In this document: positions 1 to 64,000 of the stretch, one piece after another | How positions within the stretch are numbered: position 1 is the first letter of the stretch | How the letters are laid out: each line of letters starts with the position of its first letter | IMG/VR virus record: IMGVR_UViG_2695420859_000012 | Origin: a virus | Lineage: Duplodnaviria; Heunggongvirae; Uroviricota; Caudoviricetes | Strand: one strand, 5' to 3' | Length of the DNA: 64,000 nucleotides | Position numbers and translations under genes: made by a program | The notes under the pieces: generated by a model | Databases searched by the model: none | Seen by the model: only the letters and a program-made list of their open reading frames with translations | What the model was told of the DNA's origin: nothing

Positions 1-972
1 GCCGTCTTTAATGTACTTCTGTTCAGACGCCCAACTCTTACCGTATGGCGGGTTAGACAACATAAAGTCAAAGCGTGAAGCCGCAAACTCGTCGGTAGAC
101 AAGGTTGAGCCTACCTTGATGTTCTCAGGGTTGTTACCTTTGATCATCATGTCCGATTTACAAATCGCGTAGGTCTCGTCATTGATCTCTTTGCCGTAAA
201 GGTAAATATCTCGGCTGTCGTTCGGGTATTTCTCTTCAATGAAGTTTTGAGATTCAGTGAGCATACCACCGCTACCACACGCAGGGTCGTAAACGGTCAT
301 GGTCAATGGTAGCTGCTCTTTCACTGGGTCAAAAACCAAGTGTGTCATCAGCTCAATCACTTCCCTAGGTGTAAAGTGCTCACCGGCTTCTTCGTTATTC
401 TCCTCGTTGAACTTACGGATCAACTCTTCGAACACGTACCCCATACCCAGGTTAGTAAGGGCTGGCATCTTGTTGCCATCTGGGTCTTCGATCGTTTCAT
501 GAGTTAAGTTGATGTAAGGGGAAACAAACTTTTCGACGACATCAAGAAGGACTTGCTTTGAGGCCATGTGACGAATTTGCAACTTGAGGTTAAAGCATTC
601 AATGATTTCTTTAACATTATCGCTAAAGCCAAGCAGGTACTCTTCAAAGTTGGCGAGTAATATCTGTTGGTTATTCGTTGCGGTGTTGAACAGGGATTTC
701 AGGGTCCATTTAGATGTATTGTAAAAAACATAACCACTAGCCGCCTTCAATGGTTCATCATCAAGCTCCGTGGCTTGCATCTCTTCTTTTTGGAACTTGA
801 CCTCTTCAAGCACGGCTTCTTTGGTGGGTTCAAGTAACGTATCTAAACGTCGTAATACCACCATAGGTAAAATCACATCGCGGTACTTACCGCGAACGTA
901 CACATCACGTAAACAGTCGTCGGCAATGTTCCATATAAATGAGATGAGCTTGTTATGTACACTATGATCCAT
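1..972 (-). CDS. hsdM: Type I restriction-modification methyltransferase subunit (HsdM-like), N-terminal part only; gene runs off the left edge
   Basis: Own minus-strand translation from ATG at 970-972: MDHSVHNKLISFIWNIADDCLRDVYVRGKYRDVILPMVVLRRLD..., FTPREVIELM, SAM motif DPACGSGGML, N6-adenine MTase motif NPPYG; no stop before position 1. Absent from ORF track because open-ended. Confidence 0.75.
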   Translation of the reverse strand, partial: MDHSVHNKLISFIWNIADDCLRDVYVRGKYRDVILPMVVLRRLDTLLEPTKEAVLEEVKFQKEEMQATELDDEPLKAASGYVFYNTSKWTLKSLFNTATNNQQILLANFEEYLLGFSDNVKEIIECFNLKLQIRHMASKQVLLDVVEKFVSPYINLTHETIEDPDGNKMPALTNLGMGYVFEELIRKFNEENNEEAGEHFTPREVIELMTHLVFDPVKEQLPLTMTVYDPACGSGGMLTESQNFIEEKYPNDSRDIYLYGKEINDETYAICKSDMMIKGNNPENIKVGSTLSTDEFAASRFDFMLSNPPYGKSWASEQKYIKDG

Positions 973-1134
973 TTTCTTTTCCTGTTCAGTGTTGGTTGCA
1001 CCCCACAAAGTTGCTGCAACGGCTTCACTATAAATTTAAAATTCTGTTCTTTCTGTAACGCCTAAATGGCCTCTACATCGTTCGATTAACTTGTTCTACC
1101 CGGCGCTAGATTTAAGTTTATGACACCATAAAGT

Positions 1135-1176
1135 GAATCGCCACAGGTTTAATAGACTGAATCGCCACAGGTTTAA
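1135..1176. repeat. Two 18-bp direct repeats (gaatcgccacaggtttaa) separated by 6 bp, upstream of hsdM
   Basis: Exact copies at 1135-1152 and 1159-1176. Confidence 0.6.
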
Positions 1177-1204
1177 CAGACACCTCAGAGTCATTTAAGA
1201 TGAC

Positions 1205-1396
1205 TTAAAGAGAGGTGTACAGCTCGGTATTCAGACCAGTCCACTGACGGCCAACGCCGACAACTTCACCGATACCTTTGTCTTCACCCAATTTGTTTAC
1301 TTTGATGCCAACGTACCCAGGCTCAACACGATCGCAGCCTGTAAGACCCATTGTGCAAACAGCAGCCACGATCACTGCCAGTAAACCTTTCTTCAT
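1205..1396 (-). CDS. Small lipoprotein, function unknown
   Basis: 63 aa; signal peptide with lipobox LTGC (MKKGLLAVIVAAVCTMGLTGC). Confidence 0.5.
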   Translation of the reverse strand: MKKGLLAVIVAAVCTMGLTGCDRVEPGYVGIKVNKLGEDKGIGEVVGVGRQWTGLNTELYTSL

Positions 1397-1399
1397 TAC

Positions 1400-1600
1400 T
1401 TACTTCCCCTTCGAATTAATTAGTGACTTCAGAAAGTTACGACCAACATTAAAGCCGATAACAGGAGCGCCAAAAGCAACAATGATTCCAAGCATTACGG
1501 CAATATCGCTTTTAGCCGAGATCAGCGACGGAACCAGCAAACAGTAGATGAAAACTACAGATATACCTGTAGCCACTGCCATCAGATAGAGTTTGATCAT
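1400..1600 (-). CDS. Small hydrophobic membrane protein, function unknown
   Basis: 66 aa, two hydrophobic segments; abuts the lipoprotein gene. Confidence 0.4.
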   Translation of the reverse strand: MIKLYLMAVATGISVVFIYCLLVPSLISAKSDIAVMLGIIVAFGAPVIGFNVGRNFLKSLINSKGK

Positions 1601-1690
1601 GTGTTTTCCTATGTGGCTATTGTGTGTAGATGGTGAGTAAGTGTTTATATATTTTCAAGGTATAAAGGCGTCCATTCGGACGCCTGAAAA

Positions 1691-4030
1691 TTAATCTTCT
1701 AATTCATCTGTCGGTGATGTCTTCTCGCGCCTGTCATCTATTGCCTGTAACGCAGCAATGATTTCAGCTAATGGCTTCTCCCGGTACATCTCGACGATCT
1801 GTGATTTGGTGTATTTCTTCTCGCCAATTTCCACACGCCCGCTGGCGCTCTTGGGCAGGTATCCTTCCTCCAGCATGTATTCAACCAGAGACTCGACGAC
1901 GTCCAGCCCGCGAGTCGGGTCGAAGTAGAATTTCCATGAGCATTTGCCAAACGGAGGCGCGACTTTGTTTTTAATGCACTCGGCGCCAACGTCCTGTCCG
2001 ATCTTCTCTTTGCCATCCTTCATGACGGATGCACCCAGACGGATGCGCACCGACGCGTAGAACTTCGGAGAGTCGCCACCCGGAGACGTAGTCGGATCGC
2101 CAAACATCACACCAATTTTGGTACGCACCTGGTTCAAGAAGATGATGCACGCGTTGTACTTACGCGCCCAAAGCGCCAGAGTAGGGAAGTTCGCACTTGT
2201 CGCGCGCGCCAGCGCCGTGTTGTCGTTCATGTTCAGCTGATCTTTGTCTTTCGCAGTGCCTTCTGCCATCTTGTCGAACTTCTCAGCCTTCGAGTTCGGA
2301 ACCATCGACGCCAGAGAGTCGGCTACGATGCAGATAGGGGCTGTTTCCGGAATAAGCTCTTCGTCGCGCACCAGCTTGAGGATTGTGCCGATCAGCTCTA
2401 CGGAGTCTTCGAAGGTATCCGGCTGTTTGTAGACCCACTGACCGTCATCCTCATCTGCGTTCAGGCCATTGGCTACAGCCAGGCCAACGTCAAAACTGTT
2501 TTCATGATCGAGGAATACCGCCAGACCATCTTGTTTTTGAGCGGAGATCATCGCTGCTGTTGCAAGGAATGTGTTGTGGCTGATAATCCCGTTAGACCAG
2601 AAAGAGTGTGTTTCCGGCATCGCTACGTCGAACGTTGGTGCTTCACCTTCCTCAATAGCCACGACTTCGTCGTAGAACAAGTTAGAGCCAATTACCGCTG
2701 CCAGTTGTGCAAACAGATGCTCGTTAAAACGATTCTTTCTGCCAATGAAGGAGACATAGATTTCTCGCAGTTTGTCTATTCCGACACGATCGCCGCGGCC
2801 AATAACGTGGTCTACCAGAGCGTAGTCTTCACGGGTGGTCTTGGTGAGCGACTCGTAGAGTGATTTCACTAAGCCGCTGATGTGCGGAACATAGCCTGAG
2901 TAAGTGCGGTCAAAACCAATGTCCCGTTTGGTTGCCACTGATAAACGTGCCGGAGATTCGAAACCAATCGTTGACAGAAAAAGGTCGTAATTAGAGCCAC
3001 TGAATGACAGCCGGTAATATGTATTTTCATAACCCGCGACGTGTTTTTCAGAGATAGTTGACGTAATCCCCAGATTCAGGAGCATGAGGCGAATTTGCTG
3101 TAGCAGCAGCCCACTCGCGCTCACAACCTCAATGCAGCGACCATCATTGACGTGGCATTCCAGCTCAAAGTAGCCGCGAAGGAATGCAATTTGAGCCTCG
3201 CTATTGGCGCGACGCACACTCAACGGAACCTGCTTGCCAGCAGCTTTCTCATACTCCAGACCATATTCTTTAAAAAGCAGCGAACGCACCTCTTTGCTAA
3301 ACAGCACATGGTCTTCCGAGCCGTTATGTTTTCTCGTAACTGGCATCTTGTCTGATACCAGCGAAATGAGGCGGTAGTACTCATCCTTGATGAAAGGATC
3401 TGTGTTAGAAAAATTCACTGAATTTTCAGAGGCGACGTATCCGTCAGCAATTAAATAGCCCATCAGTTTTGCGATATTGGCATCCAGGTGCTGATCGCCG
3501 AATTGATGTGTGCCAACCATTGAAGGAATCGTGTCGCCTACACTGATTTTTTCAGCATGTCGCCAGACGACATTACCTAAGTCGTCAACCACACGGATTG
3601 GGTGACGGAACGTAGCCTCGATATAACCGCCTGATGCCAGCTTAATACGCTTGAATTTGCGACGGTTGTTCCATGTCAGGTGTGAGGTCTTCTCTATCAC
3701 GCCATTTTCATTGATGAGTCCAACGTTATGCTCTACATCGCGAGTAGTGCATGTCGCTTTGTACCCTTCAATCTCAAACAACTCTTTCACTGTTACCATT
3801 CCACGCTCCGTCAGCAGCATGGTGTCTGCGGTAACACATTTCCCTGCACTTGGAGGACCGAATACTTCGACGATACGACCACATGGGAAGCCGCCATCGT
3901 AACGACCAGAAATAGCTTTGTTTAACGGTGGAAAGCCTGTATCAATCCAATGAGTTACTTTCTGAATTTCGTCGTTGCTACCGATTTTCTTTTTCAGAGC
4001 AAGTGCCAGTGCGGATTTTCCTTTTGCCAT
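1691..4030 (-). CDS. recA: RecA-family recombinase interrupted by an intein in the Walker A P-loop
   Basis: N-extein ends GRIVEVFGPPSAGK, C-extein resumes TFLATAAM... and contains IIFLNQVRTKIGVMFGDPTTSPGGDSPKFYASVRIRL, closely matching bacterial RecA as recalled; exteins total 357 aa. Confidence 0.85.
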   Translation of the reverse strand: MAKGKSALALALKKKIGSNDEIQKVTHWIDTGFPPLNKAISGRYDGGFPCGRIVEVFGPPSAGKCVTADTMLLTERGMVTVKELFEIEGYKATCTTRDVEHNVGLINENGVIEKTSHLTWNNRRKFKRIKLASGGYIEATFRHPIRVVDDLGNVVWRHAEKISVGDTIPSMVGTHQFGDQHLDANIAKLMGYLIADGYVASENSVNFSNTDPFIKDEYYRLISLVSDKMPVTRKHNGSEDHVLFSKEVRSLLFKEYGLEYEKAAGKQVPLSVRRANSEAQIAFLRGYFELECHVNDGRCIEVVSASGLLLQQIRLMLLNLGITSTISEKHVAGYENTYYRLSFSGSNYDLFLSTIGFESPARLSVATKRDIGFDRTYSGYVPHISGLVKSLYESLTKTTREDYALVDHVIGRGDRVGIDKLREIYVSFIGRKNRFNEHLFAQLAAVIGSNLFYDEVVAIEEGEAPTFDVAMPETHSFWSNGIISHNTFLATAAMISAQKQDGLAVFLDHENSFDVGLAVANGLNADEDDGQWVYKQPDTFEDSVELIGTILKLVRDEELIPETAPICIVADSLASMVPNSKAEKFDKMAEGTAKDKDQLNMNDNTALARATSANFPTLALWARKYNACIIFLNQVRTKIGVMFGDPTTSPGGDSPKFYASVRIRLGASVMKDGKEKIGQDVGAECIKNKVAPPFGKCSWKFYFDPTRGLDVVESLVEYMLEEGYLPKSASGRVEIGEKKYTKSQIVEMYREKPLAEIIAALQAIDDRREKTSPTDELED
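2573..3838 (-). mobile_element. Intein (about 422 aa) with LAGLIDADG homing-endonuclease domain, inside the recA P-loop
   Basis: Begins with Cys immediately after GPPSAGK and ends ...IISHN followed by Thr; LAGLIDADG-type blocks LMGYLIADGYV and FLRGYFELECHVNDG. Confidence 0.8.
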
Positions 4031-4032
4031 GA

Positions 4033-4305
4033 TCAGGCTCCTTTTGTTTCGTTGATTCGTTTTAAAGCGGCGGATTCATCGAATACAATCGCATCGTGGT
4101 TAAGGAGTCTGGATACACGAGCGAGGATTTTTACGACCTGCTCGCTGACTAATCCAAACTCGCGATCTGTCGCTTTCATTCCGGCAGCGCCTAGAATTGA
4201 CGGCAGTGCGATGACAGCGTACTCACCGTGATAAAAGACAATCTCTTTTGCCAGTTGGGCAGGGGTGGTTGTAGCGCCATTAATAATTGATTTAAGCATT
4301 AGCAA
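4033..4305 (-). CDS. Hypothetical protein
   Basis: 90-aa ORF packed between exonuclease and recA genes. Confidence 0.4.
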   Translation of the reverse strand: MLMLKSIINGATTTPAQLAKEIVFYHGEYAVIALPSILGAAGMKATDREFGLVSEQVVKILARVSRLLNHDAIVFDESAALKRINETKGA

Positions 4306-5294
4306 TACCTTTCGAATGGAAGAACATACACTTCAAGGTCTTCAAGGAACGAACGGAAATTCAGCTCGTAGCACAGTTGCTCGAATGCTTTCACGTCACG
4401 ATTGCCTTTGATTGTTTCGATTTCGGTAGGCGGAAACTTCGTCTCAATCAGGTTCATTAGCGTGATGTTTCTCTTGAACGCTTCGAGCATTCGACAGCCT
4501 GTTTTCTCGTTGAAGGCATTCTTCGCTAGTTTGTTGAAGGCGGTCTTATGGCGTCCTTTGTCAACCACGATTGAGCCGTCGTTGATGCCGCGTACCATCG
4601 TTGCGACACTTCCCCATTCATGCAGCAGCTCTTTCGCACCGCCAGCACCAATGCCACCAACACCGCTAATGTTGTCCGATTTATCGCCTTGTAATGCTTT
4701 TGCTTCCAAAAATGCGCGAGGAGTAGCGAATCCTGTCAGCTCCGCAAATTGCTCAAAATTAACCTGCTTGTTTTTGGCGTCTTCACGCAGGCTTACCCAG
4801 CTTACGTTTTCACGAACTAACTGAAGCCAGTCGCTATCGCCTGTTAACAGATAGATGTGTTCAACGGTTGGCTGCGGTGCCATGCGGGATACCAGCAGCC
4901 CGGCCAGATCATCCGCTTCTGCATCTTTTGCAATGAGTTGGGTAACTCCAAGCGCGGTCATCATTTTGAGGATGTATGGCTTCTGGATAGCAAAGCCTTC
5001 CTTCATCTTTTTCATATCAGGATCGTCGTCGCGATTTGCTTTGTAGTCCGGGTAAAAGTCGCGACGCTTGTCACTAAATCCATCCCAAAGAATCATAGGT
5101 CGGGCATGGAGGATGGAGGCATAACGACGGACGTTCTTAACAAAGCCGAAAGCAGCCTGTACTTCCATTTCGCCGTTGTGCAATTTGTCAGATTGTTGGT
5201 GGTAATAACCCAGGCTATTGCCATCTACGAAGAGATAATTCACCGGTACATTCCTTCCAAAAAGTAAGGCGTCCGTAGACGCCTTACTGGTCAC
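4299..5294 (-). CDS. 5'-3' exonuclease / flap endonuclease (FEN, RNase H-like)
   Basis: AKDAEADDLAG acidic motif and H3TH-like GDKSDNISGVGGIGAGGAKELL. Confidence 0.75.
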   Translation of the reverse strand: MTSKASTDALLFGRNVPVNYLFVDGNSLGYYHQQSDKLHNGEMEVQAAFGFVKNVRRYASILHARPMILWDGFSDKRRDFYPDYKANRDDDPDMKKMKEGFAIQKPYILKMMTALGVTQLIAKDAEADDLAGLLVSRMAPQPTVEHIYLLTGDSDWLQLVRENVSWVSLREDAKNKQVNFEQFAELTGFATPRAFLEAKALQGDKSDNISGVGGIGAGGAKELLHEWGSVATMVRGINDGSIVVDKGRHKTAFNKLAKNAFNEKTGCRMLEAFKRNITLMNLIETKFPPTEIETIKGNRDVKAFEQLCYELNFRSFLEDLEVYVLPFERYC

Positions 5295-5303
5295 GTAATG
5301 GGA

Positions 5304-6332
5304 TTACAGAGAGTCCAGCTCTCTCAGTAGGTCATCCAGACCTTCATCTTCCGTCGCAGATGCGGCTGCTACAGATGTCGTTGCGACTGCTTCAGACTCT
5401 TTGACTGATACTGCAACGGCAGCGGGACTTGCTTCTGGTTTAAATTCAGTTTCAACGGCACGGAGGATTTCTTCATCAACCAGACTGGTTGGTTCAGAAG
5501 CTGGGGTATGAGCGGTAGCTACAGCAGTCGCACCCTCCGTATGACCAGTGACAGAGCCAAATCCAGGTAGTGCCGCAGCCGATGTTTTCGCGGTTGAGGA
5601 AATTGCTGGTGCAGATGCTGCGGCAGTTGGTGCAGCGATGCCAATCAGACGACCCATAGTGCGAACTGTCGACAGAAGACGAGTTTCATCAGCCTGATTT
5701 GCGTATGCGATCAGATCATGCTGGGTATTCCAGAATTTATCTTCGATATCGCCTTTGTAGACTTTACGCTTAGGCGAGACGTCATATTTGGTATCGCGAC
5801 CAGAGCCAGTACGTTTAATCAGGAATGCGTAGCCTTCCTCTTTGCTCAGTGGATTGCCGATATCATCAGCGATGTCTTCGGTGATTGCTTTGCAGATATC
5901 ATCGAATACAGTAGACGGCAGCTCGATTAACTGGCATTTCTCAGCATCTGCGAAATCCTCACGAGCAGAAAGAATGCCGTTGACCAGGTAGCGAGGAGTG
6001 GCACGCATTTGACCGATGCGTTCTTCCATTGCTTTGTTACCCTTGTGACGAGCGCGACCTTCCATCACCATTTCGCATAGCTGACAAGCGCGACCGTGAG
6101 TATGTTGCTCACAAATATAAGCGTTGGTTGCTTCTTTACCTTCCTCGTTCTGATACTTAACGTAGTGCATACCGAAAGTCTGGAAGAACTTACCGTTTGG
6201 GTCGTCTTTATTCGGGAAGATGCGGATATAGTTGACGCCGTCTTTTAAGCGAGTCAGATCAACGTTGTTACCACGTTTGGCGGCAATGTCTTCACGAGTT
6301 TTGTTAAGCAAATCAAGTAATGTCTTAGACAT
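5304..6332 (-). CDS. Single-stranded DNA-binding protein, T4 gp32-like
   Basis: Recalled similarity to T4 gp32 around the zinc-binding region (IRIFPNKDDPNGKFF...CEQHTHGRACQLCE); Ala/Ser/Thr-rich acidic C-terminal tail. Confidence 0.6.
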   Translation of the reverse strand: MSKTLLDLLNKTREDIAAKRGNNVDLTRLKDGVNYIRIFPNKDDPNGKFFQTFGMHYVKYQNEEGKEATNAYICEQHTHGRACQLCEMVMEGRARHKGNKAMEERIGQMRATPRYLVNGILSAREDFADAEKCQLIELPSTVFDDICKAITEDIADDIGNPLSKEEGYAFLIKRTGSGRDTKYDVSPKRKVYKGDIEDKFWNTQHDLIAYANQADETRLLSTVRTMGRLIGIAAPTAAASAPAISSTAKTSAAALPGFGSVTGHTEGATAVATAHTPASEPTSLVDEEILRAVETEFKPEASPAAVAVSVKESEAVATTSVAAASATEDEGLDDLLRELDSL

Positions 6333-6449
6333 GTGTTTCTCCTTGTTGTGATTTGGCCGATGGCGCTATGCGCGTTGGGCTTTCGTTCATTCGTGGCTCT
6401 TTCGAGCTGTTAAATGATAGATCAGTACTTACTTATTATCTATCAAAAA

Positions 6450-6905
6450 TCAACGGGGAGTAATAAAGCGTTCAGAGCCTAATCGCTCTAATTCAACGAT
6501 GGCCATCTTTGACGCCTGAACGATCATGTCTCGGCGATGCGAAAAGGCGGCGACAGCATGTTTGTATATGTCTGCGATGTGCCGTGCTTCATCCAACTTC
6601 TGCCTTTTAGACAGATACTGTGGGTTTGTTTTAACCTTAGCGTCCAGTACAGATTCGTTGAACTTAATGCCGTTCATACTCAAGTTCTTACGCTCTGTGT
6701 CGTATAGCTTTGCTTCAACAGCTTCAAGGTTAAGTTTTGCCTCTGCGACACTTCTTTCTGCATGAGCGAGTTTTGAGCCATACTCCATTAAAAGGCGGGG
6801 TTGTCTACGCCAGACTTCCTCCAGATTGTCTCGGTCAAACTCGAGATCAGACATTATTTTCTCGTAAATATCGGCGATCATGCACATTTCCTTATCACTT
6901 ATCAT
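6450..6905 (-). CDS. Hypothetical protein (position suggests a replication/recombination accessory)
   Basis: 151-aa ORF between SSB and DnaE genes. Confidence 0.4.
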   Translation of the reverse strand: MISDKEMCMIADIYEKIMSDLEFDRDNLEEVWRRQPRLLMEYGSKLAHAERSVAEAKLNLEAVEAKLYDTERKNLSMNGIKFNESVLDAKVKTNPQYLSKRQKLDEARHIADIYKHAVAAFSHRRDMIVQASKMAIVELERLGSERFITPR

Positions 6906-7007
6906 TTTGTATTGATTATATCATTGTAATGATGAGGCAATGAGCTTGAAGATAGGGGGGGTGAGGGGATAAGGGAAAACATGGCCTTTATGGCCATGTT
7001 TATTGGA

Positions 7008-8177
7008 TCACGTCTTAATAGTTTCTGCTACGTCGGCTAATATCGCTTCTAGTCGTTCTCCCTCTTCAGGTCTGAAGTAAAGAATGTTGGGGTTAAACCC
7101 GTAAAAGACAGTAACGTCAAGGTCTGGAAGATACTCCTTCCTGCCGACCAAATCGGATGGCTTGTTTTTGTTGTTAAACAATGAAGTTGCCCGGCTGCCA
7201 CACGTCAGCACATAGGTCGGACGCACCAGATTGATCTCTTCACGCATAAAGTCGGTGAACTGGCCGATCTCGTCTTTGGTGTAGTCTTTTTCTTTGTCTT
7301 TAACCTTCTTGCAAACACCTGTGACATAGAGATCGCCCATGCGTAAATCTCCAGCCGTCAATAGCTTGGCCTTAAAGTCGTCGTATCCGTTCTCCATAAA
7401 GTAACCGGTTCGAGCATCATTGCCGTTCGCATTGTCCAGAATGATCATGATTTTCGGCTTAATACCAATGCTGGGGCGGATTAGTTCATCACCTAAGCCC
7501 ATTTCAGCCGCCATCCGCGTCATGAGTACGTTAATTTCAGCCGAACGTTTGGGGTTCATCTCAAACGGACGTGAGGCTTTAACTGCGTCTATGACAAGGT
7601 TTCCCATCAATTCAGCCTGGTCGCGTAGGCGCTCTGGATCAGTTGCTGGCAGACTGCCTGGCTCGATGGATGCAAACGCCCCTACTTTTTGCAGCGATTC
7701 GCGCACTCGACTATTACAGGCACGTTTCTCGACAGCTTCTTCGAATTGCGCCAGTGACTCGAATTTGCCGCCAACTTTTTCTCGCGCTCTCATGATGGCT
7801 TGGCAGCCATTCTCAGAACACCCCTTCACAGCAGAGAAGGGCGCATACAGCACCTGGCTGCCATCTTCAAGCGTGCGGATCTCGATTCGGTTAGATGACA
7901 CGTTAACGTCTGGTGGCAATACGCGAATGCCATAGGTCAGCGCATCTTTAACCAGCCCCTGGTGTTTATCTTCGCCAAGAATAGTGAGAGCAGCAGCGAA
8001 AAACTCTGCGGGATAATGAGTTTTCAACCACATAGATTGATAACTGATTAAGGAGTAAGCAACAGAGTGTGATTTGTTGAAGGCATACGCGCCGGATTTC
8101 TCAAACATATTCCAGATTTCTTCGGCTCGTTCGTGCGTCAGGCCATTGCTCTCTTCGACAACACCGGTAATTTTCAT
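7008..8177 (-). CDS. dnaE: DNA polymerase III alpha (DnaE-type), C-terminal fragment
   Basis: ERAEEIWNMFEKSGAYAFNKSHSVAYSLISYQSMWLKTHYPAEFFAA matches the DnaE finger region as recalled; GAGG 7 nt before the ATG, which overlaps the HNH stop (ATGA). Confidence 0.8.
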   Translation of the reverse strand: MKITGVVEESNGLTHERAEEIWNMFEKSGAYAFNKSHSVAYSLISYQSMWLKTHYPAEFFAAALTILGEDKHQGLVKDALTYGIRVLPPDVNVSSNRIEIRTLEDGSQVLYAPFSAVKGCSENGCQAIMRAREKVGGKFESLAQFEEAVEKRACNSRVRESLQKVGAFASIEPGSLPATDPERLRDQAELMGNLVIDAVKASRPFEMNPKRSAEINVLMTRMAAEMGLGDELIRPSIGIKPKIMIILDNANGNDARTGYFMENGYDDFKAKLLTAGDLRMGDLYVTGVCKKVKDKEKDYTKDEIGQFTDFMREEINLVRPTYVLTCGSRATSLFNNKNKPSDLVGRKEYLPDLDVTVFYGFNPNILYFRPEEGERLEAILADVAETIKT

Positions 8178-8908
8178 GCAGTCACCTCATCAATCTTCAC
8201 GAACTCATACCCATTGGAGGCCAGCCAGTTCCGTTGGCGCTCCCAGCTCCATATCTCTTCACGCATTTCACTATGCAGGCGAATGTGGGCGTCTTCTGGA
8301 AGTGCTACAAGATTCCCAGGGGCGTTATCTATCGTATCGCGGTTAATATGGTGGACATGTTCATCGTCACGTAGCTCCCGACCGAGACGTTCTTTCGCTA
8401 TCAATCGATGAACGTATTCGTATTGCGAAACGCCATTGTTACCAACCAGCTGCATCATGTAGCCGTTGGTTTTTACGATGATGCCACCTTTGTAGTTGTT
8501 CGCTTCTTCTCCGATCTTTCCGCGTTTGGCAGCCGCCAGCTTTTCCTTCGTCTCCGCGCGGATTGTTCTGCCGGTTAGCTTTTTCGAAACGGTGGCCACT
8601 CGCTCATCGATATCAGCACGCAGACCGGCATTCCACGAGGTTTTCCCATACATAGGGTTGCCAGTGCCAGTCCGGGCTTCGGAGAGACGCTTCATACGTT
8701 CGTCATTATTTTTGTTTTTGCCACGATTCCAGGCTGGGGTAGCGGAGATCCGCGCGCTTCCGCGCCTGATCCCCCATTTGGCTAATAAGCGGTCAATATT
8801 TGCCTTGCTGCAACCAGCTTCGGCGGCAATGTCTTCTTTTCTCATCAGGTCAACCATGTAACGCTGACGTAACCATTCTTCTGTGATTTTGTACTTCGTA
8901 CTCGGCAT
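8174..8908 (-). CDS. HNH homing endonuclease inserted within dnaE
   Basis: HNH motif EHVHHINRDTIDNAPGNLVALPEDAH; separate frame and start. Confidence 0.8.
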   Translation of the reverse strand: MPSTKYKITEEWLRQRYMVDLMRKEDIAAEAGCSKANIDRLLAKWGIRRGSARISATPAWNRGKNKNNDERMKRLSEARTGTGNPMYGKTSWNAGLRADIDERVATVSKKLTGRTIRAETKEKLAAAKRGKIGEEANNYKGGIIVKTNGYMMQLVGNNGVSQYEYVHRLIAKERLGRELRDDEHVHHINRDTIDNAPGNLVALPEDAHIRLHSEMREEIWSWERQRNWLASNGYEFVKIDEVTA

Positions 8909-8956
8909 TTCTAAGACTCACTAAACAAATTGTTTTCTTATCTTATAAATTAATTC

Positions 8957-11320
8957 TCAAATATCGAAGCTCGTTATGTCGGCATTTATTGCCATTGCTT
9001 CGGCATAAGTGCGACGCTCACCATCAGCACAAAGTAGGCGTGCTGCTTTATGGATTTTTCTCGTAGAACCATCATCCAGTGACACTGTCACCCAGCCTTC
9101 CTCCGCTCGCTTAATGAAGTCGCCGCCAATGGATTTCATTTTCTCCATATCTTTTTTCCCGATCGCTTTCCTGACCGAGTCTGCTTCCGCCATTGAGAAC
9201 CCCGCCAAGATTCGCGTAGCAGCCATGATCTGTTCCTGATAAATCAGAACTCCGTTTGTGTCGCGAGAGATGTCGTCCAGCATTGGGTGTAAGGAATGTG
9301 GGGCCATGAAGCCTTTGGCCACGGACACATAATCGTCCAACATGCCGGATTGAATCGGGCCAGGTCGGAAGAGCGCAGTTGTAGCGACGACCGTTTTAAA
9401 GCTCATTGGCTCAATTCCACCACCTAAATCTTTAAGCAGCTTGCGCATTGGGCCTGATTCAAGCTGGAATACGCCCTGTGTATACCCTGCAGCAAAACCA
9501 TCCAGCACCTTGCGATCTTCAAGAGAAATGGCATCAAGATTGATATCTTCACCTGTGTTCTCTTTTATGTAGCGTTTTGCACTATCGAGCAAATCGAGAG
9601 TTGCCAGGCCAAGCACGTCCAGCTTAATTAGGCCCATAGCCTCGCAGTAACGCTTGTCAAATGCGATACAACGCGCGTCACCACGGCGTTCAACCGGTGT
9701 ACGTTCTGTCAGAGGAACACCTGCTACGATCATCCCTGCCGCATGTCTACCAAAGCCACGCATAAGGCTTTGTAACTTGCAGGCTGCATTGAATGCATCA
9801 GGATATTTTGTTGCGTATTTGTCGAGACTTGCCAGTTGTTCGCGCAGCTCTTCCAATGGAAGGCTATCATCCTCGACGTTCTTCAGTTCTTTTGATACCG
9901 CCATATCTGCGGACTCCACACCATAAATACGAGCGGTGTCACGTAGTGCAGAGGCTGCGCCCAGGTAGGTGAAGTTCGGAATGCCTGCAACGTAATCTTC
10001 GCCGTAGCGTTCATTCAGATACTCGATCACCTCATGGCGACGTGCCTGGCTGAAGTCCAAGTCCGCATCCGGCAAGTCGAGACGCTCAGGGTTGATGAAA
10101 CGCTCAAACAGAAGACCGTGACGGATTGGGTCGACGTTGGTTATGCCTATGCACCACGCCACCAGAGAACCGGCAGAGGAACCACGACCAGGCCCGACAG
10201 GAATGCCAGTTTCACGGCTGTGATTCATCAGATCGCGTACCATCAGGAAGTAACCACAAAATCCCAGGCGAGTAAGCGTGTCCATTTCGTACTTAAGTCG
10301 CTCAACATAAACCCTGTTCTCAGAAGCAGGTGGTGTGTATCCAAACTCTTTTGTGGTAAGACGTTTACGCAGCCCTGCAACAGCCAGTTTCATCAGCGTT
10401 GCAGGTTCGTCGTCTGCCATCTTGGGCAGTGCTGGTGGCAATTCATGCCAGCGCCATGTGCAGGCATCGATAATGGAGTCCTGCGTTGTTGAGGCCATTG
10501 CAGCTGTTACCGGCACATCCATGCGAACGGAGAAGGCTTTAAGCGCCTCAAGGAGATGGCGACGACCATTGATGGCGTTATCTCGCTGGTGGGGGATACG
10601 CAGACGATGCGGCTGGTCGATTTTTATGTTGTTCGTAACCATGTGCGCAATGTCTTTAATGTCTGCATCGTCGATCGATTCGTAATAAGCGGGATAGAAC
10701 GCTACTGGCTCTATTTTCAGTGCGCTGGCGACTTTCATCGCCCGGACGTTAATCTGGTCGTAGAATGGGGTAGGGTGCGGATAAACCACACTATAGAAGT
10801 TGTCTTTTCCACCCGCTGTAATCAGTGTGCTTATGATTTTTGCAAAATCGTTGCGTTGGAACACGCTACCGATGTCGGAAGTAAGCAGGATGATGTTGCC
10901 TTTGGCATATGTAGAAACCAACTGTTCGAGCGAGAGACGCGGTACAAAGTAGAACTGTTCTCGTGTGTTGGCCGCCGTCATTAGTTCGCAGATGTCGCGA
11001 TATCCTTTCTCATTTTTAATTAGAGCGGTAAACGAGTAGTTACGTCCTCGCTCTAATGATTCCATACATCTCATAGATTCTTTAGCAAGTTTAGCCCGGT
11101 GCTCGTATGTGGGATCATCAACAATGTTTAGTTTCACACCACAAATAACCGCCATGTCGTCACCAGCGGCACGTTGTAGTGGAATAACGCTCGCAATATT
11201 CATGCTATCTGCTGAAATTACAGCGGTGTAGCCAGCTTCTCTGGCAATCTTCACCGCGTTTTCTGCTTTTAGAGCCGACTCCCCAAGTGAGAAGTCAGTT
11301 CGAACCATCAGTGCCTTCAT
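8957..11320 (-). CDS. dnaE: DNA polymerase III alpha (DnaE-type), N-terminal part
   Basis: GYFLMVRDLMNHSRETGIPVGPGRGSSAGSLVAWCIGITNVDPIRHGLLFERFINPERLDLPDADLDF matches the DnaE catalytic core as recalled; ORF stops 44 codons after the point where similarity to uninterrupted DnaE ends. Confidence 0.85.
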   Translation of the reverse strand: MKALMVRTDFSLGESALKAENAVKIAREAGYTAVISADSMNIASVIPLQRAAGDDMAVICGVKLNIVDDPTYEHRAKLAKESMRCMESLERGRNYSFTALIKNEKGYRDICELMTAANTREQFYFVPRLSLEQLVSTYAKGNIILLTSDIGSVFQRNDFAKIISTLITAGGKDNFYSVVYPHPTPFYDQINVRAMKVASALKIEPVAFYPAYYESIDDADIKDIAHMVTNNIKIDQPHRLRIPHQRDNAINGRRHLLEALKAFSVRMDVPVTAAMASTTQDSIIDACTWRWHELPPALPKMADDEPATLMKLAVAGLRKRLTTKEFGYTPPASENRVYVERLKYEMDTLTRLGFCGYFLMVRDLMNHSRETGIPVGPGRGSSAGSLVAWCIGITNVDPIRHGLLFERFINPERLDLPDADLDFSQARRHEVIEYLNERYGEDYVAGIPNFTYLGAASALRDTARIYGVESADMAVSKELKNVEDDSLPLEELREQLASLDKYATKYPDAFNAACKLQSLMRGFGRHAAGMIVAGVPLTERTPVERRGDARCIAFDKRYCEAMGLIKLDVLGLATLDLLDSAKRYIKENTGEDINLDAISLEDRKVLDGFAAGYTQGVFQLESGPMRKLLKDLGGGIEPMSFKTVVATTALFRPGPIQSGMLDDYVSVAKGFMAPHSLHPMLDDISRDTNGVLIYQEQIMAATRILAGFSMAEADSVRKAIGKKDMEKMKSIGGDFIKRAEEGWVTVSLDDGSTRKIHKAARLLCADGERRTYAEAMAINADITSFDI

Positions 11321-11498
11321 GTGTTTTTACCTTTCTGGTTTTTTTGATTTTGTCATTGGGGAAGCCTACGAACTTCCCATGCATCGAAATCGCAACTTCT
11401 TTTGCTGATTGGTGACAATCGGGCTTGTCTGGACACACCAGACAAGCCTTACCTGTTTCAGAAGCAGCGATAAGAGAGCCGAAACATCCTTTACGCAC
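11295..11498 (-). CDS. Small Cys-rich hypothetical protein
   Basis: 67 aa with CLVCPDKPDC; overlaps dnaE start by 26 bp. Confidence 0.3.
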   Translation of the reverse strand: MRKGCFGSLIAASETGKACLVCPDKPDCHQSAKEVAISMHGKFVGFPNDKIKKTRKVKTHEGTDGSN

Positions 11499-11500
11499 GA

Positions 11501-12736
11501 TTAACCAAATATTTTTTGAACAACTTCACGAGCCGCTTGTGCAGAAGCTGAAGGGAGTTTGTTAATGAAAGAACGCTCAATACCTGTCACAAAGTCGCCT
11601 CGCATCATTCCAATCTTGGCTGACAACAAAAGTTCACGAGGGCCAATTGGCTGACTAATAAGGTGTTCTTCGTATCCATCGCGAACGATACCGGCAAACT
11701 TAACCATCTTTTCAGCGTATTCATCCACGATGCCTGCATTTGTCAACATGTTGATCTCTGCGTCTTTGCTCATGTATTTCACATTCGAAACGATGCCAAA
11801 ACGCGAAAAGTTCGCGGCGTTCTGGATGTTTGTACCCTGGTACAAGCCGGTTTCATCACCAGATCCGTTCGTGTTGCCAGTGCCAATGAAAGCAAACCGT
11901 TCATGCGGAGTAATGCGACGCCATTCTGGAGTTGCCTCTTTGATGACCAACGCTTCACCTTCCAGCACTGGCTGATACACGCCAAGAATTTGTGGAAACG
12001 CAAAGTCGTATTCATCCGCGAGGTAAACCCAGCCATGCTTCATTGCGAGCGCAAGCAAGCCAGGTTCGAAATACGTAGAGCCATCACGCGCCAGAATTTG
12101 CCCCGTAACATGTGCCTCTTCCATTGATGCTGTATGTTGGGCACGGATCAACGGACGATTGAGCAAAGCACATAGCTGTGTAGGCAATGACGATTTGCCT
12201 GTTCCTGCATGACCCCACAAATAGCCAGGTATGCCAAGTTCAAGCATCATGAAAATATCTTTGATCAGTTCGAAGTCGCCATATACGTAGCCCTTCTTCA
12301 CTTCTGGAACGAACTCTGGATACGGCGTATTGACGTTGACGCTAACCATGAGCGGCGTCCCACGTTTTGTTCCGAGTTCTTCCACCGTTACGTTTAGCAG
12401 TTCGTGAGCTGCGACCAGATCTGTCTTGTACTCAACTGTGCCTGTGTAGCCAGGGCTACTGGTCAAGACAGAAGATTTGGCCATTTCGCTTTTTTGCTCG
12501 GCACGTTTAGCTTGAATTGCATCAAGTGCCTTTTTCGATAGCGTTGGTTCATCTGGAAACTGCGTTGTGTACATTTTCAGTACGGTGTCAGGATCGGCAT
12601 CTTTTACTGACTCAGGAATGCCCTCGCAATTACCATTGGCTACATGGGACTTAAAATAGTGAAATGATTTGCCGCACCACTTGCAAACAAGGTAATCAGA
12701 AGGATTTTTTTCATTTTGCAGTGCAGTAGTCGTCAT
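11501..12736 (-). CDS. AAA+ ATPase, MoxR/CobS-like
   Basis: Walker A GHAGTGKSS; N-terminal CxxC; adjacent to a vWA protein. Confidence 0.7.
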   Translation of the reverse strand: MTTTALQNEKNPSDYLVCKWCGKSFHYFKSHVANGNCEGIPESVKDADPDTVLKMYTTQFPDEPTLSKKALDAIQAKRAEQKSEMAKSSVLTSSPGYTGTVEYKTDLVAAHELLNVTVEELGTKRGTPLMVSVNVNTPYPEFVPEVKKGYVYGDFELIKDIFMMLELGIPGYLWGHAGTGKSSLPTQLCALLNRPLIRAQHTASMEEAHVTGQILARDGSTYFEPGLLALAMKHGWVYLADEYDFAFPQILGVYQPVLEGEALVIKEATPEWRRITPHERFAFIGTGNTNGSGDETGLYQGTNIQNAANFSRFGIVSNVKYMSKDAEINMLTNAGIVDEYAEKMVKFAGIVRDGYEEHLISQPIGPRELLLSAKIGMMRGDFVTGIERSFINKLPSASAQAAREVVQKIFG

Positions 12737-12831
12737 GCGTTTTTCCTTTGTTCTCTAATGAGCGTTCAACTTCTTATATAAATATATCATTATATATCGT
12801 AAGTGGTTACTTATCGTTAAGGCTGTTTTGT

Positions 12832-14940
12832 TCACTTTAAAATGATACGAGATAGTTCAGTAACTACAGATGAACCAAGACTATCAACGCTCGTTACCAG
12901 GGCATGATTTGAGTAAAATCTCTCCGGTGCGTCAGTCATGATGCCAATTGCCATCAAATCAATATCAGTCTGCGTTTCAATTTGCTTCGCAACTGAACGC
13001 AAATGAGCGTCAAAACCTCTCCCAACAGCCCACGGCGCGCCATCACTCAGAACAAGCATGATCTTCCTGTCCTCCATGCGACCGGAAAATAACGATGCAA
13101 GGCTGGCTATGCTTTCACCATCCACGTTATTAAGAAGTGGGAATGTGTAGCCTACGCACCCCATACGTGAGCGAACTTCGCGAGAATTTACCTTTTCATT
13201 CCAATTTTTGATGATAGGTAGCATTAAAGATTCAAAGCGAGAGAACTCATACTTGACAGCCTTAAGTTCTCCTGCCGCCATATGACTACCAAATGTAGTG
13301 AAGCCGGTGATAATGTTGGGAACATTTATTCGATCAAGGGCATCGGCGATGGTATATGCACTTGCAAGAGCCAGTTTAATCGTTATACCACTCATTGAAC
13401 CTGATAAATCAATCACTTGTTGAACACAGGCGTTAACGGCTTTAGATTCTTCTTTTTTACGAAACACGCGAGCATCATTCATTGCTAATCTGTAGATACT
13501 AGAACCATGAATGCGCCCCCGACGCTGGCCCGGTATAAACTGAACTCTGTTTCTGCTTGCTATTGCTCGCTCCAGGTCTTTTGCCAGCGTCGACGAAACA
13601 CCTGACGAAAGATGCTTTTCAATATATTTGTCGAAGAGCTGGTTGCCTTCAGGAACGATGCGATAGCGGCTGATTGGATATCCTCCCAAATCAATATCGG
13701 AGAATGTTTTAATAAGCCGTTTGATATGGGCTTCTGCCTGATCAATCGAGCCGATGAAGTCGTATGAGCGATTGTATGGCCTGTATTCGCTTTTCGAGCT
13801 TTCTGTTAACTCGCTTTTAATCGTTTCGGATAGAGCATCTTCTGTCATGCCTCCGACTTCATCTTCTATGCTATCCAGCTCCTCTAAAGCCTCTTCCAGA
13901 CTCATTTTTGACGGAGTTGGGATATCTGAAGAGCCATCTTCTGTCGTTTTTCTTTTTTCGTGGTCAGCGGTTAATGATTCTGACGCCGCGTTATCAGAAG
14001 CATCAGAATCTGATACCTCTTTATCATTTTCTGTATCATCGAATATTGTTTCTGATGATTCAGAATTATCTGAATCATCACTGTCGCTATTATCATGTTT
14101 GTACTTACTATGTGATTCTGATTTGATAGATTTGTGATTATCTAACACTGAGGGTGTCTCATGATCTTCGTTGTCTTCATTGTTTTCTCCAGAGGCATCC
14201 GTCTGGTCAGCGTCTGAAGGATCGGAAGTTTTTCCCGGAGCTGACTCCTTACCTTTGCTTTCACTTTCAGTGTCTTTGAGGATCTTAGCTATGGTCGCAG
14301 CCACCTTTACACAATCCTCGGTGCAAGACATGTTACGCACGGCCACATCGATACCATGTTCTTTTAATAATGAAATTGGTTTCTCAATGACAGGCCAATG
14401 TTCATCCATGAAATCTACGAACGGTGCTTGGCCATCCCAGGCTCTTACAACCGGACAGAGAAAGAAGTTTAGAAAAAGCGCGCGCTGATCTTTGCCACAA
14501 TAAGCAATAGCCTCTGAAGCCTTTGGTTTAAAGACTTTTTCGATTATAAGGCGCTGAGTTGCCATCAGATTACGTCTTGTTCCGTTAAAGACCTGACCCA
14601 TTTTTCGCTCGATGAACACGTCTTCTAAGGCATTCCATAGCGACCAGGAAGGAACGCGTCCTTTTTCTCTCATTTTGTTGGACACACGAATATCGGTAAA
14701 CAAAATGTGAGCAACCTCATGATCGAGAAATCCGCGCACAGCATTCATCAATGCCGGTGTTGCGTTATCCGGGATTGATGGGATGTTTACGAAAATTGGC
14801 TCTCCATCATCGTTATAGCGTACATAAGCGTCGTCCCCTCGTTCTGCAACAGGGATGTTTTTACCTGAAAGGAGAGCGACTACTCGTTTTACACTGTCAC
14901 GGAAGTCCTGAACCTCTTTGATGGAACGTTTTTTAGACAT
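12832..14940 (-). CDS. vWA-domain protein with acidic linker, CobT-like partner of the AAA+ ATPase
   Basis: C-terminal MIDAS-like DLSGSMSG; long Asp/Ser/Glu-rich low-complexity middle region. Confidence 0.65.
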   Translation of the reverse strand: MSKKRSIKEVQDFRDSVKRVVALLSGKNIPVAERGDDAYVRYNDDGEPIFVNIPSIPDNATPALMNAVRGFLDHEVAHILFTDIRVSNKMREKGRVPSWSLWNALEDVFIERKMGQVFNGTRRNLMATQRLIIEKVFKPKASEAIAYCGKDQRALFLNFFLCPVVRAWDGQAPFVDFMDEHWPVIEKPISLLKEHGIDVAVRNMSCTEDCVKVAATIAKILKDTESESKGKESAPGKTSDPSDADQTDASGENNEDNEDHETPSVLDNHKSIKSESHSKYKHDNSDSDDSDNSESSETIFDDTENDKEVSDSDASDNAASESLTADHEKRKTTEDGSSDIPTPSKMSLEEALEELDSIEDEVGGMTEDALSETIKSELTESSKSEYRPYNRSYDFIGSIDQAEAHIKRLIKTFSDIDLGGYPISRYRIVPEGNQLFDKYIEKHLSSGVSSTLAKDLERAIASRNRVQFIPGQRRGRIHGSSIYRLAMNDARVFRKKEESKAVNACVQQVIDLSGSMSGITIKLALASAYTIADALDRINVPNIITGFTTFGSHMAAGELKAVKYEFSRFESLMLPIIKNWNEKVNSREVRSRMGCVGYTFPLLNNVDGESIASLASLFSGRMEDRKIMLVLSDGAPWAVGRGFDAHLRSVAKQIETQTDIDLMAIGIMTDAPERFYSNHALVTSVDSLGSSVVTELSRIILK

Positions 14941-15038
14941 GGCTAATCCTTTGTTATGAAAACAAATTATTTACTAGTGTGTTTAATGTAGCACTGCGCG
15001 AATAGGGAACTAAGCCATTCGCGCAGGGAGAAGAGGGG

Positions 15039-15251
15039 TTAACAGATTCTGACGGCTAAAGACCCGGAGCCGATATTGAGAAGCGTGAAGCGTTTGTTGT
15101 TAAGTTCGAATATAAAGCCAGTTGTGTCATTCACACCAACCTGAATCTGCTCATTCGGTAGATCGGTGAGGATGTCAGCTACACACTCATCAGCTAATTT
15201 CTGTACGTGTCCGATCTCAAGAGCGATTAGGCTGGAAATAGTGGTGTTCAT
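15039..15251 (-). CDS. Hypothetical protein
   Basis: 70-aa ORF; preceded by hairpin ctgcgcgaat...attcgcgcag at about 14984-15026. Confidence 0.3.
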   Translation of the reverse strand: MNTTISSLIALEIGHVQKLADECVADILTDLPNEQIQVGVNDTTGFIFELNNKRFTLLNIGSGSLAVRIC

Positions 15252-15457
15252 TCAATCAATCCATTCTAACTTATACTATGGTAAGGAATACTACTAAAAT
15301 TTATATCAATACTGAATACATTCATATCATATGCAAGTTAATTTTCTTACCTGTTTTGGGCTAATTTTTCTCCGTGCAATGGCCTTTAACCGGTCTTTTA
15401 AGTGCCTATCGAAAAAAATGATAATAGCTTTACAACCCTAACCTTTGATGTAATATC

Positions 15458-15471
15458 GGTAAGCACTTACC
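15458..15471. promoter_or_regulatory. Dyad GGTAAG-CA-CTTACC upstream of the XRE regulator gene
   Basis: 14-bp palindrome about 30 bp upstream of the ATG at 15503. Confidence 0.4.
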
Positions 15472-15502
15472 AGAGAGAATTGAACGCGCAAAGGTTGTAA
15501 CA

Positions 15503-15889
15503 ATGTCTGACAACAAGATTGAATTTATAGAAAGTCGCTATGCTGCTTTTATCGCAGGGCTGATTGAATCCTCACCTATGAGTCAGGCCCAAATAGCCAG
15601 ACTTATTGGTTATAAAAATGCCAACAACCTTTCTTTAATTAAAAGTGGCAAAATTCCTTTGCCTATCGATAAGGTTCGTCCGTTGGCGCTGGCGCTGGGT
15701 ATTGAGCCAAGTCGTCTTATGATGATGGTGCTGGAAGAACGCCAACCTGAACTCGCAGCATTTTTATACAAAGAAGGCACCGCTCCTCTTAACGAGGACG
15801 AAAAACAGGTTCTTGCTGCATATAACGAGCGATTCGGTAAAGAGAAAGGCGCATCACAAAAGGTTGTTGAGGCCATAAAGTCTCTATGA
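15503..15889 (+). CDS. HTH transcriptional regulator (XRE-like)
   Basis: HTH-like segment MSQAQIARLIGYKNANNLSLIKSGK; plus strand, 3' end overlaps recombinase 3' end. Confidence 0.6.
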   Translation: MSDNKIEFIESRYAAFIAGLIESSPMSQAQIARLIGYKNANNLSLIKSGKIPLPIDKVRPLALALGIEPSRLMMMVLEERQPELAAFLYKEGTAPLNEDEKQVLAAYNERFGKEKGASQKVVEAIKSL

Positions 15890-16987
15890 AAAATTTACAC
15901 GAATAAGCTCTGTTGATAGACGATCTCCCTTGAATTTGTGGTCAATTTCGTCTAAATCCGGTTGCTCTACGATTGATGCGATGTACGTCGAGAAACTTTC
16001 TAAGGCGTCTCGCATCTCGTCCATATAATCGTGCCGGTCGTAGACTCGATCTATCCCCTCAAGACTGTGGTTCATGATTTTGCGTGATACCTCCTGGCTT
16101 ATGCCTAATGCTGGGAAGTAACTACGCGCAGTGCGGCGCAAGTCTCGGGGTGTAAATGGCTCAAGCTCCATCAGTTCTGGTCGTTCCAGAATACGACGTA
16201 ATGCCTGGGCTATTGCCACTTTAGACATAGGAAGGTCTTTCCCGATTTTTTTATTCGAAGGCACGAGCCACTGGCTGCCTTTACCGTATTCGAACAACTC
16301 TTCAATGCATGTGCGCATTAATGAGCTTAAAGGCAGAGAATGCTCACGGGCAGATTTGTTCCTCTTGCCTTGATTCCAAACCCCACGCTTAAGATTGAAC
16401 TCACTTTTTTTAGCCCGCAGTACTTCGTCAGGTCGTCTTGCGGATACAAGACATAGCCTGGCCGCCCATTTTGTACCAGCACACACATTGAAGTAGTCCC
16501 ATATATTCCAGAACACCCATACCTCTGCGTCGGTTAGCTTCCGCTCGCGAGGTGTGGGCTTTGCGCCACCGGCAACTTTGTTAAGTGACATATCGTTTAA
16601 CGGTGACACGTCGATCATCCCCTGGAAGGCGCACCAGCTGAGGAACTGCTTCATCAGAGAGAAAACGCGGCGACCCATAACAATTTTGCCATCCAGTATT
16701 AGTGGGTTGACCAGTTGGTTCACCATGAACCTATTAATATCACTTACTTTTACATCGGCAATGTGCGGCAAAACATGTATCAAAATACAATGAACAGCGA
16801 TCTCTGGCCGACGTCTTGTTATCAGCAGAGATAAGCGAGTGAATAACATGAATGCGTCCGAGAATCTCATGTCATTGCTGACCTGGGAGATCATAACGGC
16901 CTGCATTTGAGATGCTCTTTCGAGATACTCAATCGCCTCTTTTGAGGTGTTCTCCGCAGCGCGTGCTCTGTCAAAGCTATTTTTCAT
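15884..16987 (-). CDS. Tyrosine site-specific recombinase / integrase family
   Basis: LVSARRPDEV (catalytic Arg box), RDLRRTARS (HxxR-box variant), NHSLEGIDRVYDRHDY (nucleophile Tyr region). Confidence 0.75.
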   Translation of the reverse strand: MKNSFDRARAAENTSKEAIEYLERASQMQAVMISQVSNDMRFSDAFMLFTRLSLLITRRRPEIAVHCILIHVLPHIADVKVSDINRFMVNQLVNPLILDGKIVMGRRVFSLMKQFLSWCAFQGMIDVSPLNDMSLNKVAGGAKPTPRERKLTDAEVWVFWNIWDYFNVCAGTKWAARLCLVSARRPDEVLRAKKSEFNLKRGVWNQGKRNKSAREHSLPLSSLMRTCIEELFEYGKGSQWLVPSNKKIGKDLPMSKVAIAQALRRILERPELMELEPFTPRDLRRTARSYFPALGISQEVSRKIMNHSLEGIDRVYDRHDYMDEMRDALESFSTYIASIVEQPDLDEIDHKFKGDRLSTELIRVNFS

Positions 16988-17085
16988 ATGACAATCACCG
17001 AGTTACGCCGATGCACTGTATAAGTAAACAGTATATTAGGCATAGATTCTTATAGGATCAAGAGTAAAAGTAACTCATTTTCAGT

Positions 17086-17118
17086 AATGATTCCATACAT
17101 AGTAGGTATGGAATCATT
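17086..17118. other. Candidate recombination core site: 13-bp inverted repeats flanking a 7-bp spacer
   Basis: AATGATTCCATAC (17086-17098) / ATAGTAG / GTATGGAATCATT (17106-17118); arms are exact reverse complements; 130 bp upstream of the recombinase start. Confidence 0.45.
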
Positions 17119-17237
17119 GTAGGCCTTTTTTATAAAATCTGTGATTCTTCTCAGGATAAATTATCTAAACTAAAAATTGTGTTTTGTGTTGGCATCTGCT
17201 TGAATAGACGCATGTTTATTCAGATATGGAATAATCA

Positions 17238-17774
17238 GTGAACAACCAAATTCATTGGGACTACCCATTCTCAGAAGAATTCGGCAGTGGGATGGTACAC
17301 AGACAATTCACTGTGGGAAGCACTATTTATGCCGTTGGGTTTGAACAAATATTGACGATGGATGATTTCACACGTAAGGGAGTTGATATCCTAAATGTAC
17401 ATCCAACATTCCGGTTTCCTCTGAGTGGTGTATGGGGAGTGATTTTTGACGAAATTGACCCTGTAGAAATGGATTTCAAAGGATTTCGGCATATCCAACA
17501 TCAAGGCTTGGCAGGTGGTCAAGTGCTTTTGAATGTTGCAAGTATAATCTTTGACCATTATACTGTTTGTAACGCAGGAGCTTATGTCTTCTCCGCCGCA
17601 GACGACCATCAGCATTTACGCAGAACTGACTTGGTAGACATTTACTGTAAGATACTAGGTCTAAATGGAAAACGTAAAAGTAGATTGTTCGCCAATGGTT
17701 TTCCTGGATGGGAGGCATACTGTGATGTACCAACAGGAGGAAGAGGCTATGTCGTCACGACTGAAAGTTATTAA
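17238..17774 (+). CDS. Hypothetical protein, weak GNAT-like motif
   Basis: 178 aa; QHQGLAGGQVLL loosely resembles GNAT motif A; plus strand in accessory island. Confidence 0.4.
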   Translation: MNNQIHWDYPFSEEFGSGMVHRQFTVGSTIYAVGFEQILTMDDFTRKGVDILNVHPTFRFPLSGVWGVIFDEIDPVEMDFKGFRHIQHQGLAGGQVLLNVASIIFDHYTVCNAGAYVFSAADDHQHLRRTDLVDIYCKILGLNGKRKSRLFANGFPGWEAYCDVPTGGRGYVVTTESY

Positions 17775-17976
17775 TTATTACCCCACCTCTGCAGAACGTT
17801 TGAGCCTTGAAATGGGCGAAAGACTACAGAAAGCTGCTGGTCAGGATTTAAAGAACAAGTTGGGTTCAGGGGAAATTAAACTGATTAACGGTAAATATGT
17901 AGGTGAAAGCCTGAAAGTTAATAGCACCTCTATGCTAAAAGCGCGGTTGCGTAAAGCGTATATCTCCGCTAAATGA
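17749..17976 (+). CDS. Small hypothetical protein, overlapping downstream partner of 17238..17774
   Basis: Re-called start ATG at 17749 behind AGGAGG (MSSRLKVINYYPTSAERL..., 75 aa); track ORF 17665..17976 starts further upstream. Confidence 0.35.
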   Translation: MSSRLKVINYYPTSAERLSLEMGERLQKAAGQDLKNKLGSGEIKLINGKYVGESLKVNSTSMLKARLRKAYISAK

Positions 17977-18005
17977 AAAGGCCTATATGGGCCTTTTCAT
18001 TTTTA
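17976..18005. terminator. Intrinsic terminator hairpin between convergent genes
   Basis: aaaaggcc-tatatg-ggcctttt followed by cattttta. Confidence 0.6.
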
Positions 18006-18248
18006 TAGTGTACTCACCAGCGCCGCAAATTCCGTATACCCCCCAATATGCTCTCCATGTATGAATATCTGAGGTATGGTATCCACTGGTTTACCAACCT
18101 GGTTGCTCAACGTTTCTTTGTTGATCCCCGCAGATGTAATATCTATATACTCATAATCACCGTAGCCATGTCCCTTTAGTTGCTTCGCCAACTCGACCGC
18201 ACGTTTGCAGTATGAGCAGTTATCTCGTCCGTAGATAGTGATCGTCAT
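18003..18248 (-). CDS. Glutaredoxin (NrdH-like redoxin)
   Basis: 81 aa with CSYC active site (MTITIYGRDNCSYCKRAVELA). Confidence 0.8.
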   Translation of the reverse strand: MTITIYGRDNCSYCKRAVELAKQLKGHGYGDYEYIDITSAGINKETLSNQVGKPVDTIPQIFIHGEHIGGYTEFAALVSTL

Positions 18249-18421
18249 AACTTAACAAATACCTTTATAAATATTGATTCGAACATATCAGACTATACTA
18301 CAAACAGATTTTTTTGATAAGTATGTAGTAACTTATTGATTGACTAGTAAACAATTGAAGTGATTACGACAATAGATTACAGTAAGGATTGCCTTGAAAT
18401 GTACATTTTATAGAGGTTTTA

Positions 18422-19330
18422 ATGATTGGTAAGTTGTCTGATTCTTTGATTGAAAATAAATACAACGAATTTAGAGAAGAAATATCTTTACTTTTTGACT
18501 ATTTAAATCAGATAAATGATACAACAAAGAAAAATATAAAACGTCTTCTTAAAGAAGTGGAGTATGCACAAAATCCAGATACTATTATTAATATTAATGA
18601 AACTATTAAGATTAAGTGTGGCACAACGTTAGCTCGCCATTTATGTTCAAACCCATATACAGGTTCAACATTAGAGATAGGTAACAGCGCCATTGATTTA
18701 GAAGAAAAGATAAGATTGTGTAATACTTTGAAAAATAAACAATATCAGTGGGTTATTACTGAAGCCTATGAGTTACTGGAAGACTATATTGAGGCAATAT
18801 ATGTCTATACTGTATGTGTTCGAAATGATTTATGGTCCTCAAGTGATTTTGGTAAGGTTGAAGATGATGAAATTGGGAAAAGGGAAGTTTATTACAGATT
18901 ATTAAAAGCAAAAAGTAACCCATCGAAAAAAATAACTAAAATTTTCAGAAATAAAATACCTGGCTTCAAAGAGATAGAAACAAACAACAAGATTGGCAAA
19001 AACTATCGCTTTAACATCAAGCTAATTGAACTACTAAGACATACAATAGTACACAATAGTGGACGATTCAATGATACAGAAAAATTTATAAATAAGGTTT
19101 TAGATGAATCTGAAATAAACGGTAAGAAAAGAGTTATTGGAGAAAGAGCTGTTAGAAGTTACATTACTAAAGTGCAAGAAGATGATATTGTGATGCTCTT
19201 AGAAAGACCATCTGAAATTTTAGGTTCTTTTGGTGGGTATTTTAACAGAGCAAAATTTTTACTAAGTGATATTTTAGAATACTCACTAATCATTAAAGAA
19301 GAACTAAAATCATATCTAGGCAATCATTAA
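18422..19330 (+). CDS. AT-rich cargo protein with HEPN-like Rx4H motif; candidate abortive-infection/defence protein
   Basis: 302 aa; LLRHTIVHNSG (R206-x4-H211); Lys/Asn/Ile-rich; AGAGG RBS; own terminator. Confidence 0.45.
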   Translation: MIGKLSDSLIENKYNEFREEISLLFDYLNQINDTTKKNIKRLLKEVEYAQNPDTIININETIKIKCGTTLARHLCSNPYTGSTLEIGNSAIDLEEKIRLCNTLKNKQYQWVITEAYELLEDYIEAIYVYTVCVRNDLWSSSDFGKVEDDEIGKREVYYRLLKAKSNPSKKITKIFRNKIPGFKEIETNNKIGKNYRFNIKLIELLRHTIVHNSGRFNDTEKFINKVLDESEINGKKRVIGERAVRSYITKVQEDDIVMLLERPSEILGSFGGYFNRAKFLLSDILEYSLIIKEELKSYLGNH

Positions 19331-19331
19331 C

Positions 19332-19362
19332 AAAAAAGGGGCCGAAGCCCCTTTGGATTTTG
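19332..19362 (+). terminator. Rho-independent terminator
   Basis: aaaaggggc-cgaa-gcccctttt then ggatttt. Confidence 0.7.
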
Positions 19363-19427
19363 CGCTTAAAAAAGTGTTGCTAGGATGTTAGCAAGCTATG
19401 GTTAAGAACGTCTGCCGTAATTGTCTA

Positions 19428-19505
19428 TCACAGCGTTGAGCGGTCTGGTTTATGTTAGCGGAGTCTTAATCGAGTTGATTAAAAGGCCAAACCGCTCAAC
19501 GCTGT
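19428..19505. repeat. Long stem-loop (15-bp inverted repeat cacagcgttgagcgg / ccgctcaacgctgtg) abutting tRNA-Ser 3' end
   Basis: Perfect 15-bp arms, about 48-nt loop. Confidence 0.6.
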
Positions 19506-19507
19506 GT

Positions 19508-19594
19508 CTGGCGGAGAGTAATGGAATCGAACCATCATCGCTTGCGCAATGGGACGGTTTTCAAGACCGCTTGAGCACCATGCTCCCTACTCTC
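19508..19594 (-). tRNA. tRNA-Ser (anticodon UGA), type II, CCA encoded
   Basis: Own cloverleaf: acceptor GGAGAGU/ACUCUCC, anticodon loop CUUGAAA, long variable arm, T-loop GGTTCGATTCC. Confidence 0.7.
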
Positions 19595-19694
19595 CAGCTA
19601 TTGTGATGGTCGGTGCTGAACTCCGACACAGGGTTGTAGCAAGCCCCGCAAAGCGCGCACTACTGTAGTTGCGGCACATCAGCCTGTGCATTCA

Positions 19695-19773
19695 TCACAA
19701 CGGTAAGATCACTACCTTTCGACCAGTCATTGTGCACATGAACGACGATTAACCGTAATGATCTTATCGTTGT
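19695..19773. repeat. Stem-loop of the CACAACGGTAAGA family
   Basis: cacaacggtaagatcac pairs with atgatcttatcgttgtg. Confidence 0.55.
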
Positions 19774-19824
19774 GTTGTGAAGCCAGATGCTTATCTTCTG
19801 GTTGCTTCAAAGAGCTGCACTTCC

Positions 19825-19913
19825 TCACAACGGTAAGAGCACTGGTCTGACTCTATCGATTTACGGCCTTGTGGGTCAGTATCGCCGATTCGCCCAATGC
19901 TCTTACCTGTTGT
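19825..19913. repeat. Stem-loop of the CACAACGGTAAGA family abutting tRNA-Thr 3' end
   Basis: cacaacggtaagagca pairs with tgctcttacctgttgtg. Confidence 0.55.
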
Positions 19914-19914
19914 G

Positions 19915-19990
19915 TTGGTGCCGGTTAACGGACTTGAACCGCTGGCCATTCGCTTACAAAGCGACTGCTCTACCAACTGAGCTAAACCGG
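19915..19990 (-). tRNA. tRNA-Thr (anticodon UGU), CCA encoded
   Basis: Own cloverleaf: acceptor GCCGGUU/AACCGGC, anticodon loop UUUGUAA, T-loop GGTTCAAGTCC; 76 nt. Confidence 0.65.
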
Positions 19991-19994
19991 CAAT

Positions 19995-20081
19995 TTGGTG
20001 GGGAGTGATGGAGTCGAACCACCCGAGTCGCCATGACAGTAGATTTACAGTCTACACCGCTACCTCTACGGACTAACTCCC
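19995..20081 (-). tRNA. tRNA-Tyr (anticodon GUA), type II, CCA encoded
   Basis: Acceptor GGGGAGU/ACUCCCC, anticodon stem GUAGA/UCUAC with loop CUGUAAA, long variable arm. Confidence 0.7.
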
Positions 20082-20086
20082 CTAAA

Positions 20087-20161
20087 TTGGCGATGGTGGG
20101 TGGATTCGAACCACCGACCAGTTGGTTAACAGCCAACTGCTCTACCGCTGAGCTACACCAT
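20087..20161 (-). tRNA. tRNA-Asn (anticodon GUU), CCA encoded
   Basis: Acceptor GAUGGUG/CACCAUC, anticodon stem GUUGG/CCAAC with loop CUGUUAA, T-loop GGTTCGAATCC. Confidence 0.75.
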
Positions 20162-20430
20162 CAATTCAGCACTGCCAGTATTTATTACTCAACAGTGCCA
20201 ATCGCGACGGTTTAGTTTCTGCCAGGAAACGCACCGCTACTTGCACTTTTCGTTAGTGCCAGACGCTTTCGACTTCGCTCAATAGTAGAAGGCAAAATCT
20301 TTAAGTAGATGATGTTTCTGAGGACAGCACCTACTTTGTAATTTATACAATGTGATGTATGGAATCATTTGTTGTGAAAACAGGCACCAATGGCAACAGT
20401 GGTTAAACCTACACAACAATCCCGTCTTCA

Positions 20431-20550
20431 CAACGTTGAGGCCACTACTCCGATTGAATGTTTGCCCAACATGTTACATATCAACGCTCGCCGGTATCTC
20501 TGTGAATAGAACCTTAGAATTGATAAAAATGTAATGGCCTCAACGTTGTG
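20431..20550. repeat. Long stem-loop (cacaacgttgaggcc / ggcctcaacgttgtg)
   Basis: Perfect 15-bp inverted repeat, about 90-nt loop; shares CACAACG start with the other tRNA-region stem-loops. Confidence 0.55.
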
Positions 20551-20711
20551 TGCTGGCTAACCATACCAGCCGGGCTACGTCGCCGCTTTTTAACCCAGTA
20601 TAAACGACATAATTGAACAAAATGACGTAACAGGATGGGCGGTCAGTGGCTAAGAATCCGGGAGTCATATGGAGTTGAAAATATACCAACCGCCCATTCT
20701 GTTACTTCATC

Positions 20712-20735
20712 GGAGGGAACATGAATGTTCCCTCC
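20712..20735. repeat. Perfect palindrome ggagggaacat-ga-atgttccctcc
   Basis: 11-bp arms, 2-bp spacer, no T-run. Confidence 0.6.
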
Positions 20736-20940
20736 TGCGTTCTGCAATCACACTCGCTCAGTGTGTCCCATTTCGGTAACGAGGCTGGAAACTGACCTCG
20801 CTGGTGTTTGGCTTATTAGGCTACTGCCAGATAGACTTCTTCGTTTGCACTTGTATTTAAGTTCAAACAGTCGCGTCTCAACGAAAACAAAGTCATCTTA
20901 TACATAAAAGATAGGTAAGTAAATACTTATCGAAATGTTT

Positions 20941-21231
20941 TTATTCGGTTGTGACTTTTTTGATCAAGGCCACTCTACGATCAGGTGTTCTTGTGATGGT
21001 GGCAGTGAATCGTTTCGCTTGGATAGTAATGGTTTCGTTCTCATTAAGTTGCCCGTAGCGAGTTTCCACAAGGGTACCAAGACGCCACAGGCCATCATCA
21101 ATACGTTTATGGCTAGCAAATTTAATCAGCAGCAGTTTTACGACTAACTGCCCTACGTAAAAAGCGAATGCGACTCCGGCTGCCATAAAATAGGTTGCCA
21201 ACCACCATTCCCAAGAAGTTAAATTGCTCAT
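20941..21231 (-). CDS. Small membrane protein
   Basis: 96 aa with N-terminal hydrophobic segment. Confidence 0.4.
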   Translation of the reverse strand: MSNLTSWEWWLATYFMAAGVAFAFYVGQLVVKLLLIKFASHKRIDDGLWRLGTLVETRYGQLNENETITIQAKRFTATITRTPDRRVALIKKVTTE

Positions 21232-21376
21232 TTTCTCACCTTTGTTTCATGAACTACCCGATACACACGCTTTCCGATGCACAGTGTTTTGGTTTTAAGT
21301 TCCTGCTTAATTAAGTCACGACAGATGCCGAAGCCGATAAGGAAGCCACCCATAAAAGCTAATGAGATGTATGGAA
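21224..21376 (-). CDS. Very small membrane protein (not in ORF track)
   Basis: Own translation: MIPYISLAFMGGFLIGFGICRDLIKQELKTKTLCIGKRVYRVVHETKVRK; start coincides with one copy of the GTATGGAATCATT motif. Confidence 0.3.
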
Positions 21377-21592
21377 TCATTTTAACACTCCTGATTCTAC
21401 TAATTGCTGTAGCAATACTTTCCCTTTATCAGTTAACTGGTAGTTGGCCGAACACTTCGTTTCAGAAACGTTTGCAACCAACCCTAAACGCTCTAACTTA
21501 GCTCGCGTTTTAGGCTTCCAGTACTCAGGGAACTCCGGCCACTTACTGATTTCATGAAGCGTTTCCTTCTCCCGTTTACTTAATACGATCAT
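21377..21592 (-). CDS. Small hypothetical protein
   Basis: 71-aa ORF. Confidence 0.4.
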   Translation of the reverse strand: MIVLSKREKETLHEISKWPEFPEYWKPKTRAKLERLGLVANVSETKCSANYQLTDKGKVLLQQLVESGVLK

Positions 21593-21751
21593 CCTTAATC
21601 TCCTTCACGGTGTTGGTTATTTCTACAATGCGATAAATGCGACCGCGTCTTTCTATAACACCGTTTTTAATGTAGTCATTAATGCAACTGGACATCACCA
21701 CAATACCGATGAAAAAACCAACTGCTAAAAATGCAATCATCCAGCCGAGCA

Positions 21752-23074
21752 TCATTCTTTATCTCCGATTCGATCTTCTGTATCGCGTAAGCAACGCGGC
21801 CATTTCAGTCGTGGGTGGCGTAAGCTGCCATCAGGTGTTTTCTCGTGACAATGAACCTCGACAATACGACCACGGTACTTCTCTTTGTTGTTCCAGATCT
21901 CGTCCAGATATTTATGCTTAATGCCGCTCGCACGAACGATGACGCCGTTTTCAAGACGAATAACAATTTTTCCAAGCGTGTTGGCAAAACCAGAGTCCGG
22001 GTCGCCCGGCTCAAAATCGATAATTTCACCATCTTCTGAATCTTCGTCTTTTAACTTCCACCAGCTGCGGGTACGTTTAAATTCGTAAACAGAGTTCGGA
22101 TCTTTGCCCATCTCCCCTTCTTCGTTATCGTCCAGGCGTTTCATGAAGCGTTCGATGAAGTCTTCGTGGCTATGGATGATGTAGAACGGATGCAGGTGAA
22201 TGTCTTGTGCGTAGCCTTCACTGCGATCGTTTTTGAACAACGCCACGAGCATAGCCAGGCGCTCTTTCAGCTTCATACCTGTCTTTGCATACTCTTTGGA
22301 TTTAGCCTGTGCTCGCCATTCCGGTAGGAAGAAGTCGAAAACATGATAAATAGCGCCAATTGCCTGCACGTTCTTTTTGCGCAATGCAGATACGGACTGG
22401 TTAAATGAACCGGCTGTGCCTTCACCATCGAAGAAGATGTGTTTGTGGCCTGAAAGTTTGCCTAATTCGAGCATGGCTGGCTTTAGGTGATCGAGAGACG
22501 TGATTGGATTACCAGTACGAGAAAGGAAGTTAACCTCTTCTTCGTCAACAATAACCTCGCAAATTACTCGCAAACCATCGAGCTTAAGGCTGCCAATCAT
22601 CGGCCATTTTGCTTTAGGGTTTGGCTTGAAGGGGTATTTGTCGCCTTTTTCTTTATACGGTGACGCCAGCTGCACCTCGAATTTCGGAATGGGATTTTCA
22701 AAAACCTTGTTACATAGGCTAATCCCAACGCCAGCTTTCGGATCTTTTAAGAGGAAACGACGGAAGACGTCCTGCCCATCGGCGCACATTGACGCCACGA
22801 TAGACTCAACAGCAACTATTGCTGCGTTCCCCGTCAGCTCGCGAGAGGCCAGCTTATTCAGTATATCAATGGCTTTTTCGTCACTTGGGACGGACTCACT
22901 AAGCGGCTCTGCCACTTTGTATTTTTTTACCCCAAAACGGATGAAAGGGTTGAGCATCAATGAAACCATGCTTTGCTCGAAGTCATCCATGTTGGCCAAT
23001 GCCTCTTTTTTTGCATTGGTTCCCATAGCTTTCATTTCGTCCAGCTTATGCTTAAGTGCGATCAACTTTTTCAT
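21752..23074 (-). CDS. ATP-dependent DNA ligase
   Basis: Adenylation motif KLDGLR; downstream FFDGEG and WWKLK motifs. Confidence 0.85.
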   Translation of the reverse strand: MKKLIALKHKLDEMKAMGTNAKKEALANMDDFEQSMVSLMLNPFIRFGVKKYKVAEPLSESVPSDEKAIDILNKLASRELTGNAAIVAVESIVASMCADGQDVFRRFLLKDPKAGVGISLCNKVFENPIPKFEVQLASPYKEKGDKYPFKPNPKAKWPMIGSLKLDGLRVICEVIVDEEEVNFLSRTGNPITSLDHLKPAMLELGKLSGHKHIFFDGEGTAGSFNQSVSALRKKNVQAIGAIYHVFDFFLPEWRAQAKSKEYAKTGMKLKERLAMLVALFKNDRSEGYAQDIHLHPFYIIHSHEDFIERFMKRLDDNEEGEMGKDPNSVYEFKRTRSWWKLKDEDSEDGEIIDFEPGDPDSGFANTLGKIVIRLENGVIVRASGIKHKYLDEIWNNKEKYRGRIVEVHCHEKTPDGSLRHPRLKWPRCLRDTEDRIGDKE

Positions 23075-23541
23075 TGTTGTTTTACCTCCATATGTTGATC
23101 GATTTGCTCATGTGTTTCTTTTGTTGTTTCTTCAAGCAACGCCGCATACACGTCAGTGATCGCTGTTTGTGATGTGGTGCTCTTCTTAACCATGCTATTA
23201 ATCGTTACACTGTCACGTTTTCGTTTTATAGTTCTGGCTTGTTTATTCCGTTCTTCAACCTCCTTAATGAGCGCGGTCATATCTTCGAAATACAGAGATT
23301 CTCCTTTACGAATCTCTTCAACCATCATTTTTAACGCCTTGCATTTGCCTGCTTTAATAGCGGTTGCGCACGACTGGAAAGAAGTTCGAGGAAGACGGTT
23401 TTCTTTGAAGGCAAGAATGGTGTGCTGGCAAACGGAATAGCTGCAATATGTCGACTCACCGTTTATCTTTACTTCCTCACAACGAAGTGAATAACCGTTA
23501 TTTCCTGAAATAGAAGGGATTTTTGACAAATCAGCTTTCAC
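23071..23541 (-). CDS. Hypothetical Cys-containing protein
   Basis: 156 aa, apparent GTG start, weak RBS. Confidence 0.35.
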   Translation of the reverse strand: MKADLSKIPSISGNNGYSLRCEEVKINGESTYCSYSVCQHTILAFKENRLPRTSFQSCATAIKAGKCKALKMMVEEIRKGESLYFEDMTALIKEVEERNKQARTIKRKRDSVTINSMVKKSTTSQTAITDVYAALLEETTKETHEQIDQHMEVKQQ

Positions 23542-23607
23542 AATTACCGCCAGAAATAATCTTGTGCTTACCTATCATTATTTGCGTAAAAACGACACAC
23601 AGAGAGC

Positions 23608-24384
23608 TTACCAACTTCCCCAGCTAATCATCTTGCGCTGATCGCTTTCTAAGCGATAAGGGGCAAGAAGCTCTGTGACATGATTGGTGGCGTATGATTT
23701 AGCCTCTTGCTTAATCATCGGTAATTCGTTAGCAATCCTGACCATCTTCCCAGCAAATTCCGCCATTACGCCATCACAAGCCTTCCCCGCATCAACAACG
23801 ATATGCACAAGATCCAACTGGCTTTTGCACATATCCCAAAGAGACGCGTATTCACTCTCTCTGATTACATTTACGGCACTATTAGCCCCTTTATTAATCA
23901 AAACTTCCAACAGATTTTTCGGGGTAACGAAATCTGCTTTCAGAGATAATGTCTTTTCACCACTTATCGAACGCAAGTACTCTTCGTAGTTATTCTTCAT
24001 CAAACCGCTGCTGCGCATTGCTAGAACTGCTTCTTGAATGGCCGCTTCAATAGTTTCGTCGTTTGAAAGACAAAAAACGGTATTTGTGTAGATCACTCTG
24101 CCATCAAGCCATGCTCCAACCTGCACTTTAAGACTGAGCGGGTTTTCTTTGCTAATAAAAACAACTAATGCAGAACGCCGTGCACAAGAAGGTTCGCCCC
24201 ATACGTGTAACTCAACCTTCAGATAAGGCAACCCTGGTAGCGGGATCTCGTCCATACGAGCAGCGATATGATTCATTGCTGTATTGACGGCCTTTCCAAT
24301 GATGTCTAGTCGACTGCCCTCGCTGATTTCTAAACCTGTTTTATCAATGATGTCACAGGCCAATTTCTGAATTTCGTCTTTCAT
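23608..24384 (-). CDS. Hypothetical protein
   Basis: 258 aa; TAAGTA-N6-TACTTA dyad about 43 bp upstream. Confidence 0.4.
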   Translation of the reverse strand: MKDEIQKLACDIIDKTGLEISEGSRLDIIGKAVNTAMNHIAARMDEIPLPGLPYLKVELHVWGEPSCARRSALVVFISKENPLSLKVQVGAWLDGRVIYTNTVFCLSNDETIEAAIQEAVLAMRSSGLMKNNYEEYLRSISGEKTLSLKADFVTPKNLLEVLINKGANSAVNVIRESEYASLWDMCKSQLDLVHIVVDAGKACDGVMAEFAGKMVRIANELPMIKQEAKSYATNHVTELLAPYRLESDQRKMISWGSW

Positions 24385-24509
24385 ACCAACTCCTAGCTAA
24401 CAGATGAAAGTATTCTTACAAAAAACTAAGTATGTATCTACTTATCATTTTAGGCGCAATAGTTCCCTATACGAAGATGCCGGGCTTATAGTCTGCCCGG
24501 CATTCACCA

Positions 24510-24923
24510 TTAATGAGCTACAGCCTCACTGTTGCACATCTTTCTGTAGACCTGCTTATAACGCTGTAAGTCATGAGGATCATTAGGTGCCAACGACTTC
24601 GATAGGATTTTGTATACCACCCCTTTCGAAAACATGCCCTTTGGCTTCATTTCGAGTTCAACAACATATGAGTGATAGCCCACGTATGCACCAAAGCCAT
24701 TTTTGGCGTTCAATTCTCCGCACACAAAGCCTGTCACACTCCCATCGTCATGATCAGTCCTGACAAACTTATCTTTCCTAAACATCACCGACGTGGGATC
24801 TTTCATATCATCCGCAATTGCTTGTTGGCCCAGAGCAATAGCCTTCTCGTCTGTAGGCTTACACCCCACTAAAGCAAACAAAGACAATAAAGCTCCTGTT
24901 AAAATCAGCTTATTTTTGCTCAT
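24510..24923 (-). CDS. Lipoprotein, function unknown
   Basis: 137 aa; lipobox LVGC. Confidence 0.5.
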   Translation of the reverse strand: MSKNKLILTGALLSLFALVGCKPTDEKAIALGQQAIADDMKDPTSVMFRKDKFVRTDHDDGSVTGFVCGELNAKNGFGAYVGYHSYVVELEMKPKGMFSKGVVYKILSKSLAPNDPHDLQRYKQVYRKMCNSEAVAH

Positions 24924-25156
24924 GTTGGCTTCCCTTTATTTATATTTATCGCAGGTATTAGTTAATCAAAACACGAGCAGTGCCACAATAATTAAATGGC
25001 GTACTATTTCTTATGGTTATTAGTTTCCTAGTAACTTTACCGACCATAAACTAAATCAACAAAGCTGACATATTAACTAAATTTAAGTACCATTTTTCGC
25101 ACACTTGACACTTGCCGCGTCTAAACTGTTCATCCTATATCAACAGAACAAAAAAT

Positions 25157-26302
25157 ATGAAATACATAAAATCTTCATCGTTGCTGGCATTAACTTTGCT
25201 TTTTAGCTCTGGATTCGTTAACGCAGACAATAAACAAACGCTGATAGAAGCCGCTACCGCAGGGGATACCGCAGCACAAAGTGAGTTAGGGACAAATTAT
25301 TTTGATGGTATCAATGGTTTTGATAAGGATGTAGTTGAGGCCAAGAAGTGGATTGATCTCGCTGCAGAAAAGGGAGACAAAGTAGCATATTATGCACTTG
25401 GGGTTATGTACACATTTGGCGAGGGTGTAGATAAAGACTTAAATAAAGCAGTTGAGTACTACAAACTTGCGGGAGATGCTCGTGAAGGTAGAGCCTATAA
25501 CAATCTTGGTGCTATTTATCAAAAGGGGATGCTTGGTAAAGTAGATCATGCGCTCGCCATTAAATACTTCAAACTAGCCTCTGATGCCGGGTATGTTAAA
25601 GCTAGCTACCTTCTTGGTGCGTATTACCAATATGGTAAAGGTGTACAAAAGAGTTATAAAAAAGCTTTTACTTATTACAAAAAAGCGGCGGATCAAGGTA
25701 GTTCAGATGGCATGTTCGCATTAGGCACCTTATACGATGACGGTTTAGGTGTTAAACGCAACGATGCCGAAGCAATTAAGTGGTATAAAAAAGCTGCTGA
25801 ACTCGGAAACGCCGATGCCATGACAAATCTTGGCATTATGTATGAGTATGGTGAAGGGGTTAAAAAAGACTATAAAAAAGCAGCTGAGCTTTATCAGGCT
25901 GCTTGTGATAAAGAAGATAAAAATGGCTGTGATTACATTGCAGAACTGAAAGAAAGCGGCAAATATCGAGCGCCGGCTTCCAAAGCCAAAACAAAATCCG
26001 CCACCCAGCGACTTATTGCTAAATCCATTGATAAGGGCGTTAACGCTACATTTACCTGGCAGGGTGATGATGCTACCTTCACCGCTAATGATGGCAAAGT
26101 TGACTGCACCTTCCTGAAGGATTTTTCAGAGAAAGGAGGCAATCTGGCTACCTCGTTTGTTTGCACCGATAACGTTCAAATCATACTGAAGCAATTCAGA
26201 GATACCAAGAATGCCTACCTCGCGGTAATGACTGACAACTTCAACACAGAAGTTAAATCATTTTCGGTCAATGTGTACGTGACTAATACTGGTTCAAACT
26301 AA
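25157..26302 (+). CDS. Secreted Sel1-like repeat protein with unknown C-terminal domain
   Basis: Start re-called at ATG 25157 (MKYIKSSSLLALTLLFSSGFVNA); tandem Sel1-type repeats (KWYKKAAELGNADAMTNLGIMYEYGEGV...); about 115-aa non-repeat C-terminus. Confidence 0.7.
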   Translation: MKYIKSSSLLALTLLFSSGFVNADNKQTLIEAATAGDTAAQSELGTNYFDGINGFDKDVVEAKKWIDLAAEKGDKVAYYALGVMYTFGEGVDKDLNKAVEYYKLAGDAREGRAYNNLGAIYQKGMLGKVDHALAIKYFKLASDAGYVKASYLLGAYYQYGKGVQKSYKKAFTYYKKAADQGSSDGMFALGTLYDDGLGVKRNDAEAIKWYKKAAELGNADAMTNLGIMYEYGEGVKKDYKKAAELYQAACDKEDKNGCDYIAELKESGKYRAPASKAKTKSATQRLIAKSIDKGVNATFTWQGDDATFTANDGKVDCTFLKDFSEKGGNLATSFVCTDNVQIILKQFRDTKNAYLAVMTDNFNTEVKSFSVNVYVTNTGSN

Positions 26303-27547
26303 TGCTGCTATGCCTTTTACCTTGCTTAAAAGTTCAAGCTGTCGTGAGTAAGGTTTTGCGCAATAGTAGGCTTTGATAATCTGCCCCGGGGTCGCATCGC
26401 CGGGGTCGAGTCCTTCCTCGCCCAAACATGCAATTTTCACATTAAGACCGATACTGGTCAGTCGCCTGGCTGCGGCCATAGTGTTTCGTATAGCTTGCTT
26501 TTCACTATCCCACATCATGATCACATTACGTAATCCACGCGCCTTGAGCGTCAGGAACGCGCCCAACTGATCTTCTGCATCCTGAGTGGTGTTACCAGAT
26601 AGATGCATCCCGAACGTTCCTATTGGTTCCACGTAATCGCGTAATGTTTCTTCGTCAAAAATAGCTCGTTTGACCCCCATAACATCGAACGCCCCCTCAC
26701 AGACAACTACAGTCTGTTTGCCGACTGCATTGTGGCCGTTGTAGAGAAACTTACCTGAAGCTGGAAGCTGCATAGGAAAGAGGTAGCGGCGTTCTGCTGT
26801 ACCGGTAATGTCTCGTCCTTGAAATGTCTTCATTACCCCATCCAGATCGTAAACCGGTATCAGTATTCGCATATCGAAAATCTGTCCTTTAACCTGATCT
26901 GTATACGGATCTACATAAGCGTGCTTGCCTTCGACGCAGTATCGTAGGTCAAAATACTTTGCCATTTCAGGCGATATATTTCGTTCAACCAGATAGTCTG
27001 GAAGATGGCCATCTATAGGAAGATCGTAATGACGAGGGAGTGCAACTGGTCCCTCTAACTCGACTGTGCTTGCAAGCACTATCTCTTCTTTCTTTGGTGC
27101 CCACCCCTGGGAAAGAAGAGCGTTCTGCACATATTCCTCGAACTGTCGTCGTGATTTACCGCTGTAGTGCTTGAGGAAGACCAGCTTATTGAACTGAATC
27201 TCTTCGGGATGATCACCAGCGAAGCATTTACCGACGCCACTGGTCAGATTGAAATATACCTTCCAGTTGGAGCTGCCGCATACCGGACACTCCTTGATAT
27301 TCACTTCACGACCGCGAGTACTCACGCCTCCACGTCGATAAACGATACCTTCAGTATCCAACCATTGTTCAAAATCTAATTCGGTAATTAGCTCTTTCAG
27401 CTCGCTCACGATAATTCCACTTTTAACAGGCAATATTGTGACCAACCTAAATGTTGATATAACATAAAGGCTCATGTGTTTTTCTTTTGTGGTTTGGCAA
27501 AAGAAAAGTTGTTTCACCAATGAATCAAGCGTGGAGGTGTTCTCCAC
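26294..27547 (-). CDS. DNA primase (zinc finger + TOPRIM)
   Basis: CPVCGSSNWK...CFAGDHPE; TOPRIM-like VVVCEGAFDVMGV with downstream acidic residues; follows helicase gene. Confidence 0.7.
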   Translation of the reverse strand: MENTSTLDSLVKQLFFCQTTKEKHMSLYVISTFRLVTILPVKSGIIVSELKELITELDFEQWLDTEGIVYRRGGVSTRGREVNIKECPVCGSSNWKVYFNLTSGVGKCFAGDHPEEIQFNKLVFLKHYSGKSRRQFEEYVQNALLSQGWAPKKEEIVLASTVELEGPVALPRHYDLPIDGHLPDYLVERNISPEMAKYFDLRYCVEGKHAYVDPYTDQVKGQIFDMRILIPVYDLDGVMKTFQGRDITGTAERRYLFPMQLPASGKFLYNGHNAVGKQTVVVCEGAFDVMGVKRAIFDEETLRDYVEPIGTFGMHLSGNTTQDAEDQLGAFLTLKARGLRNVIMMWDSEKQAIRNTMAAARRLTSIGLNVKIACLGEEGLDPGDATPGQIIKAYYCAKPYSRQLELLSKVKGIAALV

Positions 27548-27556
27548 GCTTATTTT

Positions 27557-28897
27557 TTAGGTAACGTCTAAGATTCGCTCAATGAAGCGCATTTGTTCGA
27601 GGTTTTGTTTAACGCGAATGCTGATCCCTCCCTGCTGGTTACGCGAACCAGCAAAGTAGAGACGAGCCTCTCCTTTCGCTTCTTCTTCTTCGGTTTTGTT
27701 GATCGTTATTACCAGGTCAGCAATACGTACTTTTTCGATGTTGTCGGCAGCGTGCATCATTGTGGCAACTTCTGACGCGCCACCTTCACGGTTTGTTTGC
27801 GACGCCGTGATACCAGCAACGTTATGCTTGTCATAAAGAGCACGTAAATCGGTGTAGATACTACGAATGTTGGCGCGATCATCACGAAGGTCATAACTGG
27901 CACGCATCAAATCTGCGTAGTCGACAACAACCATGTCAGGCACCATGCCATTGGCTTTCATACTGTTAAGCATACGGTCCAGATCTGCCGGTGACATACT
28001 TCCTGACGGACGCTCAACAACCCACAAACTACCAATCCCCTTCGTGGCTCCCAACTCTGCCAACTTGCGATGAACTTCATCGCGCCGTTCCACCAGCTTG
28101 GACATTTCCGTCTCCGACAATCTTGCATCAAAACGGTCGGACAAAATGGTGGTGTGAACCTCCAGCGAGAGATACAGAACATTGTAGCCAGCAAGCGTAG
28201 CGTTTATGGAAAACTCACCCATTGCGGTCGATTTACCGGATTTAGCAAAACCCATGAAGAGCACCATTTCGCGCTTTGCCCAGCCTTTTTGGTACAGCAA
28301 TCTATCAAGCAGAGGGAGTCCAGTTGTAATGCTGTTTGGCACATACTCCTCTGAAGCCTCATATTCACGCGCTTTCAATCGCTCACTTGCGGAGGTGTAG
28401 TAGTCATAGATTCCGGTCGCTTCGTTCGAGCCTATCTGCTGAACCTTGGCCATGATTGCCATCGCCCCCTGAAAGTCGCCCTTCTCTTTCAGTTCAGCAG
28501 CTTTAATCAGAGCATCATCAAACGCTACACTTTTTGCGAATGTGGATACCTGGTCAACCATGTACGAGGTATCAGACAATTTTTCTGCAAGGATGCGCTT
28601 AAACGCAGCAACAACATCCGGGAAGAGTTCCTCACGGATGGTCTTATCGCGTTTCGCACGCTTAAGCATATCCAGAATCGCAGATGAAGAAGGCGCGCTC
28701 TTGTACATACGGTAATAGCCCGAAACCATATTAACCAATATGGCATTGGCCGCATTGGCAAATTGGCTAGGCACAACCAGATCTCCCGCACGAGTAAGAA
28801 ACTCGTGATCACGACAAAAATATGCCGTCAGTCTGTTCTGGAAATCTTCATCAAACTCTTCGGACAGCCCGCGTCCTGTATGGCAAAGTTCGGTCAT
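27557..28897 (-). CDS. Replicative DNA helicase, DnaB-like
   Basis: Walker A FMGFAKSGKST; ADLVITINK strand. Confidence 0.75.
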   Translation of the reverse strand: MTELCHTGRGLSEEFDEDFQNRLTAYFCRDHEFLTRAGDLVVPSQFANAANAILVNMVSGYYRMYKSAPSSSAILDMLKRAKRDKTIREELFPDVVAAFKRILAEKLSDTSYMVDQVSTFAKSVAFDDALIKAAELKEKGDFQGAMAIMAKVQQIGSNEATGIYDYYTSASERLKAREYEASEEYVPNSITTGLPLLDRLLYQKGWAKREMVLFMGFAKSGKSTAMGEFSINATLAGYNVLYLSLEVHTTILSDRFDARLSETEMSKLVERRDEVHRKLAELGATKGIGSLWVVERPSGSMSPADLDRMLNSMKANGMVPDMVVVDYADLMRASYDLRDDRANIRSIYTDLRALYDKHNVAGITASQTNREGGASEVATMMHAADNIEKVRIADLVITINKTEEEEAKGEARLYFAGSRNQQGGISIRVKQNLEQMRFIERILDVT

Positions 28898-28940
28898 GTG
28901 CTTTCCTTTGTTTTTTAAACAAATTGTTTTCTAGTATTAG

Positions 28941-29681
28941 TTAATTAGATAGGGGATCAATAAACCGCCGTGCTTCTTCCAGTTCTTCTGGAAAGTGGGC
29001 GGAAATAAGGCGCTCTGGAACGATTTCCATTAGCCAGATAGCGGAGAAAATTGCGCGTATGCGCTTGCTGCGGGGGATGGTGCGTAAACGCTCCAGAATC
29101 CACTCAAAATAGCTTTCCTGGATCGGGTTGAACTGCATGTCTCCCATATGCTTAAAGCTAACTAGAGAGTCATCCAGACGGGTTGTTGCGCGTCTGGCTA
29201 ATTTCTCTTCGAATATCTCAACCAGCTCTGGCTGCCATAAATGCTGTGGGCGCGGCAGCTTGTCCCACAGCCGTCGTGCAGCTGCGGAAAGAACGGTGGA
29301 GATAAAGTAGTCGTATGAGCAGCAATAGCGGTCAGCAAACTGGCGTGCTTTCCATAGAGACGTTTTATTGGCAGTCGACAACTCCTGATAAGGCAGGCGT
29401 TTTAACCCGGTGGTGAACGGAGCTGTTTCAAAGTGTTCGCGACCGTGCGTCAGCATGATATTTGAGTACTGACGTTTGTATGCCTCCGTAAAAAGACAGG
29501 TGGCCATGAGAGGATGCATGTCGCGGTAATCAAACCACTTCGTCTCGAAGAGTTCAGCCTCGTCTTTACAGCGCGACAAACCAATGTTTTCAGCGACCCA
29601 CTTGTCCATAACAGCGGTATTCCACTCTGTCATGAAGTCGTACTGGTCGTTGTCGATGGTATCGAAAAAGATTTGGCTCAT
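28941..29681 (-). CDS. Hypothetical protein, first gene of helicase/primase operon
   Basis: Start moved to ATG at 29679-29681 (AGGTGAG RBS; track ORF starts at GTG 29690); no recognisable motifs. Confidence 0.4.
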   Translation of the reverse strand: MSQIFFDTIDNDQYDFMTEWNTAVMDKWVAENIGLSRCKDEAELFETKWFDYRDMHPLMATCLFTEAYKRQYSNIMLTHGREHFETAPFTTGLKRLPYQELSTANKTSLWKARQFADRYCCSYDYFISTVLSAAARRLWDKLPRPQHLWQPELVEIFEEKLARRATTRLDDSLVSFKHMGDMQFNPIQESYFEWILERLRTIPRSKRIRAIFSAIWLMEIVPERLISAHFPEELEEARRFIDPLSN

Positions 29682-29797
29682 GTGGCTCACCTGGTAGGTA
29701 GTTACTTACTTATCACAATGAGCGGATGATAGCGACTGGTGGCAGTTTTTGGAAGTGGAAACGGAAGGGAGTTGTTCTGGTGGTGTCTTTTAAAAGA

Positions 29798-29852
29798 CCT
29801 GCTTCCGTATATATTTAATAAGTTACTTATTATTTATATATACAGAAGCAGG
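29798..29852. repeat. 55-bp palindromic element, copy 1
   Basis: cctgcttccgtatatatttaataagttacttattatttatatatacagaagcagg; identical to 62647-62701. Confidence 0.9.
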
Positions 29853-29963
29853 CATAACTTGTCGTCTTAGACGCCCAGAAGCTCTACACTTTGAGCCTGT
29901 TAAATTGATTAAAAACTTATGTGTAAAATAGAACGCATTAGTCAGTAGCAAAGAGATGCAATA

Positions 29964-30731
29964 ATGGACGATTTATCGGTATACGCGAGATCATTGGATA
30001 AGGCTAAATACTATGTTTACTGTCTCTATGATACAGAAGACAAGATGAAAAGACCGTTTTACATAGGAAAAGGCAAATCGACTCGTTGTCTCGATCACAT
30101 CAAGTATCCCGATGACTCTCCCAAATCCATGCGGATCAAAGAACTTTTGGCTAATAAAAAATTAGGCATAGATATACTTCGTCATGGTATGGATGAAACC
30201 ACAGCCAAACTTGTTGAGGCGACATGCATCGACCTTATGGGGGTCGGAGAGCTTACGAATAAGGTACGAGGAAGTGGTTCCATGATGGGCAGAATATCAC
30301 TGGACGCCTACCATCACTTAGTGCTGCAAGAGGAAACTGAAATTGCTCCTGAGCACGCCGGTCTTGCCTTCCTGCTAAACAGCACCTACAAGTCAGGAAT
30401 GTCCGCTCTGGCATTATATGAGGCTACGCGTGGCGTATGGGCAAAGGTTCCAAGAGACGAGAATCTCAAATATGCCTACGCTACATATGGTGGGCTGATA
30501 ATGGAAGTTTATCAGATTGAATGCTGGGTCAAAGCCGGTTCTCAGCAGTACTTTACAAGGGATATAGCTCTTGGCCCCGACACAAAACGTTATGAATTTG
30601 TTGGCAGAATAGCCGATGAGCATATTAGAAAACTGTATGTAGGCAAATTAATCAAGAAGCCACCAAGCTACGGTAGCCCTTTTGTGAAGGTTGGGGTGGT
30701 TAGGACTGAACATAGTGTTAGCGCGGCATAA
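29964..30731 (+). CDS. GIY-YIG nuclease-domain protein (possible free-standing homing endonuclease or cargo nuclease)
   Basis: N-terminal YYVYCLYD...PFYIGKGKSTR; about 150-aa unknown C-terminal region. Confidence 0.6.
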   Translation: MDDLSVYARSLDKAKYYVYCLYDTEDKMKRPFYIGKGKSTRCLDHIKYPDDSPKSMRIKELLANKKLGIDILRHGMDETTAKLVEATCIDLMGVGELTNKVRGSGSMMGRISLDAYHHLVLQEETEIAPEHAGLAFLLNSTYKSGMSALALYEATRGVWAKVPRDENLKYAYATYGGLIMEVYQIECWVKAGSQQYFTRDIALGPDTKRYEFVGRIADEHIRKLYVGKLIKKPPSYGSPFVKVGVVRTEHSVSAA

Positions 30732-30749
30732 AGCTGACACTGTAGTTAT

Positions 30750-30786
30750 GCATTGGCGCAATGTACGCGCCAATGCATGATTTTTA
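30750..30786. terminator. Bidirectional intrinsic terminator between GIY-YIG gene and parG-like gene
   Basis: gcattggcgc-aatgtac-gcgccaatgc followed by atgattttta. Confidence 0.7.
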
Positions 30787-31143
30787 ACCTTTCTTCATCA
30801 ACTCTCGTTTGATTTCATCGGTACGCATCGTGACATCGGCAGCGGTGATCGCCTCATTCAATTTCACGATGTCCTCGATTTCCTGCGGTGACTTCTCTGC
30901 CAGATGGAAAATGGCTGCTCGAATCACGTCAGAACGAGTGAACTTCTCGAAGCGAGGGATGAACTTCATCATCTCCAGCAGTTCGAAGTATTCGTCCTCC
31001 AGTGACATTGTGCGGCTTTTAATTTTCTCTTTGCCACGAGTCGGGCGTCCCTGTGGTCTGACTGGTTGGCGCAAAGGAGTTGTGTTCTTAGCCGGTGCAT
31101 CAGGCTCTTTGCGCTTTGCTAGGTCACCCATTTTCATGGACAT
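30784..31143 (-). CDS. Small partition-operon partner protein (ParG/ParB-like)
   Basis: Immediately downstream of parA (ATGA overlap); basic N-terminal tail. Confidence 0.5.
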   Translation of the reverse strand: MSMKMGDLAKRKEPDAPAKNTTPLRQPVRPQGRPTRGKEKIKSRTMSLEDEYFELLEMMKFIPRFEKFTRSDVIRAAIFHLAEKSPQEIEDIVKLNEAITAADVTMRTDEIKRELMKKG

Positions 31144-31811
31144 TATTCTTCTTCCTCCAGACTCAACAGATAATCTACAAATTCTTCAAACTCGGCTTCC
31201 GCCTTTTTGTCGCGCTCGCTACCGGTCATTTCAAAGATAGAACGACCAGACTCTTCCGCATCATCATAGACGTTGCGGTTATATAGATTGACTGGCGCAG
31301 ACTCGATGCCAAACGTCTCAACAATCTCTTTAGCCGCCAGAATGCGAGACACTTGTGATGGCAAAGCCGGGCACTGGTTCATGACCGCGCGGACCTTCAC
31401 TTTATCGTTTACATTACGAACATTGTCGATAATAGGATCGATGTCACGCAGAGATTTCAAATCACGACGCTTAGGACGAAGCGGGATAATGATAACGTCG
31501 GCCATCAGCATCGCTTGTCGCTGAATTTCGGAGTCAAAGCCACCAGCATCTACCACTACATACTCAGCTCTACCCTGAAGCGATTTTAGGTGCTTAATGA
31601 TGTCATCCTGAACGTATGCAAAAGGAATCAGCTCAAGGTCTTCGTTCTGTCGACGGTCTTCACACCAGCTCGTTGTCGTGCGCTGAATATCTATATCGGT
31701 GATATAAACCTTCTTCTTCTTTTTGACTTTCAGGCAAACGGCAATTTGCTGGGCAACGGTGGATTTGCCAGGCCCGCCCTTTGTGCCGCCAACCACAAAG
31801 ATCTTGGTCAT
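31143..31811 (-). CDS. parA: ParA/ParF-family partition ATPase
   Basis: Deviant Walker A GGTKGGPGKST; 222 aa. Confidence 0.85.
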   Translation of the reverse strand: MTKIFVVGGTKGGPGKSTVAQQIAVCLKVKKKKKVYITDIDIQRTTTSWCEDRRQNEDLELIPFAYVQDDIIKHLKSLQGRAEYVVVDAGGFDSEIQRQAMLMADVIIIPLRPKRRDLKSLRDIDPIIDNVRNVNDKVKVRAVMNQCPALPSQVSRILAAKEIVETFGIESAPVNLYNRNVYDDAEESGRSIFEMTGSERDKKAEAEFEEFVDYLLSLEEEE

Positions 31812-31959
31812 TGGAGAGTTCCCTTTGCGTATATAATTATCGTCTGAAACAACTTGTTTTCTTATATGTGATATAGCCTAAATGCCTACGGCTGTGGTGT
31901 AAAGGTTAAATGGTAGGTGCTGCCTTAGAATTTTTAGGCGAGAATCAATGGCTGTTAAC

Positions 31960-31990
31960 AAAAAAGGCGACCAAAGTCGCCTTATTTTTA
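31960..31990. terminator. Intrinsic terminator
   Basis: aaggcgac-caaa-gtcgcctt followed by atttttaa. Confidence 0.65.
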
Positions 31991-32740
31991 ATCTTTTAGG
32001 TATAAACCTACTGGAGTTCTTGTTTTGCGGGAGATGATAAGTACGATAAATTTCTGAACGTTAACTTGCACTTTGTTTGGGAGCCAAGAGCTTAACTCTG
32101 CATCAAGCAACAATCCTCTGTTCCACGGCAAAAATCCGGTTTCTTTCCCCATCCCGTACTCGCCTAACACATCCTCGAACGTTTCTGTTTTGGCATTGTA
32201 TATACGCACATCGCCGGTTCGCATGAGAGGCCCTGCCCAGATCTTAGCACCAGGAATGGTTTGTGTATCGTCGCAGACTAAATGCTCATACCAATGAAGA
32301 AGAAAGAGATAGGTACGGTGACACAATCCTCGCTGACGACGCTCTCTGACAGTTTCGACACCGGCTACCTGGTAACATTCGATCTCATTACCGTCTTCAA
32401 CAAAACTATATTCACGCAGAGCTATCCTACCAGCGATCGTATTTTTGTTTTCGTCCAGAAGCCCGGACTGGAGCACCTCTTTGATAATCTCTTCTTCAGG
32501 GGCATCTTCATCCGCTCGATCTAAGATGAATTCGCTCAGGTCGCCTTGGTCGCGCGCACCTACAAGTTCCATAGAGACATACAGGCAAATGTCATCTTCT
32601 GGTTCAATGATTTCAATTTCTGAGATTTTATAGAGGGAGGCTTCATTGATAAGAAAGCCAAAACGAACAACACGAGTCTCCCCTTTATGAGGAAACTCGC
32701 TTAGATCTTTTGAATATGCGCTATCTAGTGTAGGAGCCAT
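31988..32740 (-). CDS. Hypothetical protein
   Basis: 250 aa, overlaps upstream ORF. Confidence 0.4.
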   Translation of the reverse strand: MAPTLDSAYSKDLSEFPHKGETRVVRFGFLINEASLYKISEIEIIEPEDDICLYVSMELVGARDQGDLSEFILDRADEDAPEEEIIKEVLQSGLLDENKNTIAGRIALREYSFVEDGNEIECYQVAGVETVRERRQRGLCHRTYLFLLHWYEHLVCDDTQTIPGAKIWAGPLMRTGDVRIYNAKTETFEDVLGEYGMGKETGFLPWNRGLLLDAELSSWLPNKVQVNVQKFIVLIISRKTRTPVGLYLKD

Positions 32741-33108
32741 TTTGTAGCAGAATCATCAGCCTTAACCGTGCTGACAATGCTACCATGATTGCGTAAGAAG
32801 CGGCGAATAGAATGTTCAATAACCTCCGAAAAAGCCTCGATAAAACGAGACAGCTCAGGGTACTGTTTAGCTGGCTTGACTACAAAACGAACACGACCAT
32901 TCAGGTAAATTGCTTCAGCTAATGGCTTCACGCTTGCACCAGCGCGCTCAACATCGTCTTTGAAGGTAACGATGAAGCGTGAGTCTTCCGGTTCAATAGC
33001 GTCATTATTGAGCTTACGTACTTCAAGCTTGTGCTGATTCAGCACATGAGTCTCGATAATACTCGTGCAATCGCGAATAGTTTGTATAGAACGTTTCTCG
33101 TTCAGCAT
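32725..33108 (-). CDS. Hypothetical protein
   Basis: 127-aa ORF. Confidence 0.4.
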   Translation of the reverse strand: MLNEKRSIQTIRDCTSIIETHVLNQHKLEVRKLNNDAIEPEDSRFIVTFKDDVERAGASVKPLAEAIYLNGRVRFVVKPAKQYPELSRFIEAFSEVIEHSIRRFLRNHGSIVSTVKADDSATKWLLH

Positions 33109-33332
33109 GTGTCCACCTTAGCCGTTAACACAAGTGTCATTGCGGCACCCCTCTCGGGGTTGAAGGCTACGAGGATGCGTAGCCTGTATGTGCCCACTTA
33201 CGTGGATGCCTAATAAATCTACATCAAATTACTAAATGATTCAACATGAGCTTGAGTGAACAGGCGTGTATATGAGTGAAGATGCCATCTTTAGGATAAA
33301 AGGTAAACTGAGACCACTCATCAATCATCGAC

Positions 33333-33560
33333 TCAGTTCAGGTGCCCCCACTCACACAACCTTTCACCTATCGTATTGTGGATAAGCAACTGTCGCTCCG
33401 TTTCCTCAGTCATAAAATCCTCTCTACTCACATAAATAGGATTTGCAGCATCGCAGAATAGCACGCCTGGAGCCTGCGTCTTAATCACGCACCCATTTAT
33501 CAAACAGCTCGCGATGAACACCAGAGGCATCTTTTTGCCGCACTTCATTAACCGTTTCAT
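33333..33560 (-). CDS. Outer-membrane spanin (Rz1-like lipoprotein), overlapping the i-spanin gene
   Basis: Frame overlapping 33481..33732; internal start MKRLMKCGKKMPLVFIASC with lipobox IASC; start choice approximate. Confidence 0.45.
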   Translation of the reverse strand: MKRLMKCGKKMPLVFIASCLINGCVIKTQAPGVLFCDAANPIYVSREDFMTEETERQLLIHNTIGERLCEWGHLN

Positions 33561-33732
33561 TTTTGACATCCACTGTGCTTTGAAGTCGTTTTCTGTCTTC
33601 CTGTTTTGCCTTCTCTTCCATTGCTCGTCGCGCCGCATTTCCGCCCATCGTGTAAGCGCCGACAAGAACGAAAAGAACGGCAGCCAGCGTAATCAAAGCA
33701 ACTTTTAGCTTTGTCATCAGGCTGCCTAGCAT
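33481..33732 (-). CDS. Inner-membrane spanin (Rz-like)
   Basis: 83 aa; N-terminal TM helix then charged segment. Confidence 0.5.
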   Translation of the reverse strand: MLGSLMTKLKVALITLAAVLFVLVGAYTMGGNAARRAMEEKAKQEDRKRLQSTVDVKNETVNEVRQKDASGVHRELFDKWVRD

Positions 33733-33733
33733 A

Positions 33734-34453
33734 TTAGACCATCCCTTTCTGGTGTTTTCTTACCTGCGACCAGGCAATGAATCCTGCCACAACAATAGTG
33801 GCAATACCGAAGATGATGCGTACTGTATCCCCGCTAGAGATATGACCTTGTGCTTTATCCATAGCAGCGGAAACCTGCGGCATAACATCGGCAAGCTGCG
33901 CCAGACCAATACCTGCTGTGACAGTTGCGCCTGCGGTTTCTTTAGTTACAGGAACAGCCTTCACGGTTTTCACCGGCTTAACGACGCCGGCTCGACGCAG
34001 ACCTTCCTCAATAACTTCTGCCGCATACCAGGTGTTCAGCGTTTTTAGTGGACCTCGACCATTCTCGTGGCGAATGATTGCCTCAACCAAAGGTCGAAGG
34101 ATGTCGTAATCATGCAGATCGATGATCATGTCTGCGGTTACACCAACGGCTTTAGACACCTCATTAATGTAGGCGTCAGTGTTGTTTTCATTCGGCGGTG
34201 CCCAACGTTCAATAACTTCACGAATGGTATCGATACTTGAGCCGTCTTTTGCGCGACGTTTGTCGTGGTAGGTAATTAGAGTCACCGCCAGCGCACGAAT
34301 CCCCCAAACAGGGTCTTTAAACGTGCAAAAGCGCGGTTCGTCTGGATTCGCAACCAGACCTTGCCACGGTGATCCTTTATCAAGATTACCGGGGTTATTA
34401 TTACGAATGCCTCTCGGAGTCTTCATCCTTGATCTCCTGTTATTGCAGTCCAT
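33734..34453 (-). CDS. Putative endolysin with C-terminal hydrophobic segment
   Basis: Assigned by position between holin-like and spanin genes; enzymatic family not identified by eye. Confidence 0.45.
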   Translation of the reverse strand: MDCNNRRSRMKTPRGIRNNNPGNLDKGSPWQGLVANPDEPRFCTFKDPVWGIRALAVTLITYHDKRRAKDGSSIDTIREVIERWAPPNENNTDAYINEVSKAVGVTADMIIDLHDYDILRPLVEAIIRHENGRGPLKTLNTWYAAEVIEEGLRRAGVVKPVKTVKAVPVTKETAGATVTAGIGLAQLADVMPQVSAAMDKAQGHISSGDTVRIIFGIATIVVAGFIAWSQVRKHQKGMV

Positions 34454-34763
34454 TTTTTACGCCATACGCGGCTAACCCCAAAAGCAGTGCAGTAATAATG
34501 AACGACGTTATTTTAGAAACAATGCCGCCAAAGAACCCACTGGAGATGGAATCTAACCGGTTAAGGAGTTTGTCCAGATTGGAGTGTTGAATACTATGTT
34601 GCGCCGGGGTCATATCACCAAAGTAGGTTTTCAGCTGATCATTGACCTCCTGGCCAATTTCTTCACGTAGCTCTTTACCTAATTTGCCAACAACCTCCCG
34701 AGCAACGATCGCGGCAATACGCTCAACTTGCTCTGTTGTAACGCTCGCCATCTCGTTCGACAT
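34440..34763 (-). CDS. Holin-like membrane protein
   Basis: Start re-called at M5 behind GGAGG (track 34440..34775); C-terminal TM ITSFIITALLLGLAAYGV. Confidence 0.45.
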   Translation of the reverse strand: MSNEMASVTTEQVERIAAIVAREVVGKLGKELREEIGQEVNDQLKTYFGDMTPAQHSIQHSNLDKLLNRLDSISSGFFGGIVSKITSFIITALLLGLAAYGVKNGLQ

Positions 34764-34844
34764 GTTTTCCTCCATGAAAAGTCAAATCGGGATGGCGGAT
34801 TTATATCACATTTCACCCTTTTATTGTAGGTGTGTACCTACCTA

Positions 34845-35078
34845 TCATTCAGCATTGCAACGGACTGATGAGAAAGCACCTACTCCTACCCATCGCCAGT
34901 TATAGATACTACCCGCTTTGTATAAGGTATAGTCGTTCACTTTTTTAACAGCATATATGGGTATGACTGTCTCCTGTCCACCAATGATAGCCTCACCGTA
35001 ACATATAGGTGTCGGCAATTTCTGGCAGCCAGTAAGAGAGAGAACAACAGCTATTATTAGAAATAATCTTTTCATCAT
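34845..35078 (-). CDS. Small lipoprotein next to tail-fibre genes (candidate superinfection-exclusion lipoprotein)
   Basis: 77 aa; lipobox LTGC. Confidence 0.45.
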   Translation of the reverse strand: MMKRLFLIIAVVLSLTGCQKLPTPICYGEAIIGGQETVIPIYAVKKVNDYTLYKAGSIYNWRWVGVGAFSSVRCNAE

Positions 35079-35085
35079 TTACTCA

Positions 35086-35694
35086 TCAGTTATACAGATT
35101 TCTATTTATTACCGGTACTCTGCCATTTACGCTAAAACTATGGCCGCCATTAAGTTGGTTTACGAATATCGAGCTAACAGTATTTCCATATGCCGCATAT
35201 CCATAAACCATTGTCATGGCTCCGCCCGGTACTGGAACAGCGAACACATTCGCATATGTTGGGATTATCGCTGGTGGGTAATCAAAAACATGCCCTCCAG
35301 AGCTGTTCCACTCCGTATTATTAAGAAAGGTAAATGAAAGTGGGATATTTGCCGTATTATAGATTTCCTCCCCTTGTGCATTGAAAAAACTCATGCCCCA
35401 AGTTTCTTTTTTGGCTATACCTTTCGAAAATACGTATATCGTGGCACTAGAGTCGCTACCCTGACCTCCGAAACTGTAAATCACCTGGTTGTTACGCACT
35501 ATTCTGTTGGCTATTAATGAAACAGCTTTCGAATAGGCAACAAAAATCATCGGTGAACGATCTGGAGATATTTGGGTGTTAAACTCTGTCCCGCCGGACA
35601 AAGAAACAACCTGCTTTCTCTGAAAAACGATAGGAGACAAAGAAGGAGACATCCAGACCTTCCCGTCAGATCGATATATCTTGCTTCCGTACAT
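35086..35694 (-). CDS. Hypothetical tail-fibre-associated protein
   Basis: 202 aa; translationally coupled to upstream ORF (TAATG); Gly/Ser/Asn-rich. Confidence 0.4.
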   Translation of the reverse strand: MYGSKIYRSDGKVWMSPSLSPIVFQRKQVVSLSGGTEFNTQISPDRSPMIFVAYSKAVSLIANRIVRNNQVIYSFGGQGSDSSATIYVFSKGIAKKETWGMSFFNAQGEEIYNTANIPLSFTFLNNTEWNSSGGHVFDYPPAIIPTYANVFAVPVPGGAMTMVYGYAAYGNTVSSIFVNQLNGGHSFSVNGRVPVINRNLYN

Positions 35695-35948
35695 TATTTT
35701 TGAAAAACCAATATGTTTAAATTACCACTAGCTCCAGACCACGAAATGGTATTTCCAGAAACCGTAAGACTTGTGTATTTTCCATTGGTTACGTCCATTA
35801 TGTAATAGTCGATTCCCAATCCCGCCTCAACCTCATATGTTCTACTTCCTGAACCAGAGGGAGTAAAATAATCGAGGTAATAAACAGGGGCCAACGCATC
35901 GACCATCTCCTGTCTTGATGGCGACCAAACCTGTGCACCATAGCTCAT
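35694..35948 (-). CDS. Hypothetical tail-fibre-associated protein
   Basis: 84 aa immediately downstream of tail-fibre gene. Confidence 0.4.
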   Translation of the reverse strand: MSYGAQVWSPSRQEMVDALAPVYYLDYFTPSGSGSRTYEVEAGLGIDYYIMDVTNGKYTSLTVSGNTISWSGASGNLNILVFQK

Positions 35949-36008
35949 AAATATATCCTTATACTTTTAAGCAGGGGCTGGTTTAGTTCCAGCCCCGATT
36001 GAAGTTGT

Positions 36009-39000
36009 TTATTCTTTAGGTGAATTTAACTTCGTTTCAAGCTCCTCAACCCTTTTGGTCAATTGCTGAATATGATGAATGAGTGGTACAACCAAACGCT
36101 CATACATCACTCCTTCAGCGACCATACCATTTGAGGAAATATCTTCTGGAGAATCATTATTTGTTGGTTCACGCCAATGGACATATTGCGGGGCAATCTC
36201 ACCAACCTCTTCAGCAATAAGGCCGTAATACCCCCAATCCTTTCGGTCACCTCGACAAATTGAACGATACCAAACAGGTCTTAATGACAAAAGTTCATCA
36301 GCATATCGATCTTGTAATGTTTCAATATCCTTTTTATAGCGCCTTGAAGAGGTTGAACGCCAAACTGTATTGATACCTGGGTTTGGATCAATGTACATAT
36401 TGGCACCGCTAGTAGTTGTGCCAATATCCCATATAGCAAACCCTCCACTACCGCCTGATTTGACAACCAGTGTTTCAGCAATAATATCCAGGTTGCCACT
36501 ATAGCCTGTCAGTGATGATCTGCTTGCATAGGAACTTAGAAGGTTTGTTACCTCTGTTTTCGTGTAAGCATTAAGGTTAGCCGCAGTCAAAGTTATATCG
36601 GCAGAGCCATCAAACGCCACACCAGCAATTTTCCTTGCTGTCTGCAATTTTGTGGCGGTTGCGGCATTACCAGTAGTGTTCTGATTACCAGTTGTATTCA
36701 CACCAGGGATTGAATCCTTAGCGGTATATACCTGCGCCCACGCTGACCATGCCGCACCTGTGTTATCTCTTCGTGAGCGAATGAAAACTGGCGCATGTGC
36801 ACCGCTCGTACCACTCCAGCCAATAAGCAACTCTCCCTCACCAGCAGCACTCGCACCTTTCATGTGCAATACGTTGCCATACATGGTCGGGTAGCTATTG
36901 TTGTACGCCTCGTACATTTGAATGCCAGCAGTGCCTTGAGTAGAGCCGCTTAACGCCGTAACTCGGCCACGAGATACCAATGTATTAATGTTGATATCGC
37001 CTGAGCCATCAAACTTAACACCATTGATGTTTCTCGCTGTTTGCAACTTCGTAGCTGTTGAAGCATTACCGTTCAAACTACCATTTACGCCACCAGTCAC
37101 ATTTAGTCCATTACCAATTGATACAGCACCGCTGGTATTATTAATTGTAATAGGTCGCAAACCGTTCCATGAACCTAATGTGTCTCCTGATGCTGTTAGC
37201 ATGAAATATGTGTTCGATCCATCATTACGGATAAAGAACCCAAAGCTACCGTAAGCAATGCGGAAACCATTTGCATATTTTGAAATGATCTCGCCAGAAG
37301 ATGTCAAACCTCCAGATAATGTACCACCGGTAAGAGGTAATGCACCGACATCAGAGGCTGTTGGTTTGTTTTTCGTGTTATATACTCTTCGCCATCCCGG
37401 AGAATAATCTGTGCCATTAAATACATAGATAAACTCCGCATTAGTGAGAGCACCAGAGACACTCGTCGTTGTGGCCGTTGTTATACGGATCGTATAATTG
37501 TTTGAGCTACTACCGTTATTAAATACCTCTATAACAGCTCCTGCCAATGGAATAACGCCACAACCAGTTTCACTATTTGGTATGGTTGCACTATTGGCAT
37601 AGGCCCACGCACATCGAGCAATCCATGACTTTGTGTTAAATGCTCCATTATTTTGCAATAACGTCACTAACTGTGCTGTTGTTATTGCTCCGCCATTACT
37701 TCCTGTAGTTAACCAACCAGTAGGAGATGCCGGGCAACCTATATTTGCTGGCGACAAGGAAATATTTGCCGAGCCGTCAAACGACACCCCATTGATAGTA
37801 CGCGCAGTCTGCAACTTCGTAGCAGTAGCCGCGTTGCCCGTTGTATTCTGATTACCAGTCGTATTAACACCTGGCAAATTAATATTCGCAGTACCATCAA
37901 AGCTCACGCCGCCGATAGTTCTTGCCGTCTGAAGTTTTGTAGCAGTTGCAGCATTACCAGTGGTGTTCTGATTACCCGTAGTATTTACACCTGGAAGGTT
38001 GATATTTGCAGAACCGTCGAAACCAACTCCACCGATAGATCTTGCCGTCTGCAATTTCGTTGCTGTACTTGCATTACCATTTAATGTTCCGGTGATCCCA
38101 CCAGTAACAGACAACGGACCTGAAACTGTTCCTCCGGTTGTTGGCAGTGCTCCAATATCTAACGGCGTCGGTTTCTGATGTGTGCTATACATCGTATAAA
38201 CAACACCATCGGTAACGCTGGAAGGCTTACTAGCTGAATATGTTGGCGATGTATAAATAGAAACTGTCGCATTTGCAGTACAATCCCAATGGATATTTAC
38301 ACGAGTCGCATAATTGCCAATCTCAACGTAAATATCATATGTATCGCCGGATGTGTTGATCCAGGCGAAATTCGTTAATCCGACAGCTGTACGCTTCCAC
38401 AAAGCACCTGTAATCCCTTTGGGGTTTCCATTGCCTGCTCGTAGAACCAGTTCTGAAATGCCTGCCTGATGTGGGGAGCCGACGTTGTAACCAGCGCCAC
38501 CAATCAATGCGATGTAAACGATGGAACTCGCTTGTGGCATGGTAACCGTAGCCAGTTTGAACCACCCTGCCCCGCCAGAGAAAGACATCGTTACTGAATT
38601 TAAAGTACCAATATCTTTCGGCGTTAATGTGATATCCGCAGTCAGTGCTTTACCGTTAACTTTTCGGTTAGATGGCACCCTGCTATTCGCATTGTCATTG
38701 GCTGCTTTAACTGCTTTTGGCGTTGCGGCCAGCGATTCACTGGTGCTGTCGACAGCACTGCTAAGTTTCACAACACCTTTAGTTGTAAGGCTTGCGTCTT
38801 CCATCGCAACTGCACCGGCAATCTCTTCAGCACGATCAGCAGCAGCTTCCGCACGGGTCGCAGCGGATTCAGCAGCAGTTTTGCTCTGAGATGCTGCCGT
38901 CGCACTGCCTGCCGCCTCTGTTGCTTTCGTGGATGCCGTCGTGGCGCTGCCCTTCGCTGCTGACGCCTGTCTGGTCGCCTCATCTTTTGAAGCAGACGCA

Positions 39001-40166
39001 GATGATGCCGATGACGCTGCCGAACTGGCGGACGATGCGGCTGCCGTTTTTGAGGATTCTGCACGGGTTTCCGACGCTTTCGCGTTCGTTTCGGATGTCT
39101 TCGCTGCGGAAGCAGACCTCGCTGCTGCGCTGGCCTGTTCAGTGGCTTCGCCAGCCTTCGTTGTGGCTGTTGAAGCAGACGATGCGGCACTTTCTGCCGA
39201 TTTTCCGGCGGCTGTGGCACTGGCTGAGGCCTGCCCGGCACTTGTTGACGCGGCACTGGCAGACGACGCAGCCGCTGTTTTTGAGCCTGCTGCAGCCGAG
39301 GCGCTCTGTCCCGCTGCCGTTTCAGAAGACCTGGCGTTCGTCTCGGACGTTTTTGCCGCCTTCGCGGAATTTCCTGCCGCCGTTGCCGAGGAAGCTGCGC
39401 TACTGGCGCTCGAGGATGCGTTCGTTTCTGATGATTTCGCTGCCTCTTTTGAGGCCGCCGCATCCCGGGCTGAGGTGGCAGCTTCTGACGCTTTCGTGGT
39501 CGCGGTGGATGCAGAAGTGGCTGCTGATTGTTGTGACGCTGCGGCATTCGTTTCAGATTTTTTCGCAGCAGTTGCACTCGCACTTGCGGCACTTTGTGAG
39601 GATGCCGCAGCGGATGCACTTTGAGACGCTTGAGAGGCTTTTTCTCCAGCGGTATTGGCGCTTTCTGCTGCTGCGGCAGCACTGGCCGCCGCCTCACGAG
39701 CTTTGTCGCCAGCAGCATCAATCGCGTCAGTGTTATTTTTATACCACTCAACGTTTTCGTTGTGCTCGTTGACGATCTGCATTAGCGGCTTAACGGTTAC
39801 TTCTGAACCGTCTTCACGCTCGATTGTCACCTCATCCAGAGCAGTCAACCAACTGCGCATGGACTTGGAATCAGCCGACATACGCGACATTAGTGCTGTA
39901 AAGCGCGCGCTAAACTGTGTTAAGTCGCCTTCATAGGTCGTAATGATTCGGCACGGAACTTCAGACTGAGTTTCGCCGGTATAAGGTTCTGAGAGAACAA
40001 TGTTCGTATCACTGGTTACGCGCTTGATCTCATACAGCTTATTGTCGGGGCCAATGACGATCATCCCCGGCAACACACCATTAGCTGTTACGTTCCAGGC
40101 TGTCCCTGCCCCAACCAGAGTATTGCTGCCCTGTGTAAATGTGATAGTACCTTCCCTGTACCACAT
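36009..40166 (-). CDS. Long tail fibre with C-terminal intramolecular-chaperone domain
   Basis: 1385 aa; Ala/Ser/Thr-rich shaft; repeated NAATATKLQTARTIGGVSFDG fibre motifs; C-terminal ...SSRRYKKDIETLQ... region resembles the S74-type chaperone as recalled. Confidence 0.8.
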   Translation of the reverse strand: MWYREGTITFTQGSNTLVGAGTAWNVTANGVLPGMIVIGPDNKLYEIKRVTSDTNIVLSEPYTGETQSEVPCRIITTYEGDLTQFSARFTALMSRMSADSKSMRSWLTALDEVTIEREDGSEVTVKPLMQIVNEHNENVEWYKNNTDAIDAAGDKAREAAASAAAAAESANTAGEKASQASQSASAAASSQSAASASATAAKKSETNAAASQQSAATSASTATTKASEAATSARDAAASKEAAKSSETNASSSASSAASSATAAGNSAKAAKTSETNARSSETAAGQSASAAAGSKTAAASSASAASTSAGQASASATAAGKSAESAASSASTATTKAGEATEQASAAARSASAAKTSETNAKASETRAESSKTAAASSASSAASSASSASASKDEATRQASAAKGSATTASTKATEAAGSATAASQSKTAAESAATRAEAAADRAEEIAGAVAMEDASLTTKGVVKLSSAVDSTSESLAATPKAVKAANDNANSRVPSNRKVNGKALTADITLTPKDIGTLNSVTMSFSGGAGWFKLATVTMPQASSIVYIALIGGAGYNVGSPHQAGISELVLRAGNGNPKGITGALWKRTAVGLTNFAWINTSGDTYDIYVEIGNYATRVNIHWDCTANATVSIYTSPTYSASKPSSVTDGVVYTMYSTHQKPTPLDIGALPTTGGTVSGPLSVTGGITGTLNGNASTATKLQTARSIGGVGFDGSANINLPGVNTTGNQNTTGNAATATKLQTARTIGGVSFDGTANINLPGVNTTGNQNTTGNAATATKLQTARTINGVSFDGSANISLSPANIGCPASPTGWLTTGSNGGAITTAQLVTLLQNNGAFNTKSWIARCAWAYANSATIPNSETGCGVIPLAGAVIEVFNNGSSSNNYTIRITTATTTSVSGALTNAEFIYVFNGTDYSPGWRRVYNTKNKPTASDVGALPLTGGTLSGGLTSSGEIISKYANGFRIAYGSFGFFIRNDGSNTYFMLTASGDTLGSWNGLRPITINNTSGAVSIGNGLNVTGGVNGSLNGNASTATKLQTARNINGVKFDGSGDININTLVSRGRVTALSGSTQGTAGIQMYEAYNNSYPTMYGNVLHMKGASAAGEGELLIGWSGTSGAHAPVFIRSRRDNTGAAWSAWAQVYTAKDSIPGVNTTGNQNTTGNAATATKLQTARKIAGVAFDGSADITLTAANLNAYTKTEVTNLLSSYASRSSLTGYSGNLDIIAETLVVKSGGSGGFAIWDIGTTTSGANMYIDPNPGINTVWRSTSSRRYKKDIETLQDRYADELLSLRPVWYRSICRGDRKDWGYYGLIAEEVGEIAPQYVHWREPTNNDSPEDISSNGMVAEGVMYERLVVPLIHHIQQLTKRVEELETKLNSPKE

Positions 40167-40258
40167 GTTGAATATGCTCCTTGATTTGGTGGGCTATCCT
40201 TGCCCACCATTAAGTATGTACCTACTTATTTTTACCGATATAAATATTTTTTTCTACA

Positions 40259-43200
40259 TTACAGAAGGCCAATTCTTACTCGTAGGACGTTGTTATCGTC
40301 ATAAACGTCAATCCGCTGACCATTTATGACCAGTCGCCCATTACCCCCGCTATTACCGTTGATCTCAAGCGTTCCATTTTTGCCGAACCGCCATCCAGAT
40401 CTACCGCTAACAAAATTGGTAGATTGCAGATCGCCTACTTTTGCATTGGTGATTGTGCCATCCTTGATATACGCACCATTCATATAGGCGATACTGTTTT
40501 CGATAACAAATGGCGTGGTGATCTTCCCGTTAACAGAGTTGACCAAACCAAACCTGTCAGCCTGCACCAAAAACTGAGAAAGGCCAGTGGTGTCGATACC
40601 AAGCGCAATACCAGCAACATACTTCTGCCCTCCGCTCGTTGAAGTTTCCATTTTCAACGTCCACGCGGTTGACACTTTTTTGTTGGTATCAGCAATAGCT
40701 GTTGCCTGCTGTTGAATTGTCGCGGTATTTCCATCCACCTCTGCTTTCAGAGTATCGATTCGCCCACTCAGAGCATTATCTGCCTGCGTTCTCGCTGTCG
40801 TTTCAGTTGTTACCGCCGCGGAAATGTTGGCTGCCGTTTGAGACTCTAAGTTTGTGATTTGAGTCGCCAATGCAGCATCTTGCTCTGTACGCGTTTTCGT
40901 TTCGGTTGCTACAGCCGCTTTAATATCCTCTTTGTATTGAGAGGTCAGCTTGGTGATCTGAGACGACAACGCCGAGTCAGCATCAGTTCGAGCCTGCGTT
41001 TCAACTGCAACGGCCGCACTAATATCTTTCGCTGTCTGTGCTTTTAAACTTGAAACCTCTTTTGTTAAAGCGGTATCACCATCAGCACGAGCCGTTGTTT
41101 CTCTGGCAAGAGATGCCTCGAGATCATTAGCTTTTGCTGTAAGAGACGAAATCTGAGTGGACAATGCACTATCGGCATCAGTCCTTGCCTTTGTCTCTAC
41201 AGCAACCGCTGCGGCAATATCAGTTCCGGTTTGTGCTCGCAGGCTGTTAATTTCTCGTGAGAGCGCCTGGTCAGCACTTGCTCTGGCCTCCTGCTCCTGA
41301 GTGATGGCAGCGGATATATCACCGTCAACCTTTGACTGAAGCTGGTTTATTTGTTTGGCTAACGCAGAGTCCCCGCTTGCTCGGGCCTCCTGCTCACTAC
41401 GTATTGCAGCAGAAATATCATCATCAACCTTTGCCTGAAGTTGGGTGATCTGGCTTGCCAGAGCCGAATCTTCCGTTGCTCGGGCTTCTTGCTCTTCCTT
41501 AATAGCTGCGACGATATCGTTGCTTACTTTCGACTCAAGCTGAGTGATCTGTGTCGTCAGAGCTTCATCGGCAGATGTGCGAGCCTCCTGCTCTGTACTA
41601 ATCGCCGCGCTGATATCTCCTTCAAACTTAGATTGCAGCTGAGTGACACGCTTTGCCAACGCTTCATCGCCATCGGCACGAGCGGTGGACTCTTCCAGAA
41701 TACTGGCCTTAATGTCTTCGCCAATTTCTACGCGAATTTCCTCAACCTTCGTGGCCATTGCAGACATATCATCAGCAAAGGTTTTCTGTGTTGTTGCGAT
41801 CTTCGCGTTATTGACCATCTGCTTGTGCTGGTCTTCATCTTGACGAAGAGCTAGGTCAATATTTGTTTTGGCTAACGCCTCAATGTTCGTAGTCAGTTCT
41901 GCACTGGCACGATCGACCTCTGCAACCGTCTTTTTCATTTCTTCAACGGCAGCGGAGCTTTCCTCTACCGTTGACTGCAACACTTCCAGTTGTTTAGCGT
42001 TTGCAGCATCGCCTTCAACACGAGCCTCGCTTTCCTTAGCAATAAGAGCCGCCGCTTCATCTCTTGCAGCCTTTATTGCCTCGACTGTATTAGCGAGAGC
42101 TTTATCGTGTTCAGATACGGTGTTTTCGATTTCAACAATTGCAGCATCAGTAGCATCAATTTTTTCAAACGCTTCATTGACCTTGTCGATCGTTGCCGAA
42201 ACCTCACCTTTAAGCTCGGTTTGTGCGTTCTCCAAAGCATCGCTACGCTCGTTGAATTTTATTTCAAAACCCGCGAGGTTATCGCTGAACTGCTTATCTA
42301 ATTCAGCTATATCTTCCTTAACGTCGTTTACCGACCCCTCCAAAGATTCGACGCTCTGGTTGATATGCTCATTTAACTCGTCAACTGCTTCTTGAGAGGC
42401 TTTGCTGTTGATGTCCTCAAGCAGAGCCTGACCAAGCTCGGAAGATGTAATTTTGCCAGCCAGGAACGACAGTACATCGCGAGTTGTCGCCTCTGTACCC
42501 AAGTTTGAGTTCGGAGGGCTTAACATACCTCGCTTGTTCGATGCTCGAACCCAGTAATACCACGTTTCGCTATCCCCAAGGCCAGCATGTGTAAAGGTGG
42601 TGCTTGCAGACTCTGCGATCAGTTTCGCCGTATCCAGATTGTTGGTCTGGGATGCGTAAACATTAATGTGATCAAGGTCTACCGAATCTGGATTAACCCA
42701 ATTCAGTATCACATTACGATAGTCTCCAACGGCCGTTAATGACGTTGGTGCATCCGGCGGTGTCATTGTGCCCAGCACCTGATAAACGGTACTGATAATT
42801 TCTGTTTTTTTACCGTTGAATGAAACCGCATACAGTTGGAAGTCGTAGCGTCCATTCTCCGCGACATTAACGATTTCGTATTGTTCTTCGGTTACACGCG
42901 CCGATTGCCAGTTCGATACATTGTTTTCATCAGAACGTCGCCAACTGATCCAATACTCTGGAGATTTCCCTTCCCATGTTGCAGTCAGTTTTACTGACAG
43001 GTTGCCCGGGCTTGAGAGGTAAGTCCCTTCAGTGATTTGCAAATTAGACGGCTTGGAGTAAGTCGGGTCCAATACCGTCGTATTCTGCGGGATAAGCGTT
43101 GCACCATTGTCGATCGCCTCATATTTAGACGGATTGTTTTCAACAGCGGTGATGTCAAAGCTACCCGACGTTTCCCCCTGAGCGATGTTAACGATGCGAA

Positions 43201-44989
43201 CGCGCATAGGTTCGAGATCTGGTTCTGTAATTGTCCAGACACCGTTCAAAACAGGCGTTTCCGCTGACGACAGAGCTTTTGAAAACGTAACCTTTGTTAT
43301 GTTTTCGCCAGTTTCAAGAACATCGCGCTCAACGATTTTGCCTTCCTGATTCAATATCCGAATAAAGCTGCCGCTTTTAGCTAACGACACAGGCGCATCG
43401 AGAGTGATGCTGTTTTTGGTAAACTCCACAATTCGACCGGAGTTACGTTTACCTGCACGATATTTGTTCTGAATCAGAACGGTTTCACCGGGCATCAGAA
43501 ATGAGGCGTCTAAGCCGGCAGTAAATGTAATTACATCCGACTCCATTCTGGCGGTATACAAAAGCCACAAACCAACTCGGTGAGCCTGGCCTCGGCTTGT
43601 ACATCCAAATGCTACGACTTCTGTTTTACGCTCACCATAACGGCGCATTGCGTCCTGATCTTCAACGTACTCGATGTTTTGCTTATAACCGTCCTCCTTG
43701 TTGTTGTAGGTTACGAGCGCAACGGATGGGCGATCTTTACGCGCAGAACCTTTATAGGTAAACAGTCCATCTTTGACGTTGGAGTTGGTAAACATCATTA
43801 CTGGATCTGATGGGCTATCCTGCATGATGTTAACCATGCCACCAGCCCAAAACACCATGCCGCGGAATGCACCGGCAATATCCTGAATTAATCGGTATGC
43901 GTCTTGTCGACTGGTGATCTGCGTATTGATTGCAAAGCGTTTCTCTTTACCCCCAAAGCCATCATCGACCTCTTCGTCACAATATCGACCAATCTGGTAG
44001 AGCTGGCCGAGGTCAATCATGGATTCCGACACAAATTGCCCAAGACCATACCGAGTATTGGTAAGCAAATCGTAGAGAATCCACGCAGGGTTTGAAGAAG
44101 ACAACAGCTTAAAAGTACCGTCCCATACGCCGACATAAGTATTGGTGTATTCGTTGTAGTTTGACGGTACTCGGATTTTGATACCGCGCACCAAATACGA
44201 ACGGGAAGGCATTGTGCTACCAAACTGCTCTGAATTGACCTTCAAGCCAACAAGAGCAGAGTTAGGGTAGTTCATTGGCGTGTCGACAATCTCACCTATG
44301 GAATCAACCCATGTGTCGTTGTAGAGGTACTGGCTACTGTTATCATCTGTAAGACGAATCACCCTAACCTTGTATGCACGACCAGGCTTAGGTAGTTTCA
44401 GCTCATAGCTACGGTAATACACGCCGGTTTTCTTTGCCGTTAGCGTGATATCAACGCTTTTCTCACCTTCTGCCACTACATCAGAAAATGTTGCGTCTCC
44501 GTTGGCGATCTGGAATTTGTACTTCACCGTAGTGCCATTTGTATCGCCAGAGCTTTTATCAACGCTACGTAAAGAGGGGAATTTCATGATGACACGAACG
44601 CGATCAGCTTCATCGTTATCGATTGAAACCGTAACGTCGTGTGTTTTTTTAAGCTGAATATTTACGGACTTAGGCGTTTCGACAAAATCAAAACCAGCCA
44701 TTGGCGTCTGGTCTTGTGAGCCGTCACGAAAATCCCATGTAATACCGCTGAAGTTGGAAGAGCCATCTTCATTCAAGATCGGTAAATCGTCGATGAAGAT
44801 CGACTTTGCGCCATTTACCAGGCCACCGATAACCCCCTCGCCAAGAAGGTCGAGGATGGCTGCCATAGCACGAGAATTGACAGTATCATCAGCTTCAACC
44901 GGGGTACGGCTGGAGCTTTTACTTTTCTTGCCACCAGCACCGGCAATAAGAAGCGGTAATTTTTTCTTCTTGAACTGTTCCATGTCCAA
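40259..44989 (-). CDS. Central tail fibre / host-specificity protein (lambda gpJ-like)
   Basis: 1576 aa following gpI-like gene; contains about 33-aa tandem coiled-coil repeats. Confidence 0.75.
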   Translation of the reverse strand: MDMEQFKKKKLPLLIAGAGGKKSKSSSRTPVEADDTVNSRAMAAILDLLGEGVIGGLVNGAKSIFIDDLPILNEDGSSNFSGITWDFRDGSQDQTPMAGFDFVETPKSVNIQLKKTHDVTVSIDNDEADRVRVIMKFPSLRSVDKSSGDTNGTTVKYKFQIANGDATFSDVVAEGEKSVDITLTAKKTGVYYRSYELKLPKPGRAYKVRVIRLTDDNSSQYLYNDTWVDSIGEIVDTPMNYPNSALVGLKVNSEQFGSTMPSRSYLVRGIKIRVPSNYNEYTNTYVGVWDGTFKLLSSSNPAWILYDLLTNTRYGLGQFVSESMIDLGQLYQIGRYCDEEVDDGFGGKEKRFAINTQITSRQDAYRLIQDIAGAFRGMVFWAGGMVNIMQDSPSDPVMMFTNSNVKDGLFTYKGSARKDRPSVALVTYNNKEDGYKQNIEYVEDQDAMRRYGERKTEVVAFGCTSRGQAHRVGLWLLYTARMESDVITFTAGLDASFLMPGETVLIQNKYRAGKRNSGRIVEFTKNSITLDAPVSLAKSGSFIRILNQEGKIVERDVLETGENITKVTFSKALSSAETPVLNGVWTITEPDLEPMRVRIVNIAQGETSGSFDITAVENNPSKYEAIDNGATLIPQNTTVLDPTYSKPSNLQITEGTYLSSPGNLSVKLTATWEGKSPEYWISWRRSDENNVSNWQSARVTEEQYEIVNVAENGRYDFQLYAVSFNGKKTEIISTVYQVLGTMTPPDAPTSLTAVGDYRNVILNWVNPDSVDLDHINVYASQTNNLDTAKLIAESASTTFTHAGLGDSETWYYWVRASNKRGMLSPPNSNLGTEATTRDVLSFLAGKITSSELGQALLEDINSKASQEAVDELNEHINQSVESLEGSVNDVKEDIAELDKQFSDNLAGFEIKFNERSDALENAQTELKGEVSATIDKVNEAFEKIDATDAAIVEIENTVSEHDKALANTVEAIKAARDEAAALIAKESEARVEGDAANAKQLEVLQSTVEESSAAVEEMKKTVAEVDRASAELTTNIEALAKTNIDLALRQDEDQHKQMVNNAKIATTQKTFADDMSAMATKVEEIRVEIGEDIKASILEESTARADGDEALAKRVTQLQSKFEGDISAAISTEQEARTSADEALTTQITQLESKVSNDIVAAIKEEQEARATEDSALASQITQLQAKVDDDISAAIRSEQEARASGDSALAKQINQLQSKVDGDISAAITQEQEARASADQALSREINSLRAQTGTDIAAAVAVETKARTDADSALSTQISSLTAKANDLEASLARETTARADGDTALTKEVSSLKAQTAKDISAAVAVETQARTDADSALSSQITKLTSQYKEDIKAAVATETKTRTEQDAALATQITNLESQTAANISAAVTTETTARTQADNALSGRIDTLKAEVDGNTATIQQQATAIADTNKKVSTAWTLKMETSTSGGQKYVAGIALGIDTTGLSQFLVQADRFGLVNSVNGKITTPFVIENSIAYMNGAYIKDGTITNAKVGDLQSTNFVSGRSGWRFGKNGTLEINGNSGGNGRLVINGQRIDVYDDNNVLRVRIGLL

Positions 44990-45000
44990 AAAATCCTTGA

Positions 45001-45591
45001 TTACATAAGCTGGTCGATGGTGATAGAAGAACTCACGACCTGTGAGCCAACTAAAATTTCCTCGCCATAGATAAGCTGTACAGGGTTCCCCTGGTTTGTT
45101 GTGTTTTGAGGTCCATCAAAGTAATAAGAGTTCGAGTTATCCGCCTGCCTCACACTTTCGTTAGTGGCTTGCGGAGATATGATTTGCGCTATACCGCCCA
45201 TCATCAGTGACAAACCGAGAGGCGCAAGAGCGGGCACCCATATCGAGGCAACCATTAATACTGCTCCAACAACCGTCTGAAACCATCCAAAAGCAGATCC
45301 ACCACTTCCTCGCGGAACAGGGGTAATGCGGATTTTTGCAATATTGTCAGACTGCCCCATCATCTGATATTCACTCTCGTCCACAGACCACTTGTGGCCC
45401 TGTTTATTGGTGATCTGGATGTGGTATCTGTCATAGGTTTTGATATTGCGCTTCATCCATGCTTTAAACCCAGGCTTGTTGGCCTCAATTAAATCCAGAG
45501 CCTGTTTTGTATTACGCACCTTTAGATGCCAGTGGCGGCCAAAATGTTTGGCCATAGGGCCGCCAAGCTGCACATGAACTAACTCAGACAC
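45001..45591 (-). CDS. Tail assembly protein (gpI-like)
   Basis: Gene order M-L-K-I-J; C-terminal hydrophobic segment. Confidence 0.6.
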   Translation of the reverse strand: MSELVHVQLGGPMAKHFGRHWHLKVRNTKQALDLIEANKPGFKAWMKRNIKTYDRYHIQITNKQGHKWSVDESEYQMMGQSDNIAKIRITPVPRGSGGSAFGWFQTVVGAVLMVASIWVPALAPLGLSLMMGGIAQIISPQATNESVRQADNSNSYYFDGPQNTTNQGNPVQLIYGEEILVGSQVVSSSITIDQLM

Positions 45592-46403
45592 GTCTCATCT
45601 CCCTTGAGCAAGTCTCTGTGACGCAAGTGATGCGTCGTATGTTTCTGATACATTCCGCCGTAATAAGCACGACAACTTAGGCGGTCGATCTGGTGATGAA
45701 GAATCATTCCATCGCCGATATAAACCGCGCAGTGGTCAGGCATTTTCCCGTATTGGATAAAGAATACGTCCCCACGTTGAGGCTCTGTTCCGGGCGCAAG
45801 ACGCACCAATCCCTCGTTACGGTAGTTCTGATCGAGAATGTCGTTATCGCCGGTGTACCACGATGGAATATGCAGGTGTGCGTTCGGGTTTAGTTCGACG
45901 TTAAACTCACGCTTCAAATAGTCCCGACACAACATCCAGCAATCAAATACGCCAAATACATACGGTCTGCCCAGGTATGGCATTTCGAAACCATCAGGTG
46001 TGATCACATTCATCTCGCTAAAATGGAAAGGGGCATCTCCCTCAACATTCTTGCGAATAGCCAGAATCATCCACGGAACTTCCGTCGCTTCGCAGCCTGC
46101 ACGATCGGCATCAGATGCTTCTGCTGATTCATCAGTATGTGAATGCCAGATTGCGATAACATCACCCGCATCCTCTGCCGCCATAATGTCGTCAACGTGC
46201 ATTACAAAAGTGTTCTGCGGGTTCTCCGAAACATTCCGCGCTTCCATAAAGCGATATTTGTCGCCATTAGTTCTAACCAGAAAGCCACACGCTTCATTAG
46301 GGTAGCGATTTATGGCGCAGAGATAGATTTGCTGCATAACGTCAGAGCCAAGCTCAGGGATTGCTTTATTACCCATACCGCGTAGCTCCAATAAATCCGC
46401 CAA
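45579..46403 (-). CDS. Tail assembly protein (gpK-like, JAB/MPN + NlpC/P60-type)
   Basis: HSHTDESAEASDADRAG metalloprotease-like motif; position between gpL-like and gpI-like. Confidence 0.6.
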   Translation of the reverse strand: MADLLELRGMGNKAIPELGSDVMQQIYLCAINRYPNEACGFLVRTNGDKYRFMEARNVSENPQNTFVMHVDDIMAAEDAGDVIAIWHSHTDESAEASDADRAGCEATEVPWMILAIRKNVEGDAPFHFSEMNVITPDGFEMPYLGRPYVFGVFDCWMLCRDYLKREFNVELNPNAHLHIPSWYTGDNDILDQNYRNEGLVRLAPGTEPQRGDVFFIQYGKMPDHCAVYIGDGMILHHQIDRLSCRAYYGGMYQKHTTHHLRHRDLLKGDETCLS

Positions 46404-47067
46404 AATGGATCACACCGTCGGCAAAATAATTCCGACGCGCATTACAGGCGTCATAACGTTTTGTGCAGTAATCCGCACCAGACATAGACGTCTGCTGGTT
46501 ATTTTTGTCGAAATATGGACCGGTATAGCCGCATTCTGGCCCTCGGTATTTCCACGGGCAGGTGTTTTTAATGATCTGACGATACGGCAGTTGCACCCCC
46601 ATCAAATCGAACACACTGGACAATTCAAACTCGACAACCTGATGAGTTTCGAGAGTTTTCTGTTCGATAAACCACATTTCATCCGGGAAATGTTGGTTTG
46701 GATCTGCTGTTGGGTTGCCGTCTTTAAAATTAACGGCATCGAGGAAGCGAGCCAGCGTCATCTTGCGAATAATGCGGCAGCCAACAAGATCGTCGTTCGC
46801 CTGAACTTCCGCAGAGACGGTTCCGGCAAAGTTCGATACCTGAATTTTTGGACGTGGCAACGTTCCCTGGCCCGTTTTGTCAAAGCCTGATGCTTTTATT
46901 GGCCACGGCTCGTATGTCACTCCTTGCCAGACGACCGGTTGCATCAGTTCGTTTGTTCCGGCGTGGAAGAATAGCTTCCCCCCTGAAGTTGTGTTCGACA
47001 TATCCAGTACGAACAACTCAATGAGTGCAGAGGGAGATAAGCTCTGAATATCAGCTTTAATTCCCAT
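46369..47067 (-). CDS. Minor tail protein (lambda gpL-like)
   Basis: C-terminal LARFLDAVNF...CPWKYRGPECGYTGP...CNARRNYFADGVIHFGGFIG matches lambda gpL as recalled; start moved to M12 behind AAGGA. Confidence 0.8.
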   Translation of the reverse strand: MGIKADIQSLSPSALIELFVLDMSNTTSGGKLFFHAGTNELMQPVVWQGVTYEPWPIKASGFDKTGQGTLPRPKIQVSNFAGTVSAEVQANDDLVGCRIIRKMTLARFLDAVNFKDGNPTADPNQHFPDEMWFIEQKTLETHQVVEFELSSVFDLMGVQLPYRQIIKNTCPWKYRGPECGYTGPYFDKNNQQTSMSGADYCTKRYDACNARRNYFADGVIHFGGFIGATRYG

Positions 47068-47149
47068 TGTTTCATCCTTGAAATAAGTAGGCGCTAACAT
47101 CCTGTCAGCGCCACAATGATAGTAAATTAGTACTTACTTATCCAGATAC

Positions 47150-47485
47150 TTAAGCCTCAAATACTTGTCTGAATGTAGCAGTTAAGACACAGTACCCCTG
47201 ATATCGCTTGACCGTATGACTGTCACATACAACTACAATCTGCTTGCCTCTTGGATTAACCCAATAGAACGATTCAACGCCTGATCGCTCAGTCAGGAAG
47301 TCATCGATTGCATTAATTTCGTTGTATGATCTGGTAAAGGTTAACGACCATTCTTCTTTAATACGATTAAGACCTTGAGCCTGTCGCTGCTCGTAGTCAT
47401 CACCAAAATTAAGTACCGTTACATTCGGTTTTACGCTTTTTTCAGATTCGTAATCTGGATACCAATTAAACGTTTGTCTTTCCAT
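47150..47485 (-). CDS. Minor tail protein (gpM-like)
   Basis: 111 aa between tape measure and gpL-like gene. Confidence 0.6.
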   Translation of the reverse strand: MERQTFNWYPDYESEKSVKPNVTVLNFGDDYEQRQAQGLNRIKEEWSLTFTRSYNEINAIDDFLTERSGVESFYWVNPRGKQIVVVCDSHTVKRYQGYCVLTATFRQVFEA

Positions 47486-47527
47486 CTCACATCCTTGTGA
47501 GACTGCCCCGGTCGGGGCAGTCGATAG

Positions 47528-50500
47528 TTAGTTACGTTGAGTGTTTGGGTTGAGAGATCCGCCAGGGCGTTTCTCTTGAGCGATAGTCTCAAGCGCGATT
47601 GCTTTCATCCGTTGAGCGGCATTGTTCCATATGCTTTCTGTATCGCCGGATTCAGTTGTGCTACCGTCACTATGGACGTTGATCTCAATTGATACCGGAG
47701 AAAGAACATTTCCTCCTCCACTCATACCATCGGTACTGAGCGTTACAGGGATTGTTCGACCATCAGGCAATGGAACATACGCCTCATTCATATCGCCTTC
47801 CCCAAACAACGCCAATTGAGGTGAGTTGGCGATACCGCCTTTCTGGTATGCCCGGAGCGGGATCACGCCGTCTTTTCCGAATATGCCACCATTTGCAAAC
47901 TTCGGAATTGCAGGAATACCATTCGTGCCATCGGCAGCAGAACTGGTCAGATTGTTGAACCCGGAAGTTGAGCCAGAAGAACCGGACATCAATCCATCGA
48001 ATCCACCACCAGCCCATACTGAAACCAAACCAGATGCAACTGTCGCGCCGAAATTCAACCACTTATTACCAGAGCCGGAAGCATTAGCTCCAAGCATTGC
48101 AAACGCGGCAGACAGAGCGCCGGTAACAGAGCTGAGGTTCTGCATCGAGAAGATGGAGTCCTTCACTGCTTTTGTCTCAGCATCTTTGGCTTCGGTGCTA
48201 TCAAATAGCCCCGATACCCAGCTACCAATCGCATTTGTTGCTGTGCCAATTGCGCTGGTGGTCTGCTGTGTTGTTTGCCCCAATCCAGTTACCGAACTGG
48301 ACGTCTCCTTCGTGGCTTCTCCTACCGACTTGTCGCCATTAACAGTGTTGCCCATTCGTACACCTTGATTGGCAACGGCAGAAGCAACTCCAGTGAGCAA
48401 ATTGCCACTCTGTGAACTACCAGCTGCGGTGGTTCCCATCCCCAACATGTTCATTAGAGGCAGCGTGATTTGCGACTTCACGACCATATTGGTGATATCT
48501 TTCAAAATGGACTGAGATAGGCTGGAGAAGCTCATCTTCCCGTTAATAACGAAATCAGTCAGGACATCAGTTAAGCCACTAAACAAATCAGTCCAGGTGC
48601 TTTCGATCTGCTCTGCCAAGTTTTCGTATTCCAGTGCCAACTTCTGCGTCGCAGTCCCCGTCTCTTTAATAAGCGCGGTATTGCCAGCAGCAATCAGTTG
48701 ATTGATTTTCTTTGTATAAAGCGCCACAACTTTAGGATCAGACGCCTTATCACGAAGTTCTATCAACGCTTTGAGATTGCGGTTGTAGGTGTCTTCGAAA
48801 TCGGCAACTTTCTCTTCGCGAGACGGCGTATAGCCAGCACTAATAATGGAATCCGCCTCCGGTGCCCAAGTGGAGATCATCTGCTCAACATTGCGGCGAT
48901 TAAACATCTCACGATATTCAGGTGTCGCATTTTTGAGGTCTTCAAGACGTTTTTTCGCCTTGTCGATCATCTCTTGAGTGATGAACTCGTTAGGAACCGC
49001 ATTAGCCAAATCTGTCAGCGATTTCGTTGTATCGCGAAGAGACTGATCAAACGATACCGTAGCCTTAGAGCTTTCACCCATTTGCCCCATAAGCTGATCG
49101 GCTTTGTCCAGAGCCTTCTGGTATCCGGCTGCCAGTTTCTGTTGCGCTGCCTGTTCCTTCTTGGCCGCACGCTGCGAGGCGTTAGCTGATCGTTGGGCTG
49201 CTTTCTCGGCAGCTGCTGCATCCTGTTCACGAGCTTTAGTTAGTGCAGCAATGGCTGCGGCACGCTCTTCATCGCTCATTTTCTCCAGAGAGCTGGCGCT
49301 GGATGCTTTCTGCAAATTAAGCTGCGTCTTGAGTTGTTTAGGCCCAATAATCGGCTTACCTTCGAAGTCCATCATCGGAGTGCCGTCAGGCAAAGTACGC
49401 TGATAAGTCGCAGAATCCATCTGGTTTCGCATATATTGCGCCAACGCCTTCTGAGCAGCTTTATCAGTTGTACCTAACCCAAGAACAGTCCCCTGGTTTG
49501 ACATTACGCCCTTACCAGTTTTGGCCGCGTTATCTCTCTCGAACTCTGCCTGAGTAAGTTCCTGAGCAACGGCTTCCAAATGCTCCTGATAACCACGAAT
49601 ACTGCCTTGCAGTTTCTGGATTTGCTCGGTATTGCCATCCTTTTTGGCTTTTTCAAGCTGATCATTAAGAGTCGCGATTTGCTTCTCGGTCGCATTCTTA
49701 CGAGAAGAAAGTGAATCAACCAGTTTTTGCGCAGGCTCCAGATAGCTTTTGTTTACCGTTTCACGTAACGGTGCCAATAGCTTGTTCTTTTCGTCATCTG
49801 AAAGTGAACCGTCATCATTGATTTTCTGGATCTTATCCAGAGCCTCCTGCCGGGCTTTCACGAATGTTGCCGCGAAAATCTGGTTTTCCGCTCGAATTTT
49901 CTCAATCTGAGATTCGGCAGCCTCTTTAGCCAAACGCTTTGCTACAGCGCCGTCACCAAGAGCTATCGTGCCGGTTATCTTTTGATACTCTTCCTGATTT
50001 TTTTTCAGGCGTGCTTCGATGTCAGCCTTCGACTCTTTGTGAGTAATAACACCGGCAGAGTTAGATACGTAATTAACACCCTCACCAGTTTTTAATGCTC
50101 GTTGATCAGCAAGAATCTGCTTTTCGAGCTTTTCTGCGCGGTCGGCCATTTGTGCACGTTTGGCCGCCGTCATCGCCTCTGGTATTTTCCTAATCTCGTC
50201 AACGACCTTTGAAGTTTCGCTGCGGAGCATGGTCATGTACGTGATTAGGCCAGCAACAGCTACAGTGGCAACTGTAAATGCTGCCCCTATAGGGTTTGCT
50301 GCAATGAACGCCGTTAATCCAGCAAAAGCGCCTTTAAGCCCCGTAATCGCCCCACGGATGGCGAAAATAAGAGAGGGGATCGGAGCCAGCCCCATACGTG
50401 CCGCACGATTGAATCGGGTTACTGCTGTAGCGCCGAGGTTAAATGGAGTCTGTATGGCGGTCGCCATCGTGGCAAAGGTGCTAACCATCTGGCTGCCTGC

Positions 50501-52120
50501 GCCAACTACCCCCATGATCCCTGCTCGCATCAGTTTGAACGCAACCATCGCGGCCACGACCTTACCGAGATTAATTACCAGCTCTTGGTTCTTTGCTAAC
50601 CATTGAGCAAGCTGACGCAACCCATCAATTGCCGTCGTTAACCCCGAGCCTAAAGAATTGGCAAACGAAATCCCTTCGGCGCTATTCATGATTGAAGCCA
50701 GTTCTTTCATCCCCTTCGATAGAGAATCCAGATATCCGGCCTGACCAACCCGATCAGCAAATAACGTGAATGACGTCTGAAGTTGCGCCAGCGCACCTGT
50801 GTAGGTTTGCATCATGTCTTTCGCTGCGTTCTCATTCTCCGCACGCAGACCAACAAACATCAGAGACAACGCCTGTTTTGCCTCAACCGTACCGCTGGCA
50901 ACGGCTTTAGTCAGTTCCCCCATAGTGATGCCTGCGGCGTCTGCCATTGCCTGCATCGCGTTAGGAACGGCTTCACCTAATTGCTGACGTAGCTCTTCCA
51001 TTGACACAACGCCCTTACCGGACATCTGCTGAACGGCCACAGCCGCACGTTTCAACAGCTCACTATCACCACCAAAACGAGCAACGGAGTCCACCAGCGC
51101 CTTCAGAGAACCATCGGTTGGATCTAAGCCAGCAGAACGAAACTTCACGAAGGAATCTGTTAACGCCTGCATCGCGAACGGCGCATTTTGCGCCATGTCT
51201 ACGATGTACTTCATATCATCAGCGGCAGCCTGGCCAGGGTTGGACTTCTCCTTATTCAACCCTCGAAGCATCACCCGCATACGTTCCATTTCGGCCGCAG
51301 CTTCAACAATAGGCTTCTGCCACCCAAACATGATGTCAGTAACCGTTCTGGCTGCATCTCCGATCTCGCCAAGCAGGAAAATGTTGCCACGAAGGCCAGA
51401 GAACATACCTCCTTCGTTACTTTTACCGCTATGGCCAGAAGCGCCGCTACGCCGCCCGCTACCACCATCGCCACTTCCAGATGTACGAACGCGTACCGGC
51501 TTGCTAATCAGTTGCTGACGTCCGATAACTTCGTCCATCTGCTCACGAACCTTTTTCAGTCCCTCGGCAGCCTGACTCGTTGTGACACCCCAATTACTGA
51601 GTCGCTTCGTCGTGGTATTAAGGCGCGTATTCATGCCACTCACGGACGCAGAGGCTTCTTTGACCTCCGTACCAAAGCGGCTTGCGCTTTTGCTTGCATA
51701 GGTCGCCCAATCAGAGAAATCATTTAGCTCTGATTGCACTTTACGTAATGACGCGGTGAGTTTATCTACTGAAGAAGTTGTCGTATCGACGCGCTCAATC
51801 AGGGCTTTAAGACCAGAATTGAGGCTGGTGATGTTGCCACGCATTTTACGCGTAGCATCTGAAGCAAGCTCAAAACCGGCAGCTACATCCTGTAGTTTAT
51901 CTGCTGTAGAATCGAGCTTGCTTTCCAGAACGCCAATGATACGGGCGACCGAACCCAAAGAGCGTTCAAAGGTTTGGATTTTTTGAGCAGGCTTTGTTAC
52001 CTGCTCACCAAATCGAGTAAGCAGTTTCCCCGCACGATCGATTGACGCTGTAAACTGTTTGTCTTCCAGCGACAGGATAAACTCTACGTTTTGTGACATT
52101 CCCTTGTCATCCTCTGCCAA
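47528..52120 (-). CDS. Tail tape measure protein
   Basis: 1530 aa, Ala/Gln-rich coiled-coil; follows G/GT chaperone genes. Confidence 0.85.
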   Translation of the reverse strand: MAEDDKGMSQNVEFILSLEDKQFTASIDRAGKLLTRFGEQVTKPAQKIQTFERSLGSVARIIGVLESKLDSTADKLQDVAAGFELASDATRKMRGNITSLNSGLKALIERVDTTTSSVDKLTASLRKVQSELNDFSDWATYASKSASRFGTEVKEASASVSGMNTRLNTTTKRLSNWGVTTSQAAEGLKKVREQMDEVIGRQQLISKPVRVRTSGSGDGGSGRRSGASGHSGKSNEGGMFSGLRGNIFLLGEIGDAARTVTDIMFGWQKPIVEAAAEMERMRVMLRGLNKEKSNPGQAAADDMKYIVDMAQNAPFAMQALTDSFVKFRSAGLDPTDGSLKALVDSVARFGGDSELLKRAAVAVQQMSGKGVVSMEELRQQLGEAVPNAMQAMADAAGITMGELTKAVASGTVEAKQALSLMFVGLRAENENAAKDMMQTYTGALAQLQTSFTLFADRVGQAGYLDSLSKGMKELASIMNSAEGISFANSLGSGLTTAIDGLRQLAQWLAKNQELVINLGKVVAAMVAFKLMRAGIMGVVGAGSQMVSTFATMATAIQTPFNLGATAVTRFNRAARMGLAPIPSLIFAIRGAITGLKGAFAGLTAFIAANPIGAAFTVATVAVAGLITYMTMLRSETSKVVDEIRKIPEAMTAAKRAQMADRAEKLEKQILADQRALKTGEGVNYVSNSAGVITHKESKADIEARLKKNQEEYQKITGTIALGDGAVAKRLAKEAAESQIEKIRAENQIFAATFVKARQEALDKIQKINDDGSLSDDEKNKLLAPLRETVNKSYLEPAQKLVDSLSSRKNATEKQIATLNDQLEKAKKDGNTEQIQKLQGSIRGYQEHLEAVAQELTQAEFERDNAAKTGKGVMSNQGTVLGLGTTDKAAQKALAQYMRNQMDSATYQRTLPDGTPMMDFEGKPIIGPKQLKTQLNLQKASSASSLEKMSDEERAAAIAALTKAREQDAAAAEKAAQRSANASQRAAKKEQAAQQKLAAGYQKALDKADQLMGQMGESSKATVSFDQSLRDTTKSLTDLANAVPNEFITQEMIDKAKKRLEDLKNATPEYREMFNRRNVEQMISTWAPEADSIISAGYTPSREEKVADFEDTYNRNLKALIELRDKASDPKVVALYTKKINQLIAAGNTALIKETGTATQKLALEYENLAEQIESTWTDLFSGLTDVLTDFVINGKMSFSSLSQSILKDITNMVVKSQITLPLMNMLGMGTTAAGSSQSGNLLTGVASAVANQGVRMGNTVNGDKSVGEATKETSSSVTGLGQTTQQTTSAIGTATNAIGSWVSGLFDSTEAKDAETKAVKDSIFSMQNLSSVTGALSAAFAMLGANASGSGNKWLNFGATVASGLVSVWAGGGFDGLMSGSSGSTSGFNNLTSSAADGTNGIPAIPKFANGGIFGKDGVIPLRAYQKGGIANSPQLALFGEGDMNEAYVPLPDGRTIPVTLSTDGMSGGGNVLSPVSIEINVHSDGSTTESGDTESIWNNAAQRMKAIALETIAQEKRPGGSLNPNTQRN

Positions 52121-52484
52121 ATATTTGCATCAGTTGCTCTTTGGCGTCAGGGTCTGCCTTATCCTGGCTTGGATCGTAGACTTTATCTGTTACGACTGGT
52201 CTTCCAATCCTGAGTTGCAAACCCTCCATGAACGCCTTCACAGCCTCGCCATCCGCCTGGGACGCACGAGCGACTTGTAAGTTGCGGACATCCTCTTCCG
52301 CACGCAGACGGTCTATATTGCGACTGAGCATCCAGAACATCGTGAGAGGAACGTTCAGTAGCTCTAATGGCGACACGGCGTAGTGAGCAACTACACGACT
52401 GAAATAGAATCCGAGATCTATTGAGACGGTCCTTGTCCCGGATTCATCGCGGGAAATTACTTTGCCCCTTCGCCAGCCGCTTTT
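52107..52484 (-). CDS. T-frame extension of tail assembly chaperone (GT product by -1 frameshift)
   Basis: -1 frame relative to G is open from 52493 down to 52107; A5 run (plus 52481-52485) allows Lys-tRNA re-pairing. Confidence 0.5.
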   Translation of the reverse strand, partial: KSGWRRGKVISRDESGTRTVSIDLGFYFSRVVAHYAVSPLELLNVPLTMFWMLSRNIDRLRAEEDVRNLQVARASQADGEAVKAFMEGLQLRIGRPVVTDKVYDPSQDKADPDAKEQLMQIFGRG

Positions 52485-52774
52485 TCGTTTTCTTCATCAA
52501 TCACTTCCATAGCGAAGGTGAAGATCTGCTGGAGTTGCGGAACAGTCAGTTTTTCAAGAACTTCATCAGGCACTGAAGGGATAACCTTACGAACCAGATC
52601 TGCATAAGCTGTCACTTGCTCAACAGGAGACATGTTCATGAGATCTTTGCCTTCCATCTGCTTGATGGAAACGAACAAACCTACCGTCATTTCAACGATG
52701 GGATATTCCTGACCGCCAAATTTGATGCTTTTCTTCGGAGGCAGAATGGAATCGAGATCGAGTAATTTGGTCAT
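52457..52774 (-). CDS. Tail assembly chaperone (gpG-like)
   Basis: 105 aa between major tail and tape measure genes; acidic C-terminus. Confidence 0.6.
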   Translation of the reverse strand: MTKLLDLDSILPPKKSIKFGGQEYPIVEMTVGLFVSIKQMEGKDLMNMSPVEQVTAYADLVRKVIPSVPDEVLEKLTVPQLQQIFTFAMEVIDEENEKAAGEGAK

Positions 52775-52829
52775 TGGTTTAAATCCTTTTAAAAGAGAGG
52801 CTCATCCTGAGCCTCTGCTTAGTTACTGA

Positions 52830-53576
52830 TTAATCTGCGGAGTTAATCGTTACTGACTTAGTAGCCTTCTTAGAACCGCTATTGCTGGTGAAGGAGATGT
52901 TTGCAGTACCCTGCGCCACACCGCGCACAAGACCCGTTTGATCTACCGTGGCCTTTTCCTGGTCTTCGGATTCCCAAACACCGGTTTTGTCTGCGGCATC
53001 AGCTGGAGTGATTTCGGCTGTCAGTTGCACAGTTTCTCCAGCTTTTACGGTTGGAGATTCCGGTTTGATCGACACGGTTTTTACCGGTTTAGGGCCGCTC
53101 ATTCTTCCCAGAACGCCTTCGTCATCAGGGTACGCACTGAACTGAACAGAGAACACACGAACATCATCAGACTGGTAAGTCATGGTGAAGTTACCTGCGG
53201 TCGCAGCTTTCGGGATGGTCAGAACGTAGTCGGTAGTGTCCTGCGGAGTCAGAACCAGCTCTTTGGCTACGTCGATCAGGTTGACACCCTGTGCGGAAGT
53301 GATGGTCACAGCGTTGTCGTCTTCGTTCAGAGTAGACCCCGGCATCAGATCGACCATATTTTTCAACACAGACTCGGCCAGCGGCGCAGTAATGGTAATG
53401 TTACGACCCTGCACCAGCTCGGACATAATTGTCTGCCCGTGCTGGTCGACAGTGACTTTCAGCGTTTCAGTGGCTACTTCAACCTGAACACCACCTTTGG
53501 TGTAACCCAAATCCACACCACCAAACGACACCTTACAGGCACCAAGTTTGATGTTTTTTACATGGGTATTAGACAT
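52830..53576 (-). CDS. Major tail protein with C-terminal Ig-like domain
   Basis: Start re-called at M13 behind AAGGAG (track 52830..53612); C-terminal Big_2-like segment. Confidence 0.65.
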   Translation of the reverse strand: MSNTHVKNIKLGACKVSFGGVDLGYTKGGVQVEVATETLKVTVDQHGQTIMSELVQGRNITITAPLAESVLKNMVDLMPGSTLNEDDNAVTITSAQGVNLIDVAKELVLTPQDTTDYVLTIPKAATAGNFTMTYQSDDVRVFSVQFSAYPDDEGVLGRMSGPKPVKTVSIKPESPTVKAGETVQLTAEITPADAADKTGVWESEDQEKATVDQTGLVRGVAQGTANISFTSNSGSKKATKSVTINSAD

Positions 53577-53650
53577 TGATGGAAAACTCCTTTTTCCGTT
53601 AATTCTACGCATTCATTGCGCTAATAGTAAGTATATACTTACCGATTAAC

Positions 53651-54157
53651 TTAATTCAATAAATAGCCAGCAAATTCAACAGGAATGCCTGCTTCTATTA
53701 ATGCTCCATCATTTTTGGGATAAATGATTGGCATCGCAATCGGTCGTACCAGTCGAAAATAAACACCACCAGATTCCGTTTCCTCTACTGGAAACATCTC
53801 AATGATTTTATTGGCTTTCTCAACCGTCGTAGTAATTGACGAACCACGCACAATGATTGTGAATGATTCGTGATAAAAGCCCTGTAGCTCATGATCGATG
53901 CTGATACCGGTATTTGGGTTAATAAGCAGGACGCCAGATTTCACATTGGCAGGCAAGTAGTGACAGAAAATGTCAGTCCCGACCGTGCCAATCTTTGCCT
54001 TCTGCATCAAACTTGCAAACGCTTCAATAAACACATTAACCTCTCGTAAATCCGGCTTTTCTGGCAGCCTCAAGAATCGCTTCTGAGAACTGCTTCTCGC
54101 TAATTTCCACCGCTCTTTCCAGAAAGTGTGGCCCAACACGGGGTTTAACACCGGCAA
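53651..54157 (-). CDS. Tail terminator / tail completion protein (by position)
   Basis: 168 aa upstream of major tail gene. Confidence 0.45.
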   Translation of the reverse strand: MPVLNPVLGHTFWKERWKLARSSSQKRFLRLPEKPDLREVNVFIEAFASLMQKAKIGTVGTDIFCHYLPANVKSGVLLINPNTGISIDHELQGFYHESFTIIVRGSSITTTVEKANKIIEMFPVEETESGGVYFRLVRPIAMPIIYPKNDGALIEAGIPVEFAGYLLN

Positions 54158-54509
54158 TTGGTGGGTTTGTCACGTTCTTCATTCGAGAAAGATAACCGAG
54201 TCGGTATTTACCCAGCTCCATGTACTTAGCATAGTCACCTACTTCTACGCCCGGATGCCCCTGACGTGGTTTTGCTCCAGACACAGAAAGCTCAATACGC
54301 AGCCCTGAATAACCTTCTTTAATCACCCTGGCAAAGATGGCTGTCTCCAGAGATCCGGTTTCCAGCGGGGCCATTGCACGGCTGAGGCGCTCAACCAAAC
54401 GCGCCAGCTTTTCCATGTCCCGAATAAGATATCGCTTAAATGCTTTCTGGCTGTTGTTGAGTCTATTCCCCGCACGTTTGAACTGATGCGCATCGTATTT
54501 CAGACCCAT
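54036..54509 (-). CDS. Head-tail joining protein (by position)
   Basis: 157 aa in head-tail connector cluster. Confidence 0.4.
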   Translation of the reverse strand: MGLKYDAHQFKRAGNRLNNSQKAFKRYLIRDMEKLARLVERLSRAMAPLETGSLETAIFARVIKEGYSGLRIELSVSGAKPRQGHPGVEVGDYAKYMELGKYRLGYLSRMKNVTNPPIAGVKPRVGPHFLERAVEISEKQFSEAILEAARKAGFTRG

Positions 54510-54940
54510 ATATTCGCCCCTACTTCAAGATGCCCAGGTCTTCCTCGTAGCCCCCAGCGGCGATGAACACTGGACACCTTTAATTTTTGACCTTCAAGGA
54601 TCAGTACATCATCAAGTTGTACAGCCGCTTCTAAAGGGACAACTAACACAGCATCAAACAGCTCCAGACTCGCCTTACCACGACTACCAGAGCTATCAGC
54701 ACGAACTGACGATTTCTCATTACTCTGTTCGAACTTAACCACGCCGACATTCGTCTTCCTGACGAATTGTAATTGCGCCTCACCGTAAACGTTCTTTGCG
54801 CCAAAGCGGTAGATCGCAATTTCTGTTTGCCATGAAATATTCATGCTCTCTCCCTGTTGTTGTCGGTCGCTCTCATTACTGGCCAAAAAACCTTTCGACC
54901 AAAAGTAAATAATGCGACTGGCGTTACGCACGGCGAACAA
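54500..54940 (-). CDS. Head-tail connector protein (by position)
   Basis: 146-aa ORF. Confidence 0.4.
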   Translation of the reverse strand: MFAVRNASRIIYFWSKGFLASNESDRQQQGESMNISWQTEIAIYRFGAKNVYGEAQLQFVRKTNVGVVKFEQSNEKSSVRADSSGSRGKASLELFDAVLVVPLEAAVQLDDVLILEGQKLKVSSVHRRWGLRGRPGHLEVGANIWV

Positions 54941-55757
54941 TCATACGGTTGTTGATGTAACTGACCAGCAAGCGCCAGGTACTACGAGCCACATGCACGT
55001 TTGCAGCTTTACCGGTACGGTACATGTTGGTTGTTTCACCGATGGACTCTGACAAAATGCCATCCTCTCGTGCTGCGGCTACATCATTGCCATTTGCGAT
55101 CTCACACGCTTCGTTGACAACGGCAAGCATCAACGCTTCTTTGAAGTAGTCAGGGAACTCTTCAAACTTCTCCTGCGTCATCTTTTCCCAATCGACTAAA
55201 TCATGCCGGTACGCTCCATCTGCTTCCCACGGAATGTCATACACATTCAGCATATTTTGAGGGCGATCGTATCGGTCAAAGTCGATACGTAGAATTTTGC
55301 GGATTGAGAACGGTAAAGTTTTAATTCGTCTGGTAGCCTCAATGAGACGCTTGCGCATTAAGCCTTCACCATCCGACAGCAAAGTGTCCCCATTCAGCAT
55401 ATCGATCGCCTGCATTTGAGCATCAGCGACAGTTGCAAACGACTGTTCTGGTATCGACAGTTCAAAACTATTCAGCAGAACATACATTTGCCGCTCTTCA
55501 TGCGTCAGACCCGATGCAACAGCCTTCACAATGACGTACCGCAGATCTCGCTCTTTCTCAGAGAGCTGGTTATATTCAGCCGACACGACAACCGGAATCG
55601 ACATTTGACCGCTGGTAATTTCTAGCGGCTCGCCATCAACGAGAATAGCCCCGGTGCTGTCCTTTACTGTGTAGGTGGCAGATTCGATATCCAGCACGTT
55701 GAAGGCAAATGAAAGAGAAACAGCTTCACCGCTACGATACGAGTCGATCTGCGCCAT
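54924..55757 (-). CDS. Head completion / connector protein (by position)
   Basis: 277-aa ORF. Confidence 0.4.
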   Translation of the reverse strand: MAQIDSYRSGEAVSLSFAFNVLDIESATYTVKDSTGAILVDGEPLEITSGQMSIPVVVSAEYNQLSEKERDLRYVIVKAVASGLTHEERQMYVLLNSFELSIPEQSFATVADAQMQAIDMLNGDTLLSDGEGLMRKRLIEATRRIKTLPFSIRKILRIDFDRYDRPQNMLNVYDIPWEADGAYRHDLVDWEKMTQEKFEEFPDYFKEALMLAVVNEACEIANGNDVAAAREDGILSESIGETTNMYRTGKAANVHVARSTWRLLVSYINNRMIVRRA

Positions 55758-56191
55758 TACTCACCGCCTTGTGCTTTCAGGATGCCGTCAATCATTTCGA
55801 CAATTCCTTTCGCTTTGACACCAACCTGATTACCAATAACTCGTAGACCGGCAATACCTTCGTTGTCTGCAATTGACTCCAGCTCTTCTCGTGTGAAAGT
55901 CTGGATCTGTTTGGCCGGTTCATCTGGTGTCCCACGTTTCATTGGCACAATGTCAGGCGCTGCTGGCTCGGTAATCAGGTCTGCTGTCAATTCACCACGA
56001 TCACTGTATGCGGCAGACGGAGAAACATTTTTGCCCTCTACTGTTGACGCTCGCATTGAAGCACAAATCCTCTGCTGATCGATAAAAGGCAACTCCGCTA
56101 CGGATACCCCGTTCTCGAACTGAACGCCACACAGCATTCCCGAATAACCGGAAAATTGCGGTTCTAATAAAACAATTTTTGCTGGTTTCAT
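55757..56191 (-). CDS. Hypothetical head-associated protein
   Basis: 144-aa ORF. Confidence 0.35.
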   Translation of the reverse strand: MKPAKIVLLEPQFSGYSGMLCGVQFENGVSVAELPFIDQQRICASMRASTVEGKNVSPSAAYSDRGELTADLITEPAAPDIVPMKRGTPDEPAKQIQTFTREELESIADNEGIAGLRVIGNQVGVKAKGIVEMIDGILKAQGGE

Positions 56192-56235
56192 AACGCTTTC
56201 TCTCCACTTGGGCGGCGAAAGCCGCCCAATATCGG

Positions 56236-57156
56236 TTATTCCTGTGCGGCAGTAACTTCTACAGTTGCTGTCGCTTTGTGGCTACCATCTTGGGTAGTAA
56301 CCTCGATTGTGGCAGTACCAGCCGCAACACCAGTTACAACACCGGTTTCGCTGTCAACCGTTGCAAACTCGGTATTTTTGGATTCCCAAGTAACGGTTTT
56401 ATTTGTGGCTCCTGCCGGCTCGACATTTGCTGTCAGCTGAACAGTTTTGTTTGCCTCAACGGTTGTGCTATTTGGGTCGATTTCGACGCCGGTAACAGCC
56501 ACAACAGGCGCAGTTACTTCCACCGTTGCAGTTGCCTTTTTGCTGCCATCTTGGGAAACGATCTCAATCGTCGCAGTGCCAACTTCTACACCAGTAACGT
56601 TCCCGCTCTGGTCTACCGTTGCCTTATCTTCATTTTTGGAAGACCAGGTAACAGCCTTATTCGTCGCATTTGACGGCTGAACATTCGCTTTCAGACTGAC
56701 TGATTTCCCTTTCTCAACAGACGTTGATTCTGGCGTTACCGTTACGGATTGAACGGCTACCGGATTTACGGTGACTTCCACTGAAGCGGAAAGCTGGGTT
56801 TCCTGATCAGTTGCAGTAATTTTTACTTTGCCTGGTGCTACGCCAGTTACTAATCCAGTGCCGTTAACGGTTGCAATTTGGTCATTGGCTGACTTCCAGG
56901 TGAATGAACTGGCACTCTTACCCATACTAATACCTGCACTAAGTTGAACAGTTTTCCCAACCAAAACTGACGGTGAAGCCGGGGTTATGTTTACGGATTG
57001 GGAGAGGGGAACCGCCTGCAAACAAGCAGATAGCTGACTTTGTTGCCGCTCGGTTAAAGGTTCATCGGAGATAGAATTGGTAAATCCGGCACGGCACATA
57101 TGCCCCGTAAAATCCGAAAATGCCTCTTCCGTAATCTTCATCTTTTGTTCTGGCAT
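56236..57156 (-). CDS. Ig-like (Big_2) repeat protein, probable capsid decoration protein
   Basis: Three Big_2-like repeats (e.g. VTPESTSVEKGKSVSLKANVQPSNATNKAVTWSSKNEDKATVDQSGNVTGVEVGTATIEIV); follows capsid gene. Confidence 0.6.
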   Translation of the reverse strand: MPEQKMKITEEAFSDFTGHMCRAGFTNSISDEPLTERQQSQLSACLQAVPLSQSVNITPASPSVLVGKTVQLSAGISMGKSASSFTWKSANDQIATVNGTGLVTGVAPGKVKITATDQETQLSASVEVTVNPVAVQSVTVTPESTSVEKGKSVSLKANVQPSNATNKAVTWSSKNEDKATVDQSGNVTGVEVGTATIEIVSQDGSKKATATVEVTAPVVAVTGVEIDPNSTTVEANKTVQLTANVEPAGATNKTVTWESKNTEFATVDSETGVVTGVAAGTATIEVTTQDGSHKATATVEVTAAQE

Positions 57157-57170
57157 TTCTCGCTCCTACA

Positions 57171-57200
57171 AAAAGGGTGGGCGTATAGCCCACCCTTTAA
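57171..57200. terminator. Hairpin agggtgggc-gtata-gcccaccct downstream of capsid gene
   Basis: 9-bp GC-rich stem with T-run on minus-strand transcript (CCCACCCTTTTTG). Confidence 0.6.
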
Positions 57201-57229
57201 CATAGATAACTACTTATCTACTACACTGA

Positions 57230-58105
57230 TTAAATTTTTACATTGGTCAGTGCAGCGATAGCCTTATCGTGCTTATTCGCCAGAGAGCAGTACCACTTCA
57301 CACGGGTACGTACTGCGTCTTTGTTCTGTACAGTACCAATGTTTTCAACAACGATACCTGCGTTATCGCCGCCATACAGACCAGTAACGCCGTTCTCTTC
57401 TGACAGATGCAAGCAGTAGATGCTTGCTTTGCCAGAATCAGTCGGGATGAAGTCGTTGATGATGAACGGAACGCCGTTATGACACAGCATCGGACGACCG
57501 AAGTTCTCCATCATGATTTCAGACGGACCTACGTTTACTGTACGCAGCAGCGCACGGTAAGCACGAAGGTGCTCTGAACGCATCATGATGCAGTCAGCAC
57601 CAAGATCTTTCACCGCATCGACCAGTTCGTCGAACATAGAGAAAGTCATAGATGCACCGGCGATATCGATCTTCTGATCTGCGTGCATCAGGCGTGGAAT
57701 GCCGTCAAACGCTTTGTTGTTGGTGCTGGAGTCACCCAAAATCAGATTGCGACGGAACGCACGAGCCAGACCTTTAACTTTCTGACGAACCTGAATAGCC
57801 AACTGGTTATTGGTGTCGGCCATAGTGGTTGCCAGGAATTTATCAACGTCTACGTCACCAGCCAGAATACGCAGTTTCGCAACGCATTCTTCGAAGGTTG
57901 CTGCACCTTCCGGGATGGTGTCGTTAACGTCGATGAAGGTAGCCTCACTCAGCGTTTTTTCACGGTTGTACAGATATGCCTTTGAAGTAATTTTCATAAA
58001 AGGCAGGATGGCAAACAGGTCATCGCGATCGATGATGGTTTCAATCACGCCCTGTTCAAGTTCGTTGTTAGACAGCTTTTCAGCTTCTTCACGCAGTAAT
58101 GGCAT
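57230..58105 (-). CDS. Putative major capsid protein
   Basis: 291 aa; position after scaffold, strong RBS AAAGGGAA, terminator downstream. Confidence 0.55.
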   Translation of the reverse strand: MPLLREEAEKLSNNELEQGVIETIIDRDDLFAILPFMKITSKAYLYNREKTLSEATFIDVNDTIPEGAATFEECVAKLRILAGDVDVDKFLATTMADTNNQLAIQVRQKVKGLARAFRRNLILGDSSTNNKAFDGIPRLMHADQKIDIAGASMTFSMFDELVDAVKDLGADCIMMRSEHLRAYRALLRTVNVGPSEIMMENFGRPMLCHNGVPFIINDFIPTDSGKASIYCLHLSEENGVTGLYGGDNAGIVVENIGTVQNKDAVRTRVKWYCSLANKHDKAIAALTNVKI

Positions 58106-58130
58106 CTATCAATTCCCTTTGATTTAGATG

Positions 58131-59018
58131 TTACTTAAGTCCAATTTTCCCCAGACCGGAGGCCAACTTATCCATAGTCGACTTGTTCTTCGGTTGGGAT
58201 ATTGTGTAGGTCGATTTGGAATGTGAGCCTACACCCTGCTTGGCTTCGCTACGCATCAATGCGTCAGCTTCCGGATCTGCCCGCACAATGCGTTCAATCG
58301 CGGATTCAAACGGCAACGGCTTACCTTCACCGTCAACCAGAACAGCTCGTTCTTTATGACCTGCCGGTTTGTCATAACCCACTACGCTACCGTCTTCACC
58401 CACTTCAAAATGAGAACCGTAGATCACGCGGGCTTTTGCCGGAGTCATCAGAACTTTGTCACGTAGGAAGAGAGAGTTACTGAAGGAAGCGCCCACGGTC
58501 ATCTCGACTAATTGAGATTTCAGTGATGCGTTTTCACTTTCCAGTGCTGCATAACGTTCGTCACGCTGTGCCAGCTCTGCCTGGTGTGCTTCGATCATCT
58601 GTTTTTTAACAGCATCGAACTCACCACGACGCTCCAGTTCAGCTTGCTCCGCCTCACGACGTGCGTTTTCTGCGGCCTGTTCAGCTTCTAAAAGCTGGCG
58701 AGCACGCGCCGGGTCGATTTCACCGTACTGAGCAAGCTGATCGGCCAATGTGCGCTCTTTCTCTTTGCGCTTCATGTTCTCTTTCAGCAGTTCAGCACCA
58801 GCTTTCTTGGTTTTGCGAAGTTCGGCCAGTAACTCTTCATGAGTCATGCCAGCGTATTCGTCATCACCCTTCGGCTGCTCTTTTTGTTCACCCTGCTTGT
58901 CAGGATCTTGTGTACTCTGCTCATTATCAGCAGCTACACCGCCAGCGCCCCCACGCTCATGCGCTTCAGCAACATCCATCAGACCACGACGGGCCAAAAG
59001 CATTTGCCACAGTTTCAT
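58131..59018 (-). CDS. Head scaffolding protein
   Basis: 295 aa, charged coiled-coil (AEQAAENARREAEQAELERR...). Confidence 0.6.
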   Translation of the reverse strand: MKLWQMLLARRGLMDVAEAHERGGAGGVAADNEQSTQDPDKQGEQKEQPKGDDEYAGMTHEELLAELRKTKKAGAELLKENMKRKEKERTLADQLAQYGEIDPARARQLLEAEQAAENARREAEQAELERRGEFDAVKKQMIEAHQAELAQRDERYAALESENASLKSQLVEMTVGASFSNSLFLRDKVLMTPAKARVIYGSHFEVGEDGSVVGYDKPAGHKERAVLVDGEGKPLPFESAIERIVRADPEADALMRSEAKQGVGSHSKSTYTISQPKNKSTMDKLASGLGKIGLK

Positions 59019-59039
59019 AAAAATTCCCTTTGTTACTTA

Positions 59040-60614
59040 TCACTCGTTCTCTTGAGTAGATGAGTCCCCATTCCCTCGGGGTTGATCTTGCCCGCTTTCT
59101 TGGGCTGCACCACGATCATAAGTAAGTACTGACTTATTTTCAAGGGTATTTAGATCATTTTTTGGCGGAAAATTCAAGAGATCTTTATCAAATTCCTTTT
59201 TCATCGCCTCAGTAATGTTCGGGAAAATCTTCTCAATAAGCATTTCCATCTGGTGACGACGTACAGAGTCCGGTGCCTGAAGTAATGACAGTTTCTCGGC
59301 AACAGAAAATTCATCTGTAAGGCCACGAATATCGAAACTTTCTGGATACGCAATTAAAGAGTGGTCTTCGTCCAGATCTACCCCCATCCATTTCGCAACC
59401 AGTAGCATGATTTGGCGTTCAGCCCTTTCCAGACGCTCTGCTTTTGTGACAAGCAAGCTATTTACACGCTGGAAGTCATACATTTTTGCGGCACCAGATG
59501 AGTTATCAATTCCCTGTGCGTTGTCCTGCTTCGTTCGCTCACCAGCGACACCAACTGAATGGTAGATTTCGTTAATCACCGTCTTAATCGTAGTGATGAT
59601 CATCTGAGCTTGTTTCGGGTCTGGTGACAAATAAAACGGCTGGTTTCCACCTTCAGAATCGTAGGTGAAGACTCGCTTTGTGCCCATTTCAAGCACTTTA
59701 GTGTGGTTTTCATCACCAGGTAAAAGCGACTGTACCGGTATAGCCAACTGGCTAAATGTCTGATCCTGAATAATGGCATCAAGGTTTGACAGATAGTTTG
59801 CAACCGCACGATCAAGATAAGCGATATCATCGATCAACGATGGGCTGAAATACGGTGATTCACTTTCTCCAATACAATCAACAGGAAACACAGGAACTAC
59901 GCTGAGATTATGCTCACCGCTATCCTCTAAAATAACTTTTGCCTGACGGCGACCTGCTCCACCAGCGCCCTTCTTCACTTCCTCACGGAACAGATACCAC
60001 TCGTTTTGTGTCCACAGACGATAACGTTGGTATTCCTGACCTGTAGAAGTAAAAGGATCTGCATCATCACGAGCGACTTCCACAATTAACGCCCACAACA
60101 TATTCCCGTCGTCGTCCCATGCCACATCCAGCATTTGCTGAGGTGAAATCCAGTAGGCGTAGGCGCGAGCATCTTTCTTTTTCTCGTCAGCTACTGACTC
60201 AACATCACCACTCATCGTGCTATCGACAACAACCCATATGCGACCGTAAATAGACGACTGCAAATCAATAGCGGCCATAAATGAGTCAATAGAGGCATTC
60301 TGGCGAGTCGCACGTTTCCAGAAATTGCGGATCTGCTCTGGTGCCTCTTCGATATTTCTATGAATGTCTTCTTTAAAGAGATATTTGTTGATGAGGTTTA
60401 CCACCTCACGAGTGTGGTTGAAGCGATAAGCACGCTCAACTCGCTCCTTAAACTCCTGATCTCCCTCTTTAAAGTAACGAAAGATATTGTCTGTAAACCA
60501 ACCACGCCCGCCAGCGTAAGTGCTGGCGAGGAAGTCCCAATGTTCTTTTTTCTTTTCGTATTCCGGGTGGCGTCGCGCCACCAGATCCTTAATTTGTTTG
60601 TCGTTCAATTCCAT
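59040..60614 (-). CDS. Portal protein
   Basis: 524 aa directly downstream of large terminase. Confidence 0.7.
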   Translation of the reverse strand: MELNDKQIKDLVARRHPEYEKKKEHWDFLASTYAGGRGWFTDNIFRYFKEGDQEFKERVERAYRFNHTREVVNLINKYLFKEDIHRNIEEAPEQIRNFWKRATRQNASIDSFMAAIDLQSSIYGRIWVVVDSTMSGDVESVADEKKKDARAYAYWISPQQMLDVAWDDDGNMLWALIVEVARDDADPFTSTGQEYQRYRLWTQNEWYLFREEVKKGAGGAGRRQAKVILEDSGEHNLSVVPVFPVDCIGESESPYFSPSLIDDIAYLDRAVANYLSNLDAIIQDQTFSQLAIPVQSLLPGDENHTKVLEMGTKRVFTYDSEGGNQPFYLSPDPKQAQMIITTIKTVINEIYHSVGVAGERTKQDNAQGIDNSSGAAKMYDFQRVNSLLVTKAERLERAERQIMLLVAKWMGVDLDEDHSLIAYPESFDIRGLTDEFSVAEKLSLLQAPDSVRRHQMEMLIEKIFPNITEAMKKEFDKDLLNFPPKNDLNTLENKSVLTYDRGAAQESGQDQPRGNGDSSTQENE

Positions 60615-60640
60615 TTGAATAACCTTAGATAATTACCTAC

Positions 60641-61897
60641 CTATCGAGAACCACCAAGAATAACACGGTTTTTGACTGGATACCTACGATGTACTGGATA
60701 GCCCAATGCGTCTGCACTATGCTCAATGCCACCTGTCTTATCCATATCTCGTGTTCCAGGCTTGTAGATGACTTTTTCCAGTGAATCAATCAAATGCTTG
60801 CACTTCGGATCGATATACAACCGGATATCTCCAGATGCGGTCATCAGCATTCGGTTAACAGCATTAACACGATCCGCAATTGGCGGGTGCTTTTTCGAAT
60901 AATCGACACGTAAGAATCCCTTCTCTTTGAATATGTCGACGTCAGACTCCCCGCGAGCATGTTGGCGATAAGCACCTGCCGGATCTGGAAATACCGTTAT
61001 CTGTGATTTCCAGCGCCAGAAGCGTCTCTCAAGCTCATCACAAACCTCTGCCGTGTTAGAGGAAAAGAGCACCAATTCATCAATTGCCCATAGCTCACCA
61101 TTTGGCTGAGGTTGCAAAATTACTGAAGACATCGGGTCAATGTTGAAGTCCTGCCCTACCCATATAGGCAACCGAGGGTTGAACTGAAGCGGTTTTACAT
61201 GCACGTTACGATCGAACGGGTAGTAAACGCGCCCGGACATGTTCTCAAAGCTCGCCAGGTACTCCTGAGCGAACGATTTCGGGTCCATATCGTTCTTAGC
61301 AGCTTCAATTTCCGCCGTAGGCACAAACGGAGAATCGGCAGTTACAAACTGCCAGCTCTTCCACTGTCCCTTTCTTTGCAGCTCTACGTTCTGGCCTATA
61401 GTCCACAGTTTGTGAAATTCCGAGAAACCTTTTGGCGTACCAATGATAAGTGCACCGCCGCGTGTCGATGAAAGAGTAGGTCGTAACACCTTGTACCAGG
61501 TGTCAGCCTTCATATCCTGAAATTCATCAAGCACTACAAAATGCAACGCTACGCCGCGCAGAGTGTCAGGCTTATCAGCACCTTTGAGGGCGATCTCCGA
61601 ACCGTTCTTCAACACGATTGTCATCGTGGTGTCGTTCTTTTTCCTAACCCACTTACGAGGCAGAACTTCCTGTAGATCGTCCCACAAAATCTGGCGAGCC
61701 ATCTGGTAAGTAGGAGCGACATACCAGACCCTTTGCTTTTTTTCCTTTGCCGCCGCACGAATAATAGTGGAGATCGACAACCGGGATTTTCCCCAGCGTC
61801 GACCAGCACAAACAACTTTAAATCGATGCGGAGACTGGAAGACTTTCATCTGTCCAGAATGCAGTTGCACAAGACTGAGCGAGGACGGGATTGCCAT
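60641..61897 (-). CDS. Terminase large subunit
   Basis: Walker A VVCAGRRWGKS, Walker B VVLDEF; nuclease-region acidic residues. Confidence 0.8.
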   Translation of the reverse strand: MAIPSSLSLVQLHSGQMKVFQSPHRFKVVCAGRRWGKSRLSISTIIRAAAKEKKQRVWYVAPTYQMARQILWDDLQEVLPRKWVRKKNDTTMTIVLKNGSEIALKGADKPDTLRGVALHFVVLDEFQDMKADTWYKVLRPTLSSTRGGALIIGTPKGFSEFHKLWTIGQNVELQRKGQWKSWQFVTADSPFVPTAEIEAAKNDMDPKSFAQEYLASFENMSGRVYYPFDRNVHVKPLQFNPRLPIWVGQDFNIDPMSSVILQPQPNGELWAIDELVLFSSNTAEVCDELERRFWRWKSQITVFPDPAGAYRQHARGESDVDIFKEKGFLRVDYSKKHPPIADRVNAVNRMLMTASGDIRLYIDPKCKHLIDSLEKVIYKPGTRDMDKTGGIEHSADALGYPVHRRYPVKNRVILGGSR

Positions 61898-62529
61898 TAT
61901 TCGTCCTCCCCTTCACTTCCATCATCTGTCGCATCAAATTCGCTTAGAGCTTCTTCTTCCAACGTCTCAAGCAATTCGTCATCGATGATTTCAGGCTCGT
62001 CGTCTTCCTGACGTAATTTCGCCACCTGGGAAGGCGTAAGCTCACCAAATACCAGGTTCGGAATTTCTTCCTCGTCATTTTCCGCATGATCCATGCCCAA
62101 TGCTTTGGACGAAACTTCAAAGCATTTTGCAAGGGTATTACTGGCTCTCTGTAAGCTCTTGAGAGAATCCTCAATCGCCCCTAAAGGCTTACCCTCACGT
62201 TTGGCCGTAGTGACTTCGACCATCACCATCTGCCCCAACGCATACGCCCAGCCGTCATAACGTGTACGACGTTCTTCTATCTTTTCCGCACGGGCTTTAG
62301 CGCGAAGCTCTGCGTCAGATTTAAGAGACTCACGAACCATCTTCCCAACAGAGTCCGCGCCTTTCTCTAATCCTCGCTTTTTGAAATGTCTGGAGAGTGT
62401 TTCACGACGAATGCCGTACTCTTCCTCCAGCTTTGAGAGTGTATATTCGCCTGACGTCCATTTGGCTTCAGCTTCGGCCCACTCCGCTGGTGTCAGGCGA
62501 GTTTTTACCTCGTCTTTTTCGACCGTCAT
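61897..62529 (-). CDS. Terminase small subunit
   Basis: 210 aa upstream of TerL with ATGA coupling; HTH-like N-terminus; acidic C-terminus. Confidence 0.6.
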   Translation of the reverse strand: MTVEKDEVKTRLTPAEWAEAEAKWTSGEYTLSKLEEEYGIRRETLSRHFKKRGLEKGADSVGKMVRESLKSDAELRAKARAEKIEERRTRYDGWAYALGQMVMVEVTTAKREGKPLGAIEDSLKSLQRASNTLAKCFEVSSKALGMDHAENDEEEIPNLVFGELTPSQVAKLRQEDDEPEIIDDELLETLEEEALSEFDATDDGSEGEDE

Positions 62530-62646
62530 AGATCCCTCTAAAACACACAGAGCGCGTCCATGCGCTCTAAAACAACTTGTTTACTGCATTTTCTAACCAA
62601 CTTGTTTTCTGGGTTGTTTAATTAGGTCTGGGCATGTCTTATTAAG

Positions 62647-62701
62647 CCTGCTTCCGTATATATTTAATAAGTTACTTATTATTTATATATACAGAAGCAG
62701 G
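62647..62701. repeat. 55-bp palindromic element, copy 2
   Basis: Identical to 29798-29852; between terS start and the 88-aa gene. Confidence 0.9.
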
Positions 62702-62725
62702 TCTTTAAATAAGCTCCCAGACCGA

Positions 62726-62992
62726 TTACATCACCAGTAACTTCGCTTTGGCTCGACCTAAAGTGGTTAACCCAAGAGTTCGGCGGTGATAGCGATTGTC
62801 ACTGCGTTGGCGCGTATGCCCTTTCTCCACAAGCCCCTTTTTTATCAGAGCGCGAATTGAGAACTGGATACTTTGCTTGGTTGTCTTGTACGGCAAAACT
62901 TCAAGCAATTCGTCCAGATCAAGTAGATAACCTCGCTCATAACCGAGATTGAGCGTTTTGATGATGTCCTTTTGTTTATCGGTTAACGTCAT
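62726..62992 (-). CDS. Small basic protein, possible DNA-binding regulator
   Basis: 88 aa, Lys/Arg-rich C-terminus. Confidence 0.4.
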   Translation of the reverse strand: MTLTDKQKDIIKTLNLGYERGYLLDLDELLEVLPYKTTKQSIQFSIRALIKKGLVEKGHTRQRSDNRYHRRTLGLTTLGRAKAKLLVM

Positions 62993-63001
62993 GGCAAATC
63001 C

Positions 63002-63892
63002 TTATGCCGGTAAAGCAATTTCTAACGGTTTATCCAAAGGTTGTTTGTCGAATGCCAGCAGTGGCAGCGTGTCAGGCAGTCGACGACCAAAGTCAGGGTT
63101 TCGATACACCCCATACAACGGAGACGTAAAGCTCAGGTTGTGAATGTCCTTGAGCAACTTCACAATGCTGGCCTCGTCCACCAGACTGTCGGCAATGTCC
63201 TGAATCGTCGTGCCACGATTCCGCCCAGCTTTTGCCAGGGAACTGTTCTTGTGGTAGTCCGCCACCAGATCACGCAGTGCACGGCGACGACGAGACTCGC
63301 TCATTGCGAACAACTCTTTGACGATCGCCTCGTTATCACCCGGGTCGGAACGGAAATGGCGCTGGAATACACGCAGTGCACTTTCATAGCTCTTCGGTCG
63401 CTCAGGGCGGATGAACTTAAACCCTGCTTTCATGGCGAAGGGATTGTATTTGCTCATCGAGGACTGGATCTCAATGATTGGCCGGTCATGCATCCTGCTA
63501 ACCAGGTTAATCATTCGATAAGAGACGCCTACGCCACGATACTGAGTATCCACAACTGAGCGACTGATCACCGCAAAGTTGTTATTCACGTACCGACCCC
63601 AGTACTGGTTAGCCACGGTGGTATTAGTGGTTGGTTTCAACTTAGGAAACATGCGGTGGCGAGGTGCCAACAGTAGTTTCGGGTAAGCCATAACCACGAC
63701 GCCCACCAGACGGTCATCAAGTTCGCAGCGATAGTAAGTTGGCGCGAAAGGTTTGCCGTCTGTTTTGTAGTGAAGCGACTTAAGAGCGTGCCAGTCCTCT
63801 ACAGTTCCCTTTGTAACAGTCATTCGCTCCAGAAAGTCCAGATGACGCGGAAACTCTTCAGGGCGGTAGCGTTTAATGATGATGTCCGTCAT
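63002..63892 (-). CDS. Hypothetical protein (weak GNAT-like motif)
   Basis: 296 aa; YRGVGVSYRMINL resembles acetyltransferase motif A. Confidence 0.35.
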   Translation of the reverse strand: MTDIIIKRYRPEEFPRHLDFLERMTVTKGTVEDWHALKSLHYKTDGKPFAPTYYRCELDDRLVGVVVMAYPKLLLAPRHRMFPKLKPTTNTTVANQYWGRYVNNNFAVISRSVVDTQYRGVGVSYRMINLVSRMHDRPIIEIQSSMSKYNPFAMKAGFKFIRPERPKSYESALRVFQRHFRSDPGDNEAIVKELFAMSESRRRRALRDLVADYHKNSSLAKAGRNRGTTIQDIADSLVDEASIVKLLKDIHNLSFTSPLYGVYRNPDFGRRLPDTLPLLAFDKQPLDKPLEIALPA

Positions 63893-64000
63893 GAATGGAC
63901 CTCATCGTGACTACCATTGCGATATTCCACCTTCACGCGTTCTTTGTAGTGCTTGGTGATCTGCATATCCGGGCGCAGCGCGTTCTTCAGGTCTTCGTGA
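63889..64000 (-). CDS. Hypothetical protein, 3' end only (gene enters from right edge)
   Basis: Open frame ending ...HEDLKNALRPDMQITKHYKERVKVEYRNGSHDEVHS with TGA at 63889-63891. Confidence 0.4.
   Translation of the reverse strand, partial: HEDLKNALRPDMQITKHYKERVKVEYRNGSHDEVHS

Follow-up and report, generated by a model that had tools for sequence, protein, structure and literature searches.

A probable lysis cassette with an Enc34-type endolysin and overlapped spanin genes in an SSU5-like phage-plasmid of Escherichia coli

Background

The closest described counterparts of the locus studied here are found in Salmonella phage SSU5 (SSU5_026-030) and Escherichia phage Cyrano (CYRAN_22-25), which carry the same four genes in the same order and orientation, located after the tail-fibre module and before parA. 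In both records these genes are annotated as holin, endolysin, Rz and Rz1. The Rz1 annotations are inconsistent, with a 39-aa non-overlapping CDS in Cyrano and two alternative CDSs in SSU5. In a survey of spanins, the SSU5 i-spanin was catalogued and SSU5 was assigned to the Chi o-spanin family (PMC6139136). The paper on the host of Cyrano does not discuss the lysis genes.

More distant relatives have been studied experimentally. For the endolysin of Hafnia phage Enc34 (ORF39), degradation of peptidoglycan was shown and the structure was solved (PMC8943055). It combines an N-terminal catalytic domain with a C-terminal membrane domain of two helices, the same layout as in the endolysin of our locus, and its gene likewise lies between the gene of a small membrane protein and overlapped spanin genes. 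Chi-like (Chivirus) phages encode full-length homologues of the endolysin, e.g. M4Lys of Salmonella phage BSPM4, SPN19 gp36 and the Siskin endolysin. M4Lys has GlcNAc-ase activity and requires its membrane domain; lysis upon overexpression was independent of holin and Sec and insensitive to a Sec inhibitor (PMC7143992). Homologues of this endolysin type are beta-N-acetylglucosaminidases; they have a catalytic Glu and a lysozyme-like alpha-lobe fold. The chi-like phages also possess a homologous o-spanin and an i-spanin of the same size and layout. They are virulent or flagellotropic siphophages, whereas the element studied here is a phage-plasmid.

SAR endolysins (P1, phage 21, Mu) are also membrane-tethered, with a release or activation linked to events in the membrane, and they too can lyse cells without a holin when overexpressed (PMC8943055). 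In contrast to the C-terminal membrane domain found here, their SAR domain is N-terminal and Sec-exported. The S-R-Rz-Rz1 cassette of lambda follows the same logic and order, i.e. a membrane timer, a murein hydrolase, and a pair of inner- and outer-membrane spanins. However, none of its components is homologous to those of our cassette: lambda S has three TMDs, R is a soluble transglycosylase, and Rz1 is fully embedded in Rz.

Results

The window, i.e. the whole stretch of 64,000 nucleotides analyzed in this study, shares 5 kb at 100% identity with the E. coli plasmid NZ_CP080257.1 and is similar to 480 enterobacterial plasmids. Judged by its sequence, it is an SSU5-like phage-plasmid of E. 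coli. Positions 33333-34763 are filled by four co-oriented minus-strand genes in the order holin-like gene, endolysin, i-spanin and o-spanin. A preliminary description of this region had listed four open reading frames encoding a small TM protein, an endolysin, an i-spanin and an overlapping o-spanin lipoprotein. All four were found on the minus strand at the coordinates it gave, and the order agrees with the annotation of SSU5 and Cyrano and with the PHROG lysis families. Very probably, the region is a lysis cassette that is expressed late in a temperate phage-plasmid of the SSU5 type in E. coli. Such a cassette is ordinary and already annotated in SSU5-like phages. At the DNA level it is 83-95% identical to those of SSU5, Cyrano and PhiR41_1 (83% for SSU5, 94.6% for Cyrano), and the genes differ only allelically. 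The flanks differ from those in Cyrano, which has a KacAT toxin-antitoxin pair in place of two genes of unknown function and does not have the Cor-like genes of the window. A PADLOC analysis of the flanking genes resulted in no match, and no boundary of the cassette emerged from a scan for consensus promoters and terminators. None of the four proteins had a significant match in Pfam or NCBIfam; they were identified via PHROGs and a sequence search of the PDB.

The maximal open reading frame of the endolysin gene (33734-34453, minus strand) comprises 239 aa. The product is likely to have 230 aa (33734-34426), starting nine codons downstream, since AGGAG precedes the ATG at 34426 and a start there fits the N-termini of the homologues from SSU5, Cyrano, SPN19 and Enc34. 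Its family could not be recognized by eye in the preliminary description, but homology searches place it in the Enc34-type family (PHA02564). It matched the crystallized catalytic domain of phage Enc34 (PDB 7Q47) with E=1.5e-54 and 63.6% identity (96 of 151 positions) and the endolysin family phrog_873 with 6.4e-89. Identity to the chi-like SPN19 gp36 is 56% over the full length, membrane domain included, and matches that span 80% or more of the protein occur in 182 phage records. Compared with the Enc34 endolysin, it lacks two short insertions. The predicted catalytic domain, delimited by the alignment to the 7Q47 chain, spans approximately aa 1-150 (33977-34426). In this alignment W75, Y86 and E121 correspond to Trp79, Tyr95 and Glu131 of Enc34, for which roles have been described (PMC8943055); all three residues are conserved. 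Homology shows this protein to be an Enc34/M4Lys-type peptidoglycan hydrolase, whose activity is predicted accordingly, and the identity of 64% to a crystal structure settles the fold.

Two helices form the predicted membrane domain. Helix 1 (approximately aa 164-188; 33863-33937, minus strand) is weakly hydrophobic and rich in Ala and Gly. Its mean hydrophobicity on the Eisenberg scale reaches 0.5, which is below the Kyte-Doolittle threshold for a TMD. This helix is also conserved in SPN19 gp36, and a corresponding helix close to the enzymatically active domain has been described in Enc34 (PMC8943055) and Siskin. Helix 2 (aa 203-221; 33764-33820, minus strand) is a strong predicted TM segment with a hydropathy maximum of 2.07 (Kyte-Doolittle, 19-aa window), is conserved across 80 SSU5-like loci, and is followed by the basic tail RKHQKGMV at the C-terminus. 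The hydrophobic C-terminal tail had been called atypical. While it is unusual among endolysins in general, it is the hallmark of the Enc34, M4Lys and chi-like endolysins and the defining trait of the Enc34-type family (PMC8943055, PMC7143992, PMC6498227). The N-terminus, MKTPRGIRNNNPGN, is hydrophilic, and all hydrophobic segments are located in the C-terminal part. A SAR endolysin was rejected because the protein has no weakly hydrophobic signal-anchor-release domain at its N-terminus.

The last two genes are assigned by homology to a two-component spanin of overlapped architecture. The predicted i-spanin (83 aa; 33481-33732, minus strand) consists of an N-terminal TMD within aa 1-34 and a charged periplasmic helix, and matched the Rz-like spanin family phrog_1026 with 5.7e-25. 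The o-spanin lipoprotein precursor (75 aa; 33333-33560, minus strand) matched the Rz-like spanin family phrog_1275 with 2.7e-25 and is 47% identical to SPN19 gp34. Its start was set at 33560, since relatives have a stop codon just upstream of the equivalent Met. The two genes overlap in different frames by 80 nt (33481-33560), i.e. by about 27 of the 83 i-spanin codons, and the o-spanin gene ends beyond that of the i-spanin, whereas Rz1 of lambda is embedded. The overlap in another frame had been noted before, but it comprises the last third rather than the 3' half of the i-spanin gene. Two Cys residues are candidates for lipidation, C19 (IAS/C; 33504-33506) and C24 (LING/C; 33489-33491), in a region that reads MKRLMKCGKKMPLVFIAS/C LING/C V, with Leu or Val as +2 residue and no Asp. 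The former was the lipobox proposed in the preliminary description. It is present in the window, but the Cys is replaced by Phe in 17 of the 75 SSU5-like loci with a recognized motif (from a sample of 80). The LING/C Cys, five residues downstream, is found in all 75, aligns with the lipobox Cys of the chi-like o-spanins, and in one relative VING/C is the only lipobox candidate. C24 is predicted to be the lipidated Cys.

The holin-like gene (107 aa; 34440-34763, minus strand) is preceded by the Shine-Dalgarno sequence GGAGG (34769-34773), located 7 nt ahead of its start codon (ATG at 34763). An alternative upstream ATG (34773-34775) has no Shine-Dalgarno sequence, is overlapped by the GGAGG, and is considered unused. 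The stop codon lies 13 nt ahead of the endolysin start. The protein is composed of a charged N-terminal helix, the conserved motif FGDMTPxQHxxQH and one C-terminal TMD (approximately aa 85-102), after which only the five residues KNGLQ follow. An AF2 model with a mean pLDDT of 77.7 predicts two long helices (10-48 and 54-103). The protein matched phrog_5093, a family of unknown function, with 1.6e-68; G49, H56 and H60 are invariant in the family alignment. Literature searches for experimental work on the family yielded none. A tblastn search with the protein and two distant relatives yielded only 12 SSU5-like records among cultured phages.

The preliminary description had called this TM protein holin-like, and to this extent the term holds: a small membrane protein with one TMD is encoded next to the endolysin, and its homologues, 95-99% identical, are annotated as 'Holin' in Cyrano and 'putative holin' in SSU5. 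Nevertheless, no described holin family in Pfam, NCBIfam or PHROGs was matched, and the protein resembles no characterized holin in sequence. A highly charged hydrophilic C-terminal tail, typical of holins, is absent, and the charged part is N-terminal instead. Similarity to the chi-like 'holin' was not found; that protein has the opposite layout, with a TMD near the N-terminus followed by a long hydrophilic C-terminal part. The holin candidate of Enc34, with an N-terminal TMD and a dual start, is likewise unrelated to this C-terminally anchored protein. A holin function is thus suggested by position only, and the protein may regulate lysis rather than act as the only holin.

Conservation was assessed in 80 SSU5-like viral contigs, which provided near-full-length matches at 77-80 loci per gene. 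None of these matches contained an internal stop. The catalytic motif IIRHENG was present in 80 of 80 loci and ERWAPP in 79 of 80. The absence of internal stops together with the invariant IIRHENG motif argues against chance open reading frames.

Discussion

Our data are compatible with the following course of lysis. The endolysin would be made without a signal peptide, and its C-terminal helical hairpin would tether it to the inner membrane from the cytoplasmic side in an N-in/C-in topology. This topology fits the positive-inside rule, because both cytoplasmic ends are flanked by basic residues, with a neutral to acidic loop. The tail-anchored protein of 107 aa, predicted to be N-in, would accumulate in the inner membrane and time its breach, upon which the tethered catalytic domain would get to the murein and cleave it. 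The complex of the i-spanin in the inner membrane and the o-spanin, an outer-membrane lipoprotein, would then destroy the outer membrane.

A different distribution of roles within the lysis cassette is possible, although we consider it rather unlikely. The 107-aa protein would then be a tail-anchored timing regulator (antiholin-like or co-holin), and the C-terminal hairpin of the endolysin would make the membrane lesion, which would turn this enzyme into a natural endolysin-holin fusion. Support comes from the genomic contexts of phrog_5093 relatives, a family of about 56 representative clusters with 23-57% identity. In eight distinct contexts not of the Enc34 type (L006, L007/8, L010, L013/14, L016, L017, L102 and L103) a second small two-TMD protein is encoded within the next two genes. 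That of L010 matched phrog_8226 'holin' with 4e-10, and in that of L017 (121 aa) both hydrophobic segments are below the hydropathy threshold used. The endolysin belongs to Peptidase_M15_3 in four of these contexts and to phrog_669 in a fifth; none was identified in L006, L017 and L102. The additional two-TMD protein is absent where the endolysin has a membrane hairpin of its own, i.e. in the SSU5-like elements and in L011. Furthermore, this hairpin resembles class II holins in topology and has a basic C-terminus, and M4Lys can lyse cells by itself, depends on its TMD and is slowed slightly by the neighboring gene (PMC7143992).

However, the sample of contexts is small, with about ten lineages mostly on short metagenomic contigs. 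In a scan with a narrower phrog_5093 alignment the viral contigs were saturated by SSU5-like loci, and a scan for the NFWG subgroup gave only two viral loci and one metagenome locus. Most of the second small proteins carry no holin annotation. A BLAST comparison of the C-terminal 83 aa of the endolysin with the small two-TMD proteins of other cassettes resulted in nothing significant, and a fusion origin of the hairpin is therefore not supported by sequence. M4Lys was seen to lyse cells by itself only when strongly overexpressed, and its TMD alone did not lyse (PMC7143992). The chi-like 'holin' showed no toxicity and was dispensable for lysis (PMC7143992), but this partner is not homologous to the SSU5-type protein, so that the M4Lys experiment is not directly transferable. 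In a wider form of this reading, likewise rather unlikely, phrog_5093 proteins in general would represent a widespread, previously unrecognized type of tail-anchored lysis regulator or co-holin with an invariant G...H-x3-H juxtamembrane motif. They would work together with a two-TMD hole-forming module, which would be a separate small protein beside soluble endolysins and fused to the endolysin C-terminus in Enc34-type systems, whose endolysins would then be natural endolysin-holin fusions.

Two further explanations appear highly improbable. The first takes the PHA02564-domain protein for a virion-associated cell-wall hydrolase that serves DNA injection rather than lysis. The same catalytic domain indeed occurs inside large virion proteins (the tape measure family phrog_2276, the tail injection transglycosylase family phrog_7182, T7-like 'internal virion protein with endolysin domain', and PDB 9vvp Gp29), and some chi-like records name the PHA02564-domain protein 'structural protein'. 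The protein found here, by contrast, is a stand-alone polypeptide of 230 aa with a membrane anchor. Its gene follows the tail-fibre genes and is flanked by those of a small membrane protein and the spanins, and lysis from within has been shown for the full-length homologue M4Lys (PMC7143992); this explanation was therefore rejected. The preliminary description had named the lack of any peptidoglycan-hydrolase fold and a location of the lysis genes elsewhere as findings that would contradict it. The fold is evident from the identity to 7Q47, and the annotation of SSU5, covering the first 100 kb of a genome of 103 kb, contains no further endolysin or holin. The second explanation, a decaying and no longer functional remnant on a cryptic plasmid, would fit with the 'hypothetical protein' calls of PGAP for all four genes and with many SSU5-like plasmids never having been shown to yield phage, but it was rejected in view of the intact genes with good Shine-Dalgarno sites, the invariant catalytic motif, and the same cassette in the phage genome records of SSU5, Cyrano and PhiR41_1, of which SSU5 is an isolated phage in the literature.

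With the region read as a lysis cassette, little is left to discover about the cassette itself, and the practical value of the analysis is in annotation. The four genes, which PGAP labels 'hypothetical protein' on SSU5-like plasmids of enterobacteria by the hundreds, including many from clinical isolates, can now be named with confidence. Intact cassette genes are also a marker of a plasmid that is still a lysis-competent phage. For the whole Enc34/M4Lys family the question is how a catalytic domain without a signal peptide, tethered by a hairpin, crosses to the murein. A second question concerns the role of the neighboring single-TMD protein. Since they can be induced and are amenable to genetics in E. 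coli K-12, SSU5-like phage-plasmids offer a convenient system for addressing both questions.

The lysis cassette and its carrier element

All genes of the cassette lie on the minus strand of the window, and their open reading frames span exactly the coordinates given in the preliminary description, 33333-34763. The interpretation as a lysis cassette was correct as well: Escherichia phage Cyrano and Salmonella phage SSU5 carry the same cassette, annotated as Holin, Endolysin, Rz spanin and Rz1 spanin in the former and as putative holin, endolysin and Rz-like spanins in the latter. The gene order follows lambda logic. DNA identity is about 95% to Escherichia phages Cyrano and PhiR41_1 and 83% to SSU5. 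The 5 kb around the cassette are 100% identical to the 113-kb E. coli plasmid NZ_CP080257.1 and resemble 480 plasmids of Escherichia, Enterobacter, Klebsiella, Salmonella and other genera, on which PGAP labels all cassette genes 'hypothetical protein'. In SSU5 and in the window alike, the cassette is placed after the tail-fibre and Cor genes and before parA. These matches and the shared placement identify the window, by its sequence, as an SSU5-like phage-plasmid. A location of the lysis genes elsewhere had also been considered; within the 103-kb SSU5 record, the first 100 kb contain no further endolysin or holin annotation.

In 80 SSU5-like viral contigs, each of the four genes had 77-80 near-full-length matches, all free of internal stops. 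Median protein identity to the window was about 95% (holin-like protein), 94% (endolysin), 82% (i-spanin) and 67% (o-spanin), the spanins diverging much faster within these elements than the other two proteins.

The cassette forms a conserved island between variable slots (31988-33108 and 34845-35948). Downstream, the window has phrog_2594 and phrog_3307 genes (both of unknown function) at the place of a KacAT toxin-antitoxin pair in Cyrano. Upstream, the window and SSU5 share a Cor-like lipoprotein (phrog_1119), a phrog_425 membrane-associated protein and an 84-aa ORF, all absent from Cyrano. PADLOC gave no match for the flanking genes. Just upstream, a 1385-aa tail-fibre gene (36009-40166) contains a long Ala/Ser/Thr-rich low-complexity stretch and repeated 'NTTGNQNTTGNAATATKLQTAR' units; GC content reaches up to 0.53 in 38001-40000.

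Endolysin

The endolysin gene runs from 34426 to 33734 (230 aa), starting 13 nt past the stop of the holin-like gene and preceded by AGGAG. The 239 aa originally assigned to it result from the longest possible ORF, whose ATG at 34453 has no Shine-Dalgarno sequence. The homologues of SSU5, Cyrano, SPN19 and Enc34 all start where the downstream Met lies.

Pfam and NCBIfam yielded no match for this protein. It matched phrog_873 'endolysin' (6.4e-89) and the Hafnia phage Enc34 endolysin structure 7Q47 (E=1.5e-54), with 63.6% identity across the 151 positions aligned to the crystallised domain. This PHA02564 fold is all-helical, similar to the alpha-lobe of lysozyme and related to GH73 and GH23 enzymes (PMC8943055). 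Trp79, Tyr95 and Glu131, the Enc34 residues singled out in the same study, are all kept in the alignment as W75, Y86 and E121. The motif IIRHENG was found in 80/80 and ERWAPP in 79/80 SSU5-like loci. Identity to the endolysin of the chi-like phage SPN19 is 56% over the full length including the membrane domain, and matches in 182 phage records extend over at least 80% of the protein. The endolysin and spanin module is common to the cassette, Enc34 and chi-like phages.

Hydropathy analysis gave one strong TMD (aa 203-221), preceded by a weakly hydrophobic Ala/Gly-rich helix (aa ~164-188). The flanking charges, KPVKTVKAVPVTKE before the first helix, a neutral-to-acidic loop and RKHQKGMV at the end, fit the positive-inside rule for a putative N-in/C-in hairpin, a topology also predicted for the phage Siskin endolysin (PMC6498227). 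For the chi-like homologue M4Lys of Salmonella phage BSPM4, the catalytic domain releases GlcNAc from muropeptides; the full-length protein alone lyses E. coli, also with a Sec inhibitor, and lysis is lost without the TMD (PMC7143992). Given the solved structure and the work on M4Lys, the family that could not be named from the sequence by eye is therefore a known one, and the C-terminal tail, considered atypical, is its hallmark. A SAR endolysin was rejected, as the membrane domain is C-terminal and an N-terminal hydrophobic segment is missing. Sequence comparison did not support an origin of the hairpin by fusion.

The metagenomic contig logan:SRR30563942_22230 (L011), arranged like the window with a holin-like gene, an endolysin and overlapped spanins, encodes an Enc34-type protein (2868-3563) with 40% identity to the window endolysin. 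Its C-terminal half and membrane hairpin are well conserved; catalytic residues are changed (RHENG to VMYNG, ERWAPP to CEYRNL, GIRNNNPGN to GICINNPGL). It may be a catalytically dead protein kept for the membrane domain; alternatively, its active site may be a different one. Chain L of PDB 9vvp (Gp29, 1295 aa), a large phage protein of solved structure, has a PHA02564-type domain at its N-terminus (residues 3-115, E=6e-22), which shows a virion-embedded form of this catalytic domain.

Spanins

The i-spanin gene (33481-33732, 83 aa) begins 1 nt past the endolysin stop. Position 33665 is where the open frame of the o-spanin begins; the Met equivalent to 33560 directly follows a stop codon in Klebsiella phage p4727 and CMS-2020a, and the gene is therefore placed at 33333-33560 (75 aa). 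Hence the o-spanin does overlap the i-spanin 3' end, but only over the last 80 nt and not over half of the gene. Phage records are inconsistent here: in Cyrano, Rz1 (CYRAN_25, L001:3993-4112) is a 39-aa non-overlapping CDS starting past the lipobox, and SSU5 has two alternative Rz1 CDSs (SSU5_029/030, L002:3945-4175/3945-4091). The comparative start, together with the lipobox Cys that is conserved, points to one overlapped gene of 75-76 aa.

Both products are 'Rz-like spanin' in PHROGs (i-spanin phrog_1026, o-spanin phrog_1275), and the o-spanin is 47% identical to that of SPN19. In the spanin census of Kongari et al. the SSU5 i-spanin is a singleton and its o-spanin belongs to the Chi family (PMC6139136). 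The lipobox IAS|C noted in the preliminary description exists. Among the 75 loci of the 80 SSU5-like contigs with a recognisable motif, however, its cysteine is replaced by Phe in 17, while the cysteine five residues later is kept in all 75 (LING|C in the window, elsewhere ISG|C, VSG|C or TNG|C). Since this second cysteine also aligns with the lipobox Cys of SPN19 and, as VING|C, is the sole cysteine of the lipobox region in a low-GC relative, it most likely represents the conserved lipidation site; in the window protein either cysteine is formally possible.

The holin-like protein and phrog_5093

The first gene (34440-34763) encodes 107 aa and has GGAGG 7 nt 5' of its ATG. An in-frame ATG at 34775, four codons upstream, lacks a ribosome-binding site. 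Its conservation (MEEN-MSNEM; MEEI-MSNEM in SSU5) superficially resembles a dual start in 34764-34775; however, no Shine-Dalgarno sequence is present, and the added residues are acidic instead of basic and far from the C-terminal TMD.

Across Pfam, NCBIfam and PHROGs the protein matched only phrog_5093 'unknown function', and its only occurrences in cultured phages are in SSU5-like elements. The chi-like 'holin', with a TMD close to its N-terminus, is not similar to it. When 1.8 billion representatives were searched exhaustively with HMMER, 56 relatives were retrieved (~50-160 aa, 23-98% identity; full-length ones ~95-160 aa, 23-57%). These share a charged N-terminal helix, an FGDMTPxQHxxQH motif with invariant G49, H56 and H60, and a C-terminal TMD. 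All 22 relatives scanned matched phrog_5093, and none of them convincingly matched Pfam. AF2 on the family alignment predicted two long helices (10-48 and 54-103; mean pLDDT 77.7, pTM 0.32), the second spanning the TMD. The TMD is followed by just five residues, which makes this a tail-anchored protein; the charged C-terminal tail usual in holins is absent.

Wherever upstream sequence was available, except in L018, phrog_5093 members come after tail-fibre or other structural genes, usually as the first gene of a lysis-like cluster. In the distant contexts L007/L008, L013/L014, L016 and L103 a Peptidase_M15_3 endolysin, a small two-TMD protein and spanins follow; in L010 a phrog_8226 'holin' and a phrog_669 endolysin. 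A two-TMD protein comes directly after the phrog_5093 member in L006 and L102; in L017 this place is taken by a 121-aa protein whose two hydrophobic segments are weak and stay below the hydropathy threshold. Such an extra protein is missing only in L011 and the SSU5-like elements, both with Enc34-type endolysins bearing their own membrane hairpin. That phrog_5093 proteins are combined with three or more unrelated endolysin families (Peptidase_M15_3, phrog_669, Enc34-type) is good evidence, from gene context, for a part in lysis. With another holin-like gene regularly present, they may either form the hole or act as regulators.

For timing control, 'holin' stays the favoured reading of the 107-aa protein. 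That the lesion is made by the endolysin hairpin itself, with the 107-aa protein as its modulator, appears less likely; it would agree with the additional holin-like genes in other phrog_5093 contexts and with the chi-like partner, non-homologous to the 107-aa protein, which is non-toxic and slightly delays M4Lys lysis on co-expression (PMC7143992), although the context pattern derives from only about ten lineages. The cassette as such is already known: phage records annotate its genes, a crystal structure and biochemical data exist for the endolysin family, and the spanins have been catalogued. Some novelty lies only in phrog_5093, as an uncharacterised family, and in the context pattern of its members across these lineages.

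Follow-up and report, generated by a model that had tools for sequence, protein, structure and literature searches.

According to the KanT1 paper (PMC13164509, citing Wietzorrek 2006), T1, HK022, N15, ES18 and phi80, all of which depend on FhuA, have next to their tail genes a cassette made up of a small gene, a gene for a protein of about 200 amino acids and cor, with the gene order conserved. In the BASEL collection all ten phages that carry the full trio use FhuA, and Cor-like proteins have also been noted in BtuB-using phages (KanT1 paper, PMC13164509). The KanT1 authors assumed that the two proteins encoded together with Cor are accessory factors that help Cor in superinfection exclusion (PMC13164509). 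In a study from 2025, the two proteins, named there the small “Ig-like” protein and the “hand-like” protein, were modelled and proposed as hitherto undetected receptor-binding proteins that dock on a J protein lacking an Ig-like tip, and BamA was given as the receptor of the Stx-phage homologues (PMC12309495). The terminal receptor can be predicted from the genes adjoining gpJ (BASEL; 2026 preprint), and the BASEL Warwickvirus Bas04 uses BtuB. The receptor-binding protein of Oekolampad (Bas18), which recognises LptD, has been solved on LptDE together with the exclusion lipoprotein Rtp45 (PDB 9rpt; bioRxiv 10.1101/2025.07.07.663478). In T5, the gene of pb5, which binds FhuA as receptor, is paired with that of Llp, a small lipoprotein of the outer membrane by which the receptor is inactivated on its periplasmic side. 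SSU5 is reported to depend on the LPS core via its fibre adhesin gp22, and the account of SSU5 cited in PMC12312913 names no outer-membrane protein receptor. The retrieved passages of the T1 tail-tip cryo-EM paper mention neither protein of the pair, and nothing useful was found in the literature on SSU5-like receptors and PhiR41_1.

The locus considered here lies in a 64,000-nucleotide stretch of viral DNA (IMGVR_UViG_2695420859_000012; the window, meaning this whole stretch), which is an SSU5-like phage-plasmid of Escherichia coli. Its lysis genes share 94.6% identity with Escherichia phage Cyrano and 83% with Salmonella phage SSU5. For the trio, the J tip and the large terminase, the identity to plasmid pM160133_p3 (NZ_CP022167.1) is 100% in each case. 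The trio comprises an 84-aa ORF, a 202-aa ORF and a 77-aa lipoprotein gene (Table 1), and is likely to be a “cor cassette” that combines host recognition with self-exclusion, that is, a tail-tip receptor-binding locus. Compared with the locus that follows gpJ in Drexlerviridae, Dhillonvirus and lambdoid phages, which encodes an “Ig-like” protein of ~11 kDa and a “hand-like” protein of ~21 kDa, the window has the same families, the same order, the same overlapping or abutting genes and the same type of J C-terminus. However, the window and SSU5 differ from that locus by a side-fibre gene between J and the pair, the window proteins are only 20–31% identical to homologues with known receptors, and in sister elements such as Cyrano the pair is found at a distant locus.

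Table 1. Genes and elements of the cor cassette and its neighbourhood in the window, listed in the direction of the minus strand.
Feature	Position	Strand	Family and remarks
Central tail fibre/tip protein J, ~1576 aa	40259-44989	-	upstream of the side-fibre gene; presumed docking partner of the pair
Side tail fibre, 1385 aa	36009-40166	-	Pfam Gp34_trimer and Peptidase_S74; C-terminal intramolecular chaperone
Stem-loop	35974-35996	-	perfect 8-bp GC-rich stem, GGGGCTGG-N7-CCAGCCCC, between the fibre stop codon and the 84-aa gene
84-aa ORF	35694-35948	-	phrog_557 (1.3e-24); ribosome-binding site AAGGA, 8 nt ahead of the ATG
202-aa ORF, all-beta	35086-35694	-	phrog_425 (4.5e-49)
cor, 77-aa lipoprotein precursor	34845-35078	-	NCBIfam NF047972, phrog_1119
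Holin-like, 111 aa, C-terminal membrane segment	34440-34775	-	
Endolysin, 239 aa, hydrophobic C-terminus	33734-34453	-	phrog_873
Rz/Rz1-type spanins	33333-33732	-	Rz-like i-spanin and overlapping Rz1-like ORF with LINGC lipobox

All genes of the trio, the fibre and the J region are encoded on the minus strand. The three ORFs of the trio are real genes and not chance ORFs, since they have strong family matches, show abundant synonymous differences to their SSU5 orthologues (28 of 54 codon differences in the 84-aa gene and 87 of 138 in the 202-aa gene) and are all annotated by RefSeq/PGAP in the identical plasmid NZ_CP022167.1. In the PGAP annotation the middle gene begins 14 codons further in and encodes 188 aa, and the SSU5 RefSeq record likewise has the late start; the longer version of 202 aa is to be preferred, because the family alignment conserves its N-terminus (M1, G3, G11 and P17). 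The ATG of the 202-aa gene overlaps the stop codon of the 84-aa gene (TAATG), which makes translational coupling of the two plausible, and cor (N-terminus of the protein, MMKRLFLIIAVVLSLTGC) starts 7 nt past the 202-aa stop codon. The original prediction had described a tail fibre followed by coupled 84-aa and 202-aa ORFs; the ORFs and their overlap are as described, but the coupling does not extend to the fibre gene, which is separated from the 84-aa ORF by a spacer of 60 nt that contains a strong hairpin. This hairpin has a fold energy of -18.4 kcal/mol (z -3.9 versus shuffled sequences), is not followed by a U-tract and was not called a terminator by a consensus scan. It may mark a module or recombination boundary, or serve as an RNA-stability or attenuating element. 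Within the fibre protein several near-identical internal repeats are seen (…NTTGNQNTTGNAATATKLQTAR…G(V/I)…FDG(S/T)ANI…), its N-terminal region is long, Ala/Ser-rich and of low complexity, and the protein annotated by PGAP is shorter than the full ORF by 128 codons at the start. A complete lysis cassette (33333-34775, minus strand) is located directly downstream of cor, and the spacer between cor and the holin gene holds an extended -10-like sequence, TGATATAAA.

The 77-aa protein is almost certainly Cor. It scores 81.2 bits (cutoff 31) against the NCBIfam equivalog NF047972, “phage exclusion lipoprotein Cor,” in a match that spans residues 2-75 of the protein and positions 1-77 of the 78 profile positions, and it matches phrog_1119 with an E-value of 9.2e-31 (107 bits). 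The identity is 58–61% to Cor of SSU5, 54–57% to Cor of Stx2 phage 86 and 47–49% to Cor of HK022, and in the alignment with these three proteins the lipobox Cys18, C26, C74 and the stretch N60-W61-R62-W63-V64 are invariant. Thus, the lipoprotein with its LTGC lipobox was correctly recognised in the original prediction, and its likeness to receptor-blocking superinfection-exclusion lipoproteins is borne out by the family assignment. The signal peptide, MMKRLFLIIAVVLSLTG, is followed by Cys18 of the lipobox with Gln, not Asp, at the +2 position, leaving a mature protein of ~60 aa; the hydropathy maximum falls in the N-terminal segment, and Pfam LPAM_1 matches at 16.8 bits, which is under its cutoff of 20. 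According to the Lol sorting rule, the residue at +2 of a lipoprotein sets its membrane destination, and Cor is therefore predicted to reside in the outer membrane. Cor of phi80, N15, HK022, mEp167 and T1 has the same 77 aa, the lipobox, the Cys pair and the NWRWV motif, and occupies the same place at the end of a cassette of a small gene, a gene for ~200 aa and cor beside tail genes. The window Cor differs from these in being carried by an SSU5-like phage-plasmid, and not by a lambdoid or T1-like phage. By analogy with the characterised members, it would exclude FhuA-dependent phages and impair FhuA function. No match was found when the three proteins of the trio were compared with the PADLOC defence-system models, and a promoter and terminator scan gave nothing above shuffled expectation, including no promoter that would explain expression of Cor from the prophage.

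A parallel to Llp of T5 had also been drawn in the original prediction, and it holds at the level of function but not of sequence. Cor can be regarded as a functional counterpart of Llp and possibly as a fold analogue, given a fold similarity between Cor and Llp with a TM of 0.69 (KanT1 paper, PMC13164509). By contrast, a phmmer search of Cor against all PDB chains, among which the FhuA:Llp complex 8A60 is presumed to be, returned no match at E<=1, T5 Llp included, so that no sequence relative is detectable. As in T5, a putative receptor-binding protein would be encoded next to a small outer-membrane lipoprotein, yet pb5 is a single large protein, whereas the receptor-binding protein of the window would be a pair.

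The 84-aa and 202-aa proteins form a previously known, but uncharacterised pair. The homologues of the pair in HK022 and Cyrano fall into phrog_557 and phrog_425 as well. The PHROG labels of these families, “outer membrane protein” for phrog_557 and “membrane associated protein” for phrog_425, are unsupported, because the window proteins have no signal peptide or hydrophobic segment: no signal peptide, lipobox or membrane segment was found in either of them (maximum KD(19) of 0.54 and 1.24, respectively), and phrog_557 is mislabelled. Searches against Pfam and NCBIfam gave no significant match for either protein, PDB sequence searches with single sequences and profiles returned nothing for any protein of the trio, and a profile of 99 family members had no relevant match to the PDB at E<=10. 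Starting from the single sequence of the 202-aa protein only five close relatives were retrieved, and the wider homologue search was seeded with an alignment of the HK022, tonijn, Stx2-86 and SSU5 homologues. The structure of the 202-aa protein, the prediction of which had been suggested originally, was modelled with moderate confidence (pLDDT 72.6). The model shares its fold with the receptor-binding protein of Oekolampad (PDB 9rpt chain C), a solved phage receptor-binding protein, to which the 202-aa protein has no detectable sequence similarity in the PDB profile search; the receptor of Oekolampad is LptD, and its exclusion lipoprotein Rtp45 is not a member of the Cor family as far as tested. 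The AlphaFold2 model of the 84-aa protein is a small beta-sandwich (pLDDT 82.8) without a strong match in the PDB, and the published likeness to an Ig-like domain of lambda gpJ was not reproduced. HHalign places the 84-aa family on residues 1-89 of the 202-aa family with a probability of 90% (E 1.5e-6), which makes the smaller protein paralogous to the N-terminal domain of its larger neighbour.

Based on these comparisons, a receptor-binding role of the pair is likely, with the 202-aa protein as the probable receptor-binding protein of the central tail tip and the 84-aa protein as a probable tail-tip adaptor or accessory protein. Of the two roles offered in the original prediction, fibre assembly or adhesion, the latter is favoured because of the fold match to a solved receptor-binding protein, the literature on the receptor-binding locus and the constant pairing with J-type tail tips. 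Indeed, the C-terminus of the window J protein reads ...NVLRVRIGLL, and a C-terminus of the type ...LRVxIG is present in the J protein preceding the pair in HK022, tonijn, Stx2-86 and the IMG/VR lambdoid loci. A role of the pair for the adjoining 1385-aa side fibre, as assembly chaperones or as a distal adhesin, is very improbable. The pair genes do follow the fibre gene immediately in the window, where they are separated from J by this 4.2-kb gene, but the fibre has an intramolecular chaperone domain of its own (Peptidase_S74), and neither protein matched the tail-fibre assembly families (Tfa, gp38-like) in Pfam, NCBIfam or PHROGs. Furthermore, HK022, T1-like and Stx phages have the pair behind J and not behind a side fibre, SSU5 has the fibre gene and the pair kept apart by a separate fibre adhesin gene, and in Cyrano the pair is located 55 kb from the fibre. 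Since the pair follows J or sits 55 kb from the tail genes in other phages, J is its likely partner, and fibre assembly is disfavoured by the same distribution and by the chaperone domain of the fibre.

Eighteen loci were scanned with family HMMs, and in every one of them the two genes abut, with the small gene coming first. The order small gene, large gene and cor, as in the window, is found in SSU5 and in HK022, where the cassette directly follows J and is unannotated. The pair occurs without an adjacent Cor in the T1-like phage tonijn and in Stx2 phage 86, in which the pair is gp27/28 and cor lies ~3 kb upstream beside another tail-fibre adhesin gene. Any Cor is missing in Cyrano and in seven IMG/VR lambdoid loci. 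At these loci without Cor, that of Stx2-86 among them, the pair most often comes directly after J; only ten loci were confirmed in the IMG/VR search, the confirmation having used a divergent first sequence. In tonijn, a Warwickvirus, the pair is preceded by gp18 (4446-4727 of the tonijn sequence compared), a 91-aa lipoprotein with an LTGC lipobox and two further Cys. It is a very distant member of the Cor family (34 bits to phrog_1119) and, together with the use of BtuB by the related BASEL phage Bas04, points to a Cor superfamily directed at several receptors. The distribution of the pair bears on the assumption of the KanT1 authors that the two proteins are host-cell accessory factors that aid exclusion by Cor and are not virion proteins. 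This is an improbable explanation: as constant neighbours of cor in FhuA-dependent phages (PMC13164509) the two proteins would be well placed for it, but they are present without any Cor in Cyrano and the seven lambdoid loci and at the pair locus of Stx2-86, they carry no signal peptide, lipobox or membrane segment that would support a location in the envelope, and the fold matches that of a solved receptor-binding protein.

The relationship between J and the pair can be followed by comparison with Cyrano, whose J protein is 99% identical to that of the window over the aligned 1253 C-terminal residues. Reading from the fibre gene, similarity to Cyrano is lost at 36985 and returns at 34846, one base after the cor stop codon. 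The exchanged block (34847-36984 of the window) consists of the C-terminal tip of the fibre and the trio, and includes the C-terminal ~325 codons of the fibre gene (36009-36984) with the Peptidase_S74 domain. This joint exchange of fibre tip and trio is the second observation that speaks for a link between the pair and the side fibre. In Cyrano there is nothing between the fibre and holin genes. It had been considered that J might be shorter, and lack a C-terminal receptor domain, where the trio is present; this does not hold, as the window J of ~1576 aa is 99% identical to J of Cyrano, which has no trio, over these 1253 residues. Cyrano carries a pair ~55 kb away (CYRAN_88/89, OV696614.1 81933-82831), between a DUF4942 gene and TciA/TciB-like genes. 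It has 62–63% identity to the pair of Stx2-86 and is not accompanied by Cor. At the corresponding site (~93526-93668), pM160133_p3 has a clean deletion of ~1 kb. A homologue of the 202-aa protein is encoded by 241 plasmids in PLSDB, of which 233 carry the pair in a single copy and eight carry it twice. One pair per genome, a constant J and alternative alleles are what would be expected of a tail-tip adhesin module, and are hard to reconcile with a role of the pair as helper of Cor.

In the preferred reading, the pair would be soluble all-beta proteins that are made late together with the tail genes and become part of the virion, mounted on the distal end of a J protein that would itself have no receptor-binding domain. 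The 202-aa protein would act as adhesin for an outer-membrane protein of the host, and the 84-aa protein, as a copy of the N-terminal domain of the adhesin, would be an adaptor or a co-receptor-binding subunit. By analogy with the systems described above, Cor may bind to the periplasmic face of the same receptor, rendering it unusable for adsorption or DNA entry, and would thereby protect the lysogen or the infected cell from its own phage and from other phages that use that receptor, as well as stop progeny from being wasted on debris.

As to the identity of the receptor, FhuA is the leading candidate, in which we place slightly better than even confidence. This assignment is based mainly on Cor, because the 202-aa protein is only 20–24% identical to the homologues of HK022 (FhuA) and the Stx phages (BamA) and is closest, outside the SSU5 group, to Warwickvirus proteins (~31%). 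The reported dependence of SSU5 on the LPS core likewise weighs against certainty. Cor is a strong member of a family whose characterised members act on FhuA, and the literature ties the full trio to the use of FhuA, which are grounds that make FhuA likely. Alternatively, the pair and Cor could target another outer-membrane protein, for example BtuB or another TonB-dependent transporter. The family of receptor-binding proteins has diversified between FhuA phages (HK022, Teewinot), Stx phages using BamA and the BtuB-using Warwickvirus Bas04, and the proximity of the 202-aa protein to Warwickvirus proteins (31%), the distant Cor-like lipoprotein that accompanies the pair in the Warwickvirus tonijn and the Cor-like proteins of BtuB-using phages (KanT1 paper, PMC13164509) point in this direction. 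However, the window Cor is a strong, full-length member of its family, with 107 bits compared with 34 bits for the Warwickvirus lipoprotein, it retains all signature residues at 47–49% identity to HK022 Cor, and every BASEL phage with a complete trio uses FhuA (PMC13164509), so that a receptor other than FhuA is rather unlikely.

A wider proposal, which is possible but falls short of an even chance, has two parts. SSU5-like phage-plasmids of E. coli might keep J constant and change their terminal receptor by swapping a single tail-tip receptor-binding pair at either of two loci, one linked to Cor beside the lysis genes and one with a Stx-like pair without Cor ~55 kb away, such that acquisition of the allele linked to Cor would at once direct the phage to a new receptor and make the lysogen immune. 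Separately, the FhuA-, BamA-, BtuB- and LptD-specific receptor-binding proteins of small siphophages, which are now described as unrelated families, might form one ancient fold superfamily, the small partner having arisen by duplication of the N-terminal docking domain. The finding itself is real but ordinary, as cor is already annotated in RefSeq and the cassette is known from the literature for many phages; the fold link to an LptD-binding protein, the paralogy within the pair and the two alternative loci in SSU5-like elements are modestly new and of low stakes. The fold link and the paralogy lend modest new support to the still unproven view that the pair represents the missing receptor-binding proteins of T1-, phi80- and HK022-type phages.

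By megablast no match to the trio was found in phages, where only the adjoining lysis genes matched; the trio is too diverged for this method, and searches at the protein level were required. At an identity of at least 95%, the trio is present in about 70–80 PLSDB plasmids and in 74 complete RefSeq E. coli genomes, and is always plasmid-borne. Dozens of E. coli plasmids have the gene annotated as cor by PGAP/RefSeq. A large terminase of the SSU5 type occurs in 982 plasmids, but the phrog_557/phrog_425 pair in only 241. The numbers of plasmids with the terminase and with the pair are 213 and 186 in Escherichia and Shigella, 89 and 40 in Enterobacter, 50 and 6 in Salmonella, 342 and 0 in Klebsiella, and 62 and 0 in Yersinia, respectively. 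SSU5-like elements thus have several tail-tip solutions, of which the pair is one. The cassette suggests that a widespread family of E. coli phage-plasmids probably uses an outer-membrane protein, likely FhuA, as terminal receptor, and that lysogens may be protected against FhuA-dependent phages such as T1, T5 and phi80. Such protection would be relevant to phage-therapy cocktails and to predictions of the host range of phage-plasmids, and the value of the present analysis lies in annotation and prediction.

Elsewhere in the window, a 255-aa ORF (29964-30731, plus strand) shows in its N-terminal part a motif like that of GIY-YIG nucleases (YYVYCLYD…PFYIGKGK) and adjoins the ParA partition region (31143-31811); in the flank of this ORF the match to SSU5 is only partial, with 73.7% identity over 118 bp (33073-33178 of the window). 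Some of these phage-plasmids carry resistance genes. Outside the window, pM160133_p3 also contains dfrA51 (100918-101394), the gene of a trimethoprim-resistant dihydrofolate reductase, which has previously been described in phage-plasmids.

Follow-up and report, generated by a model that had tools for sequence, protein, structure and literature searches.

The lateral tail fibre pb1 of siphophage T5, like DT57C-type LtfA (PDB 8hqz), is a long fibre that ends in a chaperone of ~113–133 residues, a mixed alpha/beta unit with a C-terminal helix, and is cleaved at Thr1263|Ser1264, with Lys1269, a cut that the S1264A mutation blocks (PMC4690869). In lambda (Ur-lambda) and the lambdoid phages, the side tail fibre (Stf) gene lies downstream of J, and its product combines an N-terminal StfN collar domain, an Ala/Ser coiled coil (described as proximal coiled coil, residues 102–393 of lambda Stf; PMC12617516), a PF03406 motif after it and a gp37-type distal half. 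The presumed role of lambda Stf is to speed reversible adsorption, and a separate gene, Tfa, lies downstream of it. Mu S/S' and T4 gp34 come from myophages and carry other anchors; Mu S needs a chaperone/adhesin encoded separately (gene U), and gp34 is connected to additional fibre proteins. Chaperones of the PF13884 family, with a Ser/Lys dyad, are also known from K1F endoNF, the GA-1 neck appendage and the MyRF intramolecular chaperone (ICA), and the passengers in such systems include a tailspike depolymerase and a transcription factor.

The window analyzed here, the whole 64,000-nt stretch of tailed-phage DNA, carries a single, intact ORF of 1385 aa with an ATG start and a ribosome-binding site, AAGGAG, 10 nt 5' of it, which we read, with a probability of roughly 0.85, as the side tail fibre of an SSU5-type phage-plasmid of E. 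coli with a built-in S74 chaperone. The precursor has a computed mass of 141.3 kDa, and its predicted products are a mature fibre of 1272 aa (128.0 kDa) and a released chaperone of 113 aa (13.3 kDa). A long tail fibre of this length had been proposed from the letters alone (hereafter, the sequence-only reading), and the intact ORF, the many tail-fibre PHROGs that match it, the Gp34_trimer profile (PF21446) and the Mu S and T4 gp34 sequences in the PDB all agree with that identity. The repeats, the Ala/Ser tract and the C-terminal motif are all far above chance expectation. From the N terminus to the C terminus, the features of the gene are:

36009..40166, minus strand: complete side/lateral tail fibre gene (ORF; PHROG 3299 matched end to end, 2960 bits)
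39714..40166, minus strand: N-terminal anchor domain, aa 1–151, specific to the SSU5 lineage (amino acid identity to SSU5-like fibres)
38811..39713, minus strand: Ala/Ser-rich coiled-coil rod, aa 152–452 (heptad table, Fourier analysis, lambdoid homology)
38670..38792, minus strand: PF03406 "Phage tail fibre repeat" motif, single copy, aa 459–499, where the coiled coil ends (E 1.9e-19, obtained on a fibre sub-sequence)
38097..38660, minus strand: beta-rich domain, aa ~503–690 (PHROG matches)
37752..38078, minus strand: repeat units 1–3, aa 697–805, in tandem (sequence motif; TRF)
37092..37751, minus strand: Mu S/S'-like domain, then T4 gp34-type trimerisation domain, aa ~806–1025 (PF21446, PDB sequence matches)
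36984..37070, minus strand: repeat unit 4, aa 1033–1061, 5' edge of a swappable cassette (motif; Cyrano comparison)
36717..37001, minus strand: variable internal cassette, aa 1056–1150 (Cyrano comparison)
36528..36707, minus strand: repeat unit 5 and conserved linker, aa 1154–1213, junction for alternative fibre tips (97% Cyrano identity)
36351..36527, minus strand: distal tip of the mature fibre, aa 1214–1272, candidate receptor-binding end (adjoins the predicted scissile bond Thr1272|Ser1273)
36012..36350, minus strand: putative intramolecular chaperone/Peptidase_S74 auto-cleavage domain, aa 1273–1385 (PF13884, dyad, model, Foldseek)

The fibre gene is flanked by a J-type central fibre gene on one side and lysis genes on the other, in a tail module of lambda-like order (tape measure, M, L, K, I, J, fibre, then cor and the lysis genes) that is syntenic with SSU5 and Cyrano. 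It is 100% identical on the E. coli plasmids NZ_CP080257 and NZ_CP022167; pSJC33-2 and NZ_CP022167, both with the identical gene, are 113-kb circular plasmids on which the tail module, cor, lysis genes, a ParA-type ATPase, a DnaB-like helicase and a primase flank it, and every one of the 121 E. coli matches to the gene's 3' end lies on a plasmid. By these comparisons the element is an SSU5-type phage-plasmid of E. coli, elements of this type being circular plasmids of ~100–115 kb with tail, lysis, partition and replication genes, and the gene itself is an ordinary side tail fibre gene, already catalogued in databases.

The extreme C terminus, the last 113 residues, distinguishes this fibre from that of lambda, where the Tfa gene stands in place of such a domain. 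The sequence-only reading had noted that this part, beginning with SSRRYKKDIETLQ at aa 1273, resembles self-cleaving chaperone/S74 domains, and the Peptidase_S74 profile search that it proposed was positive: PF13884 matches aa 1273–1329 over profile positions 1–57 of 58, with a modest 27.2 bits against a gathering score of 22 (E 4.8e-6), and precomputed annotations assign PF13884 to most homologues. Across 49 aligned homologues, the most distant at ~25% identity, Ser1273, Ser1274 and Lys1278 never vary; Ser1273 (36348–36350) is the predicted nucleophile and Lys1278 (36333–36335) the predicted general base. The dyad, Ser-x4-Lys at the start of the domain, and the Thr before it reproduce the arrangement in T5 pb1 (T1272|S1273...K1278 here, T1263|S1264...K1269 there). 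The AlphaFold2 model of aa 1273–1383 has a pLDDT of 80–96 per 10-residue block and shows, as in pb1, a mixed alpha/beta unit with a C-terminal helix; its top 11 Foldseek matches in the PDB, to 7dc3 (E 8e-5, probability 1.00), 3gw6 and 3gud, are all intramolecular chaperone (ICA/ICD) structures, each of the remaining matches having a probability below 0.1. A direct sequence match of the module to the chaperone region of the T5-type L-shaped fibre 8hqz is weak (E 0.015). Together, profile, dyad and predicted fold, all three shared with the endoNF, GA-1 and MyRF chaperones, support the assignment of aa 1273–1385 as an ICA domain, the passenger here being a long non-enzymatic fibre. By analogy with T5 and K1F, the chaperone most likely cuts itself off. 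S74 chaperones normally template a beta-helical substrate, and short beta-strands are predicted immediately upstream (aa 1194–1272), with low confidence in a monomer model (pLDDT ~50). The remainder of pb1 is unrelated to the present fibre and lacks an Ala/Ser coiled coil, and the bullet-shaped receptor-binding domain of pb1 was not found here.

At the other end, the anchor shares 81% amino acid identity with the SSU5 fibre, 77–99% with other E. coli SSU5-like elements and 99% with Cyrano; SSU5_021 of Salmonella phage SSU5 and CYRAN_21 of Escherichia phage Cyrano belong to the same lineage and occupy the same locus. The domain is presumably what fastens the fibre to the tail, unlike in T5, where a distinct collar protein (p132) serves this purpose. 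In sequence it shows no similarity to StfN: BLASTP of aa 1–190 against a lambdoid Stf N terminus gave E 1.5. Its AlphaFold2 model is of low confidence (pLDDT 59), and the faint fold matches obtained with it are generic small beta-barrels, including the phi92 tailspike N-terminal domains.

The SSU5 DNA diverges past nt ~515 of the gene, and from nt ~525 to ~1478 the coding sequence is 87–93% identical to lambdoid side tail fibre genes. This stretch encodes the repetitive Ala/Ser/Thr shaft that the sequence-only reading had placed at 38.8–39.7 kb, where GC content is 60–62%, compared with 40–47% in the flanks. Ala, Ser and Thr make up 70–78% of each 50-aa block of aa 151–450 (Ala 39%, Ser 24%, Thr 11%), and the shaft can now be refined to 43 heptads without interruption, with Ala at position a in 43/43, Ser at d in 33/43 and Ala at e in 30/43. 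Fourier power at a period of 3.5 is 8.1, against a shuffle maximum of 2.9, and the computed length, if the rod is an alpha-helical coiled coil, is ~45 nm. By periodicity and homology, the tract is not junk but a coiled coil related to the one described in the proximal part of lambda Stf.

The rod leads into PF03406, KGVVKLSS...ATPKAVK, which aligns to Mu S residues 105–156 and is conserved there too. The fibre-repeat profile search was positive in this respect, and the earlier expectation of phage-fibre repeats held for the presence of PF03406 but not for its form: it is a single motif, distinct from the NAATATKLQTAR...FDGS unit, for which no Pfam family was found. The match was also the sole one to Pfam in the sub-sequence searched; the adjoining beta-rich domain (aa ~503–690) has no Pfam match there and matches only PHROGs of unknown or tail function, such as phrog_21552 and phrog_11029. 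The repeated NAATATKLQTAR...GV.FDGS units themselves were recovered in five copies, GNA(A/S)TATKLQTAR-x-I-x-GV-x-FDG(S/T), starting at aa 697, 737, 777, 1033 and 1166, three of them preceded by PGVNTTGNQNTTGNA. Units 1–3 form a 120-nt tandem array (TRF) of GNA(A/S)TATKLQTAR..GV.FDG(S/T)ANI(N/S)L with PGVNTTGNQNTT linkers, and the unit profile matches the C-terminal stalk of phage L Dec (6e3c, E 2.2e-4) and tail fibre gp47 (8vbx, E 3.7e-3). All five units sit at module boundaries.

Between units 3 and 4, Gp34_trimer (PF21446) covers aa 907–1008 with E 5.9e-29 and 101.4 bits, compared with a cut-off of 27, and PDB sequences 8ju3, 5yvq, 4uxe, 5nxf and 9x3r match at E 1e-20 to 7e-37 (5yvq at 1.5e-34; 4uxe, 5nxf and 9x3r at ~1e-21). 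Mu S (8ju3, 5yvq) and the C-terminal trimerisation domain of T4 gp34 (4uxe, 5nxf) are homologous to aa ~790–1033, and profile and solved-structure matches alike argue for membership of the T4 gp34/Mu S fibre domain family, in contrast to the gp37-type distal half of lambda Stf. Of the features of a lambda-type Stf, the fibre has the proximal coiled coil and PF03406, with the gene likewise downstream of J, but no StfN collar recognizable by sequence and no tfa downstream.

Comparison with Cyrano delineates the distal cassettes. CYRAN_21 is 97% identical over aa 1–1055 and 1151–1213; immediately past repeat unit 4 identity falls to 20%, the corresponding part of Cyrano (aa 1056–1150) being an unrelated internal cassette, and Cyrano also has a different C terminus with no S74 match. 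Residues 1193–1213 are kept in other E. coli SSU5-like plasmids, which diverge thereafter. The tip and chaperone co-vary as one cassette, with 48% identity to tonn gp60 across both parts. The fibre is a mosaic of an SSU5 anchor, a lambda-type coiled coil, Mu S/T4 gp34 domains and a swappable tip-plus-chaperone cassette, every module being of an already known kind.

Three further ORFs overlap the rod tract:

38768..39751, minus strand: overlapping ORF, 327 aa (ORF list)
38792..39772, plus strand: overlapping ORF, 326 aa (ORF list)
38929..39624, plus strand: overlapping ORF, 231 aa (ORF list)

Their lengths of 231–327 aa would be the reason to take one or more of them for a real gene, which we consider hardly credible: none of the three has a Pfam match, they have an extreme composition, rich in Arg/Gln/Pro/Leu or in Ala/Asp/Phe, and runs of GCN/AGC/TCN codons at 60% GC should lack stops when read in another frame. 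Relative to a lambdoid Stf homologue, 53 of the 79 substitutions in the tract (67%) affect the third codon position in the fibre frame, so that the fibre frame alone is under (purifying) selection. The ORFs are not genes but arise as a side effect of Ala/Ser coding in a GC-rich, stop-poor tract, as the sequence-only reading had held in calling them spurious. The same substitution pattern speaks against a decaying remnant from which no functional fibre is made, a reading prompted by the PGAP annotation of the identical pSJC33-2 copy as a pseudogene ("incomplete; missing N-terminus"), by the many "partial" fragments among database entries and by IS2 insertions that break the gene in four plasmids. 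The PGAP call looks artefactual, however, because the start it assigns, aa 147, falls on the seam of the mosaic, where the SSU5-type anchor meets the lambda-type rod; the 4158-nt ORF is unbroken in the window and has a good ribosome-binding site, the annotated Cyrano CDS is full-length and shares the start of the 1385-aa ORF, full-length copies are at least 96.8% identical among the best matches listed, and 78 E. coli genomes have at least 80% coverage of the gene. We regard decay as very improbable.

There is a slim chance that the S74-like domain stays uncleaved in the virion, as a pseudo-protease or permanent cap forming the distal, receptor-contacting end. Such a cap is conceivable in principle, given that the uncleaved T5 chaperone masks the binding site (PMC4690869), but the chaperone is removed in every studied fibre with such a domain, including T5 pb1 (PMC4690869), and is missing from cryo-EM maps of mature BASEL phage fibres (bioRxiv 10.1101/2024.10.28.620165). 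Moreover, with the catalytic Ser and Lys invariant in 49/49 homologues, a non-catalytic domain is not expected. The manner of attachment is less certain: the dissimilarity of the anchor to StfN and its weak beta-barrel matches, those to phi92 included, would fit docking at J or the baseplate hub, as in T5-like L-shaped fibres, or a distal half of a multi-protein fibre, instead of a lambda-style collar side fibre. We find this unlikely, though worth serious consideration, since the gene follows J and encodes a homologous rod, as in lambda Stf, and neither another fibre gene nor a gene for an adaptor was found nearby; it would alter the detail of docking and leave the nature of the feature unchanged.

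Under the preferred reading, a side tail fibre with a built-in chaperone, three chains would make one fibre, docked on the tail by the SSU5-lineage anchor and continuing through the ~45-nm rod of 43 heptads, a PF03406 collar or hinge and a distal beta-structured part, in which short NAATATKLQTAR...FDGS units separate the Mu S-like and T4 gp34-like domains, to a small tip. The C-terminal 113 residues may trimerise first and template the folding of the intertwined distal fibre, after which Lys1278 would activate Ser1273, the Thr1272–Ser1273 bond would be cut and the departing chaperone would expose the tip that binds a receptor, presumably with the same effect on reversible adsorption as in lambda. 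The built-in chaperone would replace the separate downstream gene, an adhesin/chaperone gene in SSU5 (SSU5_022) and Tfa in lambda. No tfa/adhesin gene was found downstream of the fibre gene, where two ORFs (84 aa and 202 aa) have PHROGs 557 and 425 as their matches instead of Tfa and belong to no Pfam or NCBIfam family; the same pair of ORFs follows the separate adhesin gene in SSU5.

The side tail fibre of this SSU5-type phage-plasmid is encoded by an uninterrupted ORF of 1385 aa that opens with an ATG, and AAGGAG lies 10 nt 5' of the start, inside a 92-nt gap behind the stop codon of the upstream gene. The surrounding genes make up an SSU5-type phage-plasmid's tail module, and such elements have been reported to be frequent in Enterobacteria (PMC9600943). 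Their order is tape measure, M, L, K (C40 peptidase), I, a 1576-aa J-type tip fibre, the fibre gene, two small ORFs, cor, holin, endolysin, spanin and partition/replication genes. The features around the fibre gene are as follows.

Window 40259-44989, minus strand: J-type central fibre, 1576 aa
Window 40188-40208, minus strand: perfect 7-bp hairpin, GGTGGGC-AAGGATA-GCCCACC, between the J stop codon and the fibre ribosome-binding site
Window 36009-40166, minus strand: side tail fibre, 1385 aa
Window 35694-35948, minus strand: small ORF, 84 aa, PHROG 557 'outer membrane protein'
Window 35086-35694, minus strand: small ORF, 202 aa, PHROG 425 'membrane associated protein'
Window 34845-35078, minus strand: phage exclusion lipoprotein Cor, 77 aa, NCBIfam equivalog (E 4e-23)

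The hairpin is not followed by a T-run and was not flagged by the terminator scan; the promoter/terminator scan of window 34700-40400 found fewer sites than in shuffles, leaving a separate transcription unit unsupported.

The fibre gene is carried with 100% identity over its full length by the circular ~113-kb E. coli plasmids pSJC33-2 (NZ_CP080257) and NZ_CP022167; the remaining full-length copies among the best matches listed are 96.8-99% identical. At least 80% of the gene is covered in 78 of 5426 complete E. coli genomes, the top-ranked records among those listed being plasmid-sized (~100-126 kb), and all 121 places in E. coli that match the last 582 nt are plasmid-borne, with none on a chromosome. 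A PHROG spans the whole protein, and the NCBIfam search of the fibre returned no family. Public databases already list identical or near-identical proteins as 'tail fiber domain-containing protein' or 'chaperone of endosialidase', and literature searches returned no paper on this particular fibre. The sequence-only reading, which had described a single 1385-aa ORF with an Ala/Ser/Thr tract, overlapping ORFs, repeat units and a distinct C-terminal domain, was borne out in outline. The finding is nevertheless ordinary and already known: the protein is a textbook case of tail-fibre mosaicism, with each module drawn from a described family, and its significance beyond correct annotation is slight, the useful by-products being a corrected gene model, a residue-level domain map and mapped cassette boundaries.

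The C-terminus is an S74-type intramolecular chaperone, a conclusion on which profile, catalytic residues and predicted fold agree. The SSRRYKKDIETLQ stretch begins at aa 1273, and aa 1273-1329 align with nearly the full Pfam Peptidase_S74 profile (PF13884, 'chaperone of endosialidase'; positions 1-57 of 58, 27.2 bits, E 4.8e-6, gathering cut-off 22 bits), as expected from the earlier proposal of a self-cleaving, S74-like end. A database search with aa 1194-1385 retrieved 74 homologues, most with precomputed PF13884 annotation; in an alignment of 49 of them, with identity down to ~25%, Ser1273, Ser1274 and Lys1278 are invariant, as are an RPV motif and a YGLxAEE motif. An AlphaFold2 model built from this alignment has pLDDT of 80-96 per 10-residue block over the chaperone part and combines short strands and helices with a long helix at the C-terminus. 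When the model was compared with the PDB using Foldseek, the 11 best matches were all intramolecular chaperones, namely those of MyRF (ICA domain, 7dc3; E 8e-5, probability 1.00), endoNF (3gw6) and GA-1 (3gud), and all others had probability <0.1. At the sequence level the module gives a direct but weak match (E 0.015) to the chaperone region of the T5-type L-shaped fibre 8hqz. T5 pb1 frees its chaperone by a cut between Thr1263 and Ser1264, the latter activated by Lys1269, and S1264A blocks cleavage (PMC4690869); the fibre described here shows the same arrangement, Thr1272-Ser1273 plus Lys1278. We infer cleavage at Thr1272|Ser1273, with predicted products of a 1272-aa mature fibre (128.0 kDa) and a 113-aa chaperone (13.3 kDa). 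Among lateral fibres, that of T5 is a well-documented example with a C-terminal S74 chaperone (PMC4690869), and S74 domains occur in several BASEL tail-fibre classes, including fibres in which a coiled coil at the N-terminus is combined with S74 at the C-terminus (bioRxiv 10.1101/2024.10.28.620165; 10.1101/2024.09.12.612763); in mature BASEL virions, the domain is absent from the cryo-EM maps (bioRxiv 10.1101/2024.10.28.620165). In the mechanism judged most likely, the chaperone would hold three chains together and template the intertwined distal fibre, after which Ser1273 and Lys1278 would cleave Thr1272|Ser1273 and the chaperone would depart; the exposed tip could then mediate reversible primary adsorption, and J the irreversible contact.

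Upstream of these domains lies a rod encoded by window ~38.8-39.7 kb, where GC content is 60-62% compared with 40-47% in the surroundings. Ala, Ser and Thr make up 70-78% of each 50-residue block of aa 151-450 (39% Ala, 24% Ser and 11% Thr overall in the tract), in line with the repetitive Ala/Ser/Thr shaft proposed from sequence; unstructured low complexity is excluded by the regularity of the tract. From Ala152 to Ala446, Ala occupies each seventh residue in 43 of 43 heptads with zero stutters; 33 of them have Ser at position +3 and 30 have Ala at position +4. At period 3.5 the Ala pattern reaches a Fourier power of 8.1 (300 shuffles: mean 1.25, maximum 2.9). This pattern (a = Ala, d = Ser, e = Ala) is the signature of a predicted coiled coil whose core is made of small residues, and the predicted rod length is ~45 nm at 0.148 nm per residue. 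Nucleotides ~525-1478 of the gene (aa ~175-493) have 87-93% DNA identity to annotated side tail fibre (Stf) genes of many lambdoid phages, and in Ur-lambda, where Stf is a trimeric fibre, residues 102-393 have been described as forming its proximal coiled coil (PMC12617516); the tract is thus a homologue of a known structural element. That an apparent 'low complexity' tract is a regular coiled coil is relevant to anyone masking or discarding such regions.

Three long ORFs overlap the tract, of 327 aa (minus strand, other frame), 326 aa (plus strand) and 231 aa (plus strand). Comparison with the PhiR30_1 Stf gene (87.7% nucleotide identity) yielded 79 substitutions in the tract; in the fibre frame, 53 of these affect codon position 3, 16 affect position 1 and 10 affect position 2. 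Given this predominance of third positions in the fibre frame and the absence of any family in Pfam searches of the three ORFs, we rejected them as real genes; their amino-acid compositions are extreme, and they are spurious by-products of stop-poor GCN/AGC/TCN codon runs, as had been suspected.

The rod is closed by a single copy of PF03406 'Phage tail fibre repeat' (aa 459-499, window 38670-38792, KGVVKLSS...ATPKAVK), which aligns with Mu S residues 105-156. It was detected with E 1.9e-19 in a scan of a 240-aa sub-sequence and was missed by the full-length Pfam scan, presumably because the adjacent Ala/Ser tract set off the HMMER composition filter, a caution for automated domain annotation of fibres with such tracts. 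Phage-fibre repeats are accordingly present, but the NAATATKLQTAR...FDGS units to which the sequence-only reading had pointed are not of that family: sub-sequence scans place PF03406 as a separate motif, and the units matched no family in Pfam or NCBIfam. The five units, GNA(A/S)TATKLQTAR-x-I-x-GV-x-FDG(S/T), start at aa 697, 737, 777, 1033 and 1166, units 1-3 forming a 120-nt array (Tandem Repeats Finder). Searched directly against PDB sequences, the repeat region yielded no more than a marginal match to the phage L decoration protein Dec (E 0.085); a profile built from the five copies matches the C-terminal stalk of Dec, 6e3c (E 2.2e-4), and the solved tail fibre gp47, 8vbx (E 3.7e-3), so that the unit is a short fibre-stalk motif common to phage proteins. 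Mean amino-acid identity among the units is 77% and nucleotide identity only 68%, with codons differing at 61% of identical residues; judged from their sequences, the units are old, structurally constrained repeats, not recent duplications.

The modules of the fibre follow one another as an SSU5-type anchor, the lambda-type rod with PF03406, a beta-rich domain (aa ~503-690, PHROG matches only) and a distal half combining a Mu S/S'-like domain with a T4 gp34-type trimerisation domain (PF21446, E 5.9e-29; PDB sequence matches 8ju3, 5yvq, 4uxe, 5nxf and 9x3r). The N-terminal 150 residues are shared with the SSU5 fibre (81% identity) and with other E. coli SSU5-like elements (77-99%), and show no similarity to a lambdoid Stf N-terminus; at the DNA level, Salmonella phage SSU5 matches nt 1-515 with 77.5% identity. 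A homologue search with the anchor found close relatives only, the AlphaFold2 model of aa 1-160 is poor (pLDDT 59), and Foldseek with this poor model returned nothing at E <0.01, only generic small beta-barrels. In PGAP/RefSeq, the 100%-identical pSJC33-2 copy is a pseudogene, 'incomplete; missing N-terminus', starting at aa 147 (9439-13158 of the pSJC33-2 locus, equal to window 36009-39728), which coincides exactly with the joint between anchor and rod, and numerous database entries for the gene are 'partial' fragments of 160-280 aa. The pseudogene flag is probably an annotation artefact of the mosaic structure and the low-complexity tract, and a corrected gene model would be useful for host-range typing of phage-plasmids. 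Separately, IS2 interrupts the gene in four ~100.5-kb plasmids (matches H32-H35, e.g. NZ_CP025894 24652-30145), and some copies of the phage-plasmid therefore probably lack functional side fibres.

Phage Cyrano (108 kb) matches nt 1-3640 of the fibre gene with 96.6% identity; by segment, the proteins are 97% identical over aa 1-1055, 20% over aa 1056-1150, 97% over aa 1151-1213 and 13% from aa 1214 to the end, and the switches fall at units 4 and 5. The C-terminus of the Cyrano fibre (CYRAN_21, 7001-11026 of the Cyrano locus) has no S74 match, and its locus has no downstream chaperone gene; in place of S74, the Mu S'-like domain appears to be present there a second time (…ISHLKSNGAFSKRYWIG…). 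What other E. coli SSU5-like plasmids have in common with this part of the gene is limited to the junction at aa 1193-1213 and the final 75 nt, so the tip-plus-chaperone is a replaceable cassette between conserved flanks, found in 48 E. coli genomes and in all of them on plasmids. Its boundaries are mapped to within a few residues and could guide fibre-swap engineering. In the T1-like phage tonn, gp60 (224 aa, 1700-2374 of the tonn locus), two genes behind the lateral fibre gene, has 48% identity to aa 1204-1384, and many stand-alone homologues of ~231 aa occur on ~50-kb phage contigs; the module thus stands alone in some phages and is fused to the fibre in others.

A tentative reading, to which we assign a probability of about 0.35, is that the NAATATKLQTAR...FDGS units serve as standardised junctions for exchange of fibre cassettes among phage-plasmids, lambdoid prophages and T1-like phages. 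It draws on the abrupt changes in identity between the window and Cyrano alleles (97% versus 13-20%), which coincide exactly with units 4 and 5, on the stand-alone 224-231-aa form beside the T1-like lateral fibre gene, and on the 61% divergence, among unit copies of one gene, in the codons for identical residues, which would curb self-deletion and leave orthologous copies recombinogenic. If so, the split form and the fused form would represent alternative states of a single modular system, and the units could be exploited to engineer host range. The idea that fibres exchange modules at conserved motifs is long known; novelty would be confined to the specific unit and to the relationship between split and fused forms.

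The 84-aa and 202-aa ORFs lie directly behind the fibre gene, overlap each other by one base and matched no family in Pfam or NCBIfam. A role as fibre accessories tied to the S74 tip was rejected, because the same pair occurs in SSU5 (SSU5_023/024) behind a different fibre and a separate adhesin, and also near the tail genes of T1-like (tonn gp66/gp67) and Stx-converting phages. The pair is missing at the Cyrano locus, with a weak partial match (26% identity) elsewhere in that genome. By this distribution, the two ORFs are lineage backbone and not S74 accessories. In SSU5, a separate gene for a 'receptor-recognising tail fibre adhesin' lies behind the fibre gene, ahead of an 84-aa, 188-aa and cor trio, whereas in the window the 84-aa and 202-aa ORFs and cor directly follow a fibre that has a built-in S74 domain instead of a separate helper gene. 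A single phage-plasmid lineage thus presents three folding solutions at the same locus: built-in S74 (window), separate adhesin/chaperone (SSU5) and neither detectable (Cyrano).

Cor is associated with FhuA-dependent phages, and its presence suggests that the J fibre may target FhuA. In the J-type fibre itself, the conserved tip domains of the N-terminal part are separated from the Phage_Tail_Tip domain at the C-terminus by a long helical insert rich in repeats (...DISAAI..EQEAR..D.AL..QI.QL.SKV...); Tandem Repeats Finder detects a 99-nt period at window 41277-41494.

Follow-up and report, generated by a model that had tools for sequence, protein, structure and literature searches.

The locus studied here raises the question of what a regular tandem repeat does inside the central fibre gene of a tailed phage. 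The window, the whole 64,000-nt stretch of DNA that was analysed (IMG/VR record IMGVR_UViG_2695420859_000012), is an SSU5-like phage-plasmid of E. coli, and its DNA was identical to that of E. coli pM160133_p3 across the 2,242 nt compared. The ORF at 40259-44989 (minus strand, 1576 aa at its longest) is the J-like central fibre or tip attachment gene, for which the ATG at 44983, with AAGGA just 5' of it, is the more likely start. The original prediction had called this a gpJ-like central fibre gene, and the evidence agreed: the Pfam domains (FNIII-A_GpJ at aa 103-237, Phage-tail_3 at 359-522, fn3 at 746-825, and Phage_Tail_Tip at 1424-1558), the match of aa 22-862 to lambda J (8iyk_J, E = 1e-127), and placement in an L-K-I-J module. 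The upstream neighbours encode Phage_tail_L, a K-like JAB plus NlpC/P60 protein, and an I-like phrog_32 tail assembly protein, an order also found in Cyrano, PhiR41_1, and SSU5. The protein also matched the F2-pyocin fibre (E = 6e-156), while the NCBIfam model lambda_TipJ scored 534 bits, under its cut-off of 1950. Two antisense ORFs (41441-41854 and 41868-42395, both plus strand) lacked any family and were treated as spurious.

Lambda gpJ (8iyk, 8xcj) has homologous hub, FN3, and tip domains and the same L-K-I-J order, but its FN3 region, which extends to residue 837, runs directly into the tip at 839-971 with no helical shaft between them. The J-like protein of the window carries there a helical insert of ~570 aa that is missing from lambda J, and the repeats contribute 329 aa of it. 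The proposed expansion relative to lambda J was therefore real, and the lambda length of about 1130 aa given with it was close to the 1132 aa of PDB 8iyk_J. The repeats adjoin the Phage_Tail_Tip (DUF1983, PF09327) beta domain (40316-40720, minus; aa 1424-1558, E = 1.2e-41), which was the only part to find matches in a Foldseek search of the PDB, to the lambda central fibre (8xcj/8xci) and to SU10 (7z4b); the helix gave nothing informative in that search. The additional C-terminal domain with which lambda gpJ binds LamB is absent in the window: the J-like protein stops 18 aa past the tip domain, lambda J aligns to it only up to residue 971 of 1132, and no lambda-type receptor-binding domain was present at its C-terminus.

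The array consists of ten tandem units (40730-41716, minus; aa 1092-1420), which we delimited by periodicity, register, motifs, and helix models. In protein order, and all on the minus strand, these are unit 1 at 41618-41716 (from aa 1092), unit 2 at 41519-41617 (from aa 1125), unit 3 at 41420-41518 (from aa 1158), unit 4 at 41321-41419 (from aa 1191), unit 5 at 41222-41320 (from aa 1224), unit 6 at 41126-41221 (from aa 1257), unit 7 at 41027-41125 (from aa 1289), unit 8 at 40928-41026 (from aa 1322), unit 9 at 40829-40927 (from aa 1355), and unit 10 at 40730-40828 (from aa 1388). Nine of the ten are 33 aa long and unit 6 alone has 32, for a total of 329 aa. The one-residue deletion in unit 6 shifts the register of units 7-10, and their apparent lack of relation to units 1-6 (identity ~0.06) was an artefact of that deletion, gone after register correction. 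The forecast of roughly ten repeats of about 33 aa was thus matched by ten units in register. The previously given consensus, DISAAI..EQEAR...D.AL..QI..L.SKV, described units 2-5 best, and the consensus of units 6-10 is a related one, DI.AAVA.ET.ARTDADSAL..QI..L..QT.

The periodicity was evident at the protein level. Identity at lag 33 was 0.45 over aa 1050-1420, against a mean of 0.098 across lags 1-110, and 0.49 within the array, where 2000 residue shuffles gave 0.099 +/- 0.017 and at most 0.158 (z = 23). Values so far above the shuffles indicate true periodicity and rule out low-complexity composition, which had been named in advance as the artefact that might have produced the impression of a repeat. 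The predicted 99-bp period was also present in the DNA, with a lag-99 identity of 0.53 in the array and 0.29 at other in-frame lags, though the copies are diverged: units share 41-66% DNA identity and the longest exact repeat is 12 nt. Owing to this divergence, Tandem Repeats Finder saw merely 2.2 copies (41277-41494). The DNA copies of the unit are old. Searched alone, the array had no Pfam or NCBIfam model at cut-off (e.g., Mitofilin, 24 bits vs 27.4).

Structure models present the array as a helix. In AF2 monomer predictions it formed one continuous helix with pLDDT > 90, without Pro and with few Gly. Aa 1225-1408 stayed helical both from the single sequence and from a 110-sequence alignment, and no beta-prism was predicted. 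The two runs differed at aa ~1409-1441, where the single sequence continued the helix through aa 1441 while the alignment ended it at aa 1408 and placed beta strands from aa 1413, so that the junction between array and tip is ambiguous in these models. The repeats had been described as coiled coil, which holds for the helix and fails for a plain heptad, since the array has a period of 33/9 = 3.67 residues instead of the canonical 3.5. Its hydrophobicity spectrum contained two main harmonics, one alpha-like at 3.65 and one beta-like at 2.07.

These models are what a static spacer would be expected to give, namely a trimeric coiled coil of fixed fold that sets how far the tip projects across O-antigen or capsule, with copy number tuning its length. 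The confident continuous helix and its lack of Pro speak for such a spacer, which we regard as possible and rather doubtful, because it leaves the strong period-2 component unexplained. The helix 5' of the array (41717-42442, minus; aa 850-1091) had a sole hydrophobic period of 3.55, also lacked Pro, and had no Pfam family up to the cut-off. This non-periodic region nonetheless holds degenerate copies of the unit, with motif matches at 949/964, 981/996, 1013, and 1077. One of them, an isolated degenerate unit (41963-42049, minus; aa 981-1009; 13-18 bits with the unit HMM), occurred in all SSU5-like relatives with a complete gene, and in almost all loci it lay ~110 aa ahead of the array.

Among the closest known systems is the alpha-helical shaft of F-type pyocins, whose central fibre (PyoF10/PA0641) is represented by PDB 25vf and 9YG8-9YGD (He et al. 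PMC12874032; Yang et al. 2026 preprint; Gu et al. 2026 PMC13455828). He et al. (2026 preprint, PMC12874032) report that a 163-residue coiled-coil shaft in the F7 pyocin refolds into a triangular beta-prism and opens the tail; the fold switch comes from this one 2026 preprint on a pyocin (He et al., PMC12874032), which states that lambda and T5 lack such switching. The C-terminal 727 aa of the J-like protein matched the F2-pyocin central fibre 25vf_A with E = 7.6e-25, below the E < 1e-6 that He et al. apply as a sequence criterion for relation to the F-pyocin C-terminal region (PMC12874032). Query aa 1243-1548 paired with 25vf_A residues 884-1193, which span the shaft resolved as a coiled coil (given as 907-1084 or as 921-1083). 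Residue types in 25vf_A equalled those of F7 at 8/8 positions named by He et al., giving a shared numbering. In both proteins, which are lambda-J-like, the shaft follows the FN3 domains and precedes the DUF1983 beta-prism, and the C-terminus is without a lambda-type receptor-binding domain. He et al. describe a beta-prism "seed" that does not switch and sits just C-terminal of the helix (PMC12874032), and the beta tip domain stands in the same position relative to the array (strands from aa 1413, Pfam from aa 1424).

The correspondence extends to individual residues. The published motif is SxSxxMxxLxS in alternating orientation, with an acidic M-position residue that pairs with an Arg four residues away (PMC12874032). 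Both the motif and the Glu-Arg i+4 pair occur in the pyocin and in the window. Unit positions 4-14 read S-x-L-x-x-M-x-x-S-x-S and positions 19-29 the reverse, S-x-S-x-x-M-x-x-L-x-S, with Asp/Gly-rich turns at positions 15-18 and 31-33. Each orientation was satisfied at 5/5 positions in 10/10 units, motif matches in the array numbered 27 compared to 5.7 +/- 2.3 in shuffles, and E9 was followed by R13 four residues later in every unit (10/10). The F7 salt bridge E1039-R1043 aligned to E1396 and R1400, which are positions 9 and 13 of unit 10. Gln substitution of the F7 corner residues A987, A995, V1010, and A1017 abolishes killing while assembly is unaffected, and A998 and A1011 were harmless control substitutions (PMC12874032). 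The four corner residues, whose counterparts in the J-like protein are S1342, S1350, T1366, and A1373, fell on S positions of the unit (21, 29, 12, and 19, respectively) and the two controls on non-S positions (33 and 13). Pooled over 900 units, which came from 137 distant representative proteins, S positions were A 73 / S 11 / T 9 / V 4 %, L positions L 42 / I 40 / V 17 %, and M positions E 49 % with I/V/L 45 %, a sample biased towards similar units because the unit HMM behind it was made from the window. The published figures are 68/11/7/8 % at S and 33/32/25 % at L positions (PMC12874032), with 51% Leu/Ile/Val and 29% charged residues at M positions (PMC12874032), and the pooled frequencies of the 900 units match them.

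We conclude that the array units carry the sequence signature of the fold-switching F-type pyocin shaft. A static spacer would not explain why the residues at six surface positions of each unit are almost always small (94-100% at each in the 900 units), nor would it explain the exact correspondence to F7 residues vital for killing and not for assembly. Because the units match the pyocin segment reported to refold, the array probably acts as a modular spring and not as a simple spacer. The originally suggested tuning of fibre length is consistent with the variable copy number described below, but probably covers the function only in part, and the fold-switch signature had been missed. Our main reading, to which we assign a probability of roughly 0.6, is that the array forms the helical shaft of a trimeric central fibre built of ten 33-residue modules that refold to a beta-prism on contact. 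We infer the trimeric state, the fold switch, and what copy number means for function, the switch by homology.

Under the refolding-shaft reading, the modules would form a long three-stranded coiled coil in the virion, with nine core positions per 33 residues. At 329 aa this coil would be ~49 nm long by helix geometry and would keep the beta tip domain off the tail cone. Each module would also encode one beta-hairpin. Contact with the cell surface would trigger refolding of the coil, beginning at the tip-domain end, into a triangular beta-prism, as reported for the F7 pyocin; the fibre would then shorten and swing aside, the tail tip would open, and the tape-measure protein would be released. 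The number of units would set both fibre reach and prism size, hence stored energy, and only whole units, of two strands each, could be gained or lost if the antiparallel register is to be preserved. A count of two strands for each 33-aa unit is not readily reconciled with the 5-6 strands that He et al. give for 163 residues (PMC12874032). The array is also twice as long as the F7 segment, and a prism with 20 strands per chain is not known; perhaps the distal units alone switch.

Relatives differed in the number of units. Counts were taken from loci, as the homologous proteins found were < ~920 aa and many were partial; these were used for alignment. Arrays contained 3 to 13 units, with 5 in SSU5, 6 in Y. 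pestis, 9 in PhiR41_1, ten in Cyrano, and 12-13 in Xenorhabdus, and the unit total per protein reached 25 in metagenomic relatives. The anticipated differences in repeat number among relatives were found, and they came in whole-unit steps: among 43 distinct relatives, array spans differed by only 0, 33, 66, 131, 164/165, 197, or 230 aa, and relatives without unit 6 differed by n x 33 + 1. The helix 5' of the array behaved differently, with length differences of 7, 8, 18, 25, 29, and 36 aa and never 33. Variation from 3 to 13 units among relatives of different hosts is also consistent with a static spacer, but such a spacer does not explain why the array is free of 7- or 11-residue indels while the upstream helix has, e.g., one of 7 aa. 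Quantised indels may reflect how units come and go, and not selection on hairpin number.

Whole-unit steps could also arise if the 99-bp period were a hotspot for recombination or slippage, frequently changing fibre length in the manner of a contingency locus. One otherwise identical gene pair, L037 and L038, fits such a hotspot: the proteins were identical at 587/587 aa save a clean one-unit indel, and the DNA had 2 mismatches in 1761 nt and a length difference of exactly 99 bp, with 10 units in L037 and 9 in L038. Another pair, at 95% aa identity, also had a one-unit indel. However, the L037/L038 junction had a microhomology of 2 nt, DNA identity between units is just 41-66% and no exact run in common exceeds 12 bases, array length was equal in 13/13 plasmids at 96.5-100% identity among the matches listed, and all 14 distinct sequences of the window lineage contained 10 units. 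We therefore consider the hotspot very improbable, and given the divergence of the units and the constant length in near-identical plasmids, the array is probably not recombination-prone today, contrary to what had been supposed. An assembly artefact in the copy number was likewise dismissed, since the 10-unit array was present in many independent complete plasmids and its copies are too different to collapse.

Within the refolding-shaft reading, we tentatively suggest, at somewhat less than even odds, that the fibre is a modular, sequence-encoded spring with the 33-residue unit as its quantum, ~4.9 nm of coil converting to one hairpin and ~1 nm of prism height, and with unit number setting stroke and energy as tuned to the thickness of the host surface layer.

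Side fibres offer a different use for the shaft. The side-fibre gene (36009-40166, minus; 1385 aa) lies downstream of the J-like gene, and the N-terminal 107 aa of its product (39846-40163, minus) resemble the F2-pyocin side-fibre attachment region, residues 2-107 giving a weak match to 3-104 of 25ve_A (E = 4.5e-4). As the side fibres of F-type pyocins attach to the central-fibre shaft and share a similar N-terminus, and as the N-terminal 150 aa are conserved among the window, Cyrano, PhiR41_1, and SSU5 while distal parts differ, the repeats might serve as a platform on which the 1385-aa side fibres dock, at one site per unit or group of units. We think this unlikely. In the pyocin, side fibres bind to a single site that is kinked and negatively charged, with no docking along a repeat, and units vary from 3 to 13 whereas the side-fibre N-terminus is conserved. 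By analogy with the F-type pyocin, a better candidate docking site may be the highly conserved non-repeat segment AKTNIDLALRQDEDQHKQMVNNAKIATTQK (41765-41872, minus; aa ~1040-1075), which was near-invariant in 13 diverse relatives while its flanks were variable.

If the array refolds as proposed, it would be classed by its sequence as a further instance of a recently described kind of fold-switching shaft, with the switch here assigned by homology. It is unlike the pyocin shaft in size and regularity: that shaft has ~163-178 residues, of which the window unit HMM clearly recognised one unit (27 bits), whereas the window has ten regular units (329 aa) plus ~240 aa of helix. The F-type pyocin is also a tailocin in which the switch was observed, while the window is an infectious phage-plasmid for which it is inferred. 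The main text of He et al. (PMC12874032) makes no mention of SSU5, repeats, heptads, or hendecads. T1 gp33 (9l9p_S, 1172 aa), another J-like protein, places 33-residue units of its own ahead of a homologous tip domain, with DIQASLTDIREVIATETEALSREIDQLKAQIGD occurring twice in identical form, and shares the protein end …LRVQIGR, but its units number only about three. In gp33 the fibre part (821-1172) was unresolved and is known from an AF3 prediction alone (PMC11945409), and the description of its C-terminus as merely a long flexible alpha/beta fibre (PMC11945409) would suit a static spacer. The SSU5-group phage-plasmids (Salmonella phage SSU5, the Escherichia phages Cyrano and PhiR41_1, and pMT1-type plasmids of Y. 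pestis) share the gene, module, and unit with the window; they differ in unit number, and some members add 80-140 aa after the tip domain.

The wider issue is how non-contractile tails power the breach of the envelope, for which the coil-to-prism proposal, the only answer of its type put forward, is based on one pyocin. If the fibre of these phage-plasmids bears a ten-fold regular module with whole-unit natural variants, it would offer a tractable infectious system for asking whether real phages switch and how the size of the switch scales with function, and if the spring reading is true, the one-unit variants L037 and L038 would be a ready allelic series for energy per unit. SSU5-like phage-plasmids are common in clinical Enterobacteriaceae, and a search with the 3' part of the J gene gave matches in 769 plasmid records, some of them from Yersinia pestis and Salmonella. 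The repeat region, which is without a Pfam or NCBIfam model, also calls for a correction of annotation, as some homologues are called Smc: among the matches listed, 3 of 60 plasmid records labelled the homologue "Chromosome partition protein Smc".

Ten consecutive units appeared at aa 1090–1419 when the J-like protein, the central tail-fibre protein resembling lambda J, was laid out at a 33-residue period. Lag-33 identity was 0.45 over aa 1050–1420 against a mean of 0.098 for lags 1–110, with the next-highest peaks at lags 66 and 99, and the lag-identity scan found no 33-residue periodicity in the remainder of the protein. Inside the array, lag-33 identity was 0.49 vs 0.099 ± 0.017 in 2000 shuffles (z = 23), and DNA lag-99 identity was 0.53 vs 0.29. 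The tandem ~33-aa repeats of the original prediction are thus real and lie almost exactly where it placed them. Corrected for register, units start at aa 1092, 1125, 1158, 1191, 1224, 1257, 1289, 1322, 1355, and 1388 (window 40730–41716, minus strand). Unit 6 has 32 residues; this one-residue deletion produced an apparent dissimilarity between units 1–6 and 7–10, and we rejected the idea that the two sets are unrelated. Pairwise identity among the ten units was 31–75% for protein (mean 49%, corrected register) and 41–66% for DNA (mean 52%). Tandem Repeats Finder detected only 2.2 copies because the DNA copies have diverged, the longest exact repeat within the array being 12 nt.

The array is contained in a minus-strand ORF of 4731 nt (40259–44989, 1576 aa). 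Pfam assigned FNIII-A_GpJ, Phage-tail_3, and fn3 domains, then Phage_Tail_Tip/DUF1983 (aa 1424–1558) immediately after the array. L-, K-, and I-like proteins were encoded directly upstream and a 1385-aa side fibre downstream. Escherichia phages CMS-2020a and Cyrano have J genes 95% identical to this gene, PhiR41_1 matched only its first 56% at megablast level, and over its 3′ 2242 nt, a region with matches in 769 plasmid records, there was 100% identity with E. coli plasmid pM160133_p3. By sequence similarity, these matches place the window among the SSU5-group phage-plasmids. A mosaic boundary was evident at window ~42336 (minus strand; J nt ~2654, aa ~884): PhiR41_1 and CP054387 shared 89% nucleotide identity over the first 56% of the gene and then fell below megablast detection, so the shaft-plus-tip half of J apparently undergoes modular exchange. 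The longest ORF opens at TTG 44989, and ATG 44983 sits 10 nt after AAGGA (44971–44989, minus strand); translation more probably begins at the ATG. In the matching plasmid, the RefSeq CDS was 18 nt shorter than the ORF. Three Klebsiella plasmid records (OW968391.1, OW967791.1, OW967783.1) labelled the J homologue ‘Chromosome partition protein Smc’, probably a misannotation driven by the coiled coil.

No Pfam or NCBIfam model reached threshold on the array. The unit itself is widespread: searching 1.84 billion representative proteins with the array (phmmer) returned 728 matches at E ≤ 1e-10; those listed were up to 2850 aa long with up to 25 units per protein, in contiguous runs whose median was 4 and whose maximum was 13. 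We built a unit HMM, counted units in the J homologues of 88 loci, and tabulated 49 distinct C-termini. Five tandem units (17 distinct sequences) and ten (14) were followed by six (7), nine (4), three and four (2 each), and eight, 12, and 13 (1 each), with part of the low counts due to truncated ORFs. SSU5 and Kluyvera had five units, Yersinia pestis six, PhiR41_1 nine, the window and Cyrano ten, and Xenorhabdus 12–13. Measured from one conserved anchor to another, the array spans of 43 distinct sequences differed from that of the window by 0, 33, 66, 131, 164/165, 197, or 230 aa, i.e., by multiples of 33, +1 where the 32-aa unit was missing. Upstream-helix lengths differed by 7, 8, 18, 25, 29, and 36 aa. 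Two strands per unit, as proposed below, would account for gains and losses being confined to whole units, but a purely mechanistic origin of these quantised changes is also possible.

Two relatives’ loci, L037 and L038, matched at 587/587 aligned residues, their 1761 nt containing 2 mismatches, and differed by one clean 99-bp unit with a junction microhomology of only 2 nt; L053/L054 had a further one-unit indel. Within the window lineage, all 14 distinct sequences had ten units, and array span was the same in 13/13 plasmids at 96.5–100% identity among the matches listed. The expectation that the array is recombination-prone and may tune fibre length found partial support: judged from these comparisons, units have been gained and lost over evolutionary time, and the array does not behave as a present-day hotspot. 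We give little weight to the reading of the array as a recombination hotspot. The J homologues of L008, L007, L060–L062, L068, L057, and L069, including that of Y. pestis, had 238–295 aa after the array vs 156; this extra C-terminal domain past the tip domain is possibly a receptor-binding module.

Lambda J has 1132 aa; as aligned, its tip domain (839–971) directly adjoins an FN3 region that extends to residue 837. A ~570-aa helix (aa 850–1420) is therefore extra in the window protein, 329 residues of it being regular array, whereas the lambda C-terminal receptor-binding domain is absent. A PDB sequence search gave three relevant matches: the F2 pyocin central fibre (25vf_A; E = 7.6e-25, over its residues 884–1193), T1 gp33 (9l9p_S), which has 33-residue units of its own, and the DEV podophage tail-tip protein (9ze4_N). 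T1 gp33 residues ~913–985 hold two perfectly identical 33-residue copies, DIQASLTDIREVIATETEALSREIDQLKAQIGD, an indication that this kind of unit was duplicated recently.

In F-type pyocins, the PA0641 shaft (907–1084) forms, as resolved by Yang et al. (2026), a trimeric coiled coil that stutters near its end, and side fibres dock on it; the same docking mode was found at a kink around G955 (Gu et al. 2026, PMC13455828). He et al. (2026 preprint, PMC12874032) reported that the F7 pyocin's 163-residue coiled coil (921–1083) becomes a triangular beta-prism once the cell is contacted, which opens the tip and ejects the tape-measure protein. Gln at small prism-corner residues abolished killing with assembly unaffected. 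They described a motif, SxSxxMxxLxS, with direction set by strand direction, acidic M residues paired with Arg four residues away, and a non-switching beta-prism seed after the shaft. Repeats, heptads, hendecads, and SSU5 all go unmentioned in their main text, and a modular view and natural copy-number series are apparently undiscussed in the F-type pyocin fibre papers (for He et al., the main text).

All ten window units carried the motif in reverse (A-x-[ILV]-x-x-E-x-x-[AT]-x-[AT], unit positions 4–14) and forward (A-x-[AST]-x-x-[IV]-x-x-L-x-[SA], positions 19–29), with R13 four residues after E9 in 10/10 and Asp/Gly-rich positions 15–18 and 31–33. Motif matches in the array numbered 27 vs 5.7 ± 2.3 in shuffles, and A4, E9, R13, D17, A19, L20, and L27 were invariant. 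Since 25vf_A carries, at 8/8 positions cited by He et al., the residue types they name, it shares numbering with the F7 fibre. In the HMMER alignment, the four pyocin-lethal corner residues fell on unit positions 21, 29, 12, and 19, all S positions, the two harmless control substitutions on 33 and 13, and F7 E1039 and R1043 on window E1396 and R1400. Pooled across 900 units from 137 distant proteins, S positions were A 73 / S 11 / T 9 / V 4%, L positions were L 42 / I 40 / V 17%, and M positions were E 49% with I/V/L 45%. These values are close to the figures of He et al. (PMC12874032), with the caveat that the HMM used to collect the units was derived from the window. The largest hydrophobicity harmonics of the array were 2.07 and 3.65 residues, while the upstream helix had 3.55 only; the array sequence is therefore amphipathic both as a strand and as a helix whose core takes up 9 positions in every 33.

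We favour, with a probability of roughly 0.6, the interpretation that the array is the shaft of a trimeric central fibre. Each module would encode both a ~4.9 nm coiled coil and one beta-hairpin, and by homology the array would be metastable and refold after receptor contact, beginning at the tip-domain end. Standard geometry suggests a ~49 nm coil vs a ~10 nm 20-strand sheet. Fold-switching shafts have been known as a kind since 2026; the window array, as a putative member of this kind, adds a new case of unusual length and regularity from a clinically common phage-plasmid group.

A single-sequence monomer model gave one helix over aa 1223–1441 (pLDDT >90) with a poorly predicted tip. With a 110-sequence alignment, the helix extended to aa 1408, strands began at aa 1413, and the tip was confidently beta, with matches to lambda's central fibre and a tail-tip protein of SU10. 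The helix/strand boundary thus shifts by about one unit between models. The array is helical in both, and these monomer models speak neither for nor against a prism state, which needs three chains. We consider a static spacer less likely than the refolding shaft.

The first 107 aa of the side fibre (39846–40163, minus strand; gene 36009–40166) matched the F2-pyocin side-fibre N-terminus (25ve_A, E = 4.5e-4); in the pyocin, this OB/stem region is what docks on the shaft of the central fibre. Cyrano, PhiR41_1, and SSU5 (total lengths 1341, 597, and 1260 aa) conserve the N-terminal 150 aa, while distal parts differed. This homology is compatible with an array serving as a docking platform, to which we assign only a slight chance. 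Outside the repeats, a J segment at aa ~1040–1075 (41765–41872, minus strand), AKTNIDLALRQDEDQHKQMVNNAKIATTQK, was near-invariant in 13 diverse relatives while the surrounding helices varied; it is acidic, as is the docking kink of the pyocin shaft. The side-fibre gene (36009–40166, minus strand) also encodes a long Ser/Ala/Thr-rich low-complexity stretch (~aa 150–450), NTTGNQNTTGNAATATKLQTAR segments that recur, a Gp34_trimer domain, and, at the C-terminus, a Peptidase_S74 intramolecular chaperone domain.
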